In this document: positions 1 through 64,000 of the stretch, in pieces
Position numbering within the stretch: the stretch's first letter is position 1
Layout of the letters: the number at the start of each line of letters is the position of its first letter
Source of the DNA: Pyrinomonadaceae bacterium
Lineage (GTDB): Bacteria > Acidobacteriota > Blastocatellia > Pyrinomonadales > Pyrinomonadaceae
Assembly: GCA_041745765.1 (NCBI GenBank)
Contig: JBGTIH010000062.1
Coordinates: 595 to 64,594, forward strand
DNA: 64,000 nt
Reading direction: 5' to 3'
Program-made: the position numbers and the translations under genes
Notes under the pieces: model-generated
Databases searched by the model: none
What the model saw: the letters and a program-made list of their open reading frames with translations, nothing else
Told to the model about the DNA's origin: nothing

Positions 1-2690
1 CTTTTGCCGGTTTATCCGTAATTGCGCCGGAAGCGCGTCCGGTCGGCAATTTCGACCCGACAAAAACCCGTGTCGGTAATGTTGCCTTTAACGGCGGCGA
101 CGGGCGCCAGGTAAATGTCAATGTGGACGGCGGCGACAACAAGGATAATGTGGTCGGCAGCCTTCTTCAAAATTTTTCCTACGAATCAATTCAGGAATTT
201 CAGGTTCTCCAGCATAAATGGACGGCTGATCAAGGACGTTCGGTTGGCGGAGTCGTTAATGTTGTGACGAAGAGCGGCACAAACCGTTTGCGAGGTTCGG
301 CTTTCTTTAACTATCGCGGCGAGGAACTCCGCGCATTAGACTTTTTTGATAAACAAACACTCGCCACTAATCCGGCTTATACAAAACCGTATTTCGCGCG
401 TCAAGAGTTCGGAGGCAGTTTCGGCGGACCGATCATCAAAGAAAGAACATTCTACTTTTTAGCCCTCGAGCGATTTCGTGAACGTCAGAATGTAGCGGTT
501 TTAGGAAGTGTTGTCCCGCAAATTCAAGCTATTCCGGGAAACCAATTCGTTCCGGTTATTCCTCAGCCGTATGATGATACTTTATTTACGGCAAAAGTAG
601 ATCATAGATTTACAAATGCACACAACGTGTTTTTCCGATTTTCCTACCAAGGAAATGATTCGCCGAACGATCAGGTCGGAAATCCCGCCAGAACTGATCT
701 TTCCGGCGGAAACCAGACCACCAATAAACTTTACAGTTTTATTGGAAATTACACTTATAATGTTTCGCCCAACGCTCTGAACACCTTCATCTTCCATTTT
801 CAAGATTTCAAAAATGAGATTTTGCCGAATGCGGAAGGTTTAACACTAACTTTTCCCGGCGGTATTACAATCGGTCAAAATGCCAATACACCGCAAGCAA
901 CTTTAGAGCGCAAATTCCAGTTTCGTGATGATTTTACTCTGATCTCCGGCGACCATACGATGAAATTCGGCGTAAATTATATTCATACGCTTCTCGATGG
1001 TTATTTTTATTTCGGAACACGCGGATATTCACTTACCTTTAACCAAACACCGACAGCGATTGCCGCGCTTCCCATGGGATATGCTACGCCGGGACTTCTG
1101 CAATCACTTACATATTCCGACGGAGCAAGCTCGCATCTGCAAACAATTGATCAACTTGCTTTCTATTTTCAGGATGACTGGAAAATAACACCCAATTTAA
1201 CATTAAATCTCGGTCTTCGCTGGGACGCGAATATCGGTAATCTTCCCCGTCAAGATCAAAATCGAACAATGCTTTTGCTTTCTCAGCTAAATCATCCTTT
1301 AGCCAGAGCGTTAACGCAAGATCAGGAAAAACTGCAAAGAACGACACCGAGTTGGACGGAATTTCAACCGAGATTCGGATTTGCCTGGGATCCTTGGGGA
1401 CAAAGCAAAACCGTTATTCGCGGCGGATACGGTATTTTCTATGATCAAATTTTTCAAAATCTCTCGCTTTTCTCTCAAGTTCAATCGGAACCGCAGATAT
1501 TTCAAACAGCGATTAATTTACAAGGCGCGGAACTGGCGGCGTTTAGATACGGCACTGATCCGTTACCGGCAGTCCCTGCCAATTTCAATTTCAGCAATTT
1601 AGTTCCGGGAGCGATTGGGCGTATCAACGATCCCGACGCGACAGAACCGTATGTTCAGAAATTCTCGATTGGTTTTCAGCACGAGCTTTCGAGAACTATG
1701 TCAATTTCGAGCGATTTTGTTCACACGCTCGGATTGCACGAACCGAGATTTTTGAACGTGAATCCGACAATTCAAAAGGTATGTAATCCGGATTATCCCG
1801 GCGCATTGCAAGCCAATAATCCCGCGTATGCGGCTACTTGCCCTCGCGGAATCAATACACGTCTACTTGATCCAGCTTTTCAAGCCGCCGGTTTGGGACT
1901 TAATCGTTTGAGTCAGATCAATATGTTTTCAACGAACAATCGGTCAAATTTTGATAGTTGGGCAACAACTTTCAAATATCGAACGAACAACATATTGTTT
2001 AACGCAAGTTATGTCTTGGCTAGCTCAAAATCGTGGGGCGGTCAGCCGACGGCATCTTATTCGGGCAACGCAATCGTTATTACGCCGGAAAATCAGTTCG
2101 CTGAAGGTGAATACGGACCGACGAGAATGGATGAAAGACACAGAATCGTGCTGAGCGGCGTAATCGGACTTCCGTGGGGTTTCCAGGTATCGCCGATTCT
2201 GCAATACGGTTCACCCAGACCATTTTCGGCTAATACCGGATTTGACATAGACGGTGACGGAGTTGCGACAATTGACCGTCTTTGCCGGGGAGTTGATCCG
2301 GCGGCGGCATTCGCCGTTCGCGGCAATCTGGCGGCACTCCGGGCATTAAATCCGCTCGGTTGTGTTCAAGCACCTGTCAATTCTCTGCGCTCCGGATTTA
2401 TTGTCAACGGCACGACAGTTGAAGAACGCAGTCACCGATTTTTTAACGTGGATATGCGCGTGTCGAAACTATTCAATTTCGGGGAACGCTACAGACTTAG
2501 TTTAAATGCGGATTTCTTTAATCTGTTTAATACGGAAAATCTTGCTTACGGCTCTAACGCCAGACTGGGTTTAAGCGTTGCTACTTCCGGTCCGACATTT
2601 CTTCAGCCGACTTCCCTCTATGGTCCGGGATTCGGTCCGCCGGTCGGCAGACCTTTTACCGCCCAATTTGGTGCCAGATTTACTTTCTAA
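1..2690 (+). CDS. TonB-dependent-receptor-like outer-membrane beta-barrel, C-terminal part (5' end lies outside the window)
   Basis: The ORF is open to the window edge. The sequence is long and rich in Gly/Asn/Tyr/Phe beta-strand residues and ends ...FGARFTF, an aromatic C-terminus typical of OM barrels. It is paralogous in style to 4162-7458 and 55655-58789. Confidence 0.8.
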   Translation, partial: FAGLSVIAPEARPVGNFDPTKTRVGNVAFNGGDGRQVNVNVDGGDNKDNVVGSLLQNFSYESIQEFQVLQHKWTADQGRSVGGVVNVVTKSGTNRLRGSAFFNYRGEELRALDFFDKQTLATNPAYTKPYFARQEFGGSFGGPIIKERTFYFLALERFRERQNVAVLGSVVPQIQAIPGNQFVPVIPQPYDDTLFTAKVDHRFTNAHNVFFRFSYQGNDSPNDQVGNPARTDLSGGNQTTNKLYSFIGNYTYNVSPNALNTFIFHFQDFKNEILPNAEGLTLTFPGGITIGQNANTPQATLERKFQFRDDFTLISGDHTMKFGVNYIHTLLDGYFYFGTRGYSLTFNQTPTAIAALPMGYATPGLLQSLTYSDGASSHLQTIDQLAFYFQDDWKITPNLTLNLGLRWDANIGNLPRQDQNRTMLLLSQLNHPLARALTQDQEKLQRTTPSWTEFQPRFGFAWDPWGQSKTVIRGGYGIFYDQIFQNLSLFSQVQSEPQIFQTAINLQGAELAAFRYGTDPLPAVPANFNFSNLVPGAIGRINDPDATEPYVQKFSIGFQHELSRTMSISSDFVHTLGLHEPRFLNVNPTIQKVCNPDYPGALQANNPAYAATCPRGINTRLLDPAFQAAGLGLNRLSQINMFSTNNRSNFDSWATTFKYRTNNILFNASYVLASSKSWGGQPTASYSGNAIVITPENQFAEGEYGPTRMDERHRIVLSGVIGLPWGFQVSPILQYGSPRPFSANTGFDIDGDGVATIDRLCRGVDPAAAFAVRGNLAALRALNPLGCVQAPVNSLRSGFIVNGTTVEERSHRFFNVDMRVSKLFNFGERYRLSLNADFFNLFNTENLAYGSNARLGLSVATSGPTFLQPTSLYGPGFGPPVGRPFTAQFGARFTF

Positions 2691-2732
2691 CAGATTGTAA
2701 ATAGTGAATTCTTGTTTTTACAAGCTTAAAAA

Positions 2733-2770
2733 TAAGCGGAGCCGAGATATTCTCGCTCCGCTTATTTTTG
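2733..2770 (+). terminator. Rho-independent terminator-like hairpin
   Basis: TAAGCGGAGC(C)GAGA-tat-TCTCGCTCCGCTTA followed by TTTTTG, about 40 nt after the stop codon of the receptor gene. Confidence 0.6.
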
Positions 2771-2954
2771 TCGGAATTGTAGATTAAAAATAGAAAAAAG
2801 AACTGGCGCGACTTGAAAAAAACATCGGTGTAAATGTTTAAAAAATAAGTCAAAAAAGTAAGCAAATTCTCTCGTTTATTTTAAGAAAACCCTACGAAAA
2901 TCTGCGTTAATCCGTTGTTAAAAATCAATCGCAAATTGCAAATCGCAAATAAAC

Positions 2955-4052
2955 TTACTCGTTTGTTAAAACCAAAACTGGATCAATATCGGAGGCGCGC
3001 CACGCCGGATAAAGCGCACCGAAAAGACTGCCGCCAACGGCGATAATAATCGCGGTGATGATCCAATTGCGACTGAATTCAAATTGCAGACCGAATTGAT
3101 TTTGAATCAAAAATGCGGCAAGAAATGAAACTCCGAAACCGAGTAAAACGCCCAAAATTCCGATCAAAAACGCTTCGCCTTCGATCACTTTGATAATAAA
3201 TGTTTTCGATGCGCCGAGCGATTTTAAAATCCCGATTTCCTTGCGCCGTTCAGTGATGGTCGTGTACATCGAAAGCAGTACGAAAATCGTCGAAACAAAC
3301 GCGCCGAGTCCGACCAGAACGCGCAAAAACGTATTCAGACCGGGAATTCTGTCCTGCGCGTCAATTACCAAATCCTGCGTCAGATTGATTTTATTACCGG
3401 GAAGTTCCTGCTCGATTCGCGCCGCAACCTGTTCGGCATTTGCACCGTCTTTGATTTTGACAAGAATAAAAGTGCAGCGGTTCGGGGCTTTCAGCGCGTC
3501 CTGCATCGCGCCGAGCGACATTTTTATACGCGCTCCCGAAGGCGGCGAAAATACTCCCGTGATTTTATAATTTTTGTTCAAAAGCTCGATCTCGTCGCCG
3601 AGTTTATAATTATTTTCCGTCAGATGCCGTTCGTCAACAATGATCTCATCATTGGCGGTCGGCGCGCGTCCTTCGAGAATCTGCATATCGTTCATCGCGG
3701 CAAACGGCTGCCAGTCAACGCCGTCGAGCTGCTGAATTCCCCAGCGTTCATTCGGATTCGCCGTAATGTAGCGAATGACCGGAACGGTTGATTCGACGCC
3801 TTCGATTTCCAGTAATCTTTGCGCGTAAGTCGTGCTGACGGAAGCGTTTGAACTCGTCATCTCCATCGCGCCGGGACGCGTAAAAACAATTTCCGCCTTC
3901 CAATTCGCCGCCCGTTTCGACATATCATTGCTCATCCCTTGTGCCAAACCTGTAAAAAGAATGACCAAAACAACGCCCAGAGCGACACCGATCACGCTGA
4001 TCAATGTGCGAAACGGACGGACTCTTAAATTGGCTAAAACTAATTCGAACAT
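2955..4052 (-). CDS. ABC-transporter permease, FtsX/MacB-type, with no adjacent ATPase
   Basis: 365 aa. An N-terminal TM helix is followed by a large periplasmic domain and a C-terminal 3-TM FtsX-like block (...RRKEIGILKSLGASK...). Confidence 0.8.
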   Translation of the reverse strand: MFELVLANLRVRPFRTLISVIGVALGVVLVILFTGLAQGMSNDMSKRAANWKAEIVFTRPGAMEMTSSNASVSTTYAQRLLEIEGVESTVPVIRYITANPNERWGIQQLDGVDWQPFAAMNDMQILEGRAPTANDEIIVDERHLTENNYKLGDEIELLNKNYKITGVFSPPSGARIKMSLGAMQDALKAPNRCTFILVKIKDGANAEQVAARIEQELPGNKINLTQDLVIDAQDRIPGLNTFLRVLVGLGAFVSTIFVLLSMYTTITERRKEIGILKSLGASKTFIIKVIEGEAFLIGILGVLLGFGVSFLAAFLIQNQFGLQFEFSRNWIITAIIIAVGGSLFGALYPAWRASDIDPVLVLTNE

Positions 4053-4092
4053 TAAATTTCTTCAAAAGGCGAAATTATAACCGATGAAAAAC

Positions 4093-4133
4093 CAAAAAGC
4101 ACGGCGGAAAAATTGATTTTCCGCCGTGCTTTT
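4093..4133 (-). terminator. Terminator hairpin downstream of the 4162-7458 receptor gene
   Basis: AAAAAGCACGGCGGAAAA-attg-ATTTTCCGCCGTGCTTTT, a GC-rich stem flanked by A/T runs on both sides. Confidence 0.6.
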
Positions 4134-4161
4134 GGGCTGTTTGTGTAATGAAAGATGCGGT

Positions 4162-7100
4162 TTAGAAAACCAATCTTCCGCCGATGATGATGCGGCGATT
4201 TCCGCCGTTTGTCGCACCTTCGTTCAGGAAGTTCGCGCCGGCGTTAAGTGCTGCATTCGGAATACCGTAGTTGCGGTGATTCGCCACATTGAACATATCC
4301 ACACGAATTTGAGCGCGGACTCTTTCAGTAATCATCGTATTTTTGATTACGCCGAAATCAACCAACGCGATACCGTCTGCCCGCAGAATGTTTCTTCCTG
4401 CAGTTCCGACTCTTTGCCCCGCTGTTACCGGAGAGAAAAAGTTAGGACAGGCATTACCCGGAATCGGCGTTCCGCATTGCGCCTTGATTTCCCGAACGGA
4501 CATACCGGATATATTCGTATTGGTAATCAGATTCGGTCTGATCGCATTTCCGACCAAGCCGGAAATTCCACTTAACGCGCCAGCCGGATCAGCTCCGTTC
4601 AAGACCGTGAACGGTGCGCCGCTCTGGAATGTAAAGAACGAATTAAGCTGCCAGCCGCCGAGAAGTTTTCCAGCGAAACCTTGTTGACCGCGATAGAAAG
4701 GAAGCTGATAAACAAAGTTTCCGGTAAAGCGGTGCGGGCGGTCATAACTAGAACGTCCGCGTTCTGAAGCCCGGTTAAACGAATCTTGCGAAACCGCAAC
4801 TTCTCCGGTTGACGGATTAAAGATTTCCGATGCCGTATCAATAAATGAACTCCATGTGTAATGAATACCGGCACTAAAATTATTACTCAGACGTTTGTCA
4901 AGACTGACCTGCATCGAGTGATAAATCGAATTTGCCGAATTAGCCCGAAGCCGGATTACACCGCGCGTCGGATCAACCCGCGGACAGGGATTGGCAGCCG
5001 TTCCGCCGACACAAGCCGTGCGCGGATTGCCGTCTATTGTCTGGAAAAGTCCTGTTCCTCTTGTTCCGACATACCCGACTTTAAAAACTGTATCTTTGGT
5101 TAATCCTCTTTGCATTTCCAAAGAAAATTGATCTGCCGCCGGAGCGCGAAAATCATCGCCGACAATTGTGCGGGCGATGAAATTCGGATTTGCCACATTC
5201 GGCGCACCTAAACTCTGCATCGAAGCAAAAGCATTTTGTCTGGTCGGCTGTCCCGGTTCGCCGAAATTGATCGCAGCGACAAACGGAAATGCCGTCGCTA
5301 CGTTAAGATTAATGTTGATAAAGTTAGCATCGTAGGTTCGTGCGTAACCCCCGCGAACGACCATTCGGTCTCCGCCGGTCAAGAATCCTAACACACCCGT
5401 ATTACGCGTAGTCGGATTCCAGTTAAAACTAACACGCGGCATAAAATTATTTTTATCCGGTTGCGGAACAGGCGTAAAAGTAAAAGCCGGATTATTTCCG
5501 TTTGCCGCTAAAATACGCTCGTTCAGGTCTTTCAGATAAGTAAATGAATCGCCGGGATATTCGTATCTAACGCCATAGCTCAATGTAAAATTCGGCGTAA
5601 CCCGCCACTGATCCTGAGCATAGAAGTAGAACTCCTGCCACTCATAGAAACCGAGAGTGTCGCCGCCGGCTAACGGACGGTTAATTGTTGCGGCAACATC
5701 GGCGTTATCATCAACAAAATTTTGCAATGTTGAATAAGCCAGACGACCGCGAACTGTCGGGAAGAAAAAGCTCTTGACTTGCAGCCAACGCCAATCTACT
5801 CCGAATTTCATTGTATGGTTGCCTTTGACGAAACTCAAACTATCTTGAATTTGATAAGTATTATTGATACGGAACTGCGGCAGATTTACAGCCAAACCGA
5901 TTGCCGTGCGGTTCGCCGCAGCATTAAAACCCAGTAATCCAAGGTTGCTGATCTCAATTGAAGGAATAGTTTCCGAACTTGGATCAACCGCATTCGTGCT
6001 TGAATCGTATCGGGCGTAGGAAAGCCGCAGTTCGTTGGTTACATTGCTTCTAACGACGCTATTCCAGACAAATGTCGTGGCTTGCGAAAGAAGTTCGCCC
6101 TGATTTGTCAGTCCGGGCGGCGTAACCTGTCCGGTGCCGGCGGTTGTCTGTTTGGCAAAACGATGCCGACCGTAGATTAAATTTCTGTCATTAATTCGAT
6201 GATCAACGCGCACCGAGCCTTGATGATCGTCGAATTTGAAGGAGGACGAGCCGGTTACATTACCAAGCGGAACGGTAAAGGTTTGACCGTTAGCGGTAAA
6301 ATTAACGCTTGATCCGTTCGGCGTACCTGCCGGAACGAATTGTAAAAGAGCTTGAACTTGCGGACGATTGCCGACTGCTTGCTGCAGAATCTGTCTTCCG
6401 GCGGCGGTCGGCGCACCGCTCAAGGTAAAGCCCGAACCCGAAGCGCGGTCAGACCATCGCTGATAGTCGCCGAAGAAAAACGTGCGGTCTTTTCCGCTTA
6501 TAATATGGGGATTTTTTCGACCGAAACCAAATGCCGGAACCGGAAGAGGTCCGCCGACGGTAAAGCCGATTTGATTTTCGAGTCTAAGCGGAGCAAAAGT
6601 TCTCGCCGGATCCGTAGCATTCGGATTACAAAAACCGGCACTTTTATCCGTATTGCTGCAAGCATTCAGCCTCTTGTTATTATGAAACCAGAAAAGCGAA
6701 CCGTTAATATTGTTAGTTCCCGATTTTCCGATAAAATTAACAACCGAACCGGAATTGCGTCCGTATTCGGGCAAAAATTGACTGGTAACAATCCGAACTT
6801 CCTGAAACGCATCAGGATTATTCAGCGCAAGCTGTCCGCCGGCAACGCTCGGATCATTTATATCCTGCCCGTCAATCATAAAATTGTTTGAACGAACACG
6901 CCCGCCGTTTGAAGAAAAACTGATACCGTTGGCAAAGCCTGTTTGACCGCTTCCCAATTGGCTTACGCCCGGAACAGACAGTAAGACATTAAAAACACTG
7001 CGGTTTGACGCAATCGGAAGTTCCGCCAAGCGTTTTTCATCAAAGCGTGTGCTGACTTCTGCAGTAGTTGTATTTAATACCGAAGCATCTTCTGAAACGG

Positions 7101-7458
7101 TAACAACTTCTTCGATGCCTCCGGTTCTAAGCGTCGCATCAACAACAGCATTTTGATTTACGACAAGTGTAATGCCTGTCTGAACATATCTGGCAAAATT
7201 AGGGGCTTCGACCGTAACTTCATAAGAGCCGAGCGGTAAATTCACAACTTGATACCGACCTTCACTACTTGTTTGAACAGTACGCGAAAAGCCTGTTGAA
7301 ATACTTCGAATTGTTACATTTGCGTTGGGAACTACTGCCTGCTGTTCGTCTACTACCGTTCCTGAGAGTGTTGCGGTAGTTGATTGAGCAAAAGCATTGT
7401 TTAGACTGAGAACTAGAATCAGTCCCAGAAGAAATGCACAGAATTTTGTGTGTTTCAT
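4162..7458 (-). CDS. TonB-dependent receptor with carboxypeptidase-regulatory-like N-terminal domain
   Basis: 1098 aa. Signal peptide MKHTKFCAFLLGLILVLSLNNAFAQ, then an N-terminal Ig-like block (TLSGTVVDEQ...GSYEVTVEAPNF), then a long barrel ending ...IIGGRLVF. Confidence 0.85.
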   Translation of the reverse strand: MKHTKFCAFLLGLILVLSLNNAFAQSTTATLSGTVVDEQQAVVPNANVTIRSISTGFSRTVQTSSEGRYQVVNLPLGSYEVTVEAPNFARYVQTGITLVVNQNAVVDATLRTGGIEEVVTVSEDASVLNTTTAEVSTRFDEKRLAELPIASNRSVFNVLLSVPGVSQLGSGQTGFANGISFSSNGGRVRSNNFMIDGQDINDPSVAGGQLALNNPDAFQEVRIVTSQFLPEYGRNSGSVVNFIGKSGTNNINGSLFWFHNNKRLNACSNTDKSAGFCNPNATDPARTFAPLRLENQIGFTVGGPLPVPAFGFGRKNPHIISGKDRTFFFGDYQRWSDRASGSGFTLSGAPTAAGRQILQQAVGNRPQVQALLQFVPAGTPNGSSVNFTANGQTFTVPLGNVTGSSSFKFDDHQGSVRVDHRINDRNLIYGRHRFAKQTTAGTGQVTPPGLTNQGELLSQATTFVWNSVVRSNVTNELRLSYARYDSSTNAVDPSSETIPSIEISNLGLLGFNAAANRTAIGLAVNLPQFRINNTYQIQDSLSFVKGNHTMKFGVDWRWLQVKSFFFPTVRGRLAYSTLQNFVDDNADVAATINRPLAGGDTLGFYEWQEFYFYAQDQWRVTPNFTLSYGVRYEYPGDSFTYLKDLNERILAANGNNPAFTFTPVPQPDKNNFMPRVSFNWNPTTRNTGVLGFLTGGDRMVVRGGYARTYDANFININLNVATAFPFVAAINFGEPGQPTRQNAFASMQSLGAPNVANPNFIARTIVGDDFRAPAADQFSLEMQRGLTKDTVFKVGYVGTRGTGLFQTIDGNPRTACVGGTAANPCPRVDPTRGVIRLRANSANSIYHSMQVSLDKRLSNNFSAGIHYTWSSFIDTASEIFNPSTGEVAVSQDSFNRASERGRSSYDRPHRFTGNFVYQLPFYRGQQGFAGKLLGGWQLNSFFTFQSGAPFTVLNGADPAGALSGISGLVGNAIRPNLITNTNISGMSVREIKAQCGTPIPGNACPNFFSPVTAGQRVGTAGRNILRADGIALVDFGVIKNTMITERVRAQIRVDMFNVANHRNYGIPNAALNAGANFLNEGATNGGNRRIIIGGRLVF

Positions 7459-7676
7459 AACGTAAAGCTCCTTATCTTAATTTTATTTTTTAGTTTAAAG
7501 CCCTTTTATGAATTCAGTTTATAAATACAAAATACTTGCTAAAAATTAGAGGCAAAAGATATGCCGATGTTTTTTATTGTGTTAAATCTTTCTAAAATCA
7601 GAACTTGCTTAACAAAAATATAAGACGGTTTGAGTAAAAAAATAGATAAATATACAAAAAAATGGATTTTTGAGAT

Positions 7677-9050
7677 TCAGGAATCAAGCGAAGTTTTATT
7701 GCTTTTCATAAGTCGGGAATATTTAAATTTTTCAGATTCATCCGCAGCGGTGAAAAGATCCCGCTTTTTTAGAAAATCTGCATAGATTTTATCGTAGGTT
7801 TCGATTAAAAAATCGGTTGATTTTTCCCGCGTGTTATTTTTCGCAGTTTCCAGCGCGTTCTTGATCTTTTCTTCTTTTAACTCAGGATTTTCAATGATTT
7901 CACGGATCGCTCCGGCAAAATCTTCGCCCTTTGGTTCACAAAGCCACATATTTTCATTTGTCGCGTAAGACAGAAGCCCGCCCGCATTCGGCGCGACGGT
8001 CGGTGTGCCGGAAGCCATCGCTTCGAGCGGCGCGATGCCGAACGGTTCGCGCGGGTTCGGATGGACGAAAATATCGGCGTTGGCGTAATAATTTGCCAGC
8101 GTTTCCTTGTCTAAATGCCCGAATTGAATGATCTTATTCGGAATGAATTTTTCGGTTTGCTCTTTCAGCCATTCGGCTTGCGGTCCCGCGCCGGCAACGA
8201 GCAGGCGGTAATCTTTTTCGCCCTTTACCAGCAATTTCATAAATTCGGGCAGAAGTTCGATATTTTTTTCCGGCGAAATTCTGCCCGCATACAGCAAAAT
8301 TACCGCGTCTTTCGGAATTCCGCTTTTTTCGATCATTTCGTTGCGCACTTTTTCAGATTTTCTTTCGGGCGAAAACTGCAGAATATCAACGCCGCGCGGA
8401 CAGACGAAAACTCTTTCTTCAAGCGGCACACGCGGAGCTTTGAAAAACTGCCAGCATTTATTGAAAAACCAGTTCGAACGCTTCGGATTCTCGGTTTTTT
8501 CAAAAGATTCGTAAAATTCCTCAGCCGTATAAGGCGAATTGGCAATGTGATAATCGAACGACGGCAGATTGTAATTTCCCATCACGCGCCGCGCAAACCA
8601 TTTGCCGATTTTGCCTTTGCTTAAAAACGAGCCGATATTGTCGTCCATCCGTTCGCACGAAAAATGCACGAGAACCGGGCGATTCAGTTGTTTGAATTTT
8701 CCGATGCGAATCATCGCGCCCATCATCGAAAGCGTGTATTTATCGGTAACTTCGATCAGATCGGGCATTTCGTCCATTAAAATTTTCCGAATCAGCGAAC
8801 CGTCCGGCATATATTGCCACGGCATTATTATGCGGTAGCGTTTATCAAAAACAGGCGATTGTTTGGCGGGAATGTAATAAATTTTGGCGTAGTCATTGAC
8901 TTCTTCGACCGCTTCGGTTTCGCCCGGAACGATCAGACGCATCTGTCTTTTATGCCGACCGGCAGCAGCCATCAAAGCATTGTAAGACGTGCTGATTCCG
9001 CCGGAATTTTTGTGGTAATAATTGGTTAAATGAACTGTTTTAATTGACAC
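7677..9050 (-). CDS. Glycosyltransferase, GT4/GT-B family
   Basis: 457 aa with the C-terminal E-x7-E type motif ...PREPFGIAPLEAMASGTPTVAPNAGG... Confidence 0.8.
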   Translation of the reverse strand: MSIKTVHLTNYYHKNSGGISTSYNALMAAAGRHKRQMRLIVPGETEAVEEVNDYAKIYYIPAKQSPVFDKRYRIIMPWQYMPDGSLIRKILMDEMPDLIEVTDKYTLSMMGAMIRIGKFKQLNRPVLVHFSCERMDDNIGSFLSKGKIGKWFARRVMGNYNLPSFDYHIANSPYTAEEFYESFEKTENPKRSNWFFNKCWQFFKAPRVPLEERVFVCPRGVDILQFSPERKSEKVRNEMIEKSGIPKDAVILLYAGRISPEKNIELLPEFMKLLVKGEKDYRLLVAGAGPQAEWLKEQTEKFIPNKIIQFGHLDKETLANYYANADIFVHPNPREPFGIAPLEAMASGTPTVAPNAGGLLSYATNENMWLCEPKGEDFAGAIREIIENPELKEEKIKNALETAKNNTREKSTDFLIETYDKIYADFLKKRDLFTAADESEKFKYSRLMKSNKTSLDS

Positions 9051-9056
9051 GAATTA

Positions 9057-9662
9057 TTATTTTCCAAAGACTTTGCTGACGGAAATCTTCCAATCAAAAA
9101 GTATTTTCGATTCTGCCGTTTCGCCTTTCGTGTAGATTTTTCGTTGCCAGAAAAGAAAACCGTCTTCCGAATCGGCATTTCTGACTTCTATTTCTTCTTT
9201 GTCCGCATCGATCAGCCACAATTCCTTTACGCCGAGCGCGAGATATGTATCGGCTTTGGTCGTGCGGTCATAGACACCTGTGCTTTCCGATAAAAACTCG
9301 AAAACGATGTCGGCGGACGTGCGGCGGTCGCCCATTTGTTCGCGCAACTCGTTGGAAACATACATCATATCCGGTTCGAGATATGTTCCCCAAATATCTT
9401 CGACATAAATCGAAGCACGCGGGTGAAAAACCTTTCCGGGATCATCATTTTGAGCTAAAAAAAGTATTAAAGAGCGGCTTAAAAAAGCGACTAATTCATC
9501 GTGTTTATTTTTCGGCGGCGGCACAATATGTAAGACTCCTTCGATAAGTTCGTAGTGCGAACGGTCGGCGGGTTCGGGTAACGCCCAAAATTCTTCGAGT
9601 GTGTAGCGTTTGAGCAAAGACGAAAAAGCTATTTTATTTTGGACGGTTTCTAAAGTCTGCAT
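9057..9662 (-). CDS. Uma2-family (DUF820) putative endonuclease
   Basis: 201 aa. Contains ...YELIEGVLHIVPPP...H..., PDMMYVS and ADIVFEFLSES...TKADTYLALGVKELWLID, the PD-(D/E)xK-like layout typical of Uma2. Confidence 0.7.
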   Translation of the reverse strand: MQTLETVQNKIAFSSLLKRYTLEEFWALPEPADRSHYELIEGVLHIVPPPKNKHDELVAFLSRSLILFLAQNDDPGKVFHPRASIYVEDIWGTYLEPDMMYVSNELREQMGDRRTSADIVFEFLSESTGVYDRTTKADTYLALGVKELWLIDADKEEIEVRNADSEDGFLFWQRKIYTKGETAESKILFDWKISVSKVFGK

Positions 9663-9825
9663 AACCGGAAGTTTAGCAGAAAAATCCTCATCTTAAAAGC
9701 ATTTAATCGGGCAAAAAGTAACGTCTCAACAAAACTTGCAGATATAATCAGAAAGCCGTCGCAAATTCGTATCCGCTATAATATGAACGAGTAGGCAAGA
9801 CTCTTATATTAAATCGAAGTTTGAT

Positions 9826-12800
9826 TTAAACGGAGATAAAATCCAAAACTTCGCGCGCTCTTTCAATCGGATTTTTTCCGGTTTCGACAACCTGCAAAAT
9901 TCCGCTCTGCGAAAATTTCGACCCTTCGTTTTCTTCTAAAAACTCCATCAATTTTTCCGGCAGAACGCGCGCATTTTCACTGAGTTTGACGGCAAAGCCT
10001 TCTTTTGTTTTATCGATCGAAATAATTCTCATCTGTTCGGCGAGCTTTCTGAGGCGTGCGAATTCAAAGAGATTTTCGACCGAATTCGGCATTTTTCCGT
10101 AGCGGTCCTGGATTTCCGTGTAAATTCTCCGCAGAGTTTCTTCGGAATCGGACGAAGAAATGCGTTTATAAGTTCTAAGTCTTTGGGAAGTTTCGTTGAT
10201 ATAATCGTTCGGAATCGAAACGTCAACGCCGAGGTTGATCGAAACGCTCGATTCGTCTTCGATTTCTTCGCCTTTGAGTTCGGAAATGGTGCGTTCGAGC
10301 ATTTTAGTATAAAGATCAAAACCGAGCGCATCGAGTTGACCGGATTGCTGACCGCCCAAAATATTTCCCGCGCCGCGCAGTTCTAAATCGAGTGCCGCAA
10401 TGCGAAATCCCGCGCCGAGATCGGAAAATTCTCTGATTGCCGAAAGTCTTCGCCGCGCAATCGGCGTTAATTCCAGTTCGCCCGGAATCAAGAGATACGC
10501 GTAAGCCCGCCGGTTCGAACGCCCGACTCGACCGCGAAGCTGGTAAAGCTGCGAAAGCCCGTAATTATCAGCGCGATTGATAATTATCGTATTCGCCCGC
10601 GGAATATCTATGCCGTTTTCGATGATCGTCGTCGCGATCAAAACGTCGTATTTGAAATCAACGAAATCGAGCATAATTTCTTCCAGAATCTTTTCGTTCA
10701 TCTGCCCGTGCGCGAAAACGACACGCGCATTCGGCACGATTTTTTTGATATGCGCACTCATTGCTTCGATCGTTTCGACGCGGTTGTGAATAAAGAAAAC
10801 CTGTCCGTTTCGCGCCAGCTCGAGCTCGATTGCCGATTTGATCACGCCTTCCGAAAACTGCACAACCTGCGTATTGATCGCCAGACGATCGCGCGGCGGA
10901 GTTTCGATCACCGACATATCGCGCATTCCCAAAAGAGACATATTCAAAGTGCGCGGAATCGGCGTTGCGCTCAGAGTTAAAACATCAACTTTTTTCTTCA
11001 GATGCTTTAATTTTTCCTTGTGCGCGACGCCGAATCTTTGTTCTTCATCAACGACGACCAGACCGATTTTCGGGAGTTTCACGTCATTTGACAGAATTCT
11101 GTGCGTTCCGATCAAAACATCAACTTCCGCTTTTTCCGCTTTTTCGACGACTTCCTTTTGCTCTTTTTTTGAACGAAACCGCGATAAAAGCTCGATTTTG
11201 ACGGGAAACGCCGCAAACCTCTGTTTAAAGGTTTCAAAATGCTGGTAAGCGAGAATCGTCGTCGGTGTTAAAACGGCGACCTGTTTGCCGTCCATCACAG
11301 CTTTAAATGCCGCCCGCATCGCAACTTCCGTTTTTCCGTAACCGACATCGCCGATAATCAGGCGGTCCATCGGGACGGCGGTTTGCATATCTTTTTTCGT
11401 GTCTTCAATTGCGCCCGCCTGATCGGTCGTCAATTGATACGGAAACGCATCTTCAAATTCTTCCTGCCACGGCGTATCTCCGGAAAATGCAAAGCCTTGC
11501 ACGAGTTTTCGTTCGGCGTAAAGCCGCAATAATTCGTCCGCCATATCGCGCATCGCGCGTTTGGCTTTTGCCTTTGTTTTCTGCCAGCCCAAACCGCCCA
11601 AACGGTCAAGCGTCGGCTGCGCCGCTTCGCCGGAAGAATATCGCGAAACCAGATCCAGACGTTCGACCGGAACGAAAAGTTTCGAGTTTTCGGCGTAGAT
11701 CAGGAGCATAAACTCGCGGGATACGCCGCCCGTTTCCAACACCTGCAAACCCTCGAAACGCCCGATTCCGTGATCGACGTGAACGACGAAATCACCGGGT
11801 TTCAGGTCGCGGAAATCGGAAACGAAGGCACTTATTTTGGTCTTTGATCGTTGGTCTTTGATCTTTGTTTTTTGAAATTCGGCTTGCGTCGTTTCGCCGA
11901 AAATGTCCGTTTCGGTGAAGATTTTCAGGTTGAACGAGGGAATTTCAAAACCGCCCGACAGATCACCGATTTTAATTTGATCCGGCGGCAAAACAATATC
12001 GTAATCGCGCAAAATATCGGAAAACCTTTCGGCAATGCCGTGCGCTTGAAAAACGAAAAATTGTCCCTCGTTCCTCGTTCCTCGTCCCTCGTCCTTCATT
12101 TCACGAGTAAATTCTTTGACATTTCCGCGATATTTACGCGTCGGGCGCGAGCCGATCTCGAAATCCGAAGATTTTTCGGCGGTCGGGAATAAAAATAAGG
12201 GTCTTTGATCTTTGATCTTTGATCTTTGATCTTCGGAATTTGAGATTTGAGAAAGCGTTTCAGCAATTTGATCTTGAGTTTCTGAATGTTGAAATTCTTC
12301 ATCGGTTTGCGCCGCCGTTTTGCCGAGCGCGCGGAGTTCGATGCGGCTAATTGAATTTAATTTTTCGCGCAAATTCTCGGCGCTTAAAAATAATTCGTCC
12401 GGCTCTAAACCGATCTCGCCCTGTTCGTTGATTTCGGCGTAATGCGTCTCGATAGTTTCGTAAAAAGTTTCGAGCGTTTTTTCGATCATCGCCGGTTCGT
12501 CTAAAACGAAAATACAATCTTTTAGAAAATCAAAAACGCTCGAATTTCGCGGTTTTACAAGCGGAATCAGGAATTCCCAGCCGGAAAAATCTTCGCCTTC
12601 TTCGGCAAATTGGGTGCGGTCGGTCAGATTCCGCACAAATTTCTCGTCCGAGAATCTCTCACGCGCAAAAAACGCCCAATCCTTAAAATCCTGCGCGGAC
12701 GCGGAAAACGGACGCATCGGCACGATGCGGGTTTCTTTCAGCTGGCTGATTGAAAGCTGCGATTCGGCATCGAACTCTCTGATCGAATCAACCGTGTCGC

Positions 12801-13488
12801 CGAAAAACTCGATTCGCACCGGATATTCCGCGTCCGGCGACCAAACATCGATTATTCCGCCGCGCAGAGAAAATTCGCCGATATTTTTGATCGGTTCTTC
12901 GCGGACATAACCGGAAGAGGCGAGCTTTTCCAACAATTCGTCGGGTGGAAAATCCTCGTCGCGTTTCAAAACCGCGCCTAGTTTCTGCATTTCTGCGGGC
13001 GAAAGCGTTTTGGTAATCAGGGATTTTGCCGAAGTTACGACAAAATCCGTCTGACCGAAAGACAAATTCCAGAGCGTCAGTGCGCGTTTTTCCAGCGTTT
13101 CGGCGTGCGGCGAAATTCCGGCGTAAACGTCCGTTTCCATCGAAGGCAAAGTTTCGATTTTGGATTTTGGATTTTGGATTTTGGATTGATTTTCTCTTGA
13201 ACTTTGAACTTTGGACTTTGAACTTTGAACCGAATCTTGCCAGAAAATCAAATCTGATTCCCACGTTTCGATCTCTTCATTTGAGTCGGCGACGATGACG
13301 AAAGTCTTATTTGTATCGCTTTGAAGTTTTGATAATACAAAGGCTTTGGCGGCGATCGAGGTTAAACCGCTCAGCGAAATTACGCGCGTGCCGCGCTTTA
13401 TTTCGTCGCGTAAGTGTTTTAATTCATCGGTTGTTTCGGATGCAGAATTCATTTCAATAATTTTAGAGAAAATTTCAGGAAGTTGCAC
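9826..13488 (-). CDS. mfd: Transcription-repair coupling factor Mfd
   Basis: 1220 aa. It has the RNAP-interacting block (GDFVVHVDHGIGRFEGL), an SF2 translocase with Walker A (GDVGYGKTEVAMRAA) and DEEQRFG, and a TRG region. The start is either the GTG at 13488 or the ATG at 13452. Four low-complexity inserts are encoded by heptamer repeats. Confidence 0.95.
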   Translation of the reverse strand: MQLPEIFSKIIEMNSASETTDELKHLRDEIKRGTRVISLSGLTSIAAKAFVLSKLQSDTNKTFVIVADSNEEIETWESDLIFWQDSVQSSKSKVQSSRENQSKIQNPKSKIETLPSMETDVYAGISPHAETLEKRALTLWNLSFGQTDFVVTSAKSLITKTLSPAEMQKLGAVLKRDEDFPPDELLEKLASSGYVREEPIKNIGEFSLRGGIIDVWSPDAEYPVRIEFFGDTVDSIREFDAESQLSISQLKETRIVPMRPFSASAQDFKDWAFFARERFSDEKFVRNLTDRTQFAEEGEDFSGWEFLIPLVKPRNSSVFDFLKDCIFVLDEPAMIEKTLETFYETIETHYAEINEQGEIGLEPDELFLSAENLREKLNSISRIELRALGKTAAQTDEEFQHSETQDQIAETLSQISNSEDQRSKIKDQRPLFLFPTAEKSSDFEIGSRPTRKYRGNVKEFTREMKDEGRGTRNEGQFFVFQAHGIAERFSDILRDYDIVLPPDQIKIGDLSGGFEIPSFNLKIFTETDIFGETTQAEFQKTKIKDQRSKTKISAFVSDFRDLKPGDFVVHVDHGIGRFEGLQVLETGGVSREFMLLIYAENSKLFVPVERLDLVSRYSSGEAAQPTLDRLGGLGWQKTKAKAKRAMRDMADELLRLYAERKLVQGFAFSGDTPWQEEFEDAFPYQLTTDQAGAIEDTKKDMQTAVPMDRLIIGDVGYGKTEVAMRAAFKAVMDGKQVAVLTPTTILAYQHFETFKQRFAAFPVKIELLSRFRSKKEQKEVVEKAEKAEVDVLIGTHRILSNDVKLPKIGLVVVDEEQRFGVAHKEKLKHLKKKVDVLTLSATPIPRTLNMSLLGMRDMSVIETPPRDRLAINTQVVQFSEGVIKSAIELELARNGQVFFIHNRVETIEAMSAHIKKIVPNARVVFAHGQMNEKILEEIMLDFVDFKYDVLIATTIIENGIDIPRANTIIINRADNYGLSQLYQLRGRVGRSNRRAYAYLLIPGELELTPIARRRLSAIREFSDLGAGFRIAALDLELRGAGNILGGQQSGQLDALGFDLYTKMLERTISELKGEEIEDESSVSINLGVDVSIPNDYINETSQRLRTYKRISSSDSEETLRRIYTEIQDRYGKMPNSVENLFEFARLRKLAEQMRIISIDKTKEGFAVKLSENARVLPEKLMEFLEENEGSKFSQSGILQVVETGKNPIERAREVLDFISV
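11839..11870. repeat. Tandem GGTCTTTGATC(G/T)TT x2 (2x7-nt period) inside mfd
   Basis: Read directly from the sequence. It is translated as KTKIKDQRSKTKI. Confidence 0.8.
12064..12098. repeat. Heptamer array T(C/T)CCTCG x4-5 inside mfd
   Basis: tccctcg ttcctcg ttcctcg tccctcg tccttca, translated as KDEGRGTRNEGQ. Confidence 0.8.
12202..12251. repeat. Heptamer arrays TCTTTGA x4 then ATTTGAG x2 inside mfd
   Basis: Read directly from the sequence. It is translated as ...SQISNSEDQRSKIKDQRP... Confidence 0.85.
13156..13231. repeat. Two adjacent heptamer arrays (GATTTTG x4, TTGAACT x5) inside mfd
   Basis: Read directly from the sequence. It is translated as VQSSKSKVQSSRENQSKIQNPKSKI. Confidence 0.85.
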
Positions 13489-13497
13489 ATAGAGAAA

Positions 13498-13557
13498 CAG
13501 AAAATGAAAAATGGAAAATATATTCGTTAAATTTATAAATTTTCATTTTTCATTTGC
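13498..13557. repeat. Heptamer-word hairpin (GAAAATG/AAAAATG arms) in the mfd-lysS divergent spacer
   Basis: cagaaaatgaaaaatggaaaat ... attttcatttttcatttgc, with complementary arms. Confidence 0.65.
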
Positions 13558-13814
13558 AGAAGAATTCTTCCTTTTCAAGTTCGGCAAATTGCCGAACTTA
13601 CGCGCTCTCGCTTATACTTTTTCTTTATATAATCTAAATTGCCAGTTATGAAAATTTAGGACACTTTGCCCGCGAAATACGCGAAAACACGCGAAAAAAG
13701 GAATAAAGTTAATTGTTTTTGTCTTTTTTTTAGCGCATTTCGCGTATTTCGCAGGCAATTTCTCCAAAATGTTGATGACTGAAAACTTGGGATATATAAA
13801 TCGAAGAAAAAATT

Positions 13815-15767
13815 ATGAAAATTGCATCATTTGACGAAATTATCGAACCGAACGATCAGACCGAAGCGCGGCGCGTTCATCTGGAAAAATTGCGGACGTT
13901 GGTCGGAAATGTTTATCCGAATAAATTTGAACGCTCGAAAGTTTCCGGTGAGGAAGACACGATCACGAATCTCGTAAAATTCGCGCCCGTTGCGGAAATT
14001 GTCAGGCAATTAAAGGACAACACGCCCGAAGGCGCGAAACCGGATCAGGAATTAAAGGCAAAACTCAACGAAAAATTAAATGAATTCGGCAGCGTCAGAA
14101 TTTCGGGAAGATTGGCGGTTCCGCCGCGCGTGATGGGCAAAGCCGCGTTCGTACACCTCAGCGACGGCGTTAAGCGTCTGCAAATCTATGTTCGCAAAGA
14201 CGATGCGAAAGGGATTTACAACGGGTCAGACCCGTCTGCGGTAGCGGGCGGTTTAACGTCTGCTTCGGAAAGCTCGAAAAATAATCTTCAACCATCCGCT
14301 ACCGCAGATGGTTCTGACCTGAGCGGTTGGGAACTTTTCGGCTTTCTCGATCACGGCGATTTTATCGGCGCGGAAGGTTTTTTGTTTTTGACGAATACGG
14401 GCGAATTGTCGGTTCACGTTGAAACGATTCAATTTTTATCAAAAGCACTTCTTCCGATGCCGGACAAGATGCACGGAATTGCCGATCCCGAATTGCAGCG
14501 CAGGTTTCGTTATGCCGATCTGATCGCGTCGAGTTTGCAGATCGAACACGAAGGTTTAACGACGCGCGAGGTTTTCGAACGCCGCGCCAAACTTATCAGC
14601 GGAATGCGGCAGTTTCTCGATTCGCACGGCTACATCGAAGTCGAAACGCCGATGCTCACGCCGAAAGCGACAGGCGCGGCGGCGACTCCGTTTGAAACGC
14701 ATCACAACGCGCTCGATATTCCTCTATACGCGCGAATCGCGCCCGAACTTTACTGAAAAAGATTAACGGTCGGCGGTTTTGAAAAGGTTTACGAACTCAA
14801 CCGCAATTTTCGCAATGAAGGTTTGTCGCACAAACACAATCCCGAATTCACGATGCTGGAATTCTACTGCGCTTATATGGATGTCAACGGGATGATGGAT
14901 TTCGCCGAAGCGATGATTAAAGAATCGGTACAGAAAGCGACGGGCGGAAGTTTGGTTGTAAATTACGACGGTAGAGAGATTGATTTTTCAAAGTTTAAAA
15001 GATTGTCAATGATTGATGCCATAATCTCAAAAATGCCTAATTTATTAAAATGGGCAAGCCTTATTAAGGACAGAGACGAGTCAAGTCCTCTAAACTCGAA
15101 AGTGAAAGAACAATTTAATCCTAAAATGATTTTTGAATTATGGACATTGTTTGAAGAATATGCTCATGAAGACAAAGAAATTGTTTTAGAAGACGAACAT
15201 AAAGATTGTAGTGAAGGACACAAAAAATTCCAAGCATTTGAAGAAAAAGTTCTCGAAACTAAAAAGAAATATGAAGGAATTGAAATAACTTCAGCGGAAT
15301 CTGATAAAGACGTATTGGCTTTATTTGAAGATTTTGTTGAAGGAAACTTAATCCAACCAACCTTCATCATTGATTACCCGAAATCAATTTCGCCCTTGTC
15401 GAAAGCGTCGCCGGAGAATCCGCAGATTGCCGAGCGGTTCGAGCTTTTTATCAACGGAATGGAATGCGCCAACGGATTTTCGGAACTCAACGATCCGCAG
15501 GAACAGTATGCGAGATTCATTGACCAGATGAAAGAGCGCGAATCGGGCGACGCGGAAGCGATGGTTTTGGACGAAGATTATATTCGCGCGCTCGCTTACG
15601 GAATGCCGCCGGCGGCGGGAATCGGCATCGGAATCGACCGTTTGGTGATGTTGCTGACAAACAAACATTCGATTCGTGATGTAATATTATTTCCGCATAT
15701 GCGTCCGGTTTCCAGAGAAGAAGAAAGCGAAAATGATTCTGAAGAGGAAAATCAGGACGAGAAATGA
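13815..15767 (+). CDS. lysS: Lysine--tRNA ligase, class II. The reading frame is interrupted by one in-frame TGA (14754-14756), so the ORF track shows two halves.
   Basis: Both ORFs (13815-14756 and 14823-15767) are in the same frame. The sequence across the stop reads ...[45 protein letters not shown], which is the conserved class II LysRS motif region. Downstream motifs are also present ([31 protein letters not shown]). Confidence 0.9.
14224..14320. repeat. Palindromic dispersed element, copy A (inside lysS, translated in frame)
   Basis: GGTCAGACCCGTCTGCGGTAGCGGGCGGTT-36 nt-AACCATCCGCTACCGCAGATGGTTCTGACC. The arms recur at 51683-51788. Confidence 0.85.
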
Positions 15768-15806
15768 GATAATAAAAATTAAATTTAACAAGGGAAGGAA
15801 AACACT

Positions 15807-16058
15807 ATGGGACAGACAGCAAAAGAACAAGGCGAAATGACCGAACAGGAACGGGCGGCAAGCGAACGCGATCTGCCGAATCGCGGCGGCGCGGTTTCCG
15901 ATGAAGATATGGACAAGGCTTCGGGCGAAACGGACGACAAACCGACCGGACAAGATCATTCGCTCGACAATTACGCGGAAACAATGCCTGACGAAGGAGT
16001 CGGCGCGGTGCAGGACGCTTCGACGATCAGAGACGGTGTTGCAGATATCGAAGAATAA
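15807..16058 (+). CDS. Small acidic hypothetical protein
   Basis: 83 aa with a strong SD-like AAGGGAAGGAA upstream of the ATG. The composition is D/E-rich and looks disordered. Confidence 0.55.
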   Translation: MGQTAKEQGEMTEQERAASERDLPNRGGAVSDEDMDKASGETDDKPTGQDHSLDNYAETMPDEGVGAVQDASTIRDGVADIEE

Positions 16059-16091
16059 ATAGGAAATTTATTATTTGAAAAATATAAAACA

Positions 16092-16490
16092 ATGAAATTT
16101 ACAGACACGGAATCGCAAATAGAAGGAATCGAAGAGATCTTTGCCGAAGCAAAAAGCGAAGATAATTGGAATTTGGATGAAGAAATGCTTTACAGCTATT
16201 ACTTCGTGGATAAGAGCGTTGAAAAACTCGAAACTTTCGGTCATTTTCTCGAAGAAAAAGGTTTTGAATTTATAGACATTTTCGAACTCGGCGATGAGGA
16301 AACCGACGAATCTACTGGCGAATATCTTCTGCACATTGACAAGGAAGAAATACACACGCCGCAGTCGCTCGCCGAAAGAAATGTTGAATTTGCAAAACTT
16401 GCCGAAGAACACGAAATCGCCTTTTATGACGGTTGGGAATTCGGCGAAGTCGGCGTTTATGACGACGAAGGCGAATTGGACGAAGAGTAA
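16092..16490 (+). CDS. RraB-like (RNase E inhibitor family) protein
   Basis: 132 aa and acidic. The C-terminal ...EIAFYDGWEFGE... resembles the E. coli RraB ...VEYDGWGTYFED... block, and the overall size and charge are similar. Confidence 0.55.
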   Translation: MKFTDTESQIEGIEEIFAEAKSEDNWNLDEEMLYSYYFVDKSVEKLETFGHFLEEKGFEFIDIFELGDEETDESTGEYLLHIDKEEIHTPQSLAERNVEFAKLAEEHEIAFYDGWEFGEVGVYDDEGELDEE

Positions 16491-16559
16491 GTTTGAGTCC
16501 CGCCTTTAGGCGGCAAAGCGCAGCGGATGCCGCCTAAAAGCGGGACTCCAAACTTTTTT
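16491..16559 (+). terminator. Long GC-rich terminator hairpin
   Basis: GTTTGAGTCCCGCCTTTAGGCGGCA...TGCCGCCTAAAAGCGGGACTCCAAAC followed by TTTTTT. Confidence 0.7.
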
Positions 16560-16657
16560 AAAATATGGCAAAAGTTCGGATAAAGATTCGGGCATTTTGC
16601 CTTTTTTTGTCAGAAATATAAATCGTCAGTTTTTTTTGTGTAGACTTGATTTTACGA

Positions 16658-18187
16658 ATGGAAAACGAAGTTCAGGAAAGCGAAAAAATCGAAAATGTGC
16701 GCGTTTTGCGGCTGTGGCAGATGATCTTTCTCGGCAAGGGAACGCTTGTGCGCCAGCTTATTCACGCCATTATCAGCGTCGCGCTTCGTTTGTTTTTCCG
16801 GCGGATCGAAGCGGTCAATGCCGAAAACGTGCCGCCGGAAGGCGCGATTATTTTCGTGCTAAATCATCCGAACGGCTTGGTTGATCCCGCGCTCGTTTTT
16901 GTTTCGCTCATCCGGCGCGTTTCGTTTCTTGCCAAATCCACGCTTTTCGATATTCCGGTCGCCGGATTTTTGCTGCGGACATTCGAGATTTTGCCCGTTG
17001 CGCGGCGCGTTGATTCGGCGGGCGATATGTCGAAAAACCGGATGACGTTTCAGAATTGTTTTGACCTGCTCGTCAAAGGACGCTGCATCGCCATTTTTCC
17101 CGAAGGAATCTCGCACAACGAAACAAAGCTCCAGCCCTTAAAAACCGGCGCGGCACGCATCGCGCTCGGCGCACTCGGATTTACGGAAGAAGAAGAGAAA
17201 GAAAAATTTCAGATTTCAGAAAATGAAGAAACAAATGACGAAGGACAAAGGTCAAAGGACGAAACCAATCCAAAATCCAAAATCCAAAATCTAAAATTAA
17301 AAGTCATGGCTGTCGGGCTTTATTACACTTCAAAAACGTCTTTTCGGAGCGAGGCTTTGATTCGTTACGGCGATCTGATCGAAGTCGAGCCGGTTGAATT
17401 AGACGAAAACGGCGAACCGCCGCGCGAAGCCGTCTATGCGCTGAACGCGAAGATCGAAGACGCTTTGCGAAAAGTAACGCTCAATCTCGAATCGCAAAGC
17501 GAACTCGACACCGTTCTCAAAGCTGAAGCGTTGTTTTCGTCCGTTTACGAAAATCTTTTGTTTAAAGACACGCTGACGCAGAGTTTTAACCGTTTGCAAT
17601 CGCTCGCCGAAAAATACGCGCTTTTGGAAAAAAACGATCCGCAGAAAATGAGCGAACTCGGCGAAAAGGTAACGCGCTACGAAAACGCCCTGAAAACGAG
17701 CGGCGTCACGGCGGAGAGTCTTTCGGTTCTGCATCATCCGACATCTTATGTGTTTCGCTATTTAATCTTGCGCGTCCTGTTTTTGCTGATTCTCGCGCCG
17801 CTTGCCGTCATCGGCGCGATCATTCATTCGCCCGCTTATTTTTTCTCAAATCTTCTGGGGCGCACCGTGACGACGCACGACGTAGATGCTGCCGGTTCTT
17901 CGTCTAAAATAATTGCCGCGATGATCTTTATGCCGCTAACGTGGCTGATAGTTGCGCTTGTTATACTTTTTTTTTTCGGCTGGCAGCTTGCGCTTATTTC
18001 GATTCCGGCGACGATTTTGTGCGGTTATATCGCGCTTCGTTCGTCGGAAACGTTGATTGATCTGAACGTCTGGATAAAATCGGCGTGGCTTCTTTTTCGC
18101 CAGCGTGCGCTCTTTCTTCGATTACTCGTCCGGCGCAAATCTTTGCAGGAAGAGATCGGCGATATTATCGAAAAAGACGAGAGATGA
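16658..18187 (+). CDS. PlsC-family acyltransferase with a C-terminal membrane domain
   Basis: HX4D motif (VLNHPNGLVDP) and FPEGISH motif, with C-terminal TM helices. The ATG at 16658 is preferred over the TTG at 16646. Confidence 0.8.
   Translation: MENEVQESEKIENVRVLRLWQMIFLGKGTLVRQLIHAIISVALRLFFRRIEAVNAENVPPEGAIIFVLNHPNGLVDPALVFVSLIRRVSFLAKSTLFDIPVAGFLLRTFEILPVARRVDSAGDMSKNRMTFQNCFDLLVKGRCIAIFPEGISHNETKLQPLKTGAARIALGALGFTEEEEKEKFQISENEETNDEGQRSKDETNPKSKIQNLKLKVMAVGLYYTSKTSFRSEALIRYGDLIEVEPVELDENGEPPREAVYALNAKIEDALRKVTLNLESQSELDTVLKAEALFSSVYENLLFKDTLTQSFNRLQSLAEKYALLEKNDPQKMSELGEKVTRYENALKTSGVTAESLSVLHHPTSYVFRYLILRVLFLLILAPLAVIGAIIHSPAYFFSNLLGRTVTTHDVDAAGSSSKIIAAMIFMPLTWLIVALVILFFFGWQLALISIPATILCGYIALRSSETLIDLNVWIKSAWLLFRQRALFLRLLVRRKSLQEEIGDIIEKDER
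17243..17305. repeat. Heptamer arrays (CAAAGGN x2, AAAATCC x3-4) inside the acyltransferase gene
   Basis: ggacaaag gtcaaag gacgaaa ccaatcc aaaatcc aaaatcc aaaatct aaaatta, translated as GQRSKDETNPKSKIQNLKLK. Confidence 0.8.
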
Positions 18188-19020
18188 AAATATTCTTTTT
18201 AACCGCCTTTGCACTCGTTTGTTTCGCGCTTAATTCGATTCTGTGCCGCCTTGCGCTTCGGACGGACGAGATTGACGCGCCGAGTTTTACGGCAATCCGG
18301 CTCGTTTCGGGCGCGCTTGTTTTATTCATTATTTATTCGTTTTTCGGTAGAAAAGATACGGAAACAACTAAAGGAAATTGGCTTTCCGCGTTTTTTCTTT
18401 TCGCGTATGCGATCTGTTTTTCGTTTGCCTATACCAGTTTGACGACCGCGACGGGAGCGTTGATTCTTTTCGGTTCGGTGCAGGCGACGATGCTGATTTT
18501 CGCCGTCGTTTCCGGTGAACGACCGAAGATTTTGGAATGGCTCGGATTTTTAATCGCTATTGCGGGTTTGATCTATCTGGTTTTTCCCGGCTTGAGTGCG
18601 CCGCCGCTCGTCTTTTCGCTTCTGATGAGCTGCGCGGGAATTGCGTGGGGGTTTTACACCTTGCGCGGCAAATCGAGCGCAAATCCGCTCGCCGAAACGA
18701 CCGGAAATTTTATCCGCACGATTCCGTTTATGTTTGCGGCGTTTCTGCCGTTCGTTTATCAAACGAATTTATCGGCGAAAGGCGTTTTGCTCGCCGTTCT
18801 TTCCGGCGCAATCGCTTCGGGAATCGGTTATTCGGTCTGGTATGCCGCGCTGAAATTTCACACGGCGGCGCGGGCGGCGATTCTGCAGCTTTCCGTTCCG
18901 GCAATCGCCGCCGCCAGCGGAGTTGTTTTATTAAATGAACCGCTTTCGCTTCGATTATTGCTGGCAAGTGGTCTGATCTTAGGCGGAATCGCGCTGGCAA
19001 TCAAAGGACGTAAAGTTTAA
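18184..19020 (+). CDS. EamA/DMT-family transporter
   Basis: About 10 TM helices in a duplicated EamA-like pattern. The ATG at 18184 overlaps the upstream stop (ATGA). The longer ORF from 18085 is unlikely. Confidence 0.8.
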   Translation: MKIFFLTAFALVCFALNSILCRLALRTDEIDAPSFTAIRLVSGALVLFIIYSFFGRKDTETTKGNWLSAFFLFAYAICFSFAYTSLTTATGALILFGSVQATMLIFAVVSGERPKILEWLGFLIAIAGLIYLVFPGLSAPPLVFSLLMSCAGIAWGFYTLRGKSSANPLAETTGNFIRTIPFMFAAFLPFVYQTNLSAKGVLLAVLSGAIASGIGYSVWYAALKFHTAARAAILQLSVPAIAAASGVVLLNEPLSLRLLLASGLILGGIALAIKGRKV

Positions 19021-19062
19021 TCTGCAAAACGGTTTTATTAAGGAATCCGGCATATGAAAAAA

Positions 19063-19099
19063 AGTTTGGAGTCCCTGCTTTAGCAAGAACTCCAAACTT
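19063..19099. terminator. Bidirectional terminator hairpin between convergent genes
   Basis: AGTTTGGAGTccctgctttagcaagaACTCCAAACT flanked by an A-run and a T-run. Confidence 0.6.
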
Positions 19100-19123
19100 T
19101 CTGTAAGTTACGCGTTGGCGTGA

Positions 19124-20263
19124 TTAACTGTTTGCTTTAGCGGCGAGTCCGTCGATCAAATCGGTAAGCGGCGTATATTCCAAATCTTGCGCTTCGGCAA
19201 CGGCTTCGTAGGTCAATTTTCCGCCGTAGGTATTTACGCCTTCCGCCAAACCTTTATCATTTTGAATCGCTTTTTCAAAACCTTTATTGGCAAGCGCGAG
19301 TGCATACGGCAAGGTCGCGTTGGTTAAAGCGAAAGTCGAAGTTCGCGGAACCGCTCCGGGCATATTTGCCACGCAGTAATGCAAAACGCCTTCTTCGTAA
19401 TAAGTCGGGTTCGAATGCGTCGTTGCGTGCGTCGTTTCAAAACATCCGCCCTGATCAACCGCTACATCAACGAGAACTGAACCGTTCGGAATGTCTATAA
19501 GCATATCGCGCGTAACTAATTTCGGAGCCGCCGCGCCGACGACCAAAACGCCGCCGATAACCAGATCGGCGCGTGAGATAGCTTCGTGAATTTGATAACG
19601 GCTCGAAGCAAGCGTTTGCACTTTTGACAGAAAAATATCGTCCAATTGGCGCAGACGGTCGAGATTTATATCAATGATCGTTACGTGCGCTCCCAAACCG
19701 ACCGCCATTTTTGCCGCTTCCGTGCCGACCACGCCGCCACCCAGGATGACGACATTCGCCGCCGGAACTCCCGGAACGCCGCCGAGCAAAATGCCTTTGC
19801 CGCCGTTCATTTTTTCCAAGTAAGTCGCGCCAACCTGCACGCTCATTCTGCCCGCGACTTCCGACATCGGAGTCAGCAGCGGCAAGCGACCTTGACGGTC
19901 TGTAATCGTTTCATACGCTACGCCCGTAACTTTGCGTTCCATCATTTGTTTGGTCAATTCAAATTCCGGCGCGAGATGCAGATATGTGAAAAGCAGTTGA
20001 TTTTCACGCATCCGCGGATATTCCGGCGCAATCGGTTCTTTAACCTTGACGATCATATCGCCCGTTTCCCAAACCTCGTCCGCTGTTTCGATCATCGTCG
20101 CGCCGGCTTGAACGTATTGTTCGTCGGCAAAACCCGAACCTTCACCAGCCGATTTTTGCACAAAAAGTTCGTGTCCGGCATCCTTTAGAGCCTGCACGCC
20201 CGCCGGTGTCAGCCCGACGCGGTATTCGTTATCTTTAATTTCTTTCGGTAATCCGATCTTCAT
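19124..20263 (-). CDS. ald: Alanine dehydrogenase
   Basis: [23 protein letters not shown]..., NAD-binding [14 protein letters not shown], 379 aa. Confidence 0.95.
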
Positions 20264-20390
20264 TTAATAAATTCTCCAGAATGTAAAATAGATTTTTTTA
20301 ATAGCGTTTTAGCAAATCAATAAAATACCATTTGAACTGGGTAAAAACAATTTGCCGCAATTGAAATTGTCCAAAGTATTTCGAGCGATC

Positions 20391-22169
20391 TTAAAATTCC
20401 CAGAAAACCGGAATCAGAAATGTCGCCATCAGCCAGAAGATTATGTTCAGCGGCGTTCCGACTTTGACAAAATCGAAAAATTTATATTGTCCGGGACCGT
20501 AGATCATCGTGTTGGTTTGATACCCGACTGGAGTCATAAAGCTCGCCGAAGCCGCAAAAGTTACCGCCACTAGAAACGGCTGCGGATTTACGCCGAGAGT
20601 CGCGGCGGTCGCAATTGCAATCGGCGCAAGGAGCGCGGCGGTCGCATTATTCGACATCGTTTCCGTCAAAACCGAAGTTAATAAATAAAATGCCGAAACG
20701 AGCGCGACTAAACCGAGCGTGCCGACCGATGAAACGATATTCGAAGCGATCAGACGCGCCGCACCGCTTTGTTCGAGGGCGATGCCGAGCGACAAAACTC
20801 CGGCAAGCAGGAAGATAATTTTCCAGTCAATCGCCTGATACGCTTCATCGAGCGTGATGCATTTAAACAAAATCAGCAGAATCGCCCCGACCACCGACGC
20901 GACGACAATCGGCGCAAAACCCAAACTCGCGGCTAAAACCACACCCGCCACGATTGCTATGGAAAAAAGAACTTTATTGCGCCGAAATTCGACGGATTCC
21001 ATTTCGGAAGCAATGATAAAATCATTGCTGCGTTTGAAGGCATTGAGCCGTTCGAGATGTATTTCAACTAAAAGCAGATCGCCCGCGCTCAGCACCGTAG
21101 CGGAAATCTTTTCGCGCAGAAGTCTGCCGCGATGCCGCATCGCAAGCACGGTCGCGCCGTAGTTTTCGCGGAAATTAGACGTTCTCAAAGTCTGCCCGAC
21201 CAGTCCTGAACTCGGCGCGATGACGACTTCGAGAAGACGGAAATCTTCCGAAGAAATGCTTTCATCGCCCCATTTCGCCTGCGGTTTGAGCCGAATTCCC
21301 TCGCGCTCCTGCATCGCGCGGATTTTTTCCAGATCGCACCGGACAAGCAAAATATCGTCCGCCATCAAAACCACATCCGGACCGGGTTGGTGAAAAACAT
21401 CATCTTTACGCCGGATTTCCAGAATGGCAATATCCAAATCATGTACGATCGCCGAGTTTTTAATTTTTTGTCCGACCGATGCGGCTTCGGGCAAAATCAC
21501 GATTTCGGTCAGATATTCATTGAGCGCGAAGGCTTCCGTCAGATCGCCCTCGCCGCGCCGTTCGGGAATCAGTTTGATGCCGATGAGCAGCATATAAGTC
21601 GTGCCGACGGCAAACATCAACAAGCCGAGCGGGGCAAATTCGAACATCGAAAACGCCCTGATTCCGTTTTCTTCGGCAATCGAAGAAACGAGAATATTGG
21701 TCGAAGTCCCGATCAGAGTGCAAACGCCGCCGAACATCGAGGCGAACGAAATCGGCATTAAAATCTTTGACGCGCTGATGTGCGTTTCCCGGGCAACGCC
21801 GAGCAGAATCGGCAAAAAAATCGCAATCACCGGCGTGTTATTGATAAAAGCCGACAAAACACCGACCAGAATCATCACGACCAGCATCGCTACAAGAAAA
21901 CTTTTTTTGAAAATTTTATTAACGAACGTGCCGAGAAAACTGACCGCGCCGGTCTTAAAAAGCCCCGCACTCAAAATAAACATCGCGCCGACGGTGATCG
22001 TCGCCGTATTGCTGAAACCCGACAGCCCTTGCGTCGGCGAAATAATGCCGCTGACCAGAAGCAGAGCCATCACGAGCAGGGCGACCAGATCAACCGGCAG
22101 TTTTTCCGTAACGAACAGAAAAACGGCGAGAAGAAGCACGGCAAAAACGAATATCATTTCATACGACAT
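20391..22169 (-). CDS. SLC13/DASS-type permease with two internal TrkA-C (RCK_C) domains
   Basis: 592 aa. Multiple TM helices on both sides flank two soluble ~70-aa blocks (...[15 protein letters not shown]... and ...[16 protein letters not shown]...). Confidence 0.85.
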
Positions 22170-22214
22170 ATTTTATAAATCGGCAGAAAAATGTGAAAAT
22201 CAGATAAACCCAGT

Positions 22215-22256
22215 ATAAATAAAAAACCGCAACTGAACAAAAACAGTTGCGGTTTT
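22215..22256 (-). terminator. Rho-independent terminator of the 22311-22751 gene
   Basis: On the minus strand, AAAACCGCAACTG-loop-CAGTTGCGGTTTT followed by TTTTTTATTT. Confidence 0.75.
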
Positions 22257-22310
22257 CCGTTTACGGATAATTCGAGCATTGCAATAATATATTGCTTCTT
22301 TACATTTCTT

Positions 22311-22751
22311 TTATTCATCAATCGGCGGATCATCAACGGTTGCCGGTTCGCCGTTTCTGTCTGCGCCGCGCAAAACTGCGGTTTGGTCAATAAAAAATGA
22401 ACGTTTCCCGCTTTTTCCGTATCTCTGCGGGACGGCTGAAACCCGGAATTCCGCCGGTTGATTCGGCGCACTGCTGATGATCGTAATTGTAAACCGGTAA
22501 GAGTATTTTTCGCCCGTCGCTAAAACGGAATCAATAATACCTATATTTCCTAATTCTTCAAAAGTTCCGAAATTTCCGTTCCCCGCTGTCGCCATAAATG
22601 TCATTTGTGCGCCCGCAAGAGTTCGCAGAGTTTGCATTACAAATTTTTCATTTCTGATTCGCGGCGAGCTTTTCGCTTGAACGGCTTCGGTAAAACCTGA
22701 GCCGATCAAAAATAAAACGAGAAAAAGTTTGACAAAAAATCCGGCAGGCAT
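22311..22751 (-). CDS. Small secreted protein with a type-IV-pilin-like globular region and no prepilin methylation motif
   Basis: 146 aa. A signal peptide is followed by ...MQTLRTLAGAQMTFMATAGNGNFGTFEELGNIGIIDSVLATG..., which resembles the head domains of acidobacterial pilin-like proteins. Confidence 0.5.
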   Translation of the reverse strand: MPAGFFVKLFLVLFLIGSGFTEAVQAKSSPRIRNEKFVMQTLRTLAGAQMTFMATAGNGNFGTFEELGNIGIIDSVLATGEKYSYRFTITIISSAPNQPAEFRVSAVPQRYGKSGKRSFFIDQTAVLRGADRNGEPATVDDPPIDE

Positions 22752-22880
22752 AAATTTAATTCTCCTTGAAGTTTGACATTAGTGAGAGTAGAACTTCGGA
22801 TTCTCACTTGTCTAAGTGTATCAAATACCTGCCGGACATTGCTATAAAAATTAATTCTCGACCAGATCAATTTGCGATTG

Positions 22881-25001
22881 TTATTGTTGGTGCTGCCATA
22901 TAAACTTAATTTTTGCGGGCAGACTTTTTGTAAATTTGTTTTCGGCAATTAGTACCAACTCGCTGTCCCTTCTCGGCACTTGAACAATCAATTCCGAAGT
23001 ACCGTCAGTATTTTTTGATTTTTCCGTTGCGGGCAGTCTTACCTCGCGTCCGTCAATTAATGCTCTGACGGCAGTTATCGGTTCACCCGAATGATTACGA
23101 ATGTCATAATTGAGTTTGACGGTCGTGTCGGACACTTCTTTAATTTGCGGCGAATTAATTTTAATTACCGGAGGCAGTATTTTGGCAATGCTTAACGGCG
23201 CATCTTTACGATTGGCTTTTTTATTGGCAAGTTTTACTGCTGATGATTCATCAACGGTTTGCAGAATCGTATCAATTACGTCGGGTCGGTAAAAATAAGC
23301 CTTGAATAAATGATTCGGAAAAAAATCTGCCGCCGCGTCTGCGCCGTTGTTGACGTGCCAGCCGATCAGATCTTCGGCATCGGGCGAAGCGTCATAATAG
23401 CCCGAAGGTGTCCATAAAATCCAACGCCCGCTGCCGTCATTCGGCGCGAAAAACGCCATCAATTCTTGTCCGTCAGACGTGCGATGCCAGCGAATAGTGC
23501 CGTCGCCGTACATTACTACGGCAATTTTCCCGGTTTTGTCGGTATTGATGGCTCTTGCATTTGACGGTGAATGTATTTGCCATAATTCCTCTCCGTCGCT
23601 GTTATACAATCTCAAATACCAACCTGTTCCGAGCAGAAATGTTTTTTCGTCGGGTAAAATCGCCAGACTATGCGAATCTTCATAGTCGAGCAATTCAAGT
23701 TTGCGACCGTTCAAAGTCGGAGTTTTTCCTTTCCGCTTCCAATCACGAATCTCTAATTTTTTGGAGTTGATTCGCGCCGGCTTTAAGTTTTCCCTTCGAC
23801 TGCTTTCAAACTCCAATTTCCGTTCAGTAACTGAAAATATCGTCGGAAATTTATCGTATCGTTGATTTGCAAATCGAAATTGCGTCGCTTTTTCGTTGAT
23901 TAAAATACCTTCAAACGAAAGATTAAAATCCGCTGCTTTCGCATCTACAAAAACGTTTCGCCGACCGTTTGTATCTAAAGTTCCCCATCCCGCTGGACCT
24001 GCCGCTGCGAAAACTACACCACCGTCCGGCAGAGACTTTATGTCATAGATGGATCTGATTCCTATAGCCGTTTCCTGGAACTCGCGCCCGTTTGTCCAGT
24101 AGCAAATCGAATTAATCCCGGTTTTTATATTTCCGATTCTTCCGACAGCATAGAGCGTTCGCCCATCTGCCGACCACGTGACGACCGATAATTCACCGTT
24201 GCGGACATTACTTAAATCCGGTTCATAGAGAACACTTAAATCAGTTGAAGATAAGACTTTCACTTGCAGCACATCGGCAAAACCGACGGCGATACTCGCT
24301 CCGTCGGGTGAAAACTTAACTCCGACGGGTATTCCGCGACTTTGCATTGATTGTTTTTTTACCAGCCGCAATTCATCTTCATCAAGTTCATAAAGCCTTA
24401 AATAGCCATCGAACGAACTTGTTACCAACCGTCTGCCGGTCGAATCAAAACTTAAAAACTCGCCGCGAACCGGGTAATTTCTGTCTTCTCCGATTATTTG
24501 GTAATTATCCGTTTTATATATTTTGATACCGGAAGTAGGTGCTATTGATACACCTAAGTATTTTCCGTCGGGAGAATACTCGAGATGCTGGATCACATGC
24601 GGTAAATTTGTGATTCGCTTGATGATTTTTCCGCTTTCGCGGTCAAACAGATAAATACAATTTGCGTTGTCCCATTCATATCCGGTCCAGCCTCCGGCGG
24701 CAATCGTATTTCCATCAGGCGAAATGGCAACCGTAAAAATCTTTCCTTCGTGGTCTGTTCCAATTGGCGGACGTAAAATATTTAAGAGTATTCCGCTGGC
24801 AAGTTCCCATACTCGAACCGTTTTATCTTCCGAAGCAGTTACCAGATAAGTTCCCGTTGCATCTACGCTTACTCTCGATATTTTGCCGGTATGCGATCCG
24901 GTTTCAATCCTTAAAACCGGATCATTCGGAACTTGTTGTCCGGTTAGAGTGGTATTTGTAGGGAATAAAAAAAATAATAGAAAAAAGATTGTTAGTTTCA
25001 T
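22881..25001 (-). CDS. Secreted WD40/beta-propeller repeat protein with a C-terminal Ig-like domain
   Basis: 706 aa with a signal peptide and WD40 signatures (DKTVRVWELASG, DGTIRWHRTSDG). Confidence 0.8.
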   Translation of the reverse strand: MKLTIFFLLFFLFPTNTTLTGQQVPNDPVLRIETGSHTGKISRVSVDATGTYLVTASEDKTVRVWELASGILLNILRPPIGTDHEGKIFTVAISPDGNTIAAGGWTGYEWDNANCIYLFDRESGKIIKRITNLPHVIQHLEYSPDGKYLGVSIAPTSGIKIYKTDNYQIIGEDRNYPVRGEFLSFDSTGRRLVTSSFDGYLRLYELDEDELRLVKKQSMQSRGIPVGVKFSPDGASIAVGFADVLQVKVLSSTDLSVLYEPDLSNVRNGELSVVTWSADGRTLYAVGRIGNIKTGINSICYWTNGREFQETAIGIRSIYDIKSLPDGGVVFAAAGPAGWGTLDTNGRRNVFVDAKAADFNLSFEGILINEKATQFRFANQRYDKFPTIFSVTERKLEFESSRRENLKPARINSKKLEIRDWKRKGKTPTLNGRKLELLDYEDSHSLAILPDEKTFLLGTGWYLRLYNSDGEELWQIHSPSNARAINTDKTGKIAVVMYGDGTIRWHRTSDGQELMAFFAPNDGSGRWILWTPSGYYDASPDAEDLIGWHVNNGADAAADFFPNHLFKAYFYRPDVIDTILQTVDESSAVKLANKKANRKDAPLSIAKILPPVIKINSPQIKEVSDTTVKLNYDIRNHSGEPITAVRALIDGREVRLPATEKSKNTDGTSELIVQVPRRDSELVLIAENKFTKSLPAKIKFIWQHQQ

Positions 25002-25057
25002 AAGGCTTTATTGTGTAATTTTGCTGGGTTGTTATTAAATTCACCAGTTTTTTGGTG

Positions 25058-26617
25058 TCAAATCTCGACTTCGTCAATCTGCGCCTTTTGCAGTTTGCCC
25101 GAATAATCTATGTAGAGCGATTTCCATTCTGTGAAAATATCGAGAACCTGCGTTCCGGCTTCGCGGTGTCCGTTGCCTGTTCCCTTTGTGCCGCCGAAAG
25201 GCAGATGAACTTCCGCGCCGATGGTTGCCGAATTGACGTAGCAGATTCCGGTGTAGAGTTCCTGCATCGCGTAGAATGATTGATTGACGTCCTGTGTGTA
25301 GATTGCCGAACTCAAGCCGTATTTCACGTCGTTGACAATATCTATCGCTTCGTCGAGAGTTTCAAATTGGATAACGACCGTGACAGGTCCGAAAATTTCT
25401 TCCTGCGCGATGCGGTCGTTGCGTTTGACGTTGGTGAAAACGGTCGGTTCGATAAAAAAGCCGTTTTTGTAAATGCCTTTGGTCAGACGGTTTCCACCGC
25501 ACGCCAAAGTTGCTTTGTCTTCTGTTTTGCCGATTTCGATATAATTTAAAATCTTGTCCATCGCGGCTTCGTTAATTACCGGACCGACTTCCGTTTTCTC
25601 GTCCAAACCGTTGCCGACGCGCAATTTCTTCGCTTTTTCGACCAGTTTTTCGCAGAATTTTTTATAAACTTTTTTGTGAACGACTAATCTTGAGGAAGCC
25701 GTGCAACGCTGTCCGCTCGTGCCGAACGCGCCCCACAGCGAGCCTTCGACGGCGTTGTCAATATCGGCATCGTCCATCACGATGATCGCGTTTTTGCCGC
25801 CCATTTCGAGTGACACGATCTTGTTGTCGCGCGCGCATTGTTCGGCGATAATTCTGCCTACATCGGTCGAACCTGTGAACGAAATCAAACGCACATCTTC
25901 GTGTTTAACCAACGCTTCGCCGGATTCGGCAAAACCGTTGACGACGTTAATCACGCCCGCCGGAATTCCGGCTTCTTCGCACGCTTTGACTAAATTTATC
26001 GTCGAAAGGGGAACGTCTTCGCCCGATTTAATGACAACCGTATTGCCGCAAACGAGCGCGGGAATCAATTTCCAGCTCGGAATCGCCATCGGAAAATTAA
26101 ACGGCGTGATCAAACCGCAGATGCCGACGGGCTGGCGCACACACATCGCAAATTTGTTCGGCATTTCCGCCGGAGTCGTAAAACCGTGCAGTCGTCTGCC
26201 TTCGCCCGCCGTGTAATATGTACAATCAATCGCTTCCTGCACGTCGCCGCCTGCTTCCTTTAAAACCTTGCCCATCTCGCGCGTCATATCGCGGGTAAAT
26301 TGCTCTTTATTTTTTTCGAGAATTTGCGCCAGACGAAATAAAATTTCCGCACGTTTCGGCGCGGGCGTTCTGCGCCAGCGCGTTGCCGCATTTTTTGCCG
26401 CTTCGACCGCCTTGTCAACATCTTCGGCATTCGAAGCCGGAAAACGCCCGATGATGTCGGTCGTGTCTGCCGGATTGACGTTATCAAACCATTCGCCCGA
26501 AGAAGATTTTACCCATTCGCCGCCGATATAATTATGATAAGTCGCGATTTTTGTTTTAGTTGTTTTTGTCGTTTTCGATTTTTTCGTTGTTTTTTTCGCT
26601 TCTTTTGCTTTTGCCAT
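25058..26617 (-). CDS. Aldehyde dehydrogenase family protein with a Lys/Thr-rich N-terminal tail
   Basis: ...YIGGEW..., catalytic EMGGKN and ...GQRCTA... motifs, 519 aa. Confidence 0.9.
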
Positions 26618-26630
26618 ATTTAAAAAAATT

Positions 26631-26716
26631 AAGTTTCAAATTTCAAGTTACGAGTTCCAAGTTAAAAAATTACTTGGAACTCGTAACTTGAAACTTGGAA
26701 CTTTGAACTTTGAACT
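26631..26716. repeat. Heptamer-word hairpin (AAGTTNC / ACTTGNA arms)
   Basis: caagttacgagttccaagt-taaaaaatt-acttggaactcgtaacttg, flanked by further 7-nt words. Confidence 0.75.
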
Positions 26717-26722
26717 GTTAAA

Positions 26723-28273
26723 TTATTGAACCGTAAATTGAACCACGCTCATCTGCGTATTCCGGCGCAAGCGGTCATAGCTTACAATATGCAAAACGAC
26801 CGCATCGCCTTTTTTCAGATTATTGACATAATCGTTAAAACTCTTCAGATCCGTAACCGGCTGGCGGTTAATTCTTTGAATCAAATCACCTTCGTTCAAC
26901 GCGTCGCCGCCGGTCGAACTTTTGACATCGGCAATAAAACTCGCCGGATTGATGCTTTTGACGATCAAACCTTTTTCGCCTTCGAGCCTATAAATCTTTG
27001 CGACATCGAGCGTTAGTTCGGTCAAAGTCAGACCGAACGGCTGCTGCGCTTTAATATTTTTATCAATCGGCAGTTTGCGTGGTTCTTCTGTGTCAATCAC
27101 GCGGTTATTTGAAGGACGCTCGGCAAGTGTGATCGAAGTTGTTTTGCGTTCGAGTCTTGTTCCGACTTCGCGCAGATACGTAACATTTACAGTTTGATCG
27201 GGCGCGGTTGAGGCAACTTTTTGAATCAAATCCTGAGCATTTTCCACCTTTTGCCCGTTAAATTCCAGAATCACGTCATTTGCCAGCAAACCGGCATTTG
27301 CCGCCGCGCTCTTTTTTTCCCGCACTTCGGTAATGATCGCGCCTTTGGCTTCCGGCAGATCATAAACTTTGGCGAATTCGTTTTTTACCGAATCGAGCAA
27401 AACGCCGAGATAGCCGCGCCGGACTTTGCCGTTTTGGAGAATCTGCCGATAAACATTTTCCGCTTCATTTGACGGCAGAGCAAAACCGATACCATTGTAA
27501 TCGCCCGTCGAAGTGGCGATCTGCGAATTAACGCCGATGACTTCGCCCTGCATATTAACAAGCGGTCCGCCCGAATTTCCGCGATTGATTGCTGCGTCGG
27601 TTTGAATAAATTTTTGAAACGCATTGCCGGAAGGAGTTTCTCTCTGCGTCTGCGAAATAATGCCGGCTGTTACGGTTTTTGCCAGACCGAACGGCGAACC
27701 GATTGCCAGAACCCAATCGCCGACCTGCGCTCTGTCCGAATTTCCCAATCTGATCGAAGGCAGATCGCGCCCCGTTTCGATTTTCAAAACCGCCAGATCG
27801 GTTTCCTCGTCCGTGCCGATAACTCTCGCCACATATTCTTCGCCCGAAGAAAGCTTGACGGTGATCCGCACCGCTTCTTCGATAACGTGATAATTCGTTA
27901 AAATATAGCCGCTTTTATCAACGATAAATCCGCTTCCGACGGCACTCGCCGGACGGCGCGGAAGTTGTCTTTTAAAGAATTCCAGAATATCGTCCGAATC
28001 GCCCGCCGATTCATCGCCTTTTAATTTTACTTCGGGGATTTTTCCTTTGGTATCAATGCTGACTACTGCCGATTCGACGCGTCTTGAAACCTCGGCAAAT
28101 GATGCGGAAAGTTTTTCAGGAGTAATTGAGGCTTCTGCTCCGACATTTTCGATTTGAGCAAACACCTGTCCGGAATTGCCGCTTAAAGCAGCGACCGCAA
28201 AAATCAAACCGGCAACCCAGAAACGGATTTTTCCGGCGATGATTCCATTTGAATTATTTTTATAATTTAACAT
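26723..28273 (-). CDS. HtrA/DegP-family serine protease with two PDZ domains
   Basis: Catalytic ...TNYHVI..., ...DLAVLK..., ...GNSGGPLV..., 516 aa with a signal/TM N-terminus. Confidence 0.9.
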   Translation of the reverse strand: MLNYKNNSNGIIAGKIRFWVAGLIFAVAALSGNSGQVFAQIENVGAEASITPEKLSASFAEVSRRVESAVVSIDTKGKIPEVKLKGDESAGDSDDILEFFKRQLPRRPASAVGSGFIVDKSGYILTNYHVIEEAVRITVKLSSGEEYVARVIGTDEETDLAVLKIETGRDLPSIRLGNSDRAQVGDWVLAIGSPFGLAKTVTAGIISQTQRETPSGNAFQKFIQTDAAINRGNSGGPLVNMQGEVIGVNSQIATSTGDYNGIGFALPSNEAENVYRQILQNGKVRRGYLGVLLDSVKNEFAKVYDLPEAKGAIITEVREKKSAAANAGLLANDVILEFNGQKVENAQDLIQKVASTAPDQTVNVTYLREVGTRLERKTTSITLAERPSNNRVIDTEEPRKLPIDKNIKAQQPFGLTLTELTLDVAKIYRLEGEKGLIVKSINPASFIADVKSSTGGDALNEGDLIQRINRQPVTDLKSFNDYVNNLKKGDAVVLHIVSYDRLRRNTQMSVVQFTVQ

Positions 28274-28403
28274 AGCTTATTCTCCTTAAAATTCAAGATT
28301 TCCGCCCTCGATACGCAGATTTACAAAGTATAAATTTATCACGGGCAAGCGAGCAAGTAAATTTTCAGATACCTTTAATAATATAGAGATAATACGGGCT
28401 TTT

Positions 28404-29363
28404 TCAAATATTTTTTAATAAAACTTTCATTACGCCCTTTTGCGCCGCCTTTTCCAACGCGCTTACGCCTTCGTTTAAACCGAATTCCGCGCTGATCAGA
28501 TTTTCAACCTCGACTTCCCTTTTTTGCAGAAGTTCCAAAGCCGCGCCGAACTTGCCGCAGCGCGAACCGATGATCGAAATCTCATCTACGACGACGCGCC
28601 ACATTTCCAAATTTGTCTTGCCCTGAAAGGTTGATTTCAGAACGAGTTTTCCGCGCGGTTTTAACAAATCAAGAGCCAGACCGAAACCTGATTCCGAACC
28701 GCTCGCTTCGACAACGACATCGAAATCACGCGCCAATTTTTCGGCATCTTCAAGCAAAACGCCCTCGATATTACGTTTTAAAACCAGATCGAGTTTCTCT
28801 TTGTGCTTGCCGATCAAAACGGTCTTCCGGCTTTTCAGCGCAAGACTCTGAGCGCAGAGATTTCCCAATTTTCCGTCGCCGATCACGGCAACGCGGGTTT
28901 CCGGCAAAATTTCAACCTGTTCGGTGATTCCGAAAGCCGCCGCCAGCGGTTCCGTAAAAACGGCTTGCACGTCTGAAACGCCAGGCGGAACTTCCAGAAG
29001 ATTGCGCGCCGGCAAACTTAAAAATTCGGCGTGTGCGCCGTCGCGTCCGACGATTCCTAAAACTGTTCGATTCGGACAATGGCGCGAATCGTTGCCTCTG
29101 CATTTTTCACAAACTCCGCAGCCCGCGTTTATTTCGCCGACAACTCTTTTTCCAACAAGGTGTTGCGCATCGCCCGCCTTTTCGACAATGCCGACGAATT
29201 CGTGTCCGATTGTGCCTTCAAAACCCGCGTAACCGCGTACGATTTCCAGATCGGTGTTGCAAATTCCCGACATTAAAACGCGAATAATTGCTTCCGATTC
29301 TTTTTCCGGCTTGGGAATTTCAGCTAAACTCAGTTTTTTGTTTTCAAATGTTAAGGCTTTCAT
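28404..29363 (-). CDS. Zn-dependent alcohol dehydrogenase (MDR superfamily)
   Basis: CNTDLEI...GHEFVG catalytic Zn motif, structural Zn Cys cluster GCGVCEKCRGNDSRHC, and Rossmann motif VIGDGKLG. Confidence 0.85.
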   Translation of the reverse strand: MKALTFENKKLSLAEIPKPEKESEAIIRVLMSGICNTDLEIVRGYAGFEGTIGHEFVGIVEKAGDAQHLVGKRVVGEINAGCGVCEKCRGNDSRHCPNRTVLGIVGRDGAHAEFLSLPARNLLEVPPGVSDVQAVFTEPLAAAFGITEQVEILPETRVAVIGDGKLGNLCAQSLALKSRKTVLIGKHKEKLDLVLKRNIEGVLLEDAEKLARDFDVVVEASGSESGFGLALDLLKPRGKLVLKSTFQGKTNLEMWRVVVDEISIIGSRCGKFGAALELLQKREVEVENLISAEFGLNEGVSALEKAAQKGVMKVLLKNI

Positions 29364-29412
29364 AAATTATTTATTAGTGATGTTTCAGAATTTAAGCAAA
29401 GGAAAAATACTT

Positions 29413-29504
29413 TCGGAATAAGTGAAAAGTGAAAGGTAAATAGTGATAGATGATTCTTCGATAAAACCTATCATTTATCACTTATCACCTTTTACTTATT
29501 CCGA
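29413..29504. repeat. Heptamer-word hairpin (AAGTGAA/TAGTGAT arms)
   Basis: tcggaataagtgaaaagtgaaaggtaaatagtgatagatga ... tatcatttatcacttatcaccttttacttattccga. Confidence 0.75.
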
Positions 29505-29543
29505 AATGTAAAAGCCTAAAAAACTTCGTTCCGCATAAATCCT

Positions 29544-30515
29544 TTATTTAACGAAATAAACCTTCAGATCGCGTTCGCTCGTGATTTTCCATCCGGCGCC
29601 CGTATTTCGGAGTTTTAACTGCGTCTGAACCTTACCTTCCGAAGTTTTCTCGAAATTCTGAAAAACCCACGCTTTATCAAAAACGGCGGTTGCCGTTTCG
29701 CCCGTTTTGTCGGGCGTAATGCTTAGATTGCTGAAATTCATTTTTATCGAATCATACTGCGTAAAGGCTTTCTGCTTATCGTTTCGGACAAAACTTTTGG
29801 CGGCGTTTTTCTTATTGTAATAATCGAGATTTTCGTCATAGCTTTCCATATAAGCATTTAAGTTGCGCGATTCCGCCAGAGATTTCCACGAATAAATCCG
29901 GTCGGAAACCTGTTTTTTAACTTCTTCCGCATCGAAATTCGGCGGCGGAGTTGCGGTTTTAACAGGCATTTGCGCGGCGTTGGAATCTTTTTTGGTCGGC
30001 GCGGGAGTCGGCGAATCTTTTTCGGCATCATCATCTTTTGAGATTATTTTTTCATCGCTGTTTGGTTTAGTATTCGTGTTTGCGGCGATTTCATTTCGAT
30101 CTTTCGAGAAATAAAACCACCACGCGCCGATTCCGGCAACGCCGAAAAGAATGAGCATAACGAGCGCGGTCGTTAAAACCGCGACTAAAGCATTCGATTT
30201 CTGCGGCGGCATGGGCGACGCGGGATATGAAGCAATCTGTGTTTCGCGGCTTTTTTCCCAATTTTCGGCGGACGATTCCGGCACGTTAACCCGCATTTGA
30301 CGGGCATCTTTGTTAGTCGTAAAACGATTGGTCGGCTCGTTTGCAAAAAACTGTTCGGTTACTTCGTCTTCTGTCGTTTGTCCGCTTTGCCCGAAAGCGA
30401 GCGTCGGCGTTTCTGTGTGTGAATCTGCGCTCCCGACCAACGACGTTCCATCCTGCAGACAGAATTTCAGCGTGTCATCGGCATAACTCGAACGGCACTT
30501 CGGACAATGTTTCAT
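29544..30515 (-). CDS. Zinc-ribbon membrane protein with a C-terminal extracytoplasmic domain (hypothetical)
   Basis: MKHCPKCRS...FCLQDG zinc ribbon, one TM helix (ALVAVLTTALVMLILFGVAGIGAWWFYF), and a C-terminal ~130-aa globular domain. Confidence 0.6.
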   Translation of the reverse strand: MKHCPKCRSSYADDTLKFCLQDGTSLVGSADSHTETPTLAFGQSGQTTEDEVTEQFFANEPTNRFTTNKDARQMRVNVPESSAENWEKSRETQIASYPASPMPPQKSNALVAVLTTALVMLILFGVAGIGAWWFYFSKDRNEIAANTNTKPNSDEKIISKDDDAEKDSPTPAPTKKDSNAAQMPVKTATPPPNFDAEEVKKQVSDRIYSWKSLAESRNLNAYMESYDENLDYYNKKNAAKSFVRNDKQKAFTQYDSIKMNFSNLSITPDKTGETATAVFDKAWVFQNFEKTSEGKVQTQLKLRNTGAGWKITSERDLKVYFVK

Positions 30516-30680
30516 AGTTTTATTTCCCGCATTTTTGCTTATCCGTAAATTAAAAATCCCAGTCCGGCGGCGGAGCAGTAATTATAACTATAAACCTACA
30601 TAAATTCGTTTCCAAATTTACTTTTACCGAAACACTATTTATACTTTTAAAATATTTTGCACAAATCAGGAATAAAAAAA

Positions 30681-31331
30681 ATGTTGAAAATTAAAAATTA
30701 TCGAAAAATATTATTTGCGCTTTTAATACTGGCTCTTCCGTCACTGCTGATTTCCTGCACCGAGGCGGAAACGAAGGTCGAACCCGGAAACGCCGCATCG
30801 CCGACCGAAGCCTACAAAATGCTCTACACGGCGGTAAAAAGCAAAGACACCGAAAAGATCAAACAAATGATGTCGAAAGGAACAGTCGCTTTTGCCGACG
30901 GCGTTTCAAAACAGCAAAACAAAGAGATCGGAGAGATTTTCGCCAACGGTTTTACGGCAACCACTTTTGCCGAAACGATGCCGGAAATCCGCGACGAACG
31001 CATCAATAACAATTACGGCAAGGTCGAAGTTTTTAATCAAAAAGACAATCGCTGGGAAGATCTGCCGTTTATCAATGAAGACGGCGGCTGGAAACTTGCC
31101 GTCGGGGATATTTTTGCCGGAACATTTCAAGACCCCGGAAAATCGGCGGCGCAAATTCAGGCTGATGCCGCCAATGTCAATAAAATGATTCCACTGTCGC
31201 CTGATATTGACGGAAACTTTTCAAGCGGCGATCCGACGATGAATGCCAATACGAATATGAAAACAAATGCTAATACGTCAAACGTCAACACCGCGCAGGT
31301 CAAACCCGAAGATCAAAACGAAAAGAAATAA
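30681..31331 (+). CDS. Hypothetical lipoprotein
   Basis: Lipobox-like ...LPSLLISC. The ATG at 30681 is preferred over the TTG at 30657. Confidence 0.6.
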   Translation: MLKIKNYRKILFALLILALPSLLISCTEAETKVEPGNAASPTEAYKMLYTAVKSKDTEKIKQMMSKGTVAFADGVSKQQNKEIGEIFANGFTATTFAETMPEIRDERINNNYGKVEVFNQKDNRWEDLPFINEDGGWKLAVGDIFAGTFQDPGKSAAQIQADAANVNKMIPLSPDIDGNFSSGDPTMNANTNMKTNANTSNVNTAQVKPEDQNEKK

Positions 31332-31372
31332 TGATTACGGAAAATCTGATTCGTGATATTTTATCGCAATAC

Positions 31373-31410
31373 GCAAAACACGGCTAGAATCTAAGCCGTG
31401 TTTTGCTTTT
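31373..31410 (+). terminator. Terminator-like hairpin after the lipoprotein gene
   Basis: GCAAAACACGGCT-agaatcta-AGCCGTGTTTTGC followed by TTTT. Confidence 0.6.
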
Positions 31411-31672
31411 ACCGGAAACCGCAAAAAAACTTTCCGACTCGCTTGACGCGCTTTTCGGCGATGCCGAGATTGTTTCAAGCGGTGTAAACGCGGCGTGGTT
31501 TTCGCGTCCTTCAAAGAAAAATCGAGTGGCGTGGGAGCTTCGCCACCTAAGCGAGAATCCATTTGCGCTTTTTGAAACTTTCGATGAAAATGACGATAAA
31601 GATTTTATCAAAGAATCTTTAAACGAAATGGAAACCCGTTTGCAAGATCGCACATCAAAGCACAAGAATTGA
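31403..31672 (+). CDS. Hypothetical small protein (start uncertain; see the finding on the in-frame TAG)
   Basis: 89-aa ORF with protein-like composition. The only start in the ORF is a TTG inside the upstream hairpin. Confidence 0.35.
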   Translation: MLLPETAKKLSDSLDALFGDAEIVSSGVNAAWFSRPSKKNRVAWELRHLSENPFALFETFDENDDKDFIKESLNEMETRLQDRTSKHKN

Positions 31673-31697
31673 GTCGGCAATTTACAATTTCAGTAAA

Positions 31698-32336
31698 TTG
31701 TTGCAAACTATCCATATTGAAATGATGATTAAAGATTTCGGTGCGCGGGTTATAAGTGTTTGGGAAGGCTTGCGACCGATGACACAAAAAATGTTGGTCG
31801 GTGCGTTACAAACGAGCTTTGAAAAAACCAACCCACCAACCCAAAAATTCTCTTACGACACCCACGCCGATTGGGAACTTAGCCGTTTGCTTTCTGCGCT
31901 CGATGAACAGACAAACGATGAAGAAATCAAGAAAGACGCGGAAAATTTAAGGGAAATAAAACAATTAGCCGACACGTGCGCCAGGGTTTTGCAGGCGCAA
32001 ACCGAATCTGCCGAAGTTTATATCCAGCTCGTCAAACGCGCGATTTCCCGCAGCGATTATGATTTAATTGACCGCTTGGGCGATATTCTCGTGCAAAGAT
32101 TTTCAATCGGCGAAATTGCGGAAATCATCCGGCAAACAAAATCGCCGCACATCTGCGCGATCGCTTACGAAACGCTTGCCTTAAAACCCGTCCAGATGCT
32201 TCTGCCGCTGCTCGATGATCCGATTTATTTTGAAATCGGACGAACCTCCATCGAACAGCAAGCGTATGAATTCGACAATATGGAAGCCCAGCGCGTGATT
32301 GCCGAATTGGAATCGGATGATTACGATTTCGATTAA
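31698..32336 (+). CDS. Hypothetical protein
   Basis: 212-aa ORF, helical and acidic, with no motif recognised. Confidence 0.55.
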   Translation: MLQTIHIEMMIKDFGARVISVWEGLRPMTQKMLVGALQTSFEKTNPPTQKFSYDTHADWELSRLLSALDEQTNDEEIKKDAENLREIKQLADTCARVLQAQTESAEVYIQLVKRAISRSDYDLIDRLGDILVQRFSIGEIAEIIRQTKSPHICAIAYETLALKPVQMLLPLLDDPIYFEIGRTSIEQQAYEFDNMEAQRVIAELESDDYDFD

Positions 32337-32359
32337 CCGGAAACAAAAAAAATACGAAA

Positions 32360-32399
32360 AAATGAGAAGTGAAAAATTTTAACATTTCACTTCTCATTT
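32360..32399. terminator. Bidirectional terminator hairpin between convergent genes
   Basis: Perfect 15-bp stem AAATGAGAAGTGAAA-10 nt-TTTCACTTCTCATTT with A/T-rich flanks. Confidence 0.7.
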
Positions 32400-32411
32400 C
32401 TTATTTCTCAC

Positions 32412-33404
32412 TTAACTTCCCTGCTTTTTCATCAAATCGGCGTATTGACCGTCGTCAACCCACTTTAGAATTTCGGAAACGCGCCAGATCGGAAACGGAT
32501 GCGAAAGTCCGGCATTGATAATGTCCGCCCAGAATTTATCGAGTTTTTTCTCGTCGTAATTTTTCTGAAATTCGCGAGCTTGCTCTAAAAACAGTTCATA
32601 ATTTATTTTTGAAGCGAGCGTTCCGCCGGCGAGTTTCATCATCGTTTTGCCGATCACGTGCGGGTCTTGCGTCACGAGCAGCGCGGCTCTGTCGCAGGAA
32701 AGTTCCGCCCGGCGCATCCACGCCAGAAGCGCGCCGCGCATCGAAGCCGTCAGTAATTCCTTGATCAGTCCGGCAATCGGAAGCGATGCCAGCGGAATCG
32801 TCGCCACCGCCAAAAGCAGTTGCGCCGCCGTCAGATAAAGCACGTGTTCGGCGTGAATATGCCCGACTTCGTGCGCGATTACCGCTAAAACTTCATCTTC
32901 GTTCAACCGTTCGAGAAGTCCCGAATGCAGAACGATAATCGGTCGGTCAACGCCGCCCGTAAAAGCATTAACAATCGGATTTTGCTGAATAAACAAATCC
33001 GGCATATCCACGCCGAGCGTCGTGCAAGCAATCTGCAATTTAGCGTGCAGATCGGGACACTGCTTCGGCGTAACCTTGACCGCGCTCGCCATAAAAGTTA
33101 CGCGAATCGCCGATTCGCCCGTAACCTTGAGAAGTTGTTTCAAAGCCGTGTCAATTCCCGGAATCGCCCGCAGCGCGGCAAGGGCTTTACTGTCCGCCGG
33201 ATGAATATACTCGTGTTTGCTCAGATCGGCAAACTTTTTGTGAAATTCGTTGGAAAGCGGTAATTTACAACGCCCGCATTTAGCTTCGCCGTTTACATAA
33301 CCTTCTTTGACGGTATTTTTTTGACCGCAATACCGGCATCGAACAAATAAAGTTTTTTCAACTGCTGCTGATTCGCTGTTGGAATCTGTTTTTTTTCTTG
33401 CCAT
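32412..33404 (-). CDS. M48-family Zn metalloprotease with an N-terminal zinc ribbon
   Basis: HEVGHIHAEH (HExxH) motif and N-terminal CRYCGQ...CGRC, 330 aa. Confidence 0.85.
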   Translation of the reverse strand: MARKKTDSNSESAAVEKTLFVRCRYCGQKNTVKEGYVNGEAKCGRCKLPLSNEFHKKFADLSKHEYIHPADSKALAALRAIPGIDTALKQLLKVTGESAIRVTFMASAVKVTPKQCPDLHAKLQIACTTLGVDMPDLFIQQNPIVNAFTGGVDRPIIVLHSGLLERLNEDEVLAVIAHEVGHIHAEHVLYLTAAQLLLAVATIPLASLPIAGLIKELLTASMRGALLAWMRRAELSCDRAALLVTQDPHVIGKTMMKLAGGTLASKINYELFLEQAREFQKNYDEKKLDKFWADIINAGLSHPFPIWRVSEILKWVDDGQYADLMKKQGS

Positions 33405-33649
33405 AGAATTTAAGTGTAATTTACAAGTCTCGGATATTTCAAATGTCTGTGGTGTTAAACGTCAGAAAAATCAATTTGTTTGTTTATTTGTGAGGCATTT
33501 GCGCAACATTTATGAAAATTTGACTTCCGTTTTCAGTTTTTAGAGGCAATTCGCAAAAGGACGGTGGAAGAACCGAAAATCAGTCGGGCTAATTGAACGA
33601 AGCGCAAGATACGTTGGAAATTAACGTCAAGATATTTTTTACGCGAAAC

Positions 33650-34864
33650 TTAATGCACGGAATCGAAAACTAAGCGCACAACCGTTTCAATATGATGAGT
33701 TTGCGGAAATAAATCTATCGCGGTAATTTTTTCGATCTTGTAACCGTTTGCGGTTAAGATTTTCAAATCACGTGCCAGAATCGAAGGTTCGCACGAAACG
33801 TAAGAGATTTCTTTCGGTTGCAGTTTGATCAGATTTTCGATGGTTTCTTTTTCCGTTCCGGCACGCGGCGGATCGAGCAAGACAAAATCTATATTTTTAA
33901 ATTCTTCGCTGTTTTCCCGTAAAAAATCGGAAACCGGTTCGCGGTAAAATTCCGCGTTTTCGAGCCGCGCGTTTTCCGCATTTTTTTCCGCAAAATCAAC
34001 CGCCCGCTGATAGGCTTCAACACCGACGACTTTTCCGAAACTTTCCGCCAGCGGCAGCGTGAAAAGCCCGACTCCGCAATAGAGATCGAGCGCGATTTCG
34101 CCCTTCGCGCCGGAAATCGCCGACTCAATCAGTTTTTCGATTAAAAACGGATTTCCCTGAAAAAAGATATTCGCGCTGTAAAAGTATTTTCTATCGTTCA
34201 GCTCAAAGGCGATTTCTTCGGTCGGTTCGAGAATTTCGTCGGAAAAAATAGAAACTTTTTCGCCGGCATTTGCCGCTTCGATCTCGACAATTTCCGCATA
34301 AAAACTTTCCCAAACGATGCTTTCGCGCAGTTCGGAAAGCGTTTCGTTTAATTCGGGCGTGAGTATCGGGCAATGCGCGACATCTATAACGCGATGCGAA
34401 TTTCTCTGAAAATAACCGATTTTTCTGCGCCGCGTGTCAATGTGCCACTGAGCGCGGGCGCGGTAATCGAACGGTTTCGGACTCGCAATTATTTCGATTT
34501 CACCTTGAAAATCAATTTTAGCGAGCCGCGTCAGACAATCGCGCAAGATTTCGATTTTGGCTTCGAGCTGCGCGTCATACGGCATTTGCTGAAAATTACA
34601 GCCGCCGCATTTGCCAAAATAAACGCACGGCGGCTCAATTCTCTCCGGCGAAGGTTCGAGAATTTCCAGAATTTCGGCAAATGCGGTTTTGCCTTTTATT
34701 TGATAAATTTTGATGCGAAGCCGGTCGCTTCTCACAGAAAGTGGCACAAAAACGGTTAAATTTTCGGCAAACGCCAGACCGTAGCCGTTCGGCACGATTT
34801 TTTCGATTGAAACTTCTAAAATTTCACCGTTTTTATATTTTCTGCTCAAATTAAACGCTCTCAA
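33650..34864 (-). CDS. RlmD/RumA-type 23S rRNA (uracil-C5)-methyltransferase
   Basis: N-terminal TRAM-like domain, Fe-S Cys cluster (CVYFGKCGGCNFQ), and SAM motif LDLYCGVGLFTL. The start could be the TTG at 34864 or the TTG at 34849. Confidence 0.85.
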   Translation of the reverse strand: MRAFNLSRKYKNGEILEVSIEKIVPNGYGLAFAENLTVFVPLSVRSDRLRIKIYQIKGKTAFAEILEILEPSPERIEPPCVYFGKCGGCNFQQMPYDAQLEAKIEILRDCLTRLAKIDFQGEIEIIASPKPFDYRARAQWHIDTRRRKIGYFQRNSHRVIDVAHCPILTPELNETLSELRESIVWESFYAEIVEIEAANAGEKVSIFSDEILEPTEEIAFELNDRKYFYSANIFFQGNPFLIEKLIESAISGAKGEIALDLYCGVGLFTLPLAESFGKVVGVEAYQRAVDFAEKNAENARLENAEFYREPVSDFLRENSEEFKNIDFVLLDPPRAGTEKETIENLIKLQPKEISYVSCEPSILARDLKILTANGYKIEKITAIDLFPQTHHIETVVRLVFDSVH

Positions 34865-35171
34865 CCTCGATTTCGATTCCGCCGACCATTTTGGCGAAAA
34901 TATTATAGATCAGCGAACCGATTATACCGCTGATAAATCCCATAATTCCATAAATAACCGGAAAAGCAACGATCATAACCAGTCCCATCACAATACCGCC
35001 GCCGCCCGCCGCCAGACCTTCGCGCTGTCCCAATCCGATGACCATCACGCTCATCAAAATCATCATCAGACCATAAAGTATGCCGATGATCAGACCGATC
35101 ACCGCAAACATTACCGCATACATTTTAGCAACTGACAGAATATCGAATTTTTTGATTCTAAGTTTATTCAT
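34851..35171 (-). CDS. Small integral membrane protein (hypothetical)
   Basis: 106 aa with three Gly/Ile-rich TM helices. Confidence 0.6.
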   Translation of the reverse strand: MNKLRIKKFDILSVAKMYAVMFAVIGLIIGILYGLMMILMSVMVIGLGQREGLAAGGGGIVMGLVMIVAFPVIYGIMGFISGIIGSLIYNIFAKMVGGIEIEVESV

Positions 35172-35234
35172 TTTTTTGTCCTCTTTTTAGAATTTGGATA
35201 AAGACGGGTAAATAAATGTATTTTTTGCTTAGAT

Positions 35235-36005
35235 TTATAAATAAAATAAACTCAGCCGCGGAATTTCGCGTTCATCCCGAAGTTTTTTAAGAAGCATCAG
35301 CTTAAATGTCCGCTCATAAACTTCTCTTTCCATTTTTGTCTGATAATCGGCGATTTTCTTTGACGTTTCAGCTTTTAATTTTTCGGTAACGAATGATTTT
35401 AATAAAATTTCGTCAATTGAAGCGTCCAATTTTTCGAGATTTTCCTCGAGTTTTTCAGCCGAAAGTTTTTTGTTTTTCAGCTGATTCAAACTTTCCGAAA
35501 CTTTTTCCAAAATTTTCTTCAAATCGCCGACGGCATTTTCGGCGGCGAAATCCAATCCGGCGGAAATTGTTTGAAGATGTTCGGCAATCGTTTCATCGGA
35601 AAACAACTCGTTTTTCGGATGATTTTCTTGGCTTTTATCCGGCGTTTTAATCTCCGTTTTGCCGTTTTTCCCGATTTGCGATTCGAGCCATTCGGCGTAT
35701 TGCGCTTCGATTTCTTCTTTGCAATACGACAGAGATTTGATCGTCCGGCGTTTGTTCGGATTTTTATCGTAAGCATCGAAAACATTTTCGATGCCGCGCA
35801 AAATAATATGAAGCGGCACGCCGCGCTCTTGCCACGTTTCGATCAAAGCCCAATCCAGAGGATTTAAAAGCAAATTGCGCCCGCGCCGGCGGATAAAAGC
35901 TTCTTCGATTTCGGAAAAATAGTTAAAGTAATTCAATGGTGAATGGTGAACGGTGAATGGTGAATTATAAATTGGTTTTTTTATTAACCATTCATCATTC
36001 CCCAT
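35235..36005 (-). CDS. Hypothetical protein with a C-terminal coiled coil
   Basis: 256-aa ORF. The first ~24 codons are encoded by the hairpin repeat at 35934-36014, so the true start may be the TTG at 35936. Confidence 0.55.
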   Translation of the reverse strand: MGNDEWLIKKPIYNSPFTVHHSPLNYFNYFSEIEEAFIRRRGRNLLLNPLDWALIETWQERGVPLHIILRGIENVFDAYDKNPNKRRTIKSLSYCKEEIEAQYAEWLESQIGKNGKTEIKTPDKSQENHPKNELFSDETIAEHLQTISAGLDFAAENAVGDLKKILEKVSESLNQLKNKKLSAEKLEENLEKLDASIDEILLKSFVTEKLKAETSKKIADYQTKMEREVYERTFKLMLLKKLRDEREIPRLSLFYL

Positions 36006-36014
36006 TCACCATTA
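35934..36014. repeat. Heptamer-word hairpin (AATGGTG arms)
   Basis: caatggtgaatggtgaacggtgaatggtgaatt ... aaccattcatcattccccattcaccattaatc. Confidence 0.75.
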
Positions 36015-36015
36015 A

Positions 36016-36273
36016 TCAAAATTTTATCTTCATTCGGCGCAGAGTTCGCAGGTCTTCGTCAGTTAAATCGAGTTCGATTTCTTCGTGAAAATCTTCCGAT
36101 TCATTATCAATTTCCTGCAGACCGATCTCGAGCCGGAGCATCAGATTCGGTTCATAACCGAGACCGCGCAAATACTCTATCGCGTCCGCCACGCGTTCGG
36201 AATTTTCGATTGCCTTATTGATCGCTTCGCCGAGTTCGCGCACGGCTCTTTGTGCATTTTTATCGAGTTCCAT
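36016..36273 (-). CDS. Small acidic hypothetical protein
   Basis: 85-aa ORF with no motif recognised. Confidence 0.5.
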   Translation of the reverse strand: MELDKNAQRAVRELGEAINKAIENSERVADAIEYLRGLGYEPNLMLRLEIGLQEIDNESEDFHEEIELDLTDEDLRTLRRMKIKF

Positions 36274-36322
36274 TTTCTATTAGCGATGCTACGCGACTCG
36301 CGCGAAAGTTTCAAGTTCGCAT

Positions 36323-36455
36323 AAAAGTTCAAAGTTTAGAGTTCAAAGTTCAGAGTTATCGTTTAGAATAGCATTGCTTATAATTTTGCATTTCAAAAAA
36401 CATTTGCTTTAAAGTATAACCAAACCTTGAACATTAAACTTTGAACTTTGAACTT
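36323..36455. repeat. Long-loop heptamer-word inverted repeat (AAGTTCA arms) in a divergent spacer
   Basis: aaaagttcaaagtttagagttcaaagttcagagtt ...65 nt... aaccttgaacattaaactttgaactttgaactt. Confidence 0.7.
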
Positions 36456-36463
36456 AAACGAAA

Positions 36464-38053
<1,590 letters not shown>

Positions 38054-38149
38054 AAATTTTGATTTGAACCAATAAAGCCGAAAAAAATTTCACCGAAGAT
38101 TCAAGAAAGCGGCGCCTTAGCGAAAAATGCCGATGTCGTTTTTTTATTT

Positions 38150-39004
38150 TTATTTCGTTTGACCGTTTTCGTTTCCGGCACGTTTGGCTCTGTTTTTTTT
38201 AGGAATGATCGGGCAGCGGTCGTGCAAATTAAACTTGAAGCCTTCCGGCAAAATATGTACCTTGACATTGACGAGCGCGAGATTCTCGCCTTTTTCGGCT
38301 TCCGGTGCGTTTGTATAGCTCATCGCGCCGCCGTCAATGATAGTAACCGCGCCTTCGCCGATTACTTCAAATTTATCTTTATTAACCAGCATCGCCGTGT
38401 TTTCGTCAATTCCAAAGCCTAAATCCTGCGGGAAATGAGCAATTGCGGAAATCAATCTGCCGTATCTGCCGCGCTGCGAAAAATGTGTGTCAATAATCGC
38501 TCCGACGATCAAATCCATTCCGGGTCCGATTTCAACTTCCCGCATCCGTGGATTTTCTTCGTTTGCACCGTTAATAATCATCGAATTGGACATCATCGCC
38601 GCGCCCGCGCTCGTGCCGGCGATGACCAGACCTTCGACATATCTTTGTAGAATTATTTTCTGCAAAGGCGAACCGCCGAGCAGACTCGTAATATGAATCT
38701 GATCGCCGCCCGTAAAAAACAGCGCGGTCGCTTTTTTTATCGCTTCGATGCTTTTTTCCAGCCTCGCATCTTCTCTTTCGGAAACATCCACGACCTTGAT
38801 ATTTTTAGCCCCGAGACTCTTAAAAACTTTAGTGTATTCCTTGCCGACTTCTTCTACCTCGTCGGTGGCAACCGTTAAAATAACAATTTTTGAACTTGCG
38901 TTTCCGGCAAGCTCGACAAATTTTTTCAAAATTCGCGGATTATCTTTCCTTTCTTCGCCACCGCCGATTATTACAAGCTTTCCTCTTGCTTCCGTCAACT
39001 CCAT
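38150..39004 (-). CDS. cphE: Cyanophycinase (peptidase S51)
   Basis: LVIIGGGEE..., FFTGGDQ and GTSAGAAMMS (nucleophile elbow), 284 aa. Confidence 0.8.
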   Translation of the reverse strand: MELTEARGKLVIIGGGEERKDNPRILKKFVELAGNASSKIVILTVATDEVEEVGKEYTKVFKSLGAKNIKVVDVSEREDARLEKSIEAIKKATALFFTGGDQIHITSLLGGSPLQKIILQRYVEGLVIAGTSAGAAMMSNSMIINGANEENPRMREVEIGPGMDLIVGAIIDTHFSQRGRYGRLISAIAHFPQDLGFGIDENTAMLVNKDKFEVIGEGAVTIIDGGAMSYTNAPEAEKGENLALVNVKVHILPEGFKFNLHDRCPIIPKKNRAKRAGNENGQTK

Positions 39005-39317
39005 AATTTGTAACTCCCCCTCTAAAACTTAAAGCAAAACACTTTAACGGAAACAATATCTGCCGCACTCCTTCCGATAAAATTCAGTAAAAAAAAATAC
39101 AACCGTTATCAAATGCAAAAATAGGTGACAGCTGGCAGTTGGCGTTTTTCAAACAAAAATTATTAGCCTCTTTCCGCTCTTTCATTTAGTCGTAATCAAT
39201 TACGATATAATTGATCTTTAAATTGGATAAAGTCGAGCTAAGTGAGTTTATGGTCAAAGAGAAAGACAGTTCTGTTTTTAAGAAAACTGTCTTTCTTGAG
39301 TAAAATCGTCTTTTTCA

Positions 39318-40235
39318 CTAACCCAGACCTTGTTTTTTTACTTCTGTATTAAAAGTATCCGCCGCATTTCCGGTAACTTGTTGTACCTTTTCAACGACAT
39401 CCTTTTTTACTGAATTTACTGTTTCTCCCGCGACATTTTTAACATCTTGAATTGTTTCTTTAGCGGCGTGCTGCGCTTTTGAAATCAGATTTTGACGTGT
39501 TTCTCCGAGCATTTCATTTTCGTAACCGGTCGAAGGAATCGCCAGACCGACGAGTGCGCCCGCTGCCAGCGCAACTGCTCCGACTGCCAGAGGGTTTTCC
39601 TCGATGTAATAATCATAACTGTCGCGCACCTGTATGCCGAGATTTTCAACCTTTTCCGCGGTGTTTCCGGCAAAGTCGCCGACGGTTTCATAAACGGTAT
39701 TTGCCGCTCCTTCCGCACTTTGATAAAGCGAACTTCCCACGCTTTCGATTTTTTCCTGCGCATTTTTTAATGTTGACGAATCATTTGACAAATTACCGGA
39801 ATTTGTCGCACCGGATAAATTTCGCCGCTCGTTTCCATTATGATTTGATTTTCGTCCATTCTTGCTCTTGAAAATCAAAAGCCCCGCGCCAAACGCGATT
39901 AAGAATAACGGCAGCGGATTTGCGACCGCCTTTTCTAAAATTCCGGATCGTTGTATTTCCTTATTTACATTTTGCATAAATTTTCCCGCCTTGCCTATTG
40001 TGGCACTATAAACATTGTCCTTCGCCGCTTCGAAAAGTTCCGAAGCCTTTTCCGAAATCTGCTCGGAAACCTGTTCGGAGATATTTTCCAAACTTAATTT
40101 TTCCTCGATTGCTTGAATCGTTTCGCCCATTTCCTGACGGGTTTCTTCGATTCGTTCGCGGATTTGATCGGTTTCATCGCCGCCTTCTTTCCCTATTTCT
40201 TCGACGTCTTTCGTTAAATCTGTTCTTTCACCCAT
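39318..40235 (-). CDS. DUF3618-like membrane-associated protein
   Basis: N-terminal ...IRERIEETRQEMGETIQAIEEKLS... helix, a central TM segment (PLPLFLIAFGAGLLIF), and helical repeats. Confidence 0.55.
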   Translation of the reverse strand: MGERTDLTKDVEEIGKEGGDETDQIRERIEETRQEMGETIQAIEEKLSLENISEQVSEQISEKASELFEAAKDNVYSATIGKAGKFMQNVNKEIQRSGILEKAVANPLPLFLIAFGAGLLIFKSKNGRKSNHNGNERRNLSGATNSGNLSNDSSTLKNAQEKIESVGSSLYQSAEGAANTVYETVGDFAGNTAEKVENLGIQVRDSYDYYIEENPLAVGAVALAAGALVGLAIPSTGYENEMLGETRQNLISKAQHAAKETIQDVKNVAGETVNSVKKDVVEKVQQVTGNAADTFNTEVKKQGLG

Positions 40236-40612
40236 TTGACATCCTCCTTCAATGATTCGACCGATTCCTTCGGCTTTAAATCCATACTTTTTAAATTATT
40301 CAGCCCTTTGGAGATTAAAACCGCCGCCGCAATTCCAATTATCAGAGCGACAATCAACGCCGCCAGCCAGAACTGCATAAAATTAGCCAGTCCGGCAATT
40401 ATCGCCGCGATAAGTGCAAGAAACGCCGCATTGGCGACCGTCCCGCCGATCACTAAAAAACCGACATTTTTGCCGATTTTCTCTACCTTCTGCGTTAGCT
40501 CGACCTGCACCAGCGCGACTTCCTGCTTAAGCAAGGTTGTGGTTTCACCAGCAAGTTCGGAAAATAATTCGCCGATTGAACGATCATCTTTCACAATTTG
40601 TTGTTGTGCCAT
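40214..40612 (-). CDS. Holin-X / phage-holin-family (DUF1469-like) membrane protein
   Basis: 132 aa. N-terminal amphipathic ...SIGELFSELAGETTTLLKQEVALVQVEL... followed by two TM helices. Confidence 0.6.
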   Translation of the reverse strand: MAQQQIVKDDRSIGELFSELAGETTTLLKQEVALVQVELTQKVEKIGKNVGFLVIGGTVANAAFLALIAAIIAGLANFMQFWLAALIVALIIGIAAAVLISKGLNNLKSMDLKPKESVESLKEDVKWVKEQI

Positions 40613-40627
40613 TTAAGAAAACCTCCC

Positions 40628-41131
40628 TTATTTTCCCGTTGAGCGGCTTTTCGAAGTTTGATTTGGCGAGGAAGACTTTAAAAATCTTGCCGCCATAACT
40701 CCGACCAGAAAAGCTCCGCCGACAAATAGTGCGGGCTGCCGCCGCGCAAAACTTTTCGCGTCGCGGGTTATATCTTTGAGCGTCGCCTGCTCGATATAGC
40801 CTGAAAGACCTTCGATTTTATCGGCTAAACTCTCGCCGTATTGAGCTGTCGTCAGCGCGATCTTGTTTTTATCATCCGAATCACGCAGATTTTCACCGAC
40901 TTGTCGGATGCTGTTGGCAACATTACTTAATCCTGTTGTCAGAGTTGCTTTCTGTTCATCTAAGAGACCCGATGCTTTTTCTTTTACTTGCCCGACCGCG
41001 TTGTTGGCGGTTTCTTTAATAGATTGGTCGCTTTTTTGATTATTAACCGTTGATTGCTGACGGTTTATTGTTTCGTTGTTTTGTGAATTGTCTGCTTGTC
41101 GGGCAGTTCCGGTATTTTGTTTGGTTTCCAT
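40628..41131 (-). CDS. C-terminally membrane-anchored, Q/N/T-rich hypothetical protein
   Basis: The ATG at 41131 is preceded by a strong SD (AAGGGAGAAATT). C-terminal TM segment PALFVGGAFLVGVMAARFL. Confidence 0.55.
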   Translation of the reverse strand: METKQNTGTARQADNSQNNETINRQQSTVNNQKSDQSIKETANNAVGQVKEKASGLLDEQKATLTTGLSNVANSIRQVGENLRDSDDKNKIALTTAQYGESLADKIEGLSGYIEQATLKDITRDAKSFARRQPALFVGGAFLVGVMAARFLKSSSPNQTSKSRSTGK

Positions 41132-41703
41132 AATTTCTCCCTTTGTTCGTAATTTGTTCAAGATTTCCATTACAATACATTCGAGCTTTTCATACTGTGT
41201 GCTGTCATACATAAGAAAGTTTTTTTTGATAAAACTTAACCTTTCTTTAAATTCCTTTGCAGCATAAATCCAACTAAAATAAACAGTCAGAGCTTATGTT
41301 TAATAAAATAACAAGTCCTGAATCTTTATTTTAAGATTTCTCGTTTTGTTTACTATTTTACAGATTAATCGGAAAAGTTTCCGGCAGCTGATCTATTTGA
41401 CAAGGAAATTAAAGTCATAAATACAAAAAAATTTATTTACTTACGATAAGTTCAGCGCAGTTTGAATAAAGAAATGTACTCAAATGATTTAAGAATTTCG
41501 TTTTAACAATTTCGGAATGACTAATTTCAAAATCTTAAAAAGGCTTTTATCGAATATGATTTCCCAAAAACGTATCGGAACAATACGGCTTGAATGTGTG
41601 TTCCAGCTACAAAATTATTTAACATCCTTATTTTTCAGTAGTAGCGGGATTTTATTTTTTTCGGCACGTCTATTGCGGTAATAGTTTACAAGAGGAAAAA
41701 AGA

Positions 41704-41913
41704 ATGGCACAAGAAACATCAAATGAAGAAAGAGCTGCGGAAAAATCTTTTAATGAATCACCGAAAACTATAAATAAAGCGACTACGGTAATGGTAATCG
41801 GGGGAATTATATTGTTGATTATTGCTACGGTAATGCTCTTGTCTTTTTGTCGAAATGACACAAACACAGGAAATTCCACTACTCCAGCCGCAACTAACAG
41901 GGCTTCACCGTAA
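41704..41913 (+). CDS. Possible small single-TM protein
   Basis: 69-aa ORF with SD-like AGAGGAAAAAAGA before the ATG and one hydrophobic helix. It lies in an AT-rich, gene-poor stretch. Confidence 0.35.
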   Translation: MAQETSNEERAAEKSFNESPKTINKATTVMVIGGIILLIIATVMLLSFCRNDTNTGNSTTPAATNRASP

Positions 41914-42146
41914 GTTTTTGTAAGAAAAAATACTGATTGTCTGTTTAAGCAAAGAGAGTCTTCATGATTTATGCAAATCTGAATAAATCGGAATTATTAC
42001 AAATCAGTAGATTAAATTAAGTCTGACGGCAAATTATTGCCGTGTCGCGCTCGAAGAATGCTTAGGGGTTTTATTATATTAGATTTTGGCTAATCTCAAA
42101 CTCGAACGATTAATATTCATTCCTACTCTTTAATCAATTTAGATGA

Positions 42147-42261
42147 TTAGGTCTTTGGCTTTCGGTCTTTAATTTTTGCTCTGATATTTAGAGTTTCGTT
42201 TCAAAAATCAGTTGCTTTTTATTAAAATGACTTTTGCAAAGACCAAAAGCTAAAGTTCTAA
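42147..42261. repeat. Long-loop heptamer-word inverted repeat
   Basis: ttaggtctttggctttcggtctttaa ...63 nt... gcaaagaccaaaagctaaagttctaa. Confidence 0.55.
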
Positions 42262-42332
42262 TCAGCTATAAATCAATTTTCGTAATCCAGATCAGGCGAA
42301 AGCTTTTTGACGATTTGATTTAAGAAAAACTC

Positions 42333-42379
42333 AATGCTATTGTTTCATAGATGAAACAATAGCATTAAACAATAGCATT
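42333..42379 (+). promoter_or_regulatory. Perfect 34-bp palindrome plus a third direct half-site, 20 nt upstream of the Rad52-like gene (operator or RNA switch candidate)
   Basis: AATGCTATTGTTTCAT-AG-ATGAAACAATAGCATT followed immediately by AAACAATAGCATT. Confidence 0.55.
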
Positions 42380-42399
42380 AAAAAAGGCAGGAAACTAAC

Positions 42400-42831
42400 A
42401 TGACACCGTCAGCAAACACAGAAGAATTTGAAGAAACCGAAAATTTTGTAGAAGGAAAATACGAACTTCGTTCGATCAGACAGATTACGGCGGATCTGTC
42501 GAAACCCGTTGCTAAAAGACATCTTCGCCTTCGCAAACAAGGCGGCAAGGAAATAAAATATCTCGCGTGGCACGATGCGATTAAATATTTAGACCATTAT
42601 GCGAGCGGTTGGAATTATGAAATCCGTTCGATTGATTCGGTCGGCGGAAAATTGATCTTGACCGTGCGGCTTTCGATTCCGTGCGCCGAAGGCATCGTCT
42701 ACCGCGAAGCGACCGGACAGGAAGACGAAGACAAGGAAACTTACGGCGATTCTTCGAGCAATGCCGAATCAATGGCTCTGCGCCGCGCCGCGAGCAAGTT
42801 CGGTTTGGGTTTGTATCTCTACGATCAATAA
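42400..42831 (+). CDS. Rad52/Rad22-family single-strand annealing protein (DdrA/Sak-like)
   Basis: 143 aa. ...KYLAWHDAIKYLDHYASGWNYEI..., ...REATGQED... and C-terminal ...AESMALRRAASKFGLGLYLYD match the bacterial Rad52-like core pattern. Confidence 0.7.
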   Translation: MTPSANTEEFEETENFVEGKYELRSIRQITADLSKPVAKRHLRLRKQGGKEIKYLAWHDAIKYLDHYASGWNYEIRSIDSVGGKLILTVRLSIPCAEGIVYREATGQEDEDKETYGDSSSNAESMALRRAASKFGLGLYLYDQ

Positions 42832-42968
42832 TTAAAAAATTTATTTCACTCTAAAATATTTTTCAAACATTGCCGATATATTCGATTTTAGTGATAATGG
42901 CGTTGAGCTTTTGCCCTTTTTTGCGAAAAACTACATAATAAAAACTTGTTTTGAGCAATAAAAAGAAT

Positions 42969-43499
42969 ATGAATTTCATCACTAATACGAGGGCTTTGTT
43001 GATCGGTTTATGGCTCGGCGCGGCGTGTTTTTTCAGTTTTGCCGTTGCGCCGAGCGCGTTCGGCATTTTGCCTTCGCGCGAATTGGCGGGCAGCCTCGTT
43101 TCGCGCACGCTGATGATCGTCAATCTCAGCGGAATCGTCATCGGCTTGCTTTTGATTTTAACGACTCTGATCAAACGCCTCGATCTAAAACCTCTCCGGC
43201 TTTGGACGGAAAGATTTTTGCTTTTGATCGTCGTTGCCGCGTGCGCCGTCGGGCAGTTTGTCATCGGCAGTTGGTTGGCGATTGTCCGCACACAGATCGG
43301 CAGACCGATTGACGAAGTTGCGCTCGAAGATCCGCTCCGAATTCAGTTTAACGCGCTGCATCAATATTCGGTTTGGGCTTTGGTGGCGGCGATGATCGCC
43401 GCGCTTGTTGTGTATTTTTTAATTTCGGGAAAAAGCTTTAACAATTCCGCCGAAAAAACTTCAAAAGAAATAGATTTTCAGAATGATTTTGTCAATTAA
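42969..43499 (+). CDS. DUF4149-like membrane protein
   Basis: Four TM helices with N-terminal ...LIGLWLGAACFFSFAVAPSAF... The ATG at 42969 is preferred over the TTG at 42951. Confidence 0.5.
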   Translation: MNFITNTRALLIGLWLGAACFFSFAVAPSAFGILPSRELAGSLVSRTLMIVNLSGIVIGLLLILTTLIKRLDLKPLRLWTERFLLLIVVAACAVGQFVIGSWLAIVRTQIGRPIDEVALEDPLRIQFNALHQYSVWALVAAMIAALVVYFLISGKSFNNSAEKTSKEIDFQNDFVN

Positions 43500-43504
43500 A
43501 AATT

Positions 43505-44296
43505 ATGGAACTGATTGAAAAAGTTAGCGATTTTTCGGGGCGTTATAAAAGCTGGAACGCCAACGAAAATCTAAAGAATTATCCCTTTGTCGAAAATGTT
43601 GACGCGCCGTTCACCCCTTTGCAACGCGCTCTGCCGATGCTCAATCTGGCTTTGATTTCTTCCGCCGGAGCATTTATTGACGGCACGGATTCATTCGATA
43701 CAAATTCGCGCGACGGCGACGCAAGTTTCCGGGAAATTCCCATCGAGGTCGAAGCTGAAGATTTGCTTTATGCCGCTCGCGGTTATGATCCGACCGCCGT
43801 CAAAGAAGACCGCAACACGCAGATTCCGGTTGACCGTCTGCTCGAATACGAAGCCAATGCCGTGATCGGCAGATTAAATCACGTCTGGTGGAGTTTGGCG
43901 GGCTGGATTCCAAATGCGCGGCTTGTCGCCGAAGATACCGCGCCGCGCATTGCCGAACGGCTTACGCGCTACGAAGTTCAAGCCGCACTTTTAATTCCGG
44001 CATCGCGTCTTTGTCATCAAACTCTGGGAATCGTCGCCCGCGCTATCGAACAAACCGGAATTCCGACGATTATGCTTTCGGTTGATCGCCTGTTGACCGA
44101 TAAAGCGCGTCCGCCGCGTGTCGCTTATTACGACGGCGAATTCGGTTCGGTCGCCGGAAAACCCAATTGGAAAGAGCATCAATTCAGAATTTTAGATGAA
44201 TCTCTGCGCTGGATCGAGAGTCTGGATCAGCCGACTTCGCGTAAATTGGTCGTAAAATTGGAAACCGAAACCGAAATGTCGCGCGGCGAGCGGTAA
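43505..44296 (+). CDS. GrdB/PrdB-family (glycine/sarcosine/betaine reductase protein B-like) protein, non-selenocysteine form
   Basis: ...LALISSAGAF...D.SFREIP... and ...ALLIPASRLCHQTLGIVARAIEQTGIPTI... resemble the short GRDB-family proteins of non-clostridial bacteria. Confidence 0.55.
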   Translation: MELIEKVSDFSGRYKSWNANENLKNYPFVENVDAPFTPLQRALPMLNLALISSAGAFIDGTDSFDTNSRDGDASFREIPIEVEAEDLLYAARGYDPTAVKEDRNTQIPVDRLLEYEANAVIGRLNHVWWSLAGWIPNARLVAEDTAPRIAERLTRYEVQAALLIPASRLCHQTLGIVARAIEQTGIPTIMLSVDRLLTDKARPPRVAYYDGEFGSVAGKPNWKEHQFRILDESLRWIESLDQPTSRKLVVKLETETEMSRGER

Positions 44297-44314
44297 AAAA
44301 CGGAAGTGATTTGA

Positions 44315-44589
44315 ATCACAGATTACCACAGATTATTTTGAGAAATTAAAGAACGACAGTTAAGATCAACTATTTATAATAGCGTGAGTATCGGTCAAGA
44401 AATATTAAATCGCAGAAACGCGCCGGAGCGCAGAAAATTATAAATAAGTATCGAACAAATTCAGCATATATTCTGACGGATTAGTTCAATTTTGGGCAAA
44501 TACTACAAAAAAAACTCTGCATCTCAGCGTTTCTATGGTGAAAAATAGTTATCCAATACTCACGTTATAATATCTGTGTTCATCTATGG
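44315..44589. repeat. ~275-bp nested imperfect palindrome (MITE-like or structured-RNA candidate)
   Basis: There are three nested arm pairs. They are cacagattaccacagatt / atctgtgttcatctatgg, tataatagcgtgagtat / atactcacgttataata, and gcagaaacgc / gcgtttct. Confidence 0.5.
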
Positions 44590-44676
44590 ATAATTTATCG
44601 TTCGTCTTATAGCGTGAGAATTTAATTGTCTCGCGCTTTTTGTTTTTTTCACTAATTTCGTGCTTTAATTTTTCAA

Positions 44677-45762
44677 ATGAGAAAGAAAATCGGAATCGGA
44701 ATAATCGGAACGGGATTTGCGCGAAAGGTGCAGATTCCGGCGTTTCAAAATCTTGCAAATGCCGAAATCATTTCAATCGCCAGCCGACAATTAAAAAACG
44801 CTGAAGATGCGGCAAGCGATTTTGACATCGCGCATTTTACGGATGATTGGCGGGAAACCGTTGAACGTGAAGATGTTGAACTGGTTTGCATTACCACACC
44901 GCCCGACACTCATTTTGAAATGGCACTTGCCTCAATCGAACTCGGCAAGCACGTTTTGTGCGAAAAACCGATGGCGTTTGATGTGGCACAAGCGCAAAAA
45001 ATGACCGAAGCGGCGCACAAAAAAAATGTTCTGGCATTAATTGATCACGAACTACGCTTTTTAAACGGCAGACAAAAAGCCTTTAATTTATTGCGCGAAG
45101 ATAAAATCGGCAAAATCTTTCACTGCAAATATTTTTTTAACAACGCAACCCGCGGAAACGCTGATTTGCCCTGGAGTTGGTGGTCAAGCGTGGAAAGCGG
45201 AGGCGGCACTCTGGGCGCAATCGGTTCACATGCGATTGACACTTTGCGATGGTTTCTCGGCGCGGAAATCGCCGAAGTTTTCTGCCATCTGCACACCAAT
45301 ATTAAGCAAAGACCGGATGCGGAAACCGGCGAAAAGCGCGAAGTTACGAGCGACGACGAAGCATTAATGATTTTGAAATTTGCCGAAAGCGATCTGCTCG
45401 AAGAAGCAACGGCAAATGTTTCGCTCTCAATGGTCGAAGCCGGAAATTATCGTAACTGCGTGGAATTTTTCGGGACAAAAGGCGCAATCCGCATTGAAGA
45501 CAACGGCGAAATTTTCTTTACCGATATCAGCGAAAACATCTGGCAAGAAATTAAGGTCGAATTAGGCGAAGTTGTGCCGAAAACACCGCAAAACGGCTGG
45601 TCGCGCGGTTTTGCGGCGTTCTCTCACAAAATCATCAATGCCATTTCGGCAGGAAAAACCGAAATTAAATATGCCGCCACTTTCAAAGATGGTCTGGAAG
45701 TTCAAAAAGTTTTAGATGCCGCGCGGAAATCCGATGAAACAGGCTGTTTGATAAAAATCTAA
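44677..45762 (+). CDS. Gfo/Idh/MocA-family oxidoreductase
   Basis: N-terminal Rossmann IGIGIIGTGFA and EKP motif (VLCEKPMA), 361 aa. Confidence 0.85.
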   Translation: MRKKIGIGIIGTGFARKVQIPAFQNLANAEIISIASRQLKNAEDAASDFDIAHFTDDWRETVEREDVELVCITTPPDTHFEMALASIELGKHVLCEKPMAFDVAQAQKMTEAAHKKNVLALIDHELRFLNGRQKAFNLLREDKIGKIFHCKYFFNNATRGNADLPWSWWSSVESGGGTLGAIGSHAIDTLRWFLGAEIAEVFCHLHTNIKQRPDAETGEKREVTSDDEALMILKFAESDLLEEATANVSLSMVEAGNYRNCVEFFGTKGAIRIEDNGEIFFTDISENIWQEIKVELGEVVPKTPQNGWSRGFAAFSHKIINAISAGKTEIKYAATFKDGLEVQKVLDAARKSDETGCLIKI

Positions 45763-45811
45763 AAATCATTTCAGATTCCAAATTCCAAATCTGAAATCTG
45801 AAATGATTTTT
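45761..45811. terminator. Heptamer-word hairpin acting as a bidirectional terminator
   Basis: aaaaatcatttcagatt-ccaaattccaa-atctgaaatctgaaatgattttt, between convergent genes. Confidence 0.7.
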
Positions 45812-45825
45812 AGATTTAAATTATT

Positions 45826-46251
45826 TTAAGAAGTTATACCGGAAGAAGGCAAAGTCAGAAAAAGCTTGCCGTTTTTGATGCCTTTCAAGCTCAAAAGCCG
45901 GTTGGAAAGTTCGACGATTTCGGACACAATGCCGCGCAGGGCAATGATTTCCATACAATCATCGTGGCTGACGTGAAGGTGCATTACGGACAAAATATTA
46001 TCGTGAAAATCGTGCTGAATCGCGCCCATTTCCTGCGCCAAATTTCGGGCGTGATGGTCATAGACGAGCGTCAAACTGCCGAGTGCATTTATTTCGGTTT
46101 GCGTTTCAATTTTTTGCTGAATTAATGCTTCACGAATCAGATCGCGCAACGCTTCGGAACGCGTCGCATAGCCGCGATCGTTAATTAAACGGTCGTAATT
46201 TTCCAGTAAATCCTGATCTATGCTGACACCAAATCTGACTAATTCACTCAT
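45826..46251 (-). CDS. nikR: Nickel-responsive regulator NikR
   Basis: N-terminal ribbon-helix-helix (LVRFGVSIDQDLLENYDRLI...GYATRSEALRDLIR) and a C-terminal ACT-like domain with His/Cys metal ligands (HDHHA..., HLHVSHDDCME). Confidence 0.85.
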   Translation of the reverse strand: MSELVRFGVSIDQDLLENYDRLINDRGYATRSEALRDLIREALIQQKIETQTEINALGSLTLVYDHHARNLAQEMGAIQHDFHDNILSVMHLHVSHDDCMEIIALRGIVSEIVELSNRLLSLKGIKNGKLFLTLPSSGITS

Positions 46252-46273
46252 TTTGTATTTAATAAAATATCAT

Positions 46274-47239
46274 TCAATCACCCAAAAATTTATCGGGAAT
46301 CAGATAATTCTGCACATAATCGGCGACGGATTCGTGTAAAGACATTATTTTTTTGTCGTAGCCGGTTTCACGAATTCGTGTCAAATCGGCTTGCGTGTGA
46401 TATTGATAACGATCCCTTAAATGTTCGGGCATTTCAACGAATTCGATTGCGGGCGGCAGATCGAGCGCGTTAAAAATCGCTTTAGCAAGTTCGTTCCAGG
46501 TGTGCATTTCGCCCGAGCCGACGTTGAACAAACCGCCGATTTTATTTTCTATAAAATGCAGAGTCATTTCCGTAACGTCTTTCACATAAACAAAATCGCG
46601 GCCGAATTCGCCGTCTTGATAATCGGGATTCGCGCTTTTGAAAAGCTGTAATTTCCCCGTGTCGCGAATCTGCGCAAAGGCTTTGTTGATGAGCGAACGC
46701 ATATCTTCTTTATGGTTTTCATTCGGTCCGAAAACATTGAAATATTTCAGCCCGATGATTTCTTTTAATAATCCGGTGCGATGCGCGTAAAGATCGAAAA
46801 GATGTTTCGAGTAGCCGTAGACATTGAGCGGGCGAAGCTTTTCAAGGTTTTCCGTGCCGTCTTCCATTCCTTGTTCACCGTCGCCGTAAGTCGCCGCGCT
46901 CGATGCGTAAATAAAGCGTTTGCCGTTTGAAACAGACCAATTAGCGAGCGTTTTCGTAAATTCGTAATTATTCCGCATCATAAAATTAGCGTCGCGCTCA
47001 GTCGTCGCCGAACACGCGCCTAGATGCAGAATAATTTCGGCTTTATTATGCTGTTCTAGATTCGCAATAAAATCGTCCGCGTCCAAATAATCCGCAAACT
47101 TTAACGGCGCAAGATTTTTCCATTTGTCCGAAGAATCCAGCCGGTCAACGATCAAAATATCCGTTTCGCCCAATTGATTAAGCCGCCAAACAAGCGCACT
47201 TCCAATAAATCCCGCGCCGCCGGTAACAATAATTTTCAT
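46274..47239 (-). CDS. hldD: ADP-L-glycero-D-manno-heptose 6-epimerase
   Basis: MKIIVTGGAGFIGSA..., ...HLGACS.TTE...MM.NNY... and ...YASSAATYG... track E. coli RfaD closely. Confidence 0.85.
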   Translation of the reverse strand: MKIIVTGGAGFIGSALVWRLNQLGETDILIVDRLDSSDKWKNLAPLKFADYLDADDFIANLEQHNKAEIILHLGACSATTERDANFMMRNNYEFTKTLANWSVSNGKRFIYASSAATYGDGEQGMEDGTENLEKLRPLNVYGYSKHLFDLYAHRTGLLKEIIGLKYFNVFGPNENHKEDMRSLINKAFAQIRDTGKLQLFKSANPDYQDGEFGRDFVYVKDVTEMTLHFIENKIGGLFNVGSGEMHTWNELAKAIFNALDLPPAIEFVEMPEHLRDRYQYHTQADLTRIRETGYDKKIMSLHESVADYVQNYLIPDKFLGD

Positions 47240-47313
47240 AATGGAAAATAGAAAATGAAAAATGGAATTTGTTTCTGATTATAATTTAACACTTATCCGT
47301 TTTCCATTTTTCG
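47240..47313. repeat. Heptamer-word hairpin (AATGGAA/AATAGAA arms)
   Basis: aatggaaaatagaaaatgaaaaatggaa ... tccgttttccatttttcg. Confidence 0.6.
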
Positions 47314-47322
47314 TTAAATAAA

Positions 47323-48303
47323 TTACCAACCGAGAATATAAGCGAACATCAGCGGCGCAACGATTGACGCGTCGGATTCGACGATGAATTTCGGCGTATC
47401 AACCGCCAATTTTCCCCAGGTGATTTTCTCGTTCGGAACCGCGCCTGAATAACTTCCGTAAGAAGTTGTCGAATCAGAAATCTGACAGAAATAACCCCAA
47501 ACGGGAACGCTTTCGCGTTGTAAATCCTGATGCAGCATCGGCACGACGCAGATCGGAAAATCGCCCGCGATGCCGCCGCCGATCTGGAAAAACCCGATGG
47601 TCGAATCGTCAATCGCGTTTTCGGTGTACCAATCGGCGAGCATCATCATATATTCGATTCCGGTTTTGACCGTATGAACATTTTTCACATCGCCCGTGAT
47701 GACGTGTCCGGCATACATATTCCCCATTGTTGAATCTTCCCAACCGGGAACAACCATCGGCAGATTTTTCTCCATCGCCGCATACATCCACGAATCTTTC
47801 AGATCAATCTGGTAATACTCTTCGAGCGCACCCGATTTCAAAACCTGATACATAAATTCGTGCGGAAAATAGCGTTTTCCTTCCGCGTCGGCTTTCGTCC
47901 AAACGTCAACCATCGCTTTTTCAAGCCGCCGCATCGCTTCCATTTCGGGAATGCACGTATCGGTTACGCGGTTCATATGCCGGTCGAGCAAATCCTGTTC
48001 GTCCTGCGGCGTTAAATCTCTATAATCCGGCACTCGTTCGTAAAAATCGTGCGCGACGAGATTAAACAAATCTTCTTCCAGGTTCGCGCCCGTGCAGGAA
48101 ATTACCTGCACTTTGTCTTGCCGGATCATCTCCGCCAAAGACAATCCTAGTTCTGCTGAACTCATTGCACCGGCAAGAGTTATCATCATCTTGCCGCCGT
48201 TTTCTATGTGAGTTTTATAACCTTCCGCCGCGTCAATTAACGCCGCCGAATTGAAATGCCGAAAATGATGTTTGATAAATTCGCTGATTGTTTGATTATT
48301 CAT
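47323..48303 (-). CDS. Deoxyhypusine-synthase-like (homospermidine-synthase-like) protein
   Basis: ...MMITLAGAMSSAELG..., ...ISCTGANLEEDLF... and ...QIGGGIAGDF... The ATG at 48303 is preferred over the TTG at 48327. Confidence 0.7.
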   Translation of the reverse strand: MNNQTISEFIKHHFRHFNSAALIDAAEGYKTHIENGGKMMITLAGAMSSAELGLSLAEMIRQDKVQVISCTGANLEEDLFNLVAHDFYERVPDYRDLTPQDEQDLLDRHMNRVTDTCIPEMEAMRRLEKAMVDVWTKADAEGKRYFPHEFMYQVLKSGALEEYYQIDLKDSWMYAAMEKNLPMVVPGWEDSTMGNMYAGHVITGDVKNVHTVKTGIEYMMMLADWYTENAIDDSTIGFFQIGGGIAGDFPICVVPMLHQDLQRESVPVWGYFCQISDSTTSYGSYSGAVPNEKITWGKLAVDTPKFIVESDASIVAPLMFAYILGW

Positions 48304-48562
48304 AATAAAATTAAAAAAGCCCTGCAACCGCCTACGGAAATCTTCCGCTATCGAACGCTTTTTCGCGGCTTCGGGAATATAAAATTAAGTTTTAATCTAT
48401 ATCAATTTACTGCAAATTTGCAAACTTTACAGCTTTTAAGATTGCCGGAGAAAAGAGAAATGGAACGCAAATATACGTGGATTAGGCATTTTTTGCTGAT
48501 TTTTATAAAAACAATCAGCGTAAATCCGCTAAATCCGTGTTCATCCGCATCCCATTTCTTAT

Positions 48563-49027
48563 TTATTTCCGAGCAACTTCTTTCTGAATTTTCATAACTT
48601 CTGCTATTGAAGCGAGGATTTTCTCCGTGAAAGATTTCGGTTTTACTTCGCAAACGGCGTGCAGTCCGAGCAAAACGTGAACAACTTTGATCGCACACAA
48701 CACGGTTTGATCAACATCTTTAACCGAAAATTGCGGATTTATGCCGAGATTTACGCGCGCCGTTTCATCGCACCACGCATCGGCATTTTCGAGCGCGATG
48801 GCTTCGGCAATTATTTTCGTGTCGGTTTCAGGCGGCAAATGCAGGATCATAGAACAATATTCGCCGTCCAAAGATAAATCGCTTTCCACACCGACCGTTT
48901 CGAGAAAACCTTCGCGCACGTCTTTTGCCATCGTCAGCAAAATCTTATAAGTTTCAGGAAATAATTCTTCCTGATCCTGAGGCGCAGAAATATGCCCGGA
49001 AATAGATAAACCTTTTTCCTGTAACAT
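48563..49027 (-). CDS. Hypothetical protein that vaguely resembles the C-terminal domain of a fold-type-I PLP enzyme
   Basis: 154-aa ORF. The family was not confidently recognised. Confidence 0.4.
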   Translation of the reverse strand: MLQEKGLSISGHISAPQDQEELFPETYKILLTMAKDVREGFLETVGVESDLSLDGEYCSMILHLPPETDTKIIAEAIALENADAWCDETARVNLGINPQFSVKDVDQTVLCAIKVVHVLLGLHAVCEVKPKSFTEKILASIAEVMKIQKEVARK

Positions 49028-49216
49028 TTTCCACGCCGACGGAATTCGCCAGGCGTGCAGTTTTGTCCCGCGAACAGGCGGACCGCCCGTTAATGCAAGT
49101 TCTCAGAATTTTTCCCAACGTCCGCGCCAACGACTCATTTTGTTTGAAGCTCCTTTATTTAATTTCTTAGAAACTGTTTTAAAACTCAATTGAATGACAA
49201 TGTGTAAGGAGAGAAT

Positions 49217-49316
49217 CTATCAACTGTCAATTATCAACTGTCAACTAAAATATCAGAAAAACCATCGCTTTATTTTCTGTAATTTTAGTGGATAGTTGAA
49301 AGTTTATAGTTGATAG
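49217..49316. repeat. Long-loop heptamer-word inverted repeat (CTATCAA/CTGTCAA arms)
   Basis: ctatcaactgtcaattatcaactgtcaactaaaat ... attttagtggatagttgaaagtttatagttgatag. Confidence 0.7.
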
Positions 49317-49404
49317 TTTAGTCCACAAACTTTGTGCAATATTTGAGTTGTAAAATAGCTTTTCAGTTAAGTTATTCGTCAAAAGTGTCGTTTTCGGATT
49401 CAAA

Positions 49405-50190
49405 TTAAATATTAAAAGTAACCGAAGCCCAAAAACTTTCCCATTCAAAACTTTTCGCATTCGAGTGTTTTCTAATCAAATGCGAACGAACAAACCAATG
49501 TCCGTTTTGCGTGATTTCGATTTCGGCGAAACCATTTTCGTCCGTTCGCGTATGCGCCGAATACTTTCCGCCGTTTAAGTTTTCCGCGCCGTTTGAAACG
49601 CGCAGGTTTTCGACCGGTTTTCCTTCAAATAAAACCTGCACGCGCATAAGTTTAGCGGAAATTTCCGTTAAAACGATTTCAAATTTGTGACCGATTTTTC
49701 GAGTAAAAACTTCCGTGTTTTCAGCGTTGTTTTTTACCAAAACCTTGGCAAATTTCGCATAACTTTCGCGCTGTTGCTCACCCGTTTCGCCGATCACGAA
49801 ATCCGGCGCGGTGAACATTTGCGCCGCTTCGTCTTCGATATAATGCGCGAATCTGTCGGCTTCGAGCGTGATCGGATGCGGCAATAATTCGATTGCGGCG
49901 ACAAACGCCGTCTTCGGTTTTTCTTCGACAATTGCCGTCAAAGATTTTCCTTCAACTGTAAAATTGGTGATATTTTGTACGCCGTTTTTCGATAAAACCC
50001 TGAATCCGGCGATTCTTTCCGTCATTACCGCAGAATCGCTGGCGGGAAAATCGTCGCCCGTATTGATCTCGATCTTCGTTTTCTCCGCCGTTTCATTTTT
50101 GCCGACGAGCCATAAATTATGCCCGAAAATCAAGCATAAAGAAGATAAAAAAGTCAGTATTTCAAGTAAATTAAAATTTTGAATTTCCAT
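49405..50190 (-). CDS. DUF4198-like periplasmic protein (metal-uptake accessory candidate)
   Basis: 261 aa. Signal peptide then GHNLWLV..., with an Ig-like beta-rich composition. It lies 3 nt downstream of the ABC ATPase gene. Confidence 0.6.
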   Translation of the reverse strand: MEIQNFNLLEILTFLSSLCLIFGHNLWLVGKNETAEKTKIEINTGDDFPASDSAVMTERIAGFRVLSKNGVQNITNFTVEGKSLTAIVEEKPKTAFVAAIELLPHPITLEADRFAHYIEDEAAQMFTAPDFVIGETGEQQRESYAKFAKVLVKNNAENTEVFTRKIGHKFEIVLTEISAKLMRVQVLFEGKPVENLRVSNGAENLNGGKYSAHTRTDENGFAEIEITQNGHWFVRSHLIRKHSNAKSFEWESFWASVTFNI

Positions 50191-50193
50191 TTA

Positions 50194-51675
50194 TTATTTC
50201 TCCGATAAAATTTCCAAACCGCCGTTTTGCATTGAAAAAACGCGGTGACACCAGCGTTTTAATAAATCGTGATCGTGGCTGACGAGGACGATTGCCGTGC
50301 CTTTTCGCGCGGTTTCGGCGAAAAGTTTCATAATGAGTTCGCCGCTCAAAACGTCGAGCGATGAGGTCGGTTCGTCCGCCGCGATGATTTTCGCCTCAGC
50401 CGTCAGAGCGCGGGCGATAGCGATGCGCTGGCATTGTCCGATTGAAAGTTCGGTCGGTCGCGCGTCTAAATTTACATTTTCCAGACCGACTTCGCCGAGT
50501 TTCTCTCTGGCAATTTCGCGCCGTTCAATTTTTAAAAATTTCTTCTTCCGGTGTTTTGCCGTCAAAGGTTCGGTGATGATTCGCCAGATCGCCCAACGCC
50601 GGTCAAGGCTTGCCAAAGAATCTTGAAAAACGGGCATAACAAAACCGTTTCGCGCGTTTCGGCTTAAAATTTTGCGCGTTTCGCCGTTTGAAACGAGTTC
50701 GCCGCCGAGATAAATTTCGCCTCTTTTCGGGGTTTCAATCGTTGAAACAAGCCGCAGAAGAGTAGATTTTCCGCAGCCCGACGCGCCGTAGATTCCGACG
50801 ATCTCGCCTTGTTTGATCTCTAAATTCAAACCTTCGATCAGTTCGTTTTGCCCGTAAAAATGACCGAGATTTCTTGTTTCCAAAACAGTTTTCGCGTTTT
50901 CCAAAATTTGCGCCGTTTCCCGGATTTTCAGATGCGAAACGGACAATAATTTTTTCGTATATGCGTGCTGCGGATTATGAAAAATATCACACGCCGCGCC
51001 GCTTTCGACGATTTTGCCGTCAAACATTACGGCAATCCGGTCGGCGTATTTTTCGACTAATTTCAGATCATGGCTGATGAGCAGAACGGCAGTTTTCAGC
51101 TTTCGCAAAGATTCCAAAACCGCTTGATTCAGCTCGGCATCGAGCGCGCTGGTCGGTTCGTCGGCGATAATCAATTTCGGCGAATGCGCCGCCGCCGCCG
51201 CGATTCCGGCGCGTTGCAGCATTCCGCCGCTCCAGGCGTTCGGAAATTGTCTGACTTTTGATTTTGCGTTTTCGATTTTGAGTTTTTCGAGCGAATTTTC
51301 AACCGCATTTTTCGGCGGAACAATTGAATGAACGCGCCACGCTTCACCGACAAAATCGCCGACCGTCGCTAGCGGATTACAAGCCGAAAACGGGTCTTGC
51401 GCAACAAATCCGATGACCAAACCGCGCAATTTTCGCAAAGTTTTTGCGCTCGAATTTATGATTTCTTTCCCGTTCGCAAAGATCGTGCCGTCAATTTTAG
51501 TTTTCGGCGGAAGAACGCCGAGCGCGGCGCGAGCCAGAGTTGATTTTCCGCAGCCCGATTCCCCGACGAGCGCGAAACATTCGCCCGCCGGTATCGAAAA
51601 CGAAACCTCGTCGAGTGCCCGTTTGCCGTTCGGATATGTTACCGAAACTTGTTGAAAATCAAGAACTTTGGACAT
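50194..51675 (-). CDS. Fused double ABC ATPase (NikD/NikE- or DppD/DppF-like)
   Basis: Two Walker A motifs (GESGCGKST, GASGCGKST) and two signature/Walker B sets (SGGMLQR...IIADEPTSALD, SIGQCQR...IAADEPTSSLD). The ATG at 51675 is preferred, because the longer start at 51693 lies inside the repeat element. Confidence 0.85.
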   Translation of the reverse strand: MSKVLDFQQVSVTYPNGKRALDEVSFSIPAGECFALVGESGCGKSTLARAALGVLPPKTKIDGTIFANGKEIINSSAKTLRKLRGLVIGFVAQDPFSACNPLATVGDFVGEAWRVHSIVPPKNAVENSLEKLKIENAKSKVRQFPNAWSGGMLQRAGIAAAAAHSPKLIIADEPTSALDAELNQAVLESLRKLKTAVLLISHDLKLVEKYADRIAVMFDGKIVESGAACDIFHNPQHAYTKKLLSVSHLKIRETAQILENAKTVLETRNLGHFYGQNELIEGLNLEIKQGEIVGIYGASGCGKSTLLRLVSTIETPKRGEIYLGGELVSNGETRKILSRNARNGFVMPVFQDSLASLDRRWAIWRIITEPLTAKHRKKKFLKIERREIAREKLGEVGLENVNLDARPTELSIGQCQRIAIARALTAEAKIIAADEPTSSLDVLSGELIMKLFAETARKGTAIVLVSHDHDLLKRWCHRVFSMQNGGLEILSEK

Positions 51676-51682
51676 TTCTAAA

Positions 51683-51788
51683 GTCAGAACCATCTGCGGT
51701 AGCGGATGGTTAAAAATAACTTTTCAAACCTTGGCAAATAACTCAAATTTTCGAGTTGAACCGCCCGCTACCGCAGACGGTTCTGACC
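51683..51788. repeat. Palindromic dispersed element, copy B (between the permease and ATPase genes)
   Basis: GTCAGAACCATCTGCGGTAGCGGATGGTT-46 nt-AACCGCCCGCTACCGCAGACGGTTCTGACC. The arms are the reverse complement of copy A with one mismatch. Confidence 0.85.
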
Positions 51789-51839
51789 TGTATATACAAA
51801 TATCTGCGTCCATCTGCGTTAATCTGCGGTTAAATTTTC

Positions 51840-52709
51840 CTATTCCGTCACATCCCGCAGAGCATTTCCGGTCAAATTTGCCGACATTACCGAAAGAAAA
51901 ATCGCCAGCGCGGGCGCGAACAGCAGCCACGGCGCGAATGTAAAAAACGAACGCGATTCGGCGAGCATCGCGCCCCATTCGGCGTTCGGCGGCTGAACTC
52001 CCAAACCGAGAAAAGAAAGCGACGCGAGCAAAATAATTATTCCGCCGAGATCGAGCGTCGCCACAATTAACATTTGAACGAAAACCTGCGGAAAAATATG
52101 TCCGATGACGATTTTTATCCAGCTGATTCCGCACAAACGCGCGACGATGACATCTTTTCTCTGTATTGAAATCCGCACAAACGAGCGCGCCAGACGCGTG
52201 TAAAAAGCCAGCGACGATACAAAGATCGCAAGCAACAGATTTTCAAAACCGACACCGAGAACGCCGACGATTCCCAGAGCTAAAACAATCGGCGGAAGCG
52301 CGAGAAAAACGTCAATCACGCGCATCGCGGCTGCGTCAATAATGCCGCCGATCATTCCGAAAAATGTTCCGAGCGCAATACTGACCAGCAGAATTAAACT
52401 CAAAACCAGAATTGCCGAACCGAGCGAACGAAGCCCGCCGCTCGCGATCCGCGTCAACAAATCGCGCCCGAACTGGTCTGTTCCGAACGGATGCGTCAGA
52501 CTTGGCGAAAGCAATTTTGCACCCGCAATTTGTTCGTCGGGCGAAAACGGCGAAACGAACGGATAAAGAATGACGAAAATTATCAATATCAATCCGACAA
52601 AAATTGCGAAACGCGCCGTTCGTTTTGTCCAGAGTTTTGCCAAAACGTGTTCGGTCGAAAATACCGGAATTTCTGTTCCGCGTTTCCAGAATGTCTCCAG
52701 CACGTTCAT
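51840..52709 (-). CDS. ABC permease, NikC/DppC-like
   Basis: 289 aa, 6 TM helices, binding-protein-dependent transport signature region. Confidence 0.85.
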   Translation of the reverse strand: MNVLETFWKRGTEIPVFSTEHVLAKLWTKRTARFAIFVGLILIIFVILYPFVSPFSPDEQIAGAKLLSPSLTHPFGTDQFGRDLLTRIASGGLRSLGSAILVLSLILLVSIALGTFFGMIGGIIDAAAMRVIDVFLALPPIVLALGIVGVLGVGFENLLLAIFVSSLAFYTRLARSFVRISIQRKDVIVARLCGISWIKIVIGHIFPQVFVQMLIVATLDLGGIIILLASLSFLGLGVQPPNAEWGAMLAESRSFFTFAPWLLFAPALAIFLSVMSANLTGNALRDVTE

Positions 52710-53659
52710 CAGTTTTGTGCCTCGCTGATTCGCGGATCAATCAATGCGCTTATTACATCAACCAAAAAATTCGCCGCCACATAAACAAGCGTCGCAAAAA
52801 CGATAAAGCCTTGCACGACCGGCAGATCACGCGCCGCGACCGCTTCGACGGCAAACGAGCCGATACCGTTCCAGGAAAAAACCGTTTCGACAATCGCCGC
52901 GCCGCCGAGCAGAGAACCGATGCCGACACCGACGACCGTCAAAAAAGGCAAAAGCGCATTCGGCAAAGCATATCGCCACAAAATTCGCCAACGCGTCGCG
53001 CCTCGCGCCTGCGCCATAAAAGAATATTCCGCCGACATTTTTTCGAGCAGATTGGCACGCAGAATCTGCGTCCAATCGAGCGCACGCGCCGTTGCCAGAC
53101 AAATCGCCGGAAGCCAAACGTCCGCCAAAGAAGTCGAAGAAATAACTTTTCCGATGCCGAAACCGACGACGACAAATTGCAGTAGAAAAAGCCCGAGCAG
53201 AAACGACGGAATCGCCGCGCCGGTTTGAGTTAGAAATTTAATCAGATGATCGGGAAATTTGTCGGCAAAATAAACGCTTGTCAGGCTCAAAACGAGCGAA
53301 AAGGAAATCGCCAAAACGAGCGAAACACTTGCCAGCATAACGGTTGCGGGAATTCTGCTGCCGATCTCGGCGGAAACCGATCTGCCGTTTTTATACGAAT
53401 TGGAAAAATCTCCGCGAACCGCTTTGGCGAGCCAATCGAAATATTGAATGGTTAAAGGACGATCTAAATTCAATTCCGCCCGAACCGCCGCGATTTCCGC
53501 CGGAGTCGGATTTTCAACGCCGCGCGATTGCAAGATCCGTTCCGGCGGATCGCCCGGCGCTAAGGGAAGCAAGCCCCAAATCAAAAGAGACGCCCCGAGC
53601 ATTGCCAGAATTGCTTGCCCGGCGAGAGTTAATATTTTTTTGAAAATCGAATTTTTCAC
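52709..53659 (-). CDS. ABC permease, NikB/DppB-like
   Basis: 316 aa. N-terminal ...LPLAPGDP... is typical of DppB/NikB permeases. Confidence 0.85.
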   Translation of the reverse strand: MKNSIFKKILTLAGQAILAMLGASLLIWGLLPLAPGDPPERILQSRGVENPTPAEIAAVRAELNLDRPLTIQYFDWLAKAVRGDFSNSYKNGRSVSAEIGSRIPATVMLASVSLVLAISFSLVLSLTSVYFADKFPDHLIKFLTQTGAAIPSFLLGLFLLQFVVVGFGIGKVISSTSLADVWLPAICLATARALDWTQILRANLLEKMSAEYSFMAQARGATRWRILWRYALPNALLPFLTVVGVGIGSLLGGAAIVETVFSWNGIGSFAVEAVAARDLPVVQGFIVFATLVYVAANFLVDVISALIDPRISEAQN

Positions 53660-53665
53660 TAAACT

Positions 53666-55219
53666 TTAATCGGCTTTTGTTTCAAAAGTTATATGAAACA
53701 TCTGCGGCGACGGCTGATAATTTTTGAATCTTTTGCCGACGACGGCTTTCGAACGCGAAAATCCGAGCCGCACGAGATAGGCTTTTTCGGTAATGATTAT
53801 ATCTTGAATTTCGCCTAAAATTTTGTTTCGCTCTGTTTCGTCAAATGTTCGGCTCAAAGTTTTAATTCGTTCGTCGAGTTCTGCGTCTGAAATTCCCGAA
53901 TGATTTTCTTCGGAATCGCTCGCATAATATCTCTGCAAGATCGGATCGGTTGCGCCGCCCGTCGTCAGATTTCCGTTTCCGAGAATATAAAAATTCCACG
54001 TTTTCGACAGTTTCAATTCACTCTGAATATCATCAACCTGCCGGATTTTAATAGCGAAACCGATTTGCCGAAGCTGCGCCTGAAGCGCGATGGCGAGTGC
54101 GGAAAAATCGGCTTGCTGCGAGTAAATAAGAATTTCCGCTTCGAGTTTTTTGCCGTTCTTTTCGCGGATTCCGGTTGAATTTGCAATCCAGCCGCTTTCG
54201 TCCAGAAGTTTTTTCGCCTGTTCAAAATCGGTTTTCTGATTCGGCTTTGCCCAGGGGAAATTCGGCGCGTAAAAACCATTCGCGGGCAGATAAATGCCGT
54301 CCATCGTTTCCACGGCGAGCGATTCGTAATTTATACCGAAACTGACGGCGCGGCGCACGCGTTCGTCGTCGAACGGCGCGATTTTCGTGTTAAAAAACAA
54401 ACTCGGTCCGCCCGTAGATTTGTCGCTCAATTTGAAAAAAGCGTCATCGCGATTTTCGAGCATTCGTTTATTCTGCGTTTGCGGATAGAGCGAAATATCG
54501 GCTTCACCGTTTTGCACGGCGAGAATCCGCGCTTGCGGATCGCTGACGAAAATAATCGAAACGCGCTCAAAAGGCGGCGTTCCCTGCCGGTAATACTCGT
54601 TTATTTCCATCAGCATTTCGCGTTCATCAACCGCCGCGATTTTATACGCACCCGTATAAACGCCTTTTCCCGCAAGTTTTAGCGTATCTGCTTCGACCTC
54701 TTCGACCGTTTCCACGTCATAGATCGGAAAAACCGTTTCGTCCGCCAGAGCCGAAGGAACGCTCGGGTTGGGAACTTCGGTCGTCAAAATAATTTCGTTT
54801 TCGCCCGTGTTTTTCGCGCTCGCTTTGCCCATCGCGACCTTTGTTTCGGGCGATTTTTCCAGATGCCGGTTCATCGCGCGGGCAAAGATTTCCGCCGTCA
54901 GAGGTTTTCCGTTTTGAAATTTGATGTTCGGACGAAGTTTGAGTTTCCAGTTTAATTTATCAATCTGTTCAAACGATTCGAGCAGCCACGGCTTGATTTT
55001 TCCGTCGGAATCGAGCCGCGCGGGAAGCTCCGCCGCGCCGAATTCGACCAGAAAATAATGCGCCGATTTAAGCGGATCGAGATGCTGAATCTTAAACGGC
55101 GTAACGACGCGCAGATGATTTGCGTCAGATATTTGATTCGTTTCAGACGAATTTTGACACGCCGAAAATAAGCAAATTAGTGCTGAGATCAGCGTGAAAA
55201 TTGAAAAATATGATTTCAT
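53666..55219 (-). CDS. ABC substrate-binding lipoprotein, family 5 (NikA/DppA-like)
   Basis: 517 aa with lipobox LFSAC and a family-5 SBP size and pattern. Confidence 0.8.
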   Translation of the reverse strand: MKSYFSIFTLISALICLFSACQNSSETNQISDANHLRVVTPFKIQHLDPLKSAHYFLVEFGAAELPARLDSDGKIKPWLLESFEQIDKLNWKLKLRPNIKFQNGKPLTAEIFARAMNRHLEKSPETKVAMGKASAKNTGENEIILTTEVPNPSVPSALADETVFPIYDVETVEEVEADTLKLAGKGVYTGAYKIAAVDEREMLMEINEYYRQGTPPFERVSIIFVSDPQARILAVQNGEADISLYPQTQNKRMLENRDDAFFKLSDKSTGGPSLFFNTKIAPFDDERVRRAVSFGINYESLAVETMDGIYLPANGFYAPNFPWAKPNQKTDFEQAKKLLDESGWIANSTGIREKNGKKLEAEILIYSQQADFSALAIALQAQLRQIGFAIKIRQVDDIQSELKLSKTWNFYILGNGNLTTGGATDPILQRYYASDSEENHSGISDAELDERIKTLSRTFDETERNKILGEIQDIIITEKAYLVRLGFSRSKAVVGKRFKNYQPSPQMFHITFETKAD

Positions 55220-55292
55220 TTAATTAGACATTATCGGAAATAAGATTGCTCCATTTCAATAACTTTTTTCTTTTGGCATTCCTTTAAATTGC

Positions 55293-55557
55293 CGTTGGCT
55301 TATGGTGTGTTCAAAATAAATCCGGTAATAAAAAGAAAGGCTTTCGGCTGGGAGCGCGGGCACCCTGCCTGCACCGTTCGAGGCTTGGCGAGAACGGCAC
55401 GCGCCCGTTTGTCACCGATAAACTTTCGAGTAATCAAGGCGTGCGTCCGTTCCTTGCTTCGCTCTGAACGGACGGGCAGGCAAGATGCCTGCGCTCCCGA
55501 CGTAAATGCTAACTTTTTTATTACGGCTTTTATTTTTTCAATGAACATTAGCCAACG
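55293..55557. repeat. ~265-bp nested palindromic element with a GC-rich core (MITE-like)
   Basis: ~45-bp imperfect terminal inverted repeats (cgttggcttatggtgtgttcaaaataaatccggtaataaaaag / cttttttattacggcttttattttttcaatgaacattagccaacg). The inner arms are gggagcgcgggcaccctgcctgcaccgttc / gaacggacgggcaggcaagatgcctgcgctccc. Confidence 0.7.
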
Positions 55558-55654
55558 ATAAGTTGATTCAAAACAAGGATTTAGACGAATAAATAAAAAT
55601 TTTACCTTTTTTACCTGGCTTTAGCCTACAGGCACTAAGAATATACAAACCTTA

Positions 55655-58600
55655 TTAAAAATTGACTTTCGCCGAAAGTTGAAACGAACGCGGTCCGCCG
55701 ATCTGATAGAGCGAACTCAAACCGCCGAGACCGTTGCCAAGCATCTGCACCGAACGTCCGAAATTAGCGTTCGGCAAAACACCGATCGGATTGGCAAAAT
55801 TCGGACGATTCAGGATGTTAAATCCATCGGCGCGAAGCTGAATGTTCAACGTTTCCGTGATTCCGAAAGTTCGTCTGAGCGACAGATCGAGCTGATTCGC
55901 GCCGAAACCGCGCAGAACGTTGCGTCCAAGCGTTCCTTGCCGGTTTTCCGACGCAGGCGGAACGACAAATGCATTGCGGTTGAAAATTCTTCCGCCGGGA
56001 GCGTTTCTGTCGTCAATATAGAGCGGTTGTCCCGCAACATAATCGGGGCGCAAAACGGTCGTCGTGCCGAGATTAAAGCGGTTTACGCCGGAAACGATGT
56101 TGACGGGCGTCGCGGTTCGCGCACGAAATGTCGCGTCCAAACCGAATCCGCCGAAGATCATTTTGCCGATTCCGTCTTTAAAAATCGAAGGAATTTCGTA
56201 AGAAACCGCCGCATTGAATGATTGCCGGATGTCGAAATTCGAATGTCCGTAATCGTTTCGCACGTCAAACGCATCGGTTCGCGCTTGAAGATTATTGTTT
56301 GCTTCTTCGGAAACATTGTCCAAAGATTTTCCGAAAGTGTAAGACGCGAGAACCTGCAAACCTCTGGAAAAACGGCGTTGATATTGCGCCTGAAGTGCGT
56401 TGTAATTTGAAAATCCGCCGTTGGTCGCGAGATCGATGCGCGGAAAATCCGCATTGACGCTGCGAATCGTTTCGGCGCGTCCGAGCCTTCGTCCGCGTGC
56501 GCCGATGTATGACAGCGAAAACGTATTATTTCCCGCAAAAGCCTTTTCAATCGCTAAATTATACTGCACAGTATAAGGCAATTTATAGCCGTTTTCGTAA
56601 GCAAAAATGCGCGGATACGGCGGATTCTGATTCACCGGCGGCGACTGCGCGGCAAAGGTCGGCGATGTGTAGGTTTGATTTGAAAGATTCGTGATGCTCG
56701 CAAACGGATAAACGCCCGTGCTGAAAGCCGTTCCCGCAAAATTGTAGCCGAGATCGTGAAAAATGCCGATGCCGCCGCGAATTACCGCGTCGAATTTCGG
56801 CAATTTATAGGCAACGCCGAAACGCGGCGCGAAATTATTAAAAGTCGTTTCATAAAAACGCGTGCCGGCGGGCGCGAGCGTAACTTTTGCAAAATTCGAC
56901 AGATCCGTGACGGTCGGCGGCAAGTGTCCGTTTTTTTCGTCCGGCGCGGGAACGACTTCGTAGCGCAAACCGTAACTCAAGGTCAGATTCGGATTGACGC
57001 GCCAGGTGTCCTGGACAAACGCCGAATAATTATCATAAATCGGCAGAAGTTCGAGCTGCGGCGCAATGATCGTCGCCGATGAAGGCGTATTGGCGACTAA
57101 ATTGGCAATCGAACCGGGAAGAAATTGGCGTTTGTAAAAACCGCTGAAACTTGCCGGAAAAAGTCTGCGATAATCAAAACCGAATTTGACGGCGTGATTT
57201 CCGACTGTCCAATTCGTCGTATTGACGATGTTAAATTGTCGCTGGCGAAAATCCGAAAAAAGCCCGTCGCTCAAGGTGTTTGAACCCGAAGCGTTGACTT
57301 CAATTAAAATATATCCTTGCGAACCGTTCGTAAATGAAGGATAAAGCGCGGCTTGCGACGGAACGACCGCACCGCCGAACGTATCTAGAAAATAGGTCTG
57401 ATTCGATTTCGATTTGCTGATATTGACGCGCAAATCGTTAGAAACATTTGCCGAAAAAATCATCGTTGAACCAATCGTCAAAGTCTGCGTTTTTGAAGTC
57501 AAACGACCGACACAGCTTGCCGCGCAAAATCTGGCGCGTTGGTCATCCTGCGACGGCGAATAATTATAACGCCCGAAAATGTTGAATTTCTCGTTAATTT
57601 GATGGTCAATCCGAAAACTCGTCGCGTCCAATTTCGCAGGATTTGTAAAACTGGCGATATACGGCGCGACATTCGGATTCGATGCGAGCGGCGCGCCCGT
57701 CGGAAGCGGAAAGGCGCTTAAAATTTCCTTCAAAACTCCGGTCGCATTATTTCGCGCTTCAATCGAAGGAACTTGCAGAGGTTCGCTGACAAACGGCTGG
57801 CGCAGGCGCAATCCTTCATACGAAAAAAAGAAAAATGTGCGATTCCGCCCGTCGAAGATTTTCGGAATAAAAACCGGACCGCCGACAAATGCGCCGAAAT
57901 TATTCTGGCGAAGCGGTTGCCGCGCTAACCGATTGGCGTTGGCAAACCAGTTGTTTGCGTCGAGTTTGTCGTTCCGTAAATAATTGAACACGCTTCCGTT
58001 TAAACGGTTCGTTCCCGAACGCGTCACGAGCGAAATCTGTCCGCCCGGCTGACGACCGAATTCCGCCGCGTAAGTCGAAGTTTGAATCGAAAATTCCTGC
58101 ACCGCATCAATCGAAGCGAGGCTCGCCGTCGTTCCCAAAACCGAATAAGCCGGAACTGCGCCGCCGAGTGCTTCATACGGCGTGGTTGCCGCGACCGAAC
58201 CGAAATTTCCGCTCACGCCGTCAACTGTCAGATAATTCGAACTCGTCCGCTGTCCGTTGACCGAAAATTGTCCCGGATTGACGAGATTCGACGGCGTAAT
58301 GACAACGCCGGGCGACAATTCGACCAGATTTTGAAACGACCGACCGTTGAGCGGCTGGTTTGCGATAAATTGGCGGTCAACGACCGTTGAAACCGCCGGA
58401 GAATCCGTTATAAGTTCGGTTGAAGTAACTTCGACGACTTCGCTGACCGAAGACACGCGAAGCTGTATCCGCAAGCTGCTCTGGTCATTGACATTTAAAA
58501 CGATTTTTGACTGCGAAACCGCAAAGCCTTGTGCCGCGACGGTTAAAATATACGCACTCGGCGGCAGTTGCGAAAACACAAAACTTCCATCAGCGTTGGT

Positions 58601-58789
58601 CGTTGCCGTTCGCTCAAAAGCGGTTCGCTCATTTTTGATTTTTATGACCGCATTCGGCACGATTGCGTTTTGTTCATCCGCAACGGAAACGCGCAAAGTT
58701 GCCGATGCCGTTTGCGCGTTTGCCTTCCAATTAAAGAGCAAAGCACATAACAGAAAGCCGAAAATGATTGATTTTTTGACATTCAACAT
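55655..58789 (-). CDS. TonB-dependent receptor with carboxypeptidase-regulatory-like N-terminal domain (candidate nickel receptor)
   Basis: 1044 aa. Signal peptide, then N-terminal TLRVSVADEQ...SAYILTVAAQGF block, then a barrel ending ...QLSAKVNF. A NikR-box-like palindrome lies on its promoter. Confidence 0.85.
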   Translation of the reverse strand: MLNVKKSIIFGFLLCALLFNWKANAQTASATLRVSVADEQNAIVPNAVIKIKNERTAFERTATTNADGSFVFSQLPPSAYILTVAAQGFAVSQSKIVLNVNDQSSLRIQLRVSSVSEVVEVTSTELITDSPAVSTVVDRQFIANQPLNGRSFQNLVELSPGVVITPSNLVNPGQFSVNGQRTSSNYLTVDGVSGNFGSVAATTPYEALGGAVPAYSVLGTTASLASIDAVQEFSIQTSTYAAEFGRQPGGQISLVTRSGTNRLNGSVFNYLRNDKLDANNWFANANRLARQPLRQNNFGAFVGGPVFIPKIFDGRNRTFFFFSYEGLRLRQPFVSEPLQVPSIEARNNATGVLKEILSAFPLPTGAPLASNPNVAPYIASFTNPAKLDATSFRIDHQINEKFNIFGRYNYSPSQDDQRARFCAASCVGRLTSKTQTLTIGSTMIFSANVSNDLRVNISKSKSNQTYFLDTFGGAVVPSQAALYPSFTNGSQGYILIEVNASGSNTLSDGLFSDFRQRQFNIVNTTNWTVGNHAVKFGFDYRRLFPASFSGFYKRQFLPGSIANLVANTPSSATIIAPQLELLPIYDNYSAFVQDTWRVNPNLTLSYGLRYEVVPAPDEKNGHLPPTVTDLSNFAKVTLAPAGTRFYETTFNNFAPRFGVAYKLPKFDAVIRGGIGIFHDLGYNFAGTAFSTGVYPFASITNLSNQTYTSPTFAAQSPPVNQNPPYPRIFAYENGYKLPYTVQYNLAIEKAFAGNNTFSLSYIGARGRRLGRAETIRSVNADFPRIDLATNGGFSNYNALQAQYQRRFSRGLQVLASYTFGKSLDNVSEEANNNLQARTDAFDVRNDYGHSNFDIRQSFNAAVSYEIPSIFKDGIGKMIFGGFGLDATFRARTATPVNIVSGVNRFNLGTTTVLRPDYVAGQPLYIDDRNAPGGRIFNRNAFVVPPASENRQGTLGRNVLRGFGANQLDLSLRRTFGITETLNIQLRADGFNILNRPNFANPIGVLPNANFGRSVQMLGNGLGGLSSLYQIGGPRSFQLSAKVNF

Positions 58790-58831
58790 AAGATGATATT
58801 CCTCTAATTTGTTAGCTATTCGCTGATTTGC

Positions 58832-58858
58832 GTGTTATGGATTCAATAATCGTAACAC
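58832..58858 (-). promoter_or_regulatory. NikR-box-like palindrome, GTGTTAC-N13-ATAACAC on the gene strand
   Basis: On the plus strand it reads gtgttat-ggattcaataatc-gtaacac, 43-69 nt upstream of the receptor ATG and just downstream of a -10-like hexamer. Confidence 0.55.
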
Positions 58859-58864
58859 GGAGGG

Positions 58865-58894
58865 ATAATATTTTCTTAAACTTTCGGATTTCAA
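58865..58894 (-). promoter_or_regulatory. Sigma70-like promoter candidate, TTGAAA-N18-TATTAT
   Basis: Read on the minus strand upstream of the receptor gene. The spacing and hexamers are plausible but not verified. Confidence 0.35.
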
Positions 58895-59049
58895 AATAAA
58901 AATTAAAAAAATTTGTACCGACGAAGCCGCACTAAAAAGCAGTAATTTTCGTATTTCTTATGTGCCGCTTTGTGGTTATTTACAATCTAAAGTTATTCAG
59001 ACAAGTTGGTTTAATATCAAAGACAAATATATTTTAGATCTTGAACAAT

Positions 59050-60045
59050 CTAATTTTTTGAGGCTTCTTTATAACCGCTCGGATTCGCTTCGTGCCATTT
59101 CCACGCGCTTTCGATTATTGATTCGATGTCGGGAAATTCGGGTTTCCAGCCTAAAACTTCACGCGCTTTTTTCGCGTCGGCAACGAGACGCGAAGGATCG
59201 CCCACGCGGCGCGGCGCGATGCGCGATTCGATCGGTTTTCCGGTAATTTTCCGCGCCGCTTCAACTACTTCTTTGACCGAAAATCCCGTTCCGTTTCCAA
59301 GATTTATAAACTGCGATTTGCCGCCATTGTTTAAAAAATCAAGCGCGAGCAGATGCGCCTGGCTCAGATCGGAAATATGGATGTAATCACGAATTGCCGT
59401 GCCGTCGGGCGTTGGATAATCGTCGCCGAAAATCGAAATAAATTCGCGTTTCTGTTGCGCGGCAAAAAGAATCAGCGGAATCAGATGAGTTTCGGGATCG
59501 TGATGTTCGCCGCACTTTTCGGTTGCGCCGCAGGCGTTGAAATAGCGAAGCGCGACATATTTCAAACCGTAAGCGCGGTCGTAATCCTGCAAAACTTTTT
59601 CGACCATAAACTTTGTCATTCCGTAAGGATTGACCGGATTTTGCGGATGATTTTCGTCAATCGGAACTTTTTGCGGTTCGCCGTAAGTCGCGCAGGTCGA
59701 GGAAAAAATGAATTTTTTGACATTGTTTTCGATCAAACAATCAAGCAGATGAAGCGTTTGAACAAAATTGTTTTCGTAATATTTCTGCGGTTTTTCGACC
59801 GATTCGCCGACGTAGGCAAACGCCGAAAAGTGCATACACGCGCTTATTTCGTGTGCTTGAATGATTTTTTCGACCAGGTTTTTGTCGCCGATATTTCCTT
59901 CATAAAAAGGAATTTTTGAATCAATGGCTTGCCGGTGTCCGTAGACGAGATTGTCTAAAACGACGACCGTTTCGTTTCGTGCCTGTAAATCTTCGACGAC
60001 CGCGCTGCCGATATATCCCGCGCCGCCTGTAACCAAAATTGACAT
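59050..60045 (-). CDS. galE: UDP-glucose 4-epimerase
   Basis: [14 protein letters not shown]..., YxxxK region ([10 protein letters not shown]), 331 aa. Confidence 0.9.
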
Positions 60046-60049
60046 ATAT

Positions 60050-60211
60050 AAAGTGGAAAAGTTTAAAGGTTTAAAAGTGAAAAAGTTTTTGGCGTATTTT
60101 GCGTTACGATTTAGTGAAAAATTAACGACTTTCTATTTGAAAAACTCAATTTACAATAATCAAGAACACATTTTCACTTTTAAACTTTTTCACAATTTCA
60201 CTTCTAAACTT
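60050..60211. repeat. Long-loop heptamer-word inverted repeat (AAGTGAA/AAGTTTA arms)
   Basis: aaagtggaaaagtttaaaggtttaaaagtgaaaaagttt ...~80 nt... acattttcacttttaaactttttcacaatttcacttctaaactttt. Confidence 0.6.
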
Positions 60212-62194
60212 TTAAGTTTCGAGTGCCGAATGCCGTGTTTTAATTAACTGTTCCGAGCCGACGGCTTTTGCCCTATTGACGGCAGTATTTTGTTTTTCGT
60301 CTTCCGTGATCTTCGCTTCGGGCAGAAAATGATTGAACAAACTGCGGATTTTGGGTTTGTCGTTTTCGCTCGTTGCCTGACGGAAACTGCTCAAAATCTG
60401 CGCGACTTCTTCGTTTGAATAAGTTGAAATTTTCCCGATAAAGATTTTCGGATGTTTGGTTTTCAGAAGATGTTCGCCCGTGATTTCAAGCTCTTCAAAG
60501 AGTTTTTCGCCTTTTCGCATTCCGGTAAAAATAATGTCTATGTCTTCATACGGCTGCAAACCGGAAAGCCGGATCATATCTTCCGCTAAATCCAGAATTT
60601 TAATGGGTTCGCCCATATCGAGAATAAAAATCTCGCCGCCCGCGCCCAATGCTCCGGCTTGCAGAACGAGCTGCGAAGCTTCGGGAATCGTCATAAAATA
60701 GCGCGTCATATCCTTGTGCGTGACGGTAATCGGCTTGCCTTGCTGAATCTGTTCGCGGAAAATCGGAATGACCGAACCGGTCGAACCGAGAACATTTCCG
60801 AACCTGACAGCCATATAATTTGTCGGGTAAATTTGATTCAAGCCCTGCAAAACGATTTCCGCGATGCGTTTTGACGCGCCCATTACGGAAGTCGGATTGA
60901 CGGCTTTATCGGTCGAGATCAGAACGAAATCTTTGACACCGGATTGTCCGGCGATTTCGCCGATCAGTTTCGTCGCAAAGACATTGTTTTTGATCGCTTC
61001 GGTCGGATTCGCTTCCATCAAAGGAACGTGTTTGTGCGCGGCGGCGTGAAAGACGACGTGCGGCGCGTATTCGGCAAAAATCTCGCGCATCCTTGATTCG
61101 TCGCCGATGTCCGCCAGAAGAGGAAGATAATTCAGATTCTCAAAATTTTTGCTAAGTTCGCGCTCGATCTGAAACAGCGGGAATTCGGTGCGTTCAACAA
61201 GTAACAGCAACTTCGGGTTGAATTCCGTAATTTGCCGGACAAGTTCCGAACCGATCGAACCGCCCGCGCCCGTAACCATCACGACTTTTCCGGTTAAAAA
61301 TTCGTGCAGATTTTTACTGTCCAGTTCGACGGGTTCGCGCCCCAGAAGGTCTTCGATCTGCACGTCGCGAATGCGGCTGACCTTGACGCGTCCGTGCATA
61401 ATCTCGTGCAGACTCGGCACGATTCGCGCCTTAACAGGAATTGCGCCGCAAATGTCCAGAATTCGCCGGATATCTTTGCCCTGCGCCTGATCAATCGCCA
61501 GAACGACTTGTTCGATATTCAGTTCGTCAACAAGTCTGGCTAAATCGTCAGTCGTGCCTAAAACCTTGATTCCATTAACGCTTCCGCCTTTTTTGCGTTT
61601 ATCGTCATCAACGAAACCCTTGATTTCAAATTCAGTATCGCCGCGTCCCAAAACGTCTTTAACAGCTAACGCGCCCATTCTTCCCGCGCCGACCATCAGC
61701 GTTGATTGTTTAACGCGGCGGCGTTTGCTGACCTGGAACGAGCGTTTTTCGCCGATTTCATAAACAAAACGGCGCACCAATCGAAGCGCGAGAAGTCCGG
61801 CAAACGCGAAAAGAGTGTCCATCAAAATAATCGAAAGCGGAACTTGCCATCGAATAAATTGGTCGGGAGAAAGCAGAAGTCTGACCAAAATCAAAATTAC
61901 CCCGGAAATAAAAGCGGCTTTTAAGAAGGCTTTGATGTCTTCAAAACTGACGTAACGCCAGATAATCGAATACGCGCCGACGAGGAAAAGCGAAGCGAAT
62001 TGAACAAGCACGACAAACGGAAGCTGATTAAGCGCGTTATTGAAATGATATTCGTCGAGATCAAACTCAAAACGCAGCAGGTATGCCAGAAAAAATGCGC
62101 CCGCTAAAACGGAAACATCAGCTAAAAACTGAAACGGTCGGCGCAGGAACCAAAGTTGTTCTTCTGATTGCTTTGTCTTAGAAAAAAAATTCAT
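60212..62194 (-). CDS. Membrane-anchored nucleotide-sugar 4,6-dehydratase/epimerase (CapD/WbpM/PglF-like)
   Basis: 660 aa. N-terminal 4 TM helices, two Rossmann motifs (MVGAGRMG, VTGAGGSIGSEL), and a CapD-type catalytic domain. Confidence 0.85.
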   Translation of the reverse strand: MNFFSKTKQSEEQLWFLRRPFQFLADVSVLAGAFFLAYLLRFEFDLDEYHFNNALNQLPFVVLVQFASLFLVGAYSIIWRYVSFEDIKAFLKAAFISGVILILVRLLLSPDQFIRWQVPLSIILMDTLFAFAGLLALRLVRRFVYEIGEKRSFQVSKRRRVKQSTLMVGAGRMGALAVKDVLGRGDTEFEIKGFVDDDKRKKGGSVNGIKVLGTTDDLARLVDELNIEQVVLAIDQAQGKDIRRILDICGAIPVKARIVPSLHEIMHGRVKVSRIRDVQIEDLLGREPVELDSKNLHEFLTGKVVMVTGAGGSIGSELVRQITEFNPKLLLLVERTEFPLFQIERELSKNFENLNYLPLLADIGDESRMREIFAEYAPHVVFHAAAHKHVPLMEANPTEAIKNNVFATKLIGEIAGQSGVKDFVLISTDKAVNPTSVMGASKRIAEIVLQGLNQIYPTNYMAVRFGNVLGSTGSVIPIFREQIQQGKPITVTHKDMTRYFMTIPEASQLVLQAGALGAGGEIFILDMGEPIKILDLAEDMIRLSGLQPYEDIDIIFTGMRKGEKLFEELEITGEHLLKTKHPKIFIGKISTYSNEEVAQILSSFRQATSENDKPKIRSLFNHFLPEAKITEDEKQNTAVNRAKAVGSEQLIKTRHSALET

Positions 62195-62456
62195 CTCGGT
62201 TATTGTCAGCTATACTTTGAAATTACTCGGCAAAAGCCAAACTGTCAACTATTAGAATAGTTAAGCCTCTTATATTTATTGGTAGAATCAATCTAATTGT
62301 AGAATTTGCCCGGCTTTTTCAGGCAGATTTAAAGCGTTTGTGAAATTATAACAGGCAACGGCTTCTACAAAAGGTTGAATCAAAGACGAGTCTGCGTTAT
62401 TCTTGTGCAAAATAAGAAATTATTTTATCAAAATATATATTTAAGTGAAAATTTTT

Positions 62457-63452
62457 ATGAAAATGAAGTTTGTTTTAGTATTTGCCCTTACATTCGGTTT
62501 ATTTCAAATTGCCTTTGGACAGATAAGTCCCATAACTCAAGATCAAGAAAGAGGTTATCTGGTCGGTCCCGGAGATGAAATATCAGTTAAAGTTCTCGGC
62601 GAACCGCAATTTGATACAGTTGCGCGAATTGATGAAGACGGAAAATTTCAAGTTCCGTTTTTTGAAGAAAGAGTCGCTGCCAGTTGCCGTTCTGAAAAAG
62701 AACTTCGTGCCGACATAACCCAGCTTTTGTCAAAATACCTGAGAAATCCGCAAATCAGCGTCAGCGTAACCGAACGCAAAAGCCGTCCGCCGGCAACGAT
62801 TTACGGCGCGATCAGAACGCCGCAGCAGATTGATCTGCGGCGCAAAGCGACATTGATGGAACTCATTTCGATTTCCGGCGGTGTAACCGAAGAAGCAGGC
62901 GGAATGGTTCAGATTTTCCGCACACAATCAGTAATGTGCGCTGAAACAACCGAAGAAAACACCTGGAAGGAAGAAGCCGGAGACGGAGTTGACGTTCCTT
63001 CAAGAATGTATAGTTTGACAAGTTTGCGTCTGGGGCGCGACGAAGCGAATCCCGAAATTATTCCCGGCGATATTATTATTGTGCTGAAAGCCGCTCCCGT
63101 TTATATTACGGGCGAAGTCGTTGCGCCGCAGGGACTTTATCTGAGAGAAGACGGCTTGACTCTGACCGAAGCAATTGCAAAAATCGGCGGCGTTCGGCGC
63201 GAAGCGAAAACAAAAGATATAAAAATTTACCGCCTTAAAGACAATTCAAAAGACCGCGAAATCATTGCCGTTAATTATGATCTGATCAAAAAAGGCGAGC
63301 AAAAAGATATATTGCTCGAACCTTATGACATTGTCGAAGTTGATAAATCGAAGAAAAGCATCGGTCAGACCATTTTGGAACTTGTTACAGGCGCAGGACG
63401 CGCAGGATTTTCTTCCGTAACCGGCGGACTTGGAACGAGAATTCTTTACTAA
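62457..63452 (+). CDS. Polysaccharide export protein (Wza-like, Poly_export + SLBB)
   Basis: Signal peptide, YLVGPGDEISVKV..., SLBB-like ...GDIIIV... and ...PYDIVEV... The start is the ATG at 62457, the ATG at 62463 or the GTG at 62445. Confidence 0.8.
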   Translation: MKMKFVLVFALTFGLFQIAFGQISPITQDQERGYLVGPGDEISVKVLGEPQFDTVARIDEDGKFQVPFFEERVAASCRSEKELRADITQLLSKYLRNPQISVSVTERKSRPPATIYGAIRTPQQIDLRRKATLMELISISGGVTEEAGGMVQIFRTQSVMCAETTEENTWKEEAGDGVDVPSRMYSLTSLRLGRDEANPEIIPGDIIIVLKAAPVYITGEVVAPQGLYLREDGLTLTEAIAKIGGVRREAKTKDIKIYRLKDNSKDREIIAVNYDLIKKGEQKDILLEPYDIVEVDKSKKSIGQTILELVTGAGRAGFSSVTGGLGTRILY

Positions 63453-63534
63453 TGGTGAAACTTTTTAATGGTGAATGGTGAATGGTGAATGATAAATGAT
63501 AAGAAATTTCTTACAATTTTCCATTTTCCATTGT
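63451..63534. repeat. Heptamer arrays (AATGGTG x4, AATGATA x2 ... TTTTCCA x2)
   Basis: Read directly from the sequence. The arms are only partially complementary. They use the same AATGGTG word as 35934-36014. Confidence 0.65.
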
Positions 63535-63537
63535 TGC

Positions 63538-63855
63538 CTATAATTTCTCGCCGATCAGATAAATCACCGGTTCTTCGCCGATGACGCGGGCGGAATGATA
63601 TGTGTTTGCCGGCATAAAATCGCGGTCTCCTGCTTCTAAAATGATCGTTCCGTAATTTTCAACCGTTACTTCGAGTGCGCCGGAGATTATCCAGTGCGAT
63701 TGGTCTTCGCGGTGGCTGTGCTGGGCGTAGCATCTTTCGGGCTGATCGCACCATTGAAAGACTTTGTAACCTTCGGTGAACAAAATATGCCGCAGCATCG
63801 CCGCATTCGGCGGATAGATTTCGCTCCATTTTTCGAATTGGTATTGTTTTCGCAT
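63538..63855 (-). CDS. Cupin-domain protein
   Basis: 105 aa with a two-His cupin motif region (...HSHREDQSHWIISG... and ...YHSARV...). Confidence 0.7.
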   Translation of the reverse strand: MRKQYQFEKWSEIYPPNAAMLRHILFTEGYKVFQWCDQPERCYAQHSHREDQSHWIISGALEVTVENYGTIILEAGDRDFMPANTYHSARVIGEEPVIYLIGEKL

Positions 63856-63913
63856 AAATTAAATTTTATCGCAAAAGTTTCTCTGCCTGCTAATGTTGTA
63901 TTACAATTCGTTT

Positions 63914-64000
63914 ATGATACAAAATCTTTCGGGCGCATCGGAAAAATTTCAAAATACGGTCGGCATCAACTTTCAGCTTTATAACTCGCTTTTCCTCTCG
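63914..64000 (+). CDS. 5' end of an unidentified gene running off the window
   Basis: ATG at 63914, then 28 open codons (MIQNLSGASEKFQNTVGINFQLYNSLFLS) to the window edge. Confidence 0.3.
   Translation, partial: MIQNLSGASEKFQNTVGINFQLYNSLFLS

Follow-up and report, generated by a model that had tools for sequence, protein, structure and literature searches.

The window, i.e., the 64,000-nt stretch of a Pyrinomonadaceae contig analyzed here (JBGTIH010000062.1, positions 595 to 64,594), harbors mfd, the gene for the transcription-repair coupling factor, and a neighbouring acyltransferase gene, both of which contain heptanucleotide tandem arrays in frame. The mfd ORF carries all the Pfam domains of Mfd, namely UvrB_inter, CarD_TRCF_RID, DEAD, Helicase_C, and TRCF, and its product matches solved Mfd structures in the PDB (E = 6e-216). 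With the UvrB-homology module, the RID (beginning at aa 562 in Pfam), the superfamily-2 translocase, and the C-terminal TRCF domain all present, the product is a member of the Mfd/TRCF family. A protein 100% identical to it (P0001) forms a singleton cluster. One public source places the start at 13452, which gives a product of 1208 aa. Tandem Repeats Finder (TRF) detected six period-7 arrays at four sites of mfd, all inside the ORF (9826-13488) and close to where the initial annotation had placed in-frame 7-nt repeats. The features are as follows.

9826..13488, minus strand: mfd (transcription-repair coupling factor), 1220 aa, GTG start; assigned from the ORF, the Pfam domains, and the PDB match
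13197..13230, minus strand: site 1a array, TTGAACT x4.9, 92% matches, coding-strand unit GTTCAAA; aa 87-98, VQSSKSKVQSSR; loop inside D1a
13152..13187, minus strand: site 1b array, TTTGGAT x5.1, 96% matches, coding-strand unit AATCCAA; aa 101-113, QSKIQNPKSKIET
12202..12233, minus strand: first array of site 2, TCTTTGA x4.6, 100% matches, coding-strand unit AAGATCA
12238..12252, minus strand: second array of site 2, ATTTGAG x2.1, coding-strand unit TCTCAAA
12063..12094, minus strand: site 3 array, GTCCCTC x4.6, 92% matches, coding-strand unit GGACGAG; aa 465-476, KDEGRGTRNEGQ; loop within D3
about 11836..11875, minus strand: site 4 array, 14-nt unit x2.8; aa 538-551, FQKTKIKDQRSKTK; D3-RID linker
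13501..13555, no strand: two short heptamer arrays (AAAATGA / TTTTCAT) that form an inverted pair immediately upstream of mfd; the typical intergenic form
17206..17297, plus strand: three heptamer arrays, ATTTCAG, ACAAAGG, and AATCCAA, in frame within the acyltransferase gene; peptide KFQISENEETNDEGQRSKDETNPKSKIQNLKLK

The residues of Mfd encoded by the arrays are aa 87-113, 413-429, 465-476, and 538-551, and their translations agree with the low-complexity peptides quoted earlier. The two site 2 arrays (12202-12252) code for aa 413-429, SQISN..EDQRSKIKDQR, in the linker from the UvrB-homology module (D1b) to D3, and the site 4 array is also readable as degenerate CAAAGAY heptamers (x5.7). Tract lengths in mfd are 4.6-5.1 units with a purity of 92-100%, except for site 4 with only 75%. 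Few arrays in the window are as pure or as long as those of mfd, and the site 1b unit, AATCCAA, is found again at 17267-17297. Placement of the arrays in linkers, as proposed in the initial annotation, is borne out by an AlphaFold2 model, in which sites 1, 2, and 4 lie in segments predicted as disordered (pLDDT <50; aa 88-107, 385-440, and 533-557) and site 3 is a loop predicted with medium confidence (pLDDT ~62).

Period 7 alone is enriched, and its arrays are spread through the genome and the lineage instead of being targeted to mfd. A comparison with shuffled sequence had been suggested in the initial annotation; a lag scan of the window yielded 11 arrays at lag 7 and 11 at lag 14, against ~0.1 in shuffled sequence and 0-1 at each other lag from 4 to 15. 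Pyrinomonadales loci totaling 393 kb contain 103 arrays of period 7 versus 0-9 for other periods. Loci from other Acidobacteriota (34 kb) and from Firmicutes and delta-proteobacteria (110 kb) contain no period-7 array, and loci of Spirulina and other cyanobacteria contain seven in 36 kb. By our own overlay of the TRF rows on a crude gene map, about 20 of the ~30 period-7 rows sit in the intergenic 13% of the window, often as inverted pairs. The units have an A-rich form, AAA(N)4, in common, and identical units (AAAGTTC, AAAATCC, and AATGGTG) recur at dispersed loci. This recurrence is not predicted by purely local slippage and hints at a preferred-unit mechanism or mobility. As for the arrays within the acyltransferase gene, an ortholog of this protein (74% identical) is shorter by 18 aa at the array spot.

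An excess of period-7 arrays, mainly intergenic and often in inverted pairs, restricted to a lineage and varying in unit and length between relatives, characterizes genome-wide heptanucleotide simple-sequence repeats (SSRs), which have been described as cyanobacterial tandem heptamers, GGGAATC of Xanthomonas, and TAACTGA of Beggiatoaceae (PMC4692102, PMC4679880). The Pyrinomonadales arrays resemble these SSRs in all these respects and also in their occasional in-ORF copies, which are limited by stop codons and orientation. However, their host belongs to Acidobacteriota, a group for which our literature search found no report of heptamer repeats; there are many A-rich units instead of one dominant motif; and one housekeeping protein carries them repeatedly in the same four of its loops across a whole family. 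The arrays might act as nucleic acids, as putative binding sites or structure-forming elements in DNA or mRNA that are regulatory even within a CDS. In favor of this, intergenic arrays, usually inverted pairs, could form long hairpins, the AAA(N)4 units recur across loci, and the heptamer direct repeats of Beggiatoaceae have been proposed as protein-binding sites (PMC4679880). Such a role is nevertheless very unlikely, because the arrays of mfd lack the inverted-pair arrangement, the unit at a given site varies freely from ortholog to ortholog, and no conserved position relative to start codons was seen.

Of the 52 arrays in 37 intact mfd orthologs, a count that includes those of the window, 50 lie at the same four sites. 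An assembly artefact is rejected, since dozens of assemblies made independently of one another have arrays at these sites. The units are diverse between species and homogeneous inside each array. As oriented, all 52 units are free of stop codons in every frame, whereas 19 would have one if reversed, and the orientation used is the more hydrophilic one for 48. At site 3, the unit GGACGAG of the window is replaced by GAACAAC in both L074, the closest intact relative (86% nucleotide identity), and L001, a concerted difference. At site 4, the peptide reads KTKDQRP, KSKVQSP, KTKNQKP, or KDKGQRT depending on the ortholog, each encoded by a homogeneous DNA array. Wholesale change of a peptide by single-base unit changes, with the DNA arrays kept homogeneous, is a signature of DNA-level homogenisation and not of peptide conservation. 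This concerted evolution, together with a three-unit polymorphism between strains (see below), indicates that the arrays are still turning over. Thus, the alternative offered in the initial annotation, fossil insertions tolerated in linkers, survives in its second half only: the arrays are tolerated in linkers but are not fossils.

The same data bear on whether selection acts on the K/Q/S-rich peptides themselves, as spacers that provide flexibility or charge (a basic D3-RID linker would be an example), with the DNA periodicity as a trace of their origin. All the arrays code for hydrophilic peptides, and site 4, which is present in almost all orthologs, encodes basic, KTKDQRPKTK-like peptides of nearly constant length; the aligned E. 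coli linker, RRRQDSRR, is likewise basic. Selection at the protein level is nonetheless improbable, given the wholesale changes of the site peptides, the absence of sites 1-3 from several orthologs and outgroups, and the replacement of site 2 by unrelated inserts or a break of the polypeptide. In relatives, site 2 is occupied by other arrays, a palindromic element, an HNH cassette (ORF1 of which has no Pfam or NCBIfam match), or a DUF2490 gene, and some of these inserts split mfd into two ORFs. Because it accommodates a palindromic element, an HNH cassette, or even a whole gene, site 2 is highly permissive.

The initial annotation favored a slipped-strand contingency locus. On this reading, the arrays would be kept because single-unit slippage reversibly switches Mfd and generates subpopulations with altered transcription-coupled repair and mutagenesis. 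The geometry fits: the tandem repeats lie within the CDS, several are 92-100% pure, and the 7-nt unit is not a multiple of three, so that gain or loss of one unit always cuts Mfd short ahead of the RID and the translocase. Simulated slips of +1 or -1 unit gave products of 134-567 aa, in agreement with the frameshift predicted earlier. Mfd is dispensable in model bacteria. Moreover, one metagenome-assembled genome, L050, is frameshifted with three ACAAAGG units at site 2 in place of the four in L075, and adding one unit restores the frame and an L075-like peptide. A frame-breaking single-unit change is therefore present at least once in an assembly consensus. In addition, the strains L077 and L078 differ over 4185 nt by nothing but one indel at site 1, three units (21 nt) long, which keeps the frame; a three-unit difference with no other change in 4.2 kb suggests that slippage is fast relative to point mutation.

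In neuO of the E. coli K1 phage CUS-3, which undergoes phase variation through a heptamer tandem repeat within the coding sequence, the full-length protein is made only at an in-frame unit number, and the tract has 3-53 units, most commonly 20, with 65.6% of 64 genomes OFF (PMC13001214). Whereas neuO has one long 5′ tract and measurable mixed populations in colonies, the housekeeping gene mfd has short tracts (~5 units) at four sites, almost always in frame. In hmw1A/hmw2A of Haemophilus influenzae, slippage is reported to alter the copy number of a 7-bp tandem repeat (PMC8262952). The unit is the same in length as in mfd. The hmw repeats, however, are in the promoter/5′ region and grade transcription without shifting the reading frame, whereas the mfd arrays are within it. 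mutL of Salmonella and E. coli is a DNA-repair gene with a switch by a 6-bp in-gene repeat whose copy number alters repair capacity. These changes affect the ATP-binding region and stay in frame, since the unit is a multiple of three, unlike the 7 nt of mfd, and the locus is a specific one outside any genome-wide repeat class. No report of phase-variable mfd was found in our literature search.

Comparison among relatives does not support a contingency switch. Although L074 has diverged by 14% in nucleotide sequence (84% identity within the arrays and 86% in the remaining gene), its unit counts equal those of the window at all four sites. An array-linked frameshift is found in only ~1/60 related loci, far from a sizeable share of OFF alleles among close relatives. 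Three other loci, L037, L043, and L057, are frameshifted elsewhere in the gene. The remaining truncated N-terminal ORFs are also not accepted as slip alleles: L085 and L083 come from error-prone long-read assemblies, the former with several frameshifts and the latter with a relative 80% identical, and L084 has a 1-nt indel in a T-run at 4.7x coverage. In ~17 strain-level protein comparisons, a single change was seen, which preserves the frame. Metagenome contigs scanned for an exact match to the conserved flank of site 1 yielded no same-species mfd alleles; the sole contig retrieved shares a common 23-mer only and contains no relative of mfd. The initial annotation had held that constant copy number and conserved peptides would point to ordinary low-complexity linkers. 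The outcome is mixed: strains do differ in copy number, though always by steps that preserve the frame, and conservation of the peptides at the amino-acid level is lacking. Slippage appears to occur in the arrays, yet purifying selection would keep the frame. With short tracts, equal counts in L074, OFF alleles at ~1/60, and repeats that are genome-wide, mostly intergenic, and present in the acyltransferase gene too, the arrays look unlike a purpose-built on/off switch, and a switchable Mfd is unlikely.

The mfd arrays are probably repeats of the genome-wide type that are tolerated in permissive linkers and filtered by selection. Short tandem arrays of A-rich heptanucleotides litter Pyrinomonadales genomes and accumulate mainly between genes, with replication slippage presumably both generating and homogenising them. 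Within genes, they seem confined to stretches of the protein in which an insert that is hydrophilic and disordered can be accommodated, and Mfd has four of these: the D1a loop, the D1b-D3 linker, the D3 loop, and the D3-RID linker. Selection would let through only units without a stop in any of the three frames, in a coding orientation rich in K/Q/S/N/D and at a net length that is a multiple of three. Slips by one unit, which would truncate Mfd at 134-567 aa, are presumably removed or offset by a second slip and not used as a switch; in simulation, a +1/-1 pair of slips in adjacent mfd arrays regained a hydrophilic, in-frame linker. Against this reading stand the purity and length of the mfd arrays, in which no erosion by selection against instability is visible, as well as the recurrence of units at dispersed loci and the frame-breaking allele of L050.

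It is conceivable, if very unlikely, that mfd is a low-rate reversible on/off gene without dedicated selection, knocked out by slips and restored by a second slip in the same or an adjacent array. Soil populations would then always include a minority of cells lacking Mfd and, with it, transcription-coupled repair and Mfd-dependent mutagenesis.

On present evidence, no new regulatory switch of DNA repair is revealed. With these arrays, the heptanucleotide-repeat phenomenon, so far known mainly from cyanobacteria, Xanthomonas, and Beggiatoaceae, extends to a phylum that is abundant in soil. They account for odd low-complexity peptides and length variation in the annotation of Pyrinomonadaceae proteins, and they provide a clean natural experiment on the tolerance of individual Mfd loops to insertions, or even to interruption of the chain.

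The mfd gene of the window, which is intact and not split, encodes a protein of 1220 aa that has the complete Mfd domain set and aligns with solved structures of Mfd (E = 6e-216). Heptamer arrays occupy four sites in it: a D1a loop (site 1, arrays 1a and 1b), the D1b-D3 linker (site 2), a D3 loop (site 3) and the linker between D3 and the RNAP-interaction domain, or RID (site 4). The initial annotation had given coordinates, units and peptides of these arrays, all of which were reproduced with Tandem Repeats Finder and translation.

mfd and its arrays in the window (all minus strand; arrays from Tandem Repeats Finder)
9826-13488, mfd ORF; Pfam UvrB_inter, CarD_TRCF_RID, DEAD, Helicase_C, TRCF
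13197-13230, period-7 array, site 1a, aa 87-98
13152-13187, period-7 array, site 1b, aa 101-113
12238-12252, period-7 array, site 2, aa 413-417
12202-12233, period-7 array, site 2, aa 419-429
12063-12094, period-7 array, site 3, aa 465-476
11836-11875, 14-nt or degenerate 7-nt array, site 4, aa 538-551

In an AlphaFold2 model of aa 13-650 (53 sequences in the build, mean pLDDT 71), sites 1, 2 and 4 fall in segments of pLDDT <50 (aa 88-107, 385-440 and 533-557), and site 3 is a loop joining a helix and a strand (pLDDT ~62). By this pattern, together with the start of the Pfam RID domain at aa 562, the annotated placement of the arrays in linkers is right.

Heptamer arrays exceed chance, yet mfd is not their only location. 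When the window was scanned by lag, 11 arrays appeared at lag 7 and 11 at lag 14; each of the remaining lags between 4 and 15 gave 0-1, and shuffles gave ~0.1. Tandem Repeats Finder returned ~30 period-7 rows, ~20 of which fall, on a crude gene map, in the intergenic 13% of the window. The rows commonly form inverted pairs (e.g. 35935/35983, 36324/36423, 49217/49286, 13501/13540). An A-rich AAA(N)4 form is common to the units, and some of them are found again at scattered places: of the mfd units, AAAGTTC returns at 36324/36423 and AAAATCC at 17267, and AATGGTG is shared by 35935 and 63467. A second housekeeping gene, for an acyltransferase (16646-18187), holds three in-frame arrays, and at exactly this spot an ortholog of 74% identity is missing 18 residues. 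Intergenic heptamers at 26631-26716, 29420-29499, 35935-36013, 36324-36455, 49217-49318 and 63467-63532 usually consist of two reverse-complement arrays separated by 8-66 nt, and such pairs could form long hairpins. Separately, 41213-42399 (1.2 kb) has no ORF of at least 90 aa in the crude gene map; two repeats lie in it, a tandem one with a 14-nt unit (41488-41514) and one of 13 nt (42354-42382).

The relatives of the window mfd come from MAGs of Pyrinomonadales/Pyrinomonadaceae (Acidobacteriota), and arrays were counted by group.

Tandem arrays by DNA group
Pyrinomonadales loci, 393 kb: 103 period-7 arrays, 0-9 for each other period
Other Acidobacteriota, 34 kb: 0 period-7 arrays, 0 for other periods
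Firmicutes / delta-proteobacteria, 110 kb: 0 period-7 arrays, 0-1 for other periods
Spirulina / other cyanobacteria, 36 kb: 7 period-7 arrays, 0-3 for other periods

Heptamer repeats are therefore a trait of the genomes of this whole lineage, in parallel with the over-representation known in cyanobacteria, Xanthomonas and Beggiatoaceae (PMC4692102; PMC4679880); a literature search found no report of it in Acidobacteria.

Among 37 intact mfd orthologs, the same four sites hold 50 of the 52 arrays detected, those of the window included; the other two lie at aa 501 and at the C-terminus. Units at one site vary widely among species (at site 1 TCAAATC, AATCGAA, AATCAAA, CAGATTT, AATCCAA, TCAAAAC, TCAGTTC and ACAGTGG, among others), and despite these differences each array is homogeneous internally. 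At the DNA level the arrays are thus evolving in concert, and the peptides do no more than follow the DNA. All 52 units are free of stop codons in every frame, against 19/52 with a stop if inverted, and the orientation in use is the more hydrophilic for 48/52. Such an orientation, stop-free and hydrophilic, is the expected residue of a selective filter acting on randomly arising arrays.

Site 2 of relatives also holds several other inserts. A two-gene cassette with an HNH endonuclease divides mfd into two ORFs in three relatives (L036, L027, L082); in two further split loci (L080, L081) no HNH gene was called. The small ORF that lies between the halves in all of these loci had no family hit.

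Inserts between split mfd halves
L036:1045-1902
L027:4176-5035
L082:6150-6996
L080:6123-6887
L081:6141-6798

The cassettes of L036 and L027 are 82% identical, on par with the flanking mfd. This split is found in many Pyrinomonadaceae, with an N-terminal ORF of ~365-395 aa, whose last residues are ...TDEEFQxx, followed by a C-terminal one of ~790 aa (starting M..PLFLFPTAEK in L036). N-terminal-only ORFs with that ending are common in the protein database, where they make up most of the best 120 matches to window aa 114-400, and some lie on closed contigs of 3.4-5.4 Mb. In another relative the insert that splits mfd at the same linker is a DUF2490 gene whose start resembles a signal peptide (L079:2260-2925), in a long-read assembly whose N-terminal mfd part also has frameshifts. 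Site 2 of L031 (4116-4738) has ~4 tandem copies of a much longer, ~38-aa unit (GRNARASKRADSAPSDGSDDVGDGTLPSGRVSALEIE). If the chain can be broken at site 2, the array-coded peptides there are for that reason unlikely to matter.

One relative, L034, has at site 2 a palindromic element, which is also found in the window within lysS, in frame, and between genes in the opposite orientation.

Palindromic element, ~90 nt, GTCAGAACCGTCTGCGGTAGCGGGCGG ... CCATCCGCTACCGCAGATGGTTCTGAC
window 14226-14318
window 51684-51786
L034:4160-4290

The peptide encoded in lysS ends ...SATADGSDL, and the DNA fold has -28.8 kcal/mol (z = -6.7). lysS itself (13815-15767, plus strand) is broken by an in-frame TGA at 14757-14759, presumably a leucine position in other LysRS. 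TGA is a normal stop in 9/48 window ORFs; for this one, a nonsense mutation, an error in sequencing and readthrough are all candidates.

The initial annotation had proposed the mfd arrays as a slipped-strand contingency switch. In simulation, a single-unit slip at any array truncates Mfd at 134-567 aa, and a benign linker is regained when the neighbouring array slips to compensate. A frameshift within the site-2 array does occur in L050, one short MAG contig with three ACAAAGG units against four in L075, and one more unit would bring back the frame and an L075-like peptide; three other loci have mfd frameshifts away from the arrays. Further truncated candidates for slip alleles turned out to be long-read assemblies or a 1-nt T-run indel at low coverage. 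Every comparative test available counts against the switch, which is an unlikely reading. The closest intact relative, L074 (P0002; 91% protein and 86% DNA identity), has the same unit number at all four sites; identity is 84% inside the arrays and 86% in the remaining gene, and at site 3 every copy is altered, GGACGAG in the window against GAACAAC-type in L074 and L001, with length unchanged. An array indel appeared in only one of ~17 protein comparisons at a minimum of 98% identity within 90% clusters. In DNA this pair, L077 and L078, two assemblies from different samples, is identical over 4185 nt apart from one 21-nt indel of exactly three AATCCAA-type units at site 1 (L077:~545-565), and so illustrates cleanly, in nature, how heptamer copy number can vary without loss of frame. 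In neuO of the E. coli K1 phage CUS-3, a true in-CDS heptamer switch, tracts span 3-53 units with 20 the commonest, and the gene is out of frame (OFF) in 65.6% of 64 complete genomes (PMC13001214).

Slippage at the mfd arrays is real and apparently fast enough to homogenise them and to yield strain polymorphism, and the variation that survives preserves the frame. The interpretation that fits best is of a process, acting across the genome, that generates repeats and would deposit heptamer arrays everywhere; those in coding DNA would persist only where a loop is permissive, with purifying selection acting on their frame, orientation and hydrophilicity.

Follow-up and report, generated by a model that had tools for sequence, protein, structure and literature searches.

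A REPIN-like palindrome within a Pyrinomonadaceae lysyl-tRNA synthetase gene and its probable RAYT-like partner

The lysyl-tRNA synthetase (LysRS) gene of a Pyrinomonadaceae bacterium carries, within its coding sequence, a palindrome of about 100 bp. Does this palindrome belong to the enzyme, or is it a copy of a mobile repeat, and if so, what moves the repeat and how does an essential protein accommodate it? The window analysed here is a stretch of DNA 64,000 nucleotides long, in which the gene and the palindrome (copy A) have the following features.

13815..15767, forward strand: lysS, class II lysyl-tRNA synthetase, the host gene; one frame broken by a single TGA
14225..14318, forward strand: REPIN copy A (REP doublet) in lysS, 94 bp; encodes S138-D168 of LysRS
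14225..14253, forward strand: arm 1 (REP unit) of copy A, GTCAGACCCGTCTGCGGTAGCGGGCGGTT; GTCAG foot and hairpin ACCCGTCTGC-GGTA-GCGGGCGGTT
14254..14289, forward strand: spacer of copy A, 36 nt; translated as 11 residues between (L) and (Q)
14290..14318, reverse strand: arm 2 (inverted REP unit) of copy A, AACCATCCGCTACCGCAGATGGTTCTGAC; stem of the CCAT..ATGG type

The ORFs 13815-14756 and 14823-15767 are parts of the same lysS frame. The preliminary description placed two arms and a 36-nt loop at 14224-14320, and the sequence is as it claimed. The arms are 29 nt long and the element itself is delimited at 14225-14318; the wider reading takes in one more G/C pair at the ends, which lengthens the palindrome by one pair. 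Arm 1 departs from the 29-nt family consensus described below at two positions and arm 2 at four. Folded as RNA, copy A has a predicted energy of -58.5 kcal/mol, compared with -28 for shuffled sequences (z = -9.5).

The codon for G137 is completed by the first G of the element as its third base, and the copy is read through in frame, as had been proposed, as the 31 residues S138-D168. A phmmer alignment to E. coli LysS (1BBU) pairs residues 79-137 with 51-110 and residues 175-313 with 112-242, so that residues 138-174 of LysRS correspond to about one residue of the E. coli enzyme. The insert site lies within the N-terminal OB-fold anticodon-binding domain. Its earlier placement in a loop of this fold is thus upheld, but the loop of E. 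coli LysS is shorter than the approximately five residues then supposed. In an AlphaFold2 (AF2) model of the N-terminal 313 residues, which has a low overall confidence (mean pLDDT 55), residues 136-167 have pLDDT values below 50 and lack secondary structure, being situated between a strand (132-134) and a helix (171-176). The insert is modelled as a disordered segment in a surface loop.

A second, inverted copy of the arms had been reported near 51683-51788. It is present (copy B), with the following neighbours.

51683..51787, reverse strand: REPIN copy B, intergenic in an ABC-transporter operon, inverted relative to copy A
51683-51711 and 51759-51787: arms of copy B, with a spacer of 47 nt
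51840..52709, reverse strand: nikC/oppC-like permease gene, upstream of copy B (context)
50194..51675, reverse strand: fused nikD/nikE-like ABC ATPase gene, downstream of copy B (context)

One arm of copy B is identical to that of copy A over 29 of 29 nt and the other differs by a single base. The copy stops 8 nt short of the next start codon, that of the ATPase gene. It occupies the gap of the nik operon to which it had been assigned, between nikC-like and nikD/E-like genes whose NCBIfam scores fall below the equivalog cut-offs. The window thus has a density of two REPINs in 64 kb, and the 18-nt core CTGCGGTAGCGGRYGGTT occurs in it four times, where 0.08 occurrences are expected and none of 100 shuffled sequences reached this number. 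No Rfam family was found anywhere in the window at gathering thresholds. A 63-nt inverted repeat upstream of lysS was considered as a further member of the REPIN family and rejected, as it is unique in the window and among all fetched loci.

The repeat is dispersed well beyond this window. When GTDB genomes, one for each species, were scanned for two 12-nt cores with 35-65 nt between them, at least 120 stretches matched. These represent at least 120 further full copies, nearly all of them in metagenome-assembled genomes (MAGs) of Pyrinomonadaceae, Pyrinomonadales, Blastocatellia or Chloracidobacterium, and among the matches listed several copies occur in single MAGs. About 90% of the at least 120 listed copies are intergenic. 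The preliminary description regarded the insert as a dispersed element and not as native LysRS sequence, and this distribution bears it out.

The anatomy of the copies is uniform. Exactly one doublet of units in plus and minus orientation is found in 100 of 121 sources (the 120 listed loci and the window), with a spacer of 24-52 nt and a whole element of 82-110 nt. The consensus of the unit, derived from 230 arms, is GTCAGAACC-RY-CTGCGGTAGCGG-RY-GGTT. Its outer edge is sharp at GTCAG, and the foot GTCAG(A) is more than 90% conserved. The canonical 5' foot GT[AG]G is absent; a GTAG is present but overlaps the loop and the 3' stem. Each arm folds alone into the foot GTCAG followed by a 10-bp stem, in which AACCGCCTGC is paired across a GGTA loop with GCGGGCGGTT. 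Among 77 distinct arms the stem positions are paired in 89.5% of cells. Compensatory changes occur at three stem pairs (G:C to A:U, C:G to U:A and C:G to G:C), with 45 double-changed cells, whereas the four innermost pairs are invariant solely because the search pattern fixed them. These values of pairing and covariation were matched by none of 500 shuffles, and registers slid along the arm all scored far lower. The two variable pairs are of Watson-Crick type in 91% of cases within an arm as opposed to 75% between arms. The doublet hairpins predicted for REPIN copies have energies of -52 to -62 kcal/mol.

An ORF of 169 aa situated between stray REP arms matches the Pfam family Y1_Tnp above the gathering score. 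By tblastn, this gene is present in five of the at least 120 loci that had been chosen by the repeat alone, and in four of the five it has arms or full doublets on both sides at a distance of 5-60 nt. Three loci retrieved via the protein only (L201, L208 and L209) all have arms on either side of the gene, in L209 in the form of single inverted REP units. The gene therefore has arms on both flanks in seven of eight loci; of the eight, five had been selected by the arms and three by the protein. Each look-up of the Y1 gene returned one place, in a sample that contains no whole genomes. Many of the contigs bearing RAYT genes are very short.

The Y1 protein has 5613 homologues at E <= 0.001, and homologues carry the JGI name RayT. 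The histidines H95 and H97 of the HUH motif and the tyrosine Y156 are invariant, with about 60 residues between the motif and the tyrosine, a spacing that we take to be that of IS608 TnpA. An AF2 model of the protein has a pLDDT of 82.6, and the top 30 Foldseek matches to it are all IS200/IS605 TnpA structures or the E. coli TnpA-REP structure 4ER8. The protein scores 24.3 bits against the NCBIfam RAYT equivalog NF047646 (cut-off 80) and 28.2 bits against the NCBIfam IS200 model (cut-off 55), below the cut-off in both cases. A sequence search of the PDB gave no match with either the single sequence or a profile of 28 sequences, so the link to the IS200/IS605 and RAYT structures is drawn from the comparison of folds. 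The neighbourhood infB-rbfA-nrnA-RAYT-cobO is common to L208 and L209, which hints at vertical inheritance of the gene. The Y1 gene is the probable transposase partner of the Pyrinomonadaceae REPIN, the two together having the REPtron arrangement.

A conventional MITE, derived by deletion from a DDE-type insertion sequence, moved via its terminal inverted repeats and unconnected to the Y1 transposase, would also have a length of about 100 bp, repeats of about 29 nt at its termini and no coding capacity. However, there is no sign of a target-site duplication, matches between the flanks of the copies being distributed as in shuffled partners, and the terminal repeats are themselves covarying hairpins. 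Furthermore, no DDE transposase gene was noticed beside the copies in an unsystematic look, and the Y1 gene is flanked by arms in seven of eight loci. A MITE of this kind is very unlikely. The insert in lysS is very probably a copy of a Pyrinomonadaceae REPIN family, a doublet of REP hairpins with a RAYT-like partner, that resides in a loop of LysRS as a passenger.

The relatives of LysRS show how the site is occupied elsewhere. The nearest of them belong to Pyrinomonadaceae (Acidobacteriota, Blastocatellia), with identities of up to 80%. The two arm peptides are found at exactly the same loop in 32 of 121 LysRS sequences (that of the window and its 120 best matches), and all lysS copies are open in the same reading frame. 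In about three quarters of the sequences, close relatives included, the insert is missing, and the site has either the short loop NDTGKPIEEEGKA or peptides typical of heptamer tandem repeats. Farther relatives have a short loop of the form N-D-x-x-G-x-E-V-x-GWELF. A metagenome scan with the N-terminus of LysRS as query gave 80 lysS loci, nearly all of which come from more distant relatives without the insert. Judged from these sequences, the short loop is the ancestral state. The peptide is not peculiar to this genome. Homologous peptides occur within the family only, and DNA copies of the arms are plentiful at other places; a peptide shared with distant orthologues and arms confined to lysS, which the preliminary description had set against its own reading, were not what was found.

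Where the DNA of orthologues is available, the arms can be identified in six of six genes, with one to six mismatches in 29 positions although the proteins are 65-80% identical, and in all six the preceding codon takes its third base from the first G of the element. The spacer of copy A is almost identical to that of its closest orthologue, L203, and lysS spacers are conserved among close relatives only. Shared spacer motifs give no proof of common descent because the same motifs occur in copies within other genes. On a neighbour-joining tree of LysRS, which is weakly resolved, the presence and absence of the insert require about 21 steps, compared with a mean of 28 and a minimum of 22 in 1000 permutations. 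The distribution may go back to one old insertion followed by many losses, or to repeated gain at a permissive hot spot.

These comparisons also bear on the reality of the insert. Repeats are known to break and misjoin assemblies, and the shortness of many RAYT contigs might be read as a sign of this. A chimeric assembly is nevertheless excluded by the same in-frame lysS insert in many independent short- and long-read assemblies: it is found at the same codon position in 31 other LysRS genes from independent projects and technologies, including multi-megabase long-read contigs. An ancient native insertion that merely resembles the repeat does not agree with DNA arms at no fewer than 120 places outside lysS, nor with the short loops of relatives, which show the ancestral state. 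An origin of the insert as an artefact or as native sequence is extremely improbable.

The lysS frame of the window contains one defect downstream of the REPIN.

14754..14756, forward strand: in-frame TGA, codon 314 of lysS, at the conserved Leu of PELY-L-KRL

This TGA sits 195 codons downstream of the insert. A Leu codon is found at its position in all of the approximately 70 relatives examined, and the closest of them has TTA there, one base apart, within 27 otherwise identical bases. None of the other long ORFs in the window is broken by an in-frame stop of this kind. Reassignment of TGA was considered and rejected, as 8 of the window's 34 long ORFs terminate at this codon. The TGA in lysS must be an error of a single base or else a true nonsense allele, and because of it one cannot count on a full-length LysRS being made from the sequence as it stands. 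It leaves the reality of the insert untouched.

LysRS is one of several proteins that contain the repeat. Nine or ten of the at least 120 listed copies (about 8%) are situated well inside long ORFs. Hosts confirmed by Pfam are Mfd (locus L006), MurB, an AcrB-type pump, an alpha-2-macroglobulin, an FtsX/MacB permease, an Eco57I-type methylase, a GH15-esterase fusion and a deacetylase-GT2 fusion, and the copies lie mostly between Pfam domains. Nearly all coding copies use one main frame, SEP(S/P)AVA(D/G)G...QPPATAGGSD; two exit the element in the frame NRPLPQAVLT. The main frame, one of the three frames of the palindrome, contains no stop on either strand and specifies residues that are small and hydrophilic. 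It is open in 20 of 115 copies genome-wide, among the matches listed, so the coding copies represent a filtered subset. A profile of the encoded peptide, searched against a set of 5.8 billion proteins, found only spurious ORFs of 35-77 aa on intergenic copies and none of the larger host proteins.

A mechanism can be proposed by analogy with what is known biochemically of E. coli TnpA-REP and IS608. The RAYT-like enzyme would recognise the REP hairpin in single-stranded DNA, cut it and rejoin it, and in this way spread the doublets. A copy that entered lysS would have been tolerated as a passenger peptide without a function of its own in LysRS, while copies that broke the frame or fell into folded regions would have been removed by purifying selection.

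The arms of the lysS copies have one property that a pure-passenger model does not predict. In the lysS copy of L202 the core GGTA is changed to GGCA in both arms, and in that of L207 it is changed to GTCA, again in both. At the protein level, an S or L in arm 1 is paired with a D, N or H in arm 2 in six of six orthologues. The REPINs beside the RAYT gene in the genome of L202 retain GGTA, showing that its lysS copy was not merely overwritten by a master sequence. Cores of the GTCA or GGCA type at both arms were seen in lysS copies only, the comparison sample having been preselected for the canonical core. The paired changes hint at a constraint or a correction process.

One explanation is that the lysS palindrome has been selected or co-opted, either as a regulatory or stabilising hairpin in mRNA or single-stranded DNA, or as a lineage-specific appendage of LysRS. 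Besides the complementary changes in both arms and the difference between the L202 copy and the RAYT-flanking REPINs of the same genome, this would account for arms that have kept to within one to six mismatches of 29 in proteins 65-80% identical, and it is consistent with the high predicted stability of the hairpin. Quasi-palindromes, however, can acquire complementary changes without selection, through template switching or correction of mismatches in a hairpin. The six paired cases may not be independent but descendants of one event. In addition, about three quarters of related LysRS, close ones among them, do without the insert or have unrelated repeat-derived peptides in its place, the spacer is not conserved past close relatives, and the same element is found in linkers of many unrelated proteins. 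Selection or co-option of the lysS palindrome is thus considered unlikely. The broader proposition, that REPINs in essential genes such as lysS are more than passengers, with the complementarity of their arms actively kept and the hairpin or loop co-opted, is given only a small chance. If it were true, the co-opted hairpin (in mRNA, or in single-stranded DNA at the replication fork) or the loop could tune lysS expression, and co-opted copies could tie the RAYT-REPIN system to host physiology.

The Pyrinomonadaceae, an abundant soil lineage, join the few clades in which palindromic mobile DNA is known to survive within protein-coding genes. They offer a natural system, together with a probable transposase, for following a single loop of an essential enzyme across many species, some with the REPIN in it, some with nothing and some with another repeat. 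The gain and loss of REPINs, the frames and protein sites that tolerate them, and the co-evolution of inverted arms inside genes become testable questions. In practical terms, the repeats break assemblies, seed spurious small ORFs in databases and inflate the apparent variation of protein length in Pyrinomonadaceae.

The novelty suggested for such an element in this lineage stands for the family, of which, as of REPINs in Blastocatellia or Pyrinomonadaceae, no description was found in full-text searches. It does not extend to intragenic REPs as such, which are already known in several other phyla (PMC3733652). The Rickettsia palindromic elements (RPEs) had been offered as the precedent. The parallel holds for the way of working, since about 8% of the copies are in frame in other proteins, but the closest kind of element is the REP/REPIN-RAYT system.

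Proteobacteria provide well-documented cases of REPINs and RAYTs (PMC3116915, PMC5581495, PMC6006769), notably the REPIN-RAYT systems of Pseudomonas and Enterobacteria (Bertels & Rainey 2011, PMC3116915; Bertels 2017, PMC5581495), with REPtrons summarised in PMC6006769. Like them, the Pyrinomonadaceae repeat consists of two short hairpin units in opposite orientation on either side of a spacer and measures about 100 bp in total; among the copies listed it is likewise dispersed and mostly extragenic, and it lacks a target-site duplication. A small HUH/Tyr Y1 transposase gene with the same kind of units as flanks, and two slightly different arm types, comparable to the Y and Z REPs of E. coli, are also common to both. 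The differences are the host phylum, Acidobacteriota; the foot, GTCAG instead of GT[AG]G; a transposase so divergent that it falls short of the NCBIfam RAYT model (24 versus 80 bits) and has no sequence match in the PDB; and the approximately 8% of copies, among the matches listed, that lie in frame within genes.

Acidobacteria were known previously only for RAYT-like genes flanked by terminal inverted repeats, the TIRYTs (PMC3733652). These TIRYT/TIRtron Y1 transposases were described in Koribacter, Terriglobus, Acidobacterium and Granulicella (PMC3733652; subclass 2.1 in PMC6006769). They have in common with the present case the phylum and a RAYT-like Y1 transposase, whose inverted-repeat flanks are able to form small repeat families. 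The TIRYT repeats, however, contain the motif GGGGWSAS and do not form typical hairpins, whereas the flanks in Pyrinomonadaceae are hairpin REPs. Most TIRYT proteins have C-terminal HTH domains, while the Pyrinomonadaceae protein is a bare core of 169 aa.

RPEs are the classic in-frame case (Ogata et al. 2000, as summarised in PMC10969869 and PMC3733652). According to these summaries, they resemble the present element in being palindromic selfish DNA that persists in frame in housekeeping genes, with the peptide placed where the fold permits. RPE-1 is about 150 bp long and belongs to an obligate intracellular alphaproteobacterium. The likeness is one of working, and a relationship by sequence is not expected. 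The same two summaries name no dedicated transposase for RPEs, whereas the Pyrinomonadaceae REPIN has an evident Y1 partner.

In-frame intragenic REPs of the GTAG/CGTC type have been described in Opitutus terrae, Thauera, Xanthomonas and others (Di Nocera et al. 2013, PMC3733652), where Rickettsia is likewise listed and repair genes are prominent hosts; in-frame REPs also occur inside tnpA-REP genes (Quentin et al. 2018, PMC6006769). As in Pyrinomonadaceae, these are single units or dimers in known genes that leave the frame intact and encode 20-30 residues, and the DNA repair genes among their hosts have a counterpart in Mfd (L006). The Pyrinomonadaceae copies differ in their repeat family and host lineage, and in the occupation of one aminoacyl-tRNA synthetase site across many species.

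The loop of lysyl-tRNA synthetase (LysRS) that holds the REPIN in the window is occupied in some orthologues by peptides of heptamer type (NPQSAIRNPQ, SPLTTQHSP). Heptamer arrays are also found in the neighboring mfd gene, where five of them, of about five copies each, lie in frame, and similar arrays are situated between genes elsewhere in the window.

9826-13488, minus strand: mfd open reading frame, host to the five 7-nt tandem-repeat arrays
11836-11875, 12063-12094, 12202-12252, 13152-13187 and 13197-13230: 7-nt tandem arrays within mfd
26631-26725, 35932-36015, 36316-36456 and 63464-63502: intergenic heptamer arrays resembling those of mfd

The gene order mfd-lysS-RraB-acyltransferase is common to the window and to L202, a locus from a 4.2-Mb relative. 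In L202 (1-2103) the gene call divides the mfd adjoining lysS into four separate pieces of 792, 119, 82 and 373 amino acids, a split that could reflect either frame breaks associated with the repeats or errors of long-read sequencing.

LysRS of this family has a second insertion, situated in the catalytic domain, which is long and highly variable (about 15060-15400 in the window, residues ~415-530), and an alignment of 50 LysRS sequences grows to 1061 columns. Two further features belong to lysS and its upstream region.

13624-13686 and 13738-13800: imperfect inverted repeat of 63 nt, 78% complementary, between mfd and lysS, shortly before the lysS start
14754-14756: TGA codon within the lysS frame, in place of the invariant Leu of PELYLKRL

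Neither the window nor any of the 209 fetched loci has a further copy of the 63-nt repeat. At the position of the TGA, L203, the closest relative, reads TTA, and the 24 nt around the codon are identical. Among the long open reading frames of the window, lysS alone is broken by such a stop, which is either a base error or a genuine nonsense allele.

The second REPIN copy, copy B, abuts a nikD/E-like gene.

51675-51693: junction of copy B and the nikD/E-like gene, the likely ATG lying 8 nt downstream of the end of copy B

The mechanical call of this gene (50194-51693) extends into an arm of copy B. A ribosome-binding region would overlap the copy B hairpin.

Intergenic REPIN copies have been annotated by gene callers as "hypothetical proteins" of 35-77 amino acids (public protein calls P0121-P0172). 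The open frame of the palindrome gives rise to spurious database ORFs. A complete REPIN is also present in L068 (1397-1467 of JACCVN010000031.1), an 8.6-kb contig of a metagenome-assembled genome assigned to Parachlamydiaceae; the contig is probably acidobacterial and mis-binned.

The RAYT-like transposase gene of L201 is in a context unlike that in L208 and L209 (3001-3513). These two loci come from different metagenomic genomes and have the identical order infB-rbfA-nrnA-RAYT-cobO, which suggests that the RAYT-like gene occupies a fixed chromosomal locus.

Follow-up and report, generated by a model that had tools for sequence, protein, structure and literature searches.

Organization of the lysS locus

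The window, by which the whole analysed stretch of 64,000 nucleotides is meant (G000:C62:595-64594), carries lysS, the gene for a class II lysyl-tRNA synthetase (LysRS). The gene begins with ATG, ends with TGA, and has a sole internal stop, a TGA that lies in the sequence CTT TAC TGA AAA AGA TTA (Table 1). As seen in the ORF list, and as the first-pass annotation had stated, the two ORFs flanking this stop share one frame; homology picks up directly after the stop without a frameshift, again in agreement with that annotation.

Table 1. Features of the lysS locus, in positions of the window
Feature	Position	Strand	Remarks
lysS, class II lysyl-tRNA synthetase	13815..15767	+	ATG at 13815; 650-codon single frame if internal TGA is read through
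In-frame TGA, codon 314 of lysS	14754..14756	+	Replaces invariant Leu of APELYLKRL, between class II motifs 1 and 2
Upstream ORF, 313 aa	13815..14756	+	N-terminal extension, OB domain, first 65 residues of the catalytic domain
Inter-ORF gap, 22 codons	14757..14822	+	Without ATG, GTG, or TTG before 14823; includes start of motif 2 (FRNEG)
Downstream ORF, 314 aa, TTG start	14823..15767	+	Rest of motif 2, enlarged insertion, motif 3, acidic tail; TGA at 15765-15767

When the internal TGA was read through, the translated product contained the class II catalytic domain in full, including motifs 1–3, the match to PF00152 extending over profile positions 18–307 of 308 with a score of 286 bits. In the upstream ORF, the PF00152 match was confined to profile positions 17–82, the stop itself falling on position 82, and the downstream ORF begins at position 107, so that positions 83–106 are lost. 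The OB anticodon-binding domain (PF01336) was recognized in the upstream ORF at residues 94–132 with 32.9 bits, above the cut-off of 27, and the match is then broken by a repeat-derived insert. The stop prevents the frame from giving one polypeptide, and as deposited, lysS is a pseudogene by annotation rules.

Escherichia coli LysS (1bbu) aligned with the read-through product at an E value of 2.9e-125; the alignment includes FRNEG and GIGIDRLVM and places RIAPELYLKRL at the site of the stop. The product has the same OB anticodon-binding and class II catalytic domains as E. coli LysS/LysU (1bbu, 1e1o), with motifs nearly identical around the stop. Unlike these enzymes, it has its frame interrupted at the Leu of APELYLKRL, and it carries an N-terminal insert of about 35 residues derived from a repeat, an acidic tail and, between motifs 2 and 3, an insertion that is enlarged and AT-rich. 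The closest database proteins, named lysyl-tRNA synthetase class 2, were 80% identical, and the organism names they bear point to the Pyrinomonadaceae (Acidobacteria). With this genome's own records excluded, an exact database look-up of the 313-aa product gave no match, and scanning metagenome and genome collections by pattern, with N at the variable base, likewise gave nothing. Because the nearest database LysRS is only 80% identical, no lysS allele of the same species was available for comparison.

Two further features of the gene were observed. A palindromic dispersed repeat at window positions 14224–14320 lies in frame within lysS and forms part of the N-terminal region of the translated LysRS, and residues 135–178 match further places in the genome, on contigs C55 and C100. 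The stretch at 14990–15340 is AT-rich, with a GC content of 0.29–0.32 compared with approximately 0.5 elsewhere in lysS, and encodes the enlarged insertion that separates motif 2 from motif 3 and is poorly conserved; alignments of LysRS to its relatives break at approximately residues 408–497.

Codon 314 in related genomes

Thirty relatives, drawn from the genus, family, and class of this genome, were searched for lysS. Each had one locus, except for G005 (83% complete), in which none was found. Leu occupied the codon 314 position in all 19 loci retrieved, being encoded by TTA, TTG, CTG, CTC, or CTA, and none of the relatives with a lysS locus was interrupted by a stop at this position. In the closest relative, G003, the corresponding sequence is CTT TAC TTA AAA AGA TTG, and a single T-to-G transversion at 14755, which is G000:C62:15349, turns a TTA of this type into TGA. 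The comparison with sister genomes recommended in the first-pass annotation therefore places the TGA in this assembly only, and the proposals made there, that a conserved Leu codon had been replaced and that one substitution from TTA was sufficient, were borne out.

Three relatives with full-length lysS (G002, G004, and G006) were used as references for dN/dS. The values upstream and downstream of the TGA were 0.23 and 0.24 against G002, 0.20 and 0.20 against G004, and 0.22 and 0.27 against G006. This equality on the two sides of the TGA indicates that the gene has not passed through a spell of relaxed selection. No lesion other than the TGA was found in lysS. It follows from the equal dN/dS and the otherwise undamaged gene that the TGA is either very recent or not real.

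Lesions elsewhere in the assembly

The bin containing the window comprises 4.76 Mb in 206 contigs, with a GC content of 43%, an N50 of 37.6 kb, a completeness of 94.98%, and a contamination of 5.3%. Two copies each of pheS (79% protein identity to each other) and pheT (68%) were present, at C100:4949-8275, C191:88064-88822, and C66:12037-12552. Given these divergent duplicate pairs, contigs of a second related species, including at least C100, have been binned in, which fits the contamination estimate.

Lesions were counted by running the ORFs of a complete genome of the same genus (G002), after removal of shadow ORFs, against the whole bin with tblastn; 2.8 Mb (62%) of G002 served as the reference. 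The census yielded 1248 orthologs with 455,000 aligned residues and, after filtering, approximately 9–12 lesions. Three of them lie in essential genes at conserved positions, namely the lysS TGA, a TAG in glyQS, and a frameshift in argS. Among the remainder were nonsense codons at conserved positions in two PIN/VapC toxin genes (C55:31597 and C107:7552), a stop and a frameshift in a decayed IS transposase (C106:1200-2280), a TAG at a Gln codon in the gene for a hypothetical protein of 608 aa (C203:20759), and short-homopolymer frameshifts in two small accessory genes, on C153 and C109. The toxin genes, the transposase, and the 608-aa hypothetical gene are probable real pseudogenes. As lesions were few among the 1248 orthologs and most of those outside the essential genes fell into classes that are often pseudogenised, the assembly is not generally error-ridden.

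Apparent frameshifts on C171, on C6, and at C117:8700 were not accepted as lesions. In the first case (G000:C171:46349-46370), exosortase and EpsI-like domain belong to two separate genes, where G002 has them fused in one ORF of 533 aa.

The glyQS gene, which encodes a class II glycyl-tRNA synthetase and lies outside the window, has a TAG at a conserved Lys position (G000:C117:28173-28175, ...NTSRR*LPFGIAQIGKSFRNE); the site is at approximately 1999–2001 in locus L167, and a TTG codon stands directly 3′ of the TAG. The gene is single-copy in the bin. Its product is 99% identical to that of G003, the two genes having 113 differences in 1374 nucleotides, nearly all of them synonymous, and purifying selection on glyQS has been strong. 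AAA or AAG was present at the site in all six relatives whose codon was read, and no internal stop was found in the glyQS genes of the relatives.

The lesion in argS, also outside the window, is a +1 frameshift at G000:C191:23655-23695, inside a 7-nt repeat tract (GAATCCAAATTCCAAATTCCAAAAGG) that is one of the tracts of this kind in the genome. The break, at approximately 23660–23690, corresponds to the linker before the domain with the HIGH motif. The conserved blocks on either side are 31 nt apart, so that removal of one repeat unit would bring the gene back into frame. The gene is single-copy in the bin, and all 11 relatives with a match have it as one intact ORF. This lesion may be a real slippage allele, since a repeat tract of 21 nt is easily spanned by short reads.

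Synthetase genes made up 1.5% of the aligned residues and carried 3 of the approximately 9–12 lesions (binomial P approximately 3e-4 to 7e-4, calculated post hoc). This excess is accounted for neither by random error nor by ordinary pseudogenisation. No shared motif of the kind that would point to systematic base-calling error was evident around the nonsense sites, and no stops were present inside the Pfam domain matches of the remaining synthetase genes checked in the bin.

Origin of the internal TGA

On balance, the G at 14755 is likely not to be the genotype of viable cells, the consensus being unrepresentative at this base. The true lysS would then read TTA (Leu) at codon 314, and its product would be an ordinary class II LysRS in one piece. 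Either a wrong base or a fault of assembly would have put the TGA into the metagenome consensus, or the TGA would be a rare dead-end allele captured from the sampled population. In either case, the lysS TGA is probably not real as a biological feature. What moves the balance in this direction is the state of glyQS and argS: a clone with UGA in lysS, UAG in glyQS, a frameshift in argS, and no suppressor is very unlikely to be viable. Because three lesions in sole-copy essential genes are hard to credit in one living lineage, the consensus would seem unreliable at such sites.

Spurious internal stops are a known product of assembler choice, sequencing platform, and coverage (Cooley and Wright 2024, BMC Genomics, PMC11017572). 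The present case resembles those described there in that a conserved, essential gene of a fragmented draft is intact but for a lone stop, near relatives have a sense codon at the same position, and the assembly holds other isolated lesions. It differs from them in that lesions are few (approximately 9–12 in 1248 orthologs) and concentrated in three synthetase genes. Several observations count against an artefact. The N50 of 37.6 kb suggests reasonable coverage, at which substitution errors in a consensus are rare; the lesion total is low, with most of the others in classes often found as pseudogenes, such as PIN/VapC toxins and IS transposases; and random errors do not account for the concentration in synthetase genes.

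Possible readthrough of the TGA

A second explanation is that the TGA is the real, predominant allele and is kept alive by near-cognate readthrough, in which Trp-tRNA(CCA) would compete with RF2 at UGA-A. Codon 314 would then be occupied by Trp or another near-cognate residue, and a few percent of full-length LysRS would have to be enough for a slow-growing soil oligotroph. UGA is the leakiest of the stop codons. In E. coli reporters, its readthrough amounts to approximately 2% at 37°C and 4% at 25°C, with Trp-tRNATrp competing against RF2 (PMC10570021). The lysS stop has the same UGA-A context, and tRNA-Trp(CCA) is likewise the only near-cognate reader.

The only genuine tRNA-Trp in the genome, a tRNA-Trp(CCA) at G000:C55:8794-8869, has a U11-A24 pair and a weak G27.U43 wobble topping the anticodon stem, as read from its sequence; the other tRNA-Trp prediction, on C155, seems to be spurious. 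The substitutions G24A, C27A, and G43U increase UGA reading by E. coli tRNA-Trp (PMC13092985), and the tRNA found here resembles the Hirsh G24A and 4-bp anticodon-stem variants described there in its A24 and weak 27-43 pair. By analogy to these variants, it might make UGA naturally leaky in the genus. Readthrough is also in keeping with a lysS that is otherwise intact, the lack of a backup copy, and an assembly that is not generally error-prone.

However, the same tRNA-Trp(CCA) is 100% identical in G003, G005, and G006. Being unchanged in congeners with intact lysS, it is not adapted to the lysS stop, and a lineage-specific suppressor tRNA-Trp was rejected on these grounds. No stable, stimulatory RNA structure was found 3′ of the TGA, where the RNA is less structured than shuffled versions of it (z = +1.77; 195 of 200 shuffled sequences folded at least as well). 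Nothing points to programmed or conserved readthrough, the stop being peculiar to this assembly and absent from all relatives. Moreover, Trp would be placed at an invariant Leu of the catalytic core, a few percent of an essential enzyme would be a severe handicap, and readthrough of the glyQS UAG and a +1 frameshift in argS would be needed in addition. We therefore consider it unlikely that the organism lives by readthrough of this codon.

Possible hidden intact copies or real alleles

A third explanation holds that lysS is a fresh, real pseudogene and that an intact lysS is hidden in the unbinned 5% or so of the genome, on an unbinned contig, in a collapsed near-identical duplicate, or on another chromosome copy of a polyploid cell. 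The incomplete recovery of the genome (94.98%) and the mixing of contigs from two related species would leave room for such a copy, and lesions in essential genes, those in glyQS and argS included, would be able to survive if duplicates had been collapsed or the cells were heterozygous polyploids.

A backup LysRS, one of the options listed in the first-pass annotation, found no support. No second class II LysRS was found in the whole bin, which is approximately 95% complete. The next-best matches to LysRS had only 31–32% identity; the open frames that hold them, 624 and 461 aa long, are taken from length and identity to be AspRS and AsnRS. For class I LysRS (PF01921), the best score in the bin was 19.9 bits against a Pfam cut-off of 27, and the match lay within a 982-aa frame of IleRS. 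With no second LysRS of either class found, and with the relatives also having a single locus (none found in G005), a backup is improbable within the recovered part of the genome. Selection downstream of the stop, furthermore, is not relaxed, and three independent hidden copies would be required to explain lysS, glyQS, and argS together. A hidden intact lysS is thus regarded as decidedly improbable.

It is less probable still that the three synthetase lesions are real alleles present at appreciable frequency in the population, acting as leaky or reversible knock-downs of tRNA charging that are tolerated or even favoured in a slow-growing acidobacterium of soil. Polyploid heterozygosity might be the cause in such a case, or the lesions might offer a way into stringent-response dormancy, and the 7-nt repeat in argS would act as a slippage switch.

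Possible purposeful decoding of TGA

Decoding of the TGA as sense, whether through selenocysteine insertion, a suppressor tRNA dedicated to it, or an altered genetic code, has a single point in its favour, the frame being open and conserved across the stop. Stop usage in the genome speaks against it. Of the 2395 frames that run for 250 codons or more from stop to stop, 1557 ended with TAA, 499 (approximately 21%) with TGA, and 339 with TAG; lysS itself ends with TGA, and the gene ends at 15765-15767 and 18185-18187, which the first-pass annotation had cited as examples, are both real. Pairs of long ORFs in the same frame split by a single stop numbered 139 for TAA, 33 for TGA, and 28 for TAG; TGA-split pairs are not in excess, and the proportions follow overall stop use.

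Two release factors with a PCRF domain were found in the genome, consistent with RF1 and RF2. ARAGORN predicted approximately 40 tRNAs in the genome, none with a UCA or CUA anticodon and none of them a tRNA-Sec. Among the 1248 orthologs, no well-conserved gene apart from lysS had a TGA in frame at a conserved position. Neither the loss of RF2 together with a UCA-anticodon tRNA, nor the combination of many conserved in-frame TGAs with rare TGA terminators, by which codes with TGA as sense (tables 4 and 25) would be recognized, was thus observed. Stop usage and the ortholog census, together with the release factors and tRNAs present, led to the rejection of a code change, and the earlier view that TGA is not reassigned genome-wide holds.

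Selenocysteine was likewise rejected: the homologues have Leu at the site, not Cys or selenocysteine (nor Trp or Gly), tRNA-Sec is absent from the predictions, and no SECIS-like hairpin was found after the TGA. Purposeful decoding in any of these forms is already largely refuted and is judged extremely unlikely.

A possible two-piece LysRS

Split synthetases occur naturally, as in the LeuRS of Aquifex and the AlaRS of Nanoarchaeum, and the tandem ORFs of lysS are of similar size, so that 313-aa and 314-aa products made separately and then reassembling may be envisaged. Beyond the stop, however, no ATG, GTG, or TTG occurs until the TTG at 14823, 22 codons downstream, and no convincing ribosome-binding site was seen by eye before 14823 or 14853. 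Because the 22 residues that start motif 2 are encoded by neither ORF, a functional LysRS in two pieces would be unlikely on sequence grounds, and as the two ORFs together do not encode every catalytic motif in full and no relative has a split gene, a naturally divided enzyme is scarcely believable here.

Implications

If the TGA is an artefact, as we favour, the finding serves mainly as a quality flag: in this GTDB species representative, automated annotation will label three or more essential synthetase genes as pseudogenes. Inference of metabolism or of essential genes from this bin needs care, given the broken synthetase genes and the contigs of a second species. If the G is true, then together with the lesions in glyQS and argS it would mark a rare natural organism that lives with premature stops in essential, sole-copy translation genes, and stop-codon leakiness in Acidobacteria, or heterozygous polyploidy, would become directly testable.

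Follow-up and report, generated by a model that had tools for sequence, protein, structure and literature searches.

How does an intergenic hairpin come to have arms composed of tandem 7-nt words, and what keeps it between its genes? This question is raised by positions 26631–26716 of a 64-kb stretch of Pyrinomonadaceae (Acidobacteriota) DNA from a soil-type acidobacterium (the window). An earlier note on this DNA had listed nine loci with such arrays, sharing a 7-nt period while using many words, and had proposed a common generating mechanism or a protein that reads a 7-nt register. Heptamer arrays were present as described at all nine loci, and the common period was borne out by exact, mismatch-tolerant and TRF scans.

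Within the window, tandem arrays of period 7 were about 100 times commoner than in shuffled sequence, with no enrichment of any other period from 4 to 12. Exact runs numbered 10 at period 7 versus 0.1 in shuffles, and the remaining periods lay at or close to chance level (period 6: 4 versus 0.8). The mismatch-tolerant scan yielded 9 arrays at period 7 and 0–1 at each other period from 4 to 12 (shuffles: 0.1). TRF identified 25 non-redundant arrays of period 7 and six of period 14 in the 64 kb, with four each of periods 6 and 8. The comparison with 6- and 8-nt arrays, by which the earlier note had proposed to judge its claim, showed the 7-nt arrays of the window to be far commoner, and its second comparison, intergenic against coding DNA, gave a 12-fold higher density outside coding sequence (2.48 versus 0.21 arrays per kb). 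The over-representation was also found in relatives, metagenome-assembled genomes (MAGs) of Pyrinomonadales or Pyrinomonadaceae (loci labelled L001, L003 and so on), and not in Clostridium control loci. In two complete Pyrinomonadaceae genomes, heptamer hairpins occur in clpP-clpX and other spacers. An assembly artefact was ruled out because NCBI, ENA and JGI assemblies, produced independently and with some contigs of megabase size, show the same features. Rfam at gathering threshold returned zero matches across the window, and exact-protein look-ups with the 85-aa ORF, the aldehyde dehydrogenase and HtrA recorded no strain variants of it.

The intergenic elements of the window are given below. 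Fold z-scores compare the RNA fold with mononucleotide shuffles, and paired ΔG values are given as a/b. Of the hairpins already listed in the earlier note, those at 26631, 45755, 35935, 29411 and 32360 are strong by this measure, and those at 13498, 63467 and 47240 weaker.

26631–26716, minus strand: focal hairpin with AGTTCAA-type heptamer arms in the 105-nt HtrA/aldehyde dehydrogenase spacer
13498–13557, no strand assigned: GAAAATG/CATTTTC hairpin in a divergent spacer, 46–103 nt ahead of the mfd start (13452) (ΔG −14, z −4)
29411–29506, minus strand: AAGTGAA/TAGTGAT hairpin, 38 nt past the stop of the gene at 29544–30515 (fold of 29405–29512: ΔG −37 to −40, z −8)
32360–32410, no strand assigned: hairpin in a convergent spacer, with a U-run on each strand (fold of 32355–32411: ΔG −18/−21, z −6.5)
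35935–36013, minus strand: AATGGTG/CACCATT hairpin between the stop of an 85-aa ORF (36016) and a probable TTG start (35936) (fold of 35930–36018: ΔG −36, z −9)
36324–36455, no strand assigned: AAGTTCA/TGAACTT arms on either side of the centre of a divergent spacer, separated by 65 nt; the mutase-side arm stops 8 nt short of the methylmalonyl-CoA mutase ATG
45755–45817, no strand assigned: hairpin between convergent genes, overlapping the stop codon at 45762, with ATTCCAA and ATCTGAA central (fold of 45750–45822: ΔG −27/−35, z −10 to −12)
47240–47313, minus strand: AATGGAA array with a weak inverted partner, occupying all 83 nt between stop 47323 and ATG 47239 (fold of 47238–47318: ΔG −13, z −2)
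49214–49319, minus strand: CTATCAA/TAGTTGA hairpin with a 14-nt super-period in a 377-nt tandem spacer (ΔG −41/−32)
63467–63532, no strand assigned: AATGGTG ×3.6, AATGATA ×2 and ATTTTCC ×2.4 in an imperfect hairpin filling a convergent spacer (fold of 63462–63537: ΔG −16, z −2.5)
2927–2950, no strand assigned: direct AATCGCA ×3.4 array
60051–60213, minus strand: hairpin of 8-nt period, AAAAGTTT/AAAAGTGA, filling the spacer from stop 60212 to ATG 60045
13624–13800, no strand assigned: 63-nt inverted arms of 9–10-nt period (CGCGAAAAC), shortly before the gene with its start at 13815

The heptamer hairpins at 36324–36455 and 49214–49319, the 8-nt and 9–10-nt elements and the arrays within ORFs described below were absent from the earlier note. 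Its non-hairpin array at 2918–2950 was confirmed as direct repeats at 2927–2950 with no inverted partner, in a spacer that also holds a canonical GC-rich bidirectional terminator at ~2730–2770. The supposed overlap of the hairpin at 35934–36014 with a start codon is probably due to an over-extended ORF call, as the residues that the hairpin would encode lack conservation in L001 and the hairpin is followed by a conserved TTG. Upstream of mfd, L009 and L010 lack the hairpin at 13498–13557; a hairpin related to the 13624–13800 element was found there in L009.

The focal hairpin fills its spacer from the stop codon of the HtrA-like protease gene (26723) to the ATG of the aldehyde dehydrogenase gene (26617), with six units in the stop-side arm and four in the other. 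Its inner 26 bp are perfect, followed by AAUUUUUUU, and the unit variants AGTTACG, AGTTCCA and AGTTTCA are mirrored in both arms. The fold of 26625–26722 reached a ΔG of about −44 (z −10.6 to −13), and none of 200 shuffles was as stable.

A heptamer-armed hairpin was detected in the orthologous spacer of all seven fetched relatives in which the aldehyde dehydrogenase gene starts ~80–310 nt after the HtrA gene. In six relatives and in the window it spans the distance from stop to start codon; the spacer of L001 is longer and has its hairpin after the stop. These seven loci use five words: AGTTCAA twice (and in the window), AGTCCCA once, AGTAGAG twice, TCGTGAA once and GTTAATT once. In six relatives and the window, ΔG ranged from −29 to −57 with 0/200 shuffles as stable, the L001 spacer having been folded without shuffles. 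The hairpin is kept across 62–85% protein identity while the spacer sequence changes. In L003 the two genes lie 1.4 kb apart, and in L004 and L006 no aldehyde dehydrogenase match follows the HtrA gene; downstream of HtrA, these three loci contain no heptamers, and L003 and L004 have plain terminators. Such data bear on the possibility that arrays and inverted copies are functionless by-products of a slippage or template-switch bias and persist where they are harmless, mostly in spacers. The fast turnover of words and the use of ordinary terminators in rearranged or much longer spacers of relatives agree with such neutral debris, but a highly stable hairpin in seven out of seven relatives with this gene order does not.

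Over 2.1 kb, L013 and L014 share 96% identity, and their sole indel, 14 nt or two units, lies in the orthologous hairpin. One arm in L014 shows a change from AGTAGAG to AGTAAAG, and the opposite arm has correspondingly acquired CTTTACT units. The L001 orthologue of the 35935 hairpin has an extra unit and a concerted word change within each arm, so that unit-number polymorphism, another point raised in the earlier note, was seen both between L013 and L014 and between the window and L001. Words were replaced between relatives at two spacers, the one between HtrA and aldehyde dehydrogenase and the one at 32360, and the whole replaced spacers retain no residual similarity. The hairpin at 32360–32410 is kept in L003, and an AACGGAT/TTTTCCG heptamer hairpin stands in its place in L001. 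The element at 36324–36455, by comparison, has the same word conserved at L001 40–171. Altogether, 63 arrays used 41 distinct canonical words, and their loops and flanks are unrelated. The earlier idea that each locus has its own word holds as far as the multitude of words is concerned, but three loci of the window share AAGTTCA, and each of AATGGTG, AAATCCA, AAAATGG and AAATCTG is found at two.

Arrays were also identified within coding sequence:

13152–13230, minus strand: two adjacent in-frame mfd arrays, GTTCAAA ×4.9 and ATCCAAA ×5.1, encoding VQSSKSKVQSSRENQSKIQNPKSKIET
11836–12252, minus strand: three in-frame mfd linker arrays, GATCAAA (12202–12252), GGACGAG (12063–12094) and CAAAGAY (11836–11875)
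17206–17297, plus strand: three in-frame arrays after the acyltransferase domain of an acyltransferase gene, encoding KFQISENEETNDEGQRSKDETNPKSKIQNLKL

In the window, nine in-frame arrays sit inside these two genes. Their A-rich strand is the sense strand, and the products are hydrophilic, hypervariable linkers with a 7-residue period. The site at 13152–13230 is a hypervariable insertion among 40 Pyrinomonadaceae Mfd proteins, absent in P0004 and P0010, and L010 has an additional ACAGTGG array there. At a fixed register, the mfd word was swapped in concert, GGACGAG in the window corresponding to GAACAAC in L009 and L010. Neighbouring words grade unit by unit (GTGGACA, ATGGACA, ATGAAAA and TCCGAAA in L010; GTTCAAA, GTCCAAA and ATCCAAA in the window), which fits change in place. 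Among the first loci, a synteny search found no match to the acyltransferase arrays. Coding and intergenic arrays have words in common and the same size mode of 4–5 copies (28–35 nt), with almost none longer, and the relative L021 lacks both the intergenic arrays and the array-coded linker at mfd site 1, which together point to a common cause.

The two-unit indel, the concerted words in mfd and in single arms and the double absence in L021 all fit the common, slippage-type generating mechanism proposed earlier. These comparisons show, or at least strongly indicate, that arrays originate where they lie and are reshaped there as replication slips in steps of 7 nt. Template switching between arms, the other mechanism suggested, is compatible with the mirrored variants, the complementary change in L014 and the lack of G·U asymmetry described below, but these do not amount to proof.

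Slippage in place has to be weighed against insertion, in which hairpins or ~30-nt blocks would be inserted or copied between loci in the manner of MITE or REP elements or by templated repair insertion. The sharp size mode of 28–35 nt speaks for insertion; pure slippage predicts decaying lengths, and the observed peak counts against it. Likewise, entire spacers were swapped between close relatives with no similarity left, the mfd gene of L010 gained a 36-nt array block, AAGTTCA recurs at at least four non-orthologous loci, and the 8-nt-period element at 60046–60216 has ~40-nt arms ~80% identical to those at a non-orthologous locus, L001 11660–11850. Some words and this one element thus hint at copying between loci. 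However, no dispersed consensus exists among the 41 words, the unrelated loops and flanks showed no target-site duplications or terminal inverted repeats beyond the arrays, and a Pfam scan of 50 of the 53 window ORFs gave no transposase or RAYT. Adjacent words grade stepwise, and L013 and L014 differ by a two-unit step rather than a block. We therefore consider an insertional or mobile origin distinctly unlikely. Integron attC sites were ruled out as well, since the hairpins lie among housekeeping genes with conserved synteny and also in convergent and divergent spacers, and lack GTTRRRY cores.

An inverted partner was found for 15 of 19 intergenic arrays and for none of 12 coding arrays. The intergenic stems measure 20–35 bp and are A/U-rich (22–31% G+C). 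This pairing in spacers counts against neutral by-products. The same goes for two further observations: canonical GC-rich terminators and heptamer hairpins never share one of the window's 3′-end spacers, and a purine-rich 5′ arm (≥0.65) occurs in 10 of 27 hairpins and a pyrimidine-rich one in a single case. This arm polarity, with its ratio of 10 to 1 among the strongly skewed hairpins, is a tendency and not a universal rule. RNA-level selection usually leaves a G·U strand asymmetry. Across 17 hairpins, the summed fold energy was −621 kcal/mol for the sense and −626 kcal/mol for the antisense strand, and no G·U asymmetry favouring the sense strand was detected; arm complementarity is therefore Watson–Crick at the DNA level, in keeping with co-evolving arms. 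In L001, one hairpin has arms that changed separately and no longer pair. The missing asymmetry and this decay count against stem-loops kept by selection and agree with neutral debris, as do the hairpins in divergent spacers and the heptamer repeats of Xanthomonas and Nostoc, for which no function was found (PMC4692102). Taking the two sides together, we regard purely neutral debris as unlikely.

Most hairpins take the position of a terminator. In the window, nine of 11 begin within 40 nt past a stop codon, as Rho-independent terminators do, and the other two lie in divergent spacers. In tandem spacers, four of six reach from stop to start, and the next start codon is often just 0–15 nt downstream of the hairpin. 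The hairpin at 32360–32410 looks like a bidirectional terminator. A U-tract 3′ of the stem was found at 26631, at 32360 and 45755 (both strands) and in L001, L005, L011 and L015, and was absent or weak at 35935 in the window and in L012 and L013, a test that is blurred by the T-richness of the 3′ arm itself. As the hairpins lie near stop codons, often end in a U-run and often abut the next start, a terminator-like or intercistronic role appears most likely. Against a terminator role, the stems are much longer and more A/U-rich than the short GC-rich stems of canonical terminators, some lack a U-run, and two are in divergent spacers. A consensus promoter and terminator scan of the window, with 46 terminator-like sites against 36 expected, is uninformative on the heptamer hairpins because it requires GC-rich stems. 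In a divergent spacer, each transcript would include one arm alone. The two divergent-spacer hairpins and the nine in-frame arrays in two genes uphold the earlier view that terminator function alone does not explain the arrays.

The constancy of the period while words change had led to the suggestion of a protein reading a 7-nt register. The arrays would then be binding sites with 7 nt per monomer, at which for instance a cold-shock-domain protein would melt or stabilise the hairpin to tune termination or translation. CspB binds one heptanucleotide per molecule (PMC1904285), and PMC4679880 brings up the idea for TAACTGA repeats. A loose register, T-S-R-N-A-A-N, is common to the words (information 3.83 bits versus 3.02 ± 0.13 for the null), and pyrimidine-rich arms directly precede several start codons lacking a Shine-Dalgarno sequence. 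However, a Shine-Dalgarno sequence is found in only ~15 of 53 window genes, so its absence is nothing special; for the same reason, a hairpin compensating for it by re-initiation or a ‘shunt’ was set aside as a low-probability reading. The CspB consensus GTCTTTG/T, the sole testable candidate, was not enriched, the words being no closer to it (4.18) than letter-shuffled ones (4.15). Furthermore, 41 words speak against sequence-specific recognition, arrays of the same size and with the same words occur in coding DNA, where such a role is unexpected, and hairpins of 8-nt and 9–10-nt period exist. We found no evidence for a register-reading protein and hold this explanation to be highly improbable.

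We therefore favour, with modest confidence, the view that these are lineage-specific heptanucleotide microsatellites resembling the cyanobacterial STRR, made by slippage and filtered by selection, which in spacers form terminator-like or intercistronic stem-loops. As the comparisons show or strongly indicate, arrays gain, lose and homogenise units, so that words drift or give way to others at a constant period, and arrays settle at 4–5 units. Selection in coding DNA would leave only in-frame arrays, and selection in spacers would retain arrays nearly always as inverted pairs. The co-evolution of arms could result from selection for pairing or from arm-to-arm template switching similar to quasi-palindrome correction. 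The A/U-rich stem-loops would take the position held in other spacers by GC-rich intrinsic terminators. Judging from position and shape, the spacer hairpins most likely terminate transcription in both directions or partially, or work between cistrons in the stability or processing of mRNA 3′ ends.

A more far-reaching version holds that the stop-hairpin-start modules are a maintained regulatory device peculiar to Pyrinomonadaceae, each gene pair being a slowly switching ‘rheostat’. Slippage and arm-to-arm template switching would then keep renewing a stem, adjustable in length, between co-transcribed genes (HtrA-aldehyde dehydrogenase and clpP-clpX among others), and its unit number might set how much transcription or translation reaches the downstream gene. 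This could happen by partial termination, by RNase III cutting of the 20–35-bp duplex or by re-initiation with stop and start brought together. We consider such a device improbable; if it existed, the perfect heptamer arrays would make mfd, an evolvability factor, frameshift-prone.

The Pyrinomonadaceae provide an independent case in another phylum, for which MAGs and complete genomes supply plentiful data for comparison. The contrast between array-rich lineages and at least one apparently array-free close relative makes it feasible to search for the responsible replication or repair factor by gene-content correlation. The persistence of a structure over seven loci with five words, a pattern traceable family-wide, allows selection to be separated from mutation. 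On the practical side, arrays lengthen ORF calls, equip conserved proteins such as Mfd with linkers of low complexity and mark spots of possible assembly and annotation errors.

Over-represented heptanucleotide repeats have been known in cyanobacteria since 1990, when Mazel et al. reportedly described STRR words such as CCCCAGT. The class of heptanucleotide repeats as such is already known from cyanobacteria, Xanthomonas and Beggiatoaceae (PMC4692102, PMC4679880); our literature search returned no report of heptanucleotide arrays in Acidobacteria, and the dominance of hairpins and the size peak at 4–5 units are new details. As summarised in PMC4679880 and PMC4692102, heptanucleotides are the commonest class of long SSRs in many bacteria (Mrazek, Guo and Shah 2007, cited therein). 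The same summaries describe the STRR of Calothrix and Anabaena/Nostoc and other long SSRs as repeats with a 7-nt unit, several words per genome and an excess over other unit sizes, mostly intergenic and, where close relatives share a gene pair, varying there in length and sequence, as in our data; slippage is proposed there as origin too, with no function assigned. The Pyrinomonadaceae arrays share the characters of heptanucleotide long SSRs (at least three head-to-tail units, excess, intergenic bias and unit-number variation). They differ from STRR and long SSRs in being A/T-rich, in belonging to Acidobacteriota, in forming mostly long inverted hairpins that fill spacers from stop to start and in occurring in frame within housekeeping genes. 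They are not STRR in the strict sense, as the host is not a cyanobacterium and none of the 41 words matches STRR words.

In Xanthomonas and Nostoc, the GGGAATC and GGGGA(C/T)T repeats likewise lie mostly beside ORF ends, typically with ~4 units and some inverted pairs, and occur at the same gene pair in related species with variation in length and sequence (PMC4692102). They belong to one G-rich word family capable of forming G-quadruplexes, to which the preference for four units was credited (PMC4692102). The words found here are A/T-rich and lack the four or more tracts of at least three G that a quadruplex needs, only the coding GGACGAG of mfd having even a GG or GGG; a G-quadruplex was ruled out, and the 4–5-unit mode without G-runs argues against this account as a general explanation of unit number. 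The TAACTGA repeats, known from marine Beggiatoaceae and from some cyanobacteria and Bacteroidetes, are also intergenic heptamers, with 2–6 units, often directly before start codons and occasionally within ORFs in translatable orientation, as here, but they have one dominant word with 169 direct sets versus one inverted (PMC4679880), compared with dozens of words and mostly inverted pairs in Pyrinomonadaceae.

Rho-independent terminators, including bidirectional ones, share with the heptamer hairpins the place right after stop codons, the A-rich 5′ side and the U-rich 3′ side; a U-run follows the stem in many of the heptamer hairpins and is absent or weak in others. The usual GC-rich stem of such terminators has 5–14 bp, versus 20–35 bp with 22–31% G+C here. 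REP elements have a dispersed, genome-wide GC-rich consensus mobilised by RAYT, in contrast to the site-specific words and internally periodic arms found here, with no RAYT among the scanned window ORFs. Instead of many copies of one consensus, as in REP/REPIN or MITE, we found just one 8-nt-period element at two loci. REP/BIME sequences are thought to act as mRNA stabilisers, attenuators or protein-binding sites. As intergenic palindromes at the 3′ ends of genes and between cistrons, the REP/BIME and REPIN of Proteobacteria are the closest functional analogy to the heptamer hairpins.

The focal hairpin, in the spacer between the genes for an HtrA-like protease and an aldehyde dehydrogenase (Aldedh), is an inverted repeat with arms built of AGTTCAA-like heptamer runs. 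The following features of the window are considered here.

26631–26716, minus strand: focal heptamer hairpin
9826–13452, minus strand: mfd gene with in-frame heptamer arrays at four sites
32337–32411: convergent spacer with a heptamer hairpin
35935–36013: heptamer hairpin
36324–36455: additional heptamer hairpin
49214–49319: additional heptamer hairpin
60051–60213: hairpin of like design with an 8-nt period
13624–13800: hairpin with a 9–10-nt period

Read on the minus strand, which is the sense strand for both flanking genes, the TAA stop codon of the HtrA-like protease is followed after 6 nt by six heptamers, a 9-nt loop, four complementary heptamers, AATTTTTTTAAAT and the Aldedh ATG. The RNA fold of this spacer reaches −43.9 kcal/mol against a mean of −13.4 kcal/mol for dinucleotide shuffles (z = −10.6); all 200 shuffles were less stable. 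The odd units AGTTACG, AGTTCCA and AGTTTCA are exactly mirrored between both arms, and surplus units lengthen one arm only. The Aldedh start is a Lys/Thr-rich low-complexity tail of 20 residues coded by a period-9 array (26551–26593); the first 20 nt, ATGGCAAAAGCAAAAGAAGC, are near-invariant among relatives at 62–85% protein identity.

The other loci that the earlier note had listed as 7-nt repeats are all real, and most are hairpins; the inverted repeat is weak at 47240, 63467 and 13498, and 2927–2950 is a direct array without a partner. Heptamer arrays also occur within two ORFs of the window. It is period 7, not 6 or 8, that shows the excess. Exact period-7 runs number 10 in the window against 0.1 expected (period 6: 4 against 0.8), with the remaining periods at or near chance, and when mismatches are tolerated there are nine arrays for period 7, zero or one for each of the remaining periods between 4 and 12, and 0.1 for shuffled sequence. 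Non-redundant TRF arrays gave 25 for period 7, six for period 14 and four each for periods 6 and 8. Array density is 12-fold higher in non-coding DNA (7.6 kb; 2.48/kb) than in coding DNA (0.21/kb), and an inverted partner lies within 200 nt for 15 of 19 intergenic arrays versus none of 12 coding arrays.

The lengths of period-7 arrays are bimodal, with a two-copy background and a separate peak at 28–35 nt (4–5 units). Across the window and 11 related loci almost none exceeds 36 nt, and the peak is present in coding and non-coding DNA; for periods 6, 8 and 9 the distribution decays without a peak. A size peak of this kind is not what simple slippage would predict. When 39 arrays from the window and relatives were optimally rotated, their words showed a loose common register, T-S-R-N-A-A-N (3.83 bits versus 3.02 ± 0.13 for letter-shuffled words), and the commonest word, AAGTTCA, was found at no fewer than four unrelated loci in several genomes.

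Matches to the HtrA-like protein came from Pyrinomonadales, Pyrinomonadaceae and Blastocatellaceae MAGs (Acidobacteriota) at 62–85% identity. Period-7 excess extends to these relatives; it was absent from two Clostridium control loci and from one high-GC distant locus. In two complete Pyrinomonadaceae genomes, heptamer hairpins fill the clpP–clpX spacer and further spacers. Across 24 kb of another member of the family, GCA_026129865.1 (locus L021), there were essentially no heptamer hairpins or arrays.

A heptamer-armed hairpin is present in the spacer of all seven fetched relatives in which Aldedh starts ~80–310 nt after HtrA. Six of these spacers, like that of the window, are filled by the hairpin, which starts 3–11 nt past the stop codon and ends 4–23 nt before the ATG; in the seventh, L001, it follows the HtrA stop within a 310-nt spacer. 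The words are AGTTCAA (window, L011, L015), AGTCCCA (L012), AGTAGAG (L013, L014), TCGTGAA (L005) and GTTAATT (L001, together with a separate 8-nt-period hairpin). Shuffle-tested folds of six of these spacers and of the window's lie at −29 to −57 kcal/mol, with 0 of 200 shuffles equally stable; the L001 spacer was folded without shuffles. No heptamers follow HtrA in L003, where Aldedh is 1.4 kb away, or in L004 and L006, which have no Aldedh match downstream; an ordinary GC-rich terminator follows HtrA in L003 and L004. In the convergent spacer, L003 keeps the hairpin of the window and L001 has another heptamer hairpin (AACGGAT/TTTTCCG) in that position. Since words differ while hairpins recur at both spacers, position, hairpin shape and 7-nt period are conserved over deep divergence and sequence is not.

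Inside genes, the A-rich strand of the mfd arrays is sense. (GTTCAAA)5(ATCCAAA)5 encodes VQSSKSKVQSS...KSKIQNPKSKI, and further words are GATCAAA, GGACGAG and CAAAGAY; an acyltransferase gene carries three arrays past its catalytic domain. The Mfd search yielded more than 100 Pyrinomonadaceae orthologues, and in an alignment of 40 of these proteins the array sites are hypervariable insertions, built from peptides (KSKIQNP, FQISNSK, WKMENGK, WRVESGE, KTKDQRP) that are clearly heptamer translations. Site 1 is missing entirely in two orthologues, L010 has an additional array (ACAGTGG x4.4), and one site reads GGACGAG in the window and GAACAAC in L009 and L010 with register and length unchanged. 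Within mfd, adjacent words shade into each other unit by unit. Coding and intergenic arrays have the 4–5-unit mode and several words in common, and L021, without intergenic arrays, also lacks the site-1 linker, which points to a single process that generates arrays and to selection as what decides where they survive. The L021 Mfd (P0010) has a large tandem repeat in its D3 linker region (~40-residue unit, ~130 extra residues).

Unit number varies between relatives. In 2.1 kb aligned at 96% identity, L013 and L014 show one gap, where the 3′ hairpin arm contains an insertion of two units (14 nt), and the inserted CTTTACT units of L014 are the complement of a new 5′-arm variant, AGTAAAG, in the same locus. 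At 35935–36013, L001 is one unit longer than the window and has changed AATGGTG to AAGGGTG through three units of one arm and CACCATT to CATCATT through three units of the other, which together spoil pairing. These steps are direct evidence that units slip and are homogenised. Copying of one arm from the other by quasi-palindrome correction, as established in E. coli, is compatible with the changes; selection for pairing is a further explanation that can account for the mirrored arm variants. Sense and antisense folds of 17 hairpins in one-directional contexts are equally stable (summed −621 versus −626 kcal/mol) with few G·U pairs, so complementarity is kept at the DNA level.

Of the 11 hairpins in the window, nine start no more than 40 nt past a stop codon. 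Several carry a U-run on the relevant strand or on each strand, and in tandem spacers four of six span exactly from stop to start. Canonical terminators with GC-rich stem and U-run occur elsewhere in the window (for example ~2730–2770, 4087–4141, 16492–16551 and 22216–22263), and no spacer has both kinds. Purines tend to predominate in the 5′ arm and pyrimidines in the 3′ arm (10 versus 1 among strongly skewed hairpins), with exceptions. From stop-adjacent position, U-runs, separation from canonical terminators and arm skew, we infer that the hairpins probably serve as terminators, attenuators or mRNA 3′-end elements; duplexes of 20–35 bp would also be RNase III substrates. Against such a role, however, each transcript would contain a single arm for the two hairpins found in divergent spacers, some hairpins have no U-run, and strand asymmetry is absent. 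A recognisable Shine-Dalgarno sequence precedes only ~15 of 53 window ORFs, and A/T-rich sequence precedes most starts.

Long 8-nt-period hairpins (AAAAGTTT/AAAAGTGA) at 60046–60216 and at L001 11660–11850, non-orthologous loci of two genomes, have ~40-nt arms that are ~80% identical around unrelated centres, the best hint that some elements may be copied between loci. A second, unrelated family is a GC-rich palindromic element with termini GTCAGAACC...GGTTCTGAC (14224–14319, 51683–51787 and L005 ~9790–9865); L005 has a 50-bp perfect palindrome with these termini. One copy lies in frame within a class II aminoacyl-tRNA synthetase gene, adding ~30 residues missing from the L020 orthologue, similar to the in-gene insertion of Rickettsia palindromic elements. 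The Asp/Lys/Asn-family tRNA synthetase gene (13815–15767) is split into two ORFs by an in-frame stop (14754–14756) that is Leu in L020 (APELY*KRL versus APELYLKRL); sequencing error, a pseudogene and recoding are all possible explanations. A 1.2-kb region with a holin-like/DUF3618 gene cluster on one side and a Rad52/22-family gene on the other (41213–42399) has no ORF of at least 70 aa. Within it lie a perfect 19-bp hairpin with a U-run after it (42329–42370) and a 13-nt tandem repeat (42354–42382), and the region is a possible prophage remnant.

The nearest functional parallel is with REP/BIME elements, but the hairpins do not belong to that family, as 41 different words in 63 arrays give no dispersed consensus. 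An excess of long heptanucleotide SSRs in many prokaryotes, with polymerase slippage as the suggested cause, is attributed to Mrazek et al. 2007 in PMC4679880 and PMC4692102; the latter also cites a 1990 report of tandem heptanucleotides in Calothrix. In Xanthomonas and Nostoc (Rehm et al., PMC4692102), G-rich heptamer arrays prefer four units, some as inverted pairs, and recur at the same gene pairs in related species with varying length and sequence; that study found no function for them. TAACTGA direct repeats in Beggiatoaceae, cyanobacteria and Bacteroidetes often lie 5′ of start codons and sometimes in ORFs (MacGregor, PMC4679880). Our literature search found no report tying Acidobacteria to heptanucleotide repeats. 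The arrays described here are real and are a hairpin-dominant variant of this known, unexplained repeat class; support is good for the mutational part of the explanation, and the functional part is what we infer. They differ from the known repeats in phylum (Acidobacteriota), in their many A/T-rich words, in the predominance of inverted pairs, in the stop–hairpin–start geometry, and in the concerted evolution and linker-coding arrays of a conserved protein documented in the window and its relatives. Unlike the Xanthomonas and Nostoc repeats, they show an equal 4–5-unit mode without any G-tracts, which undercuts a G-quadruplex explanation of unit number.
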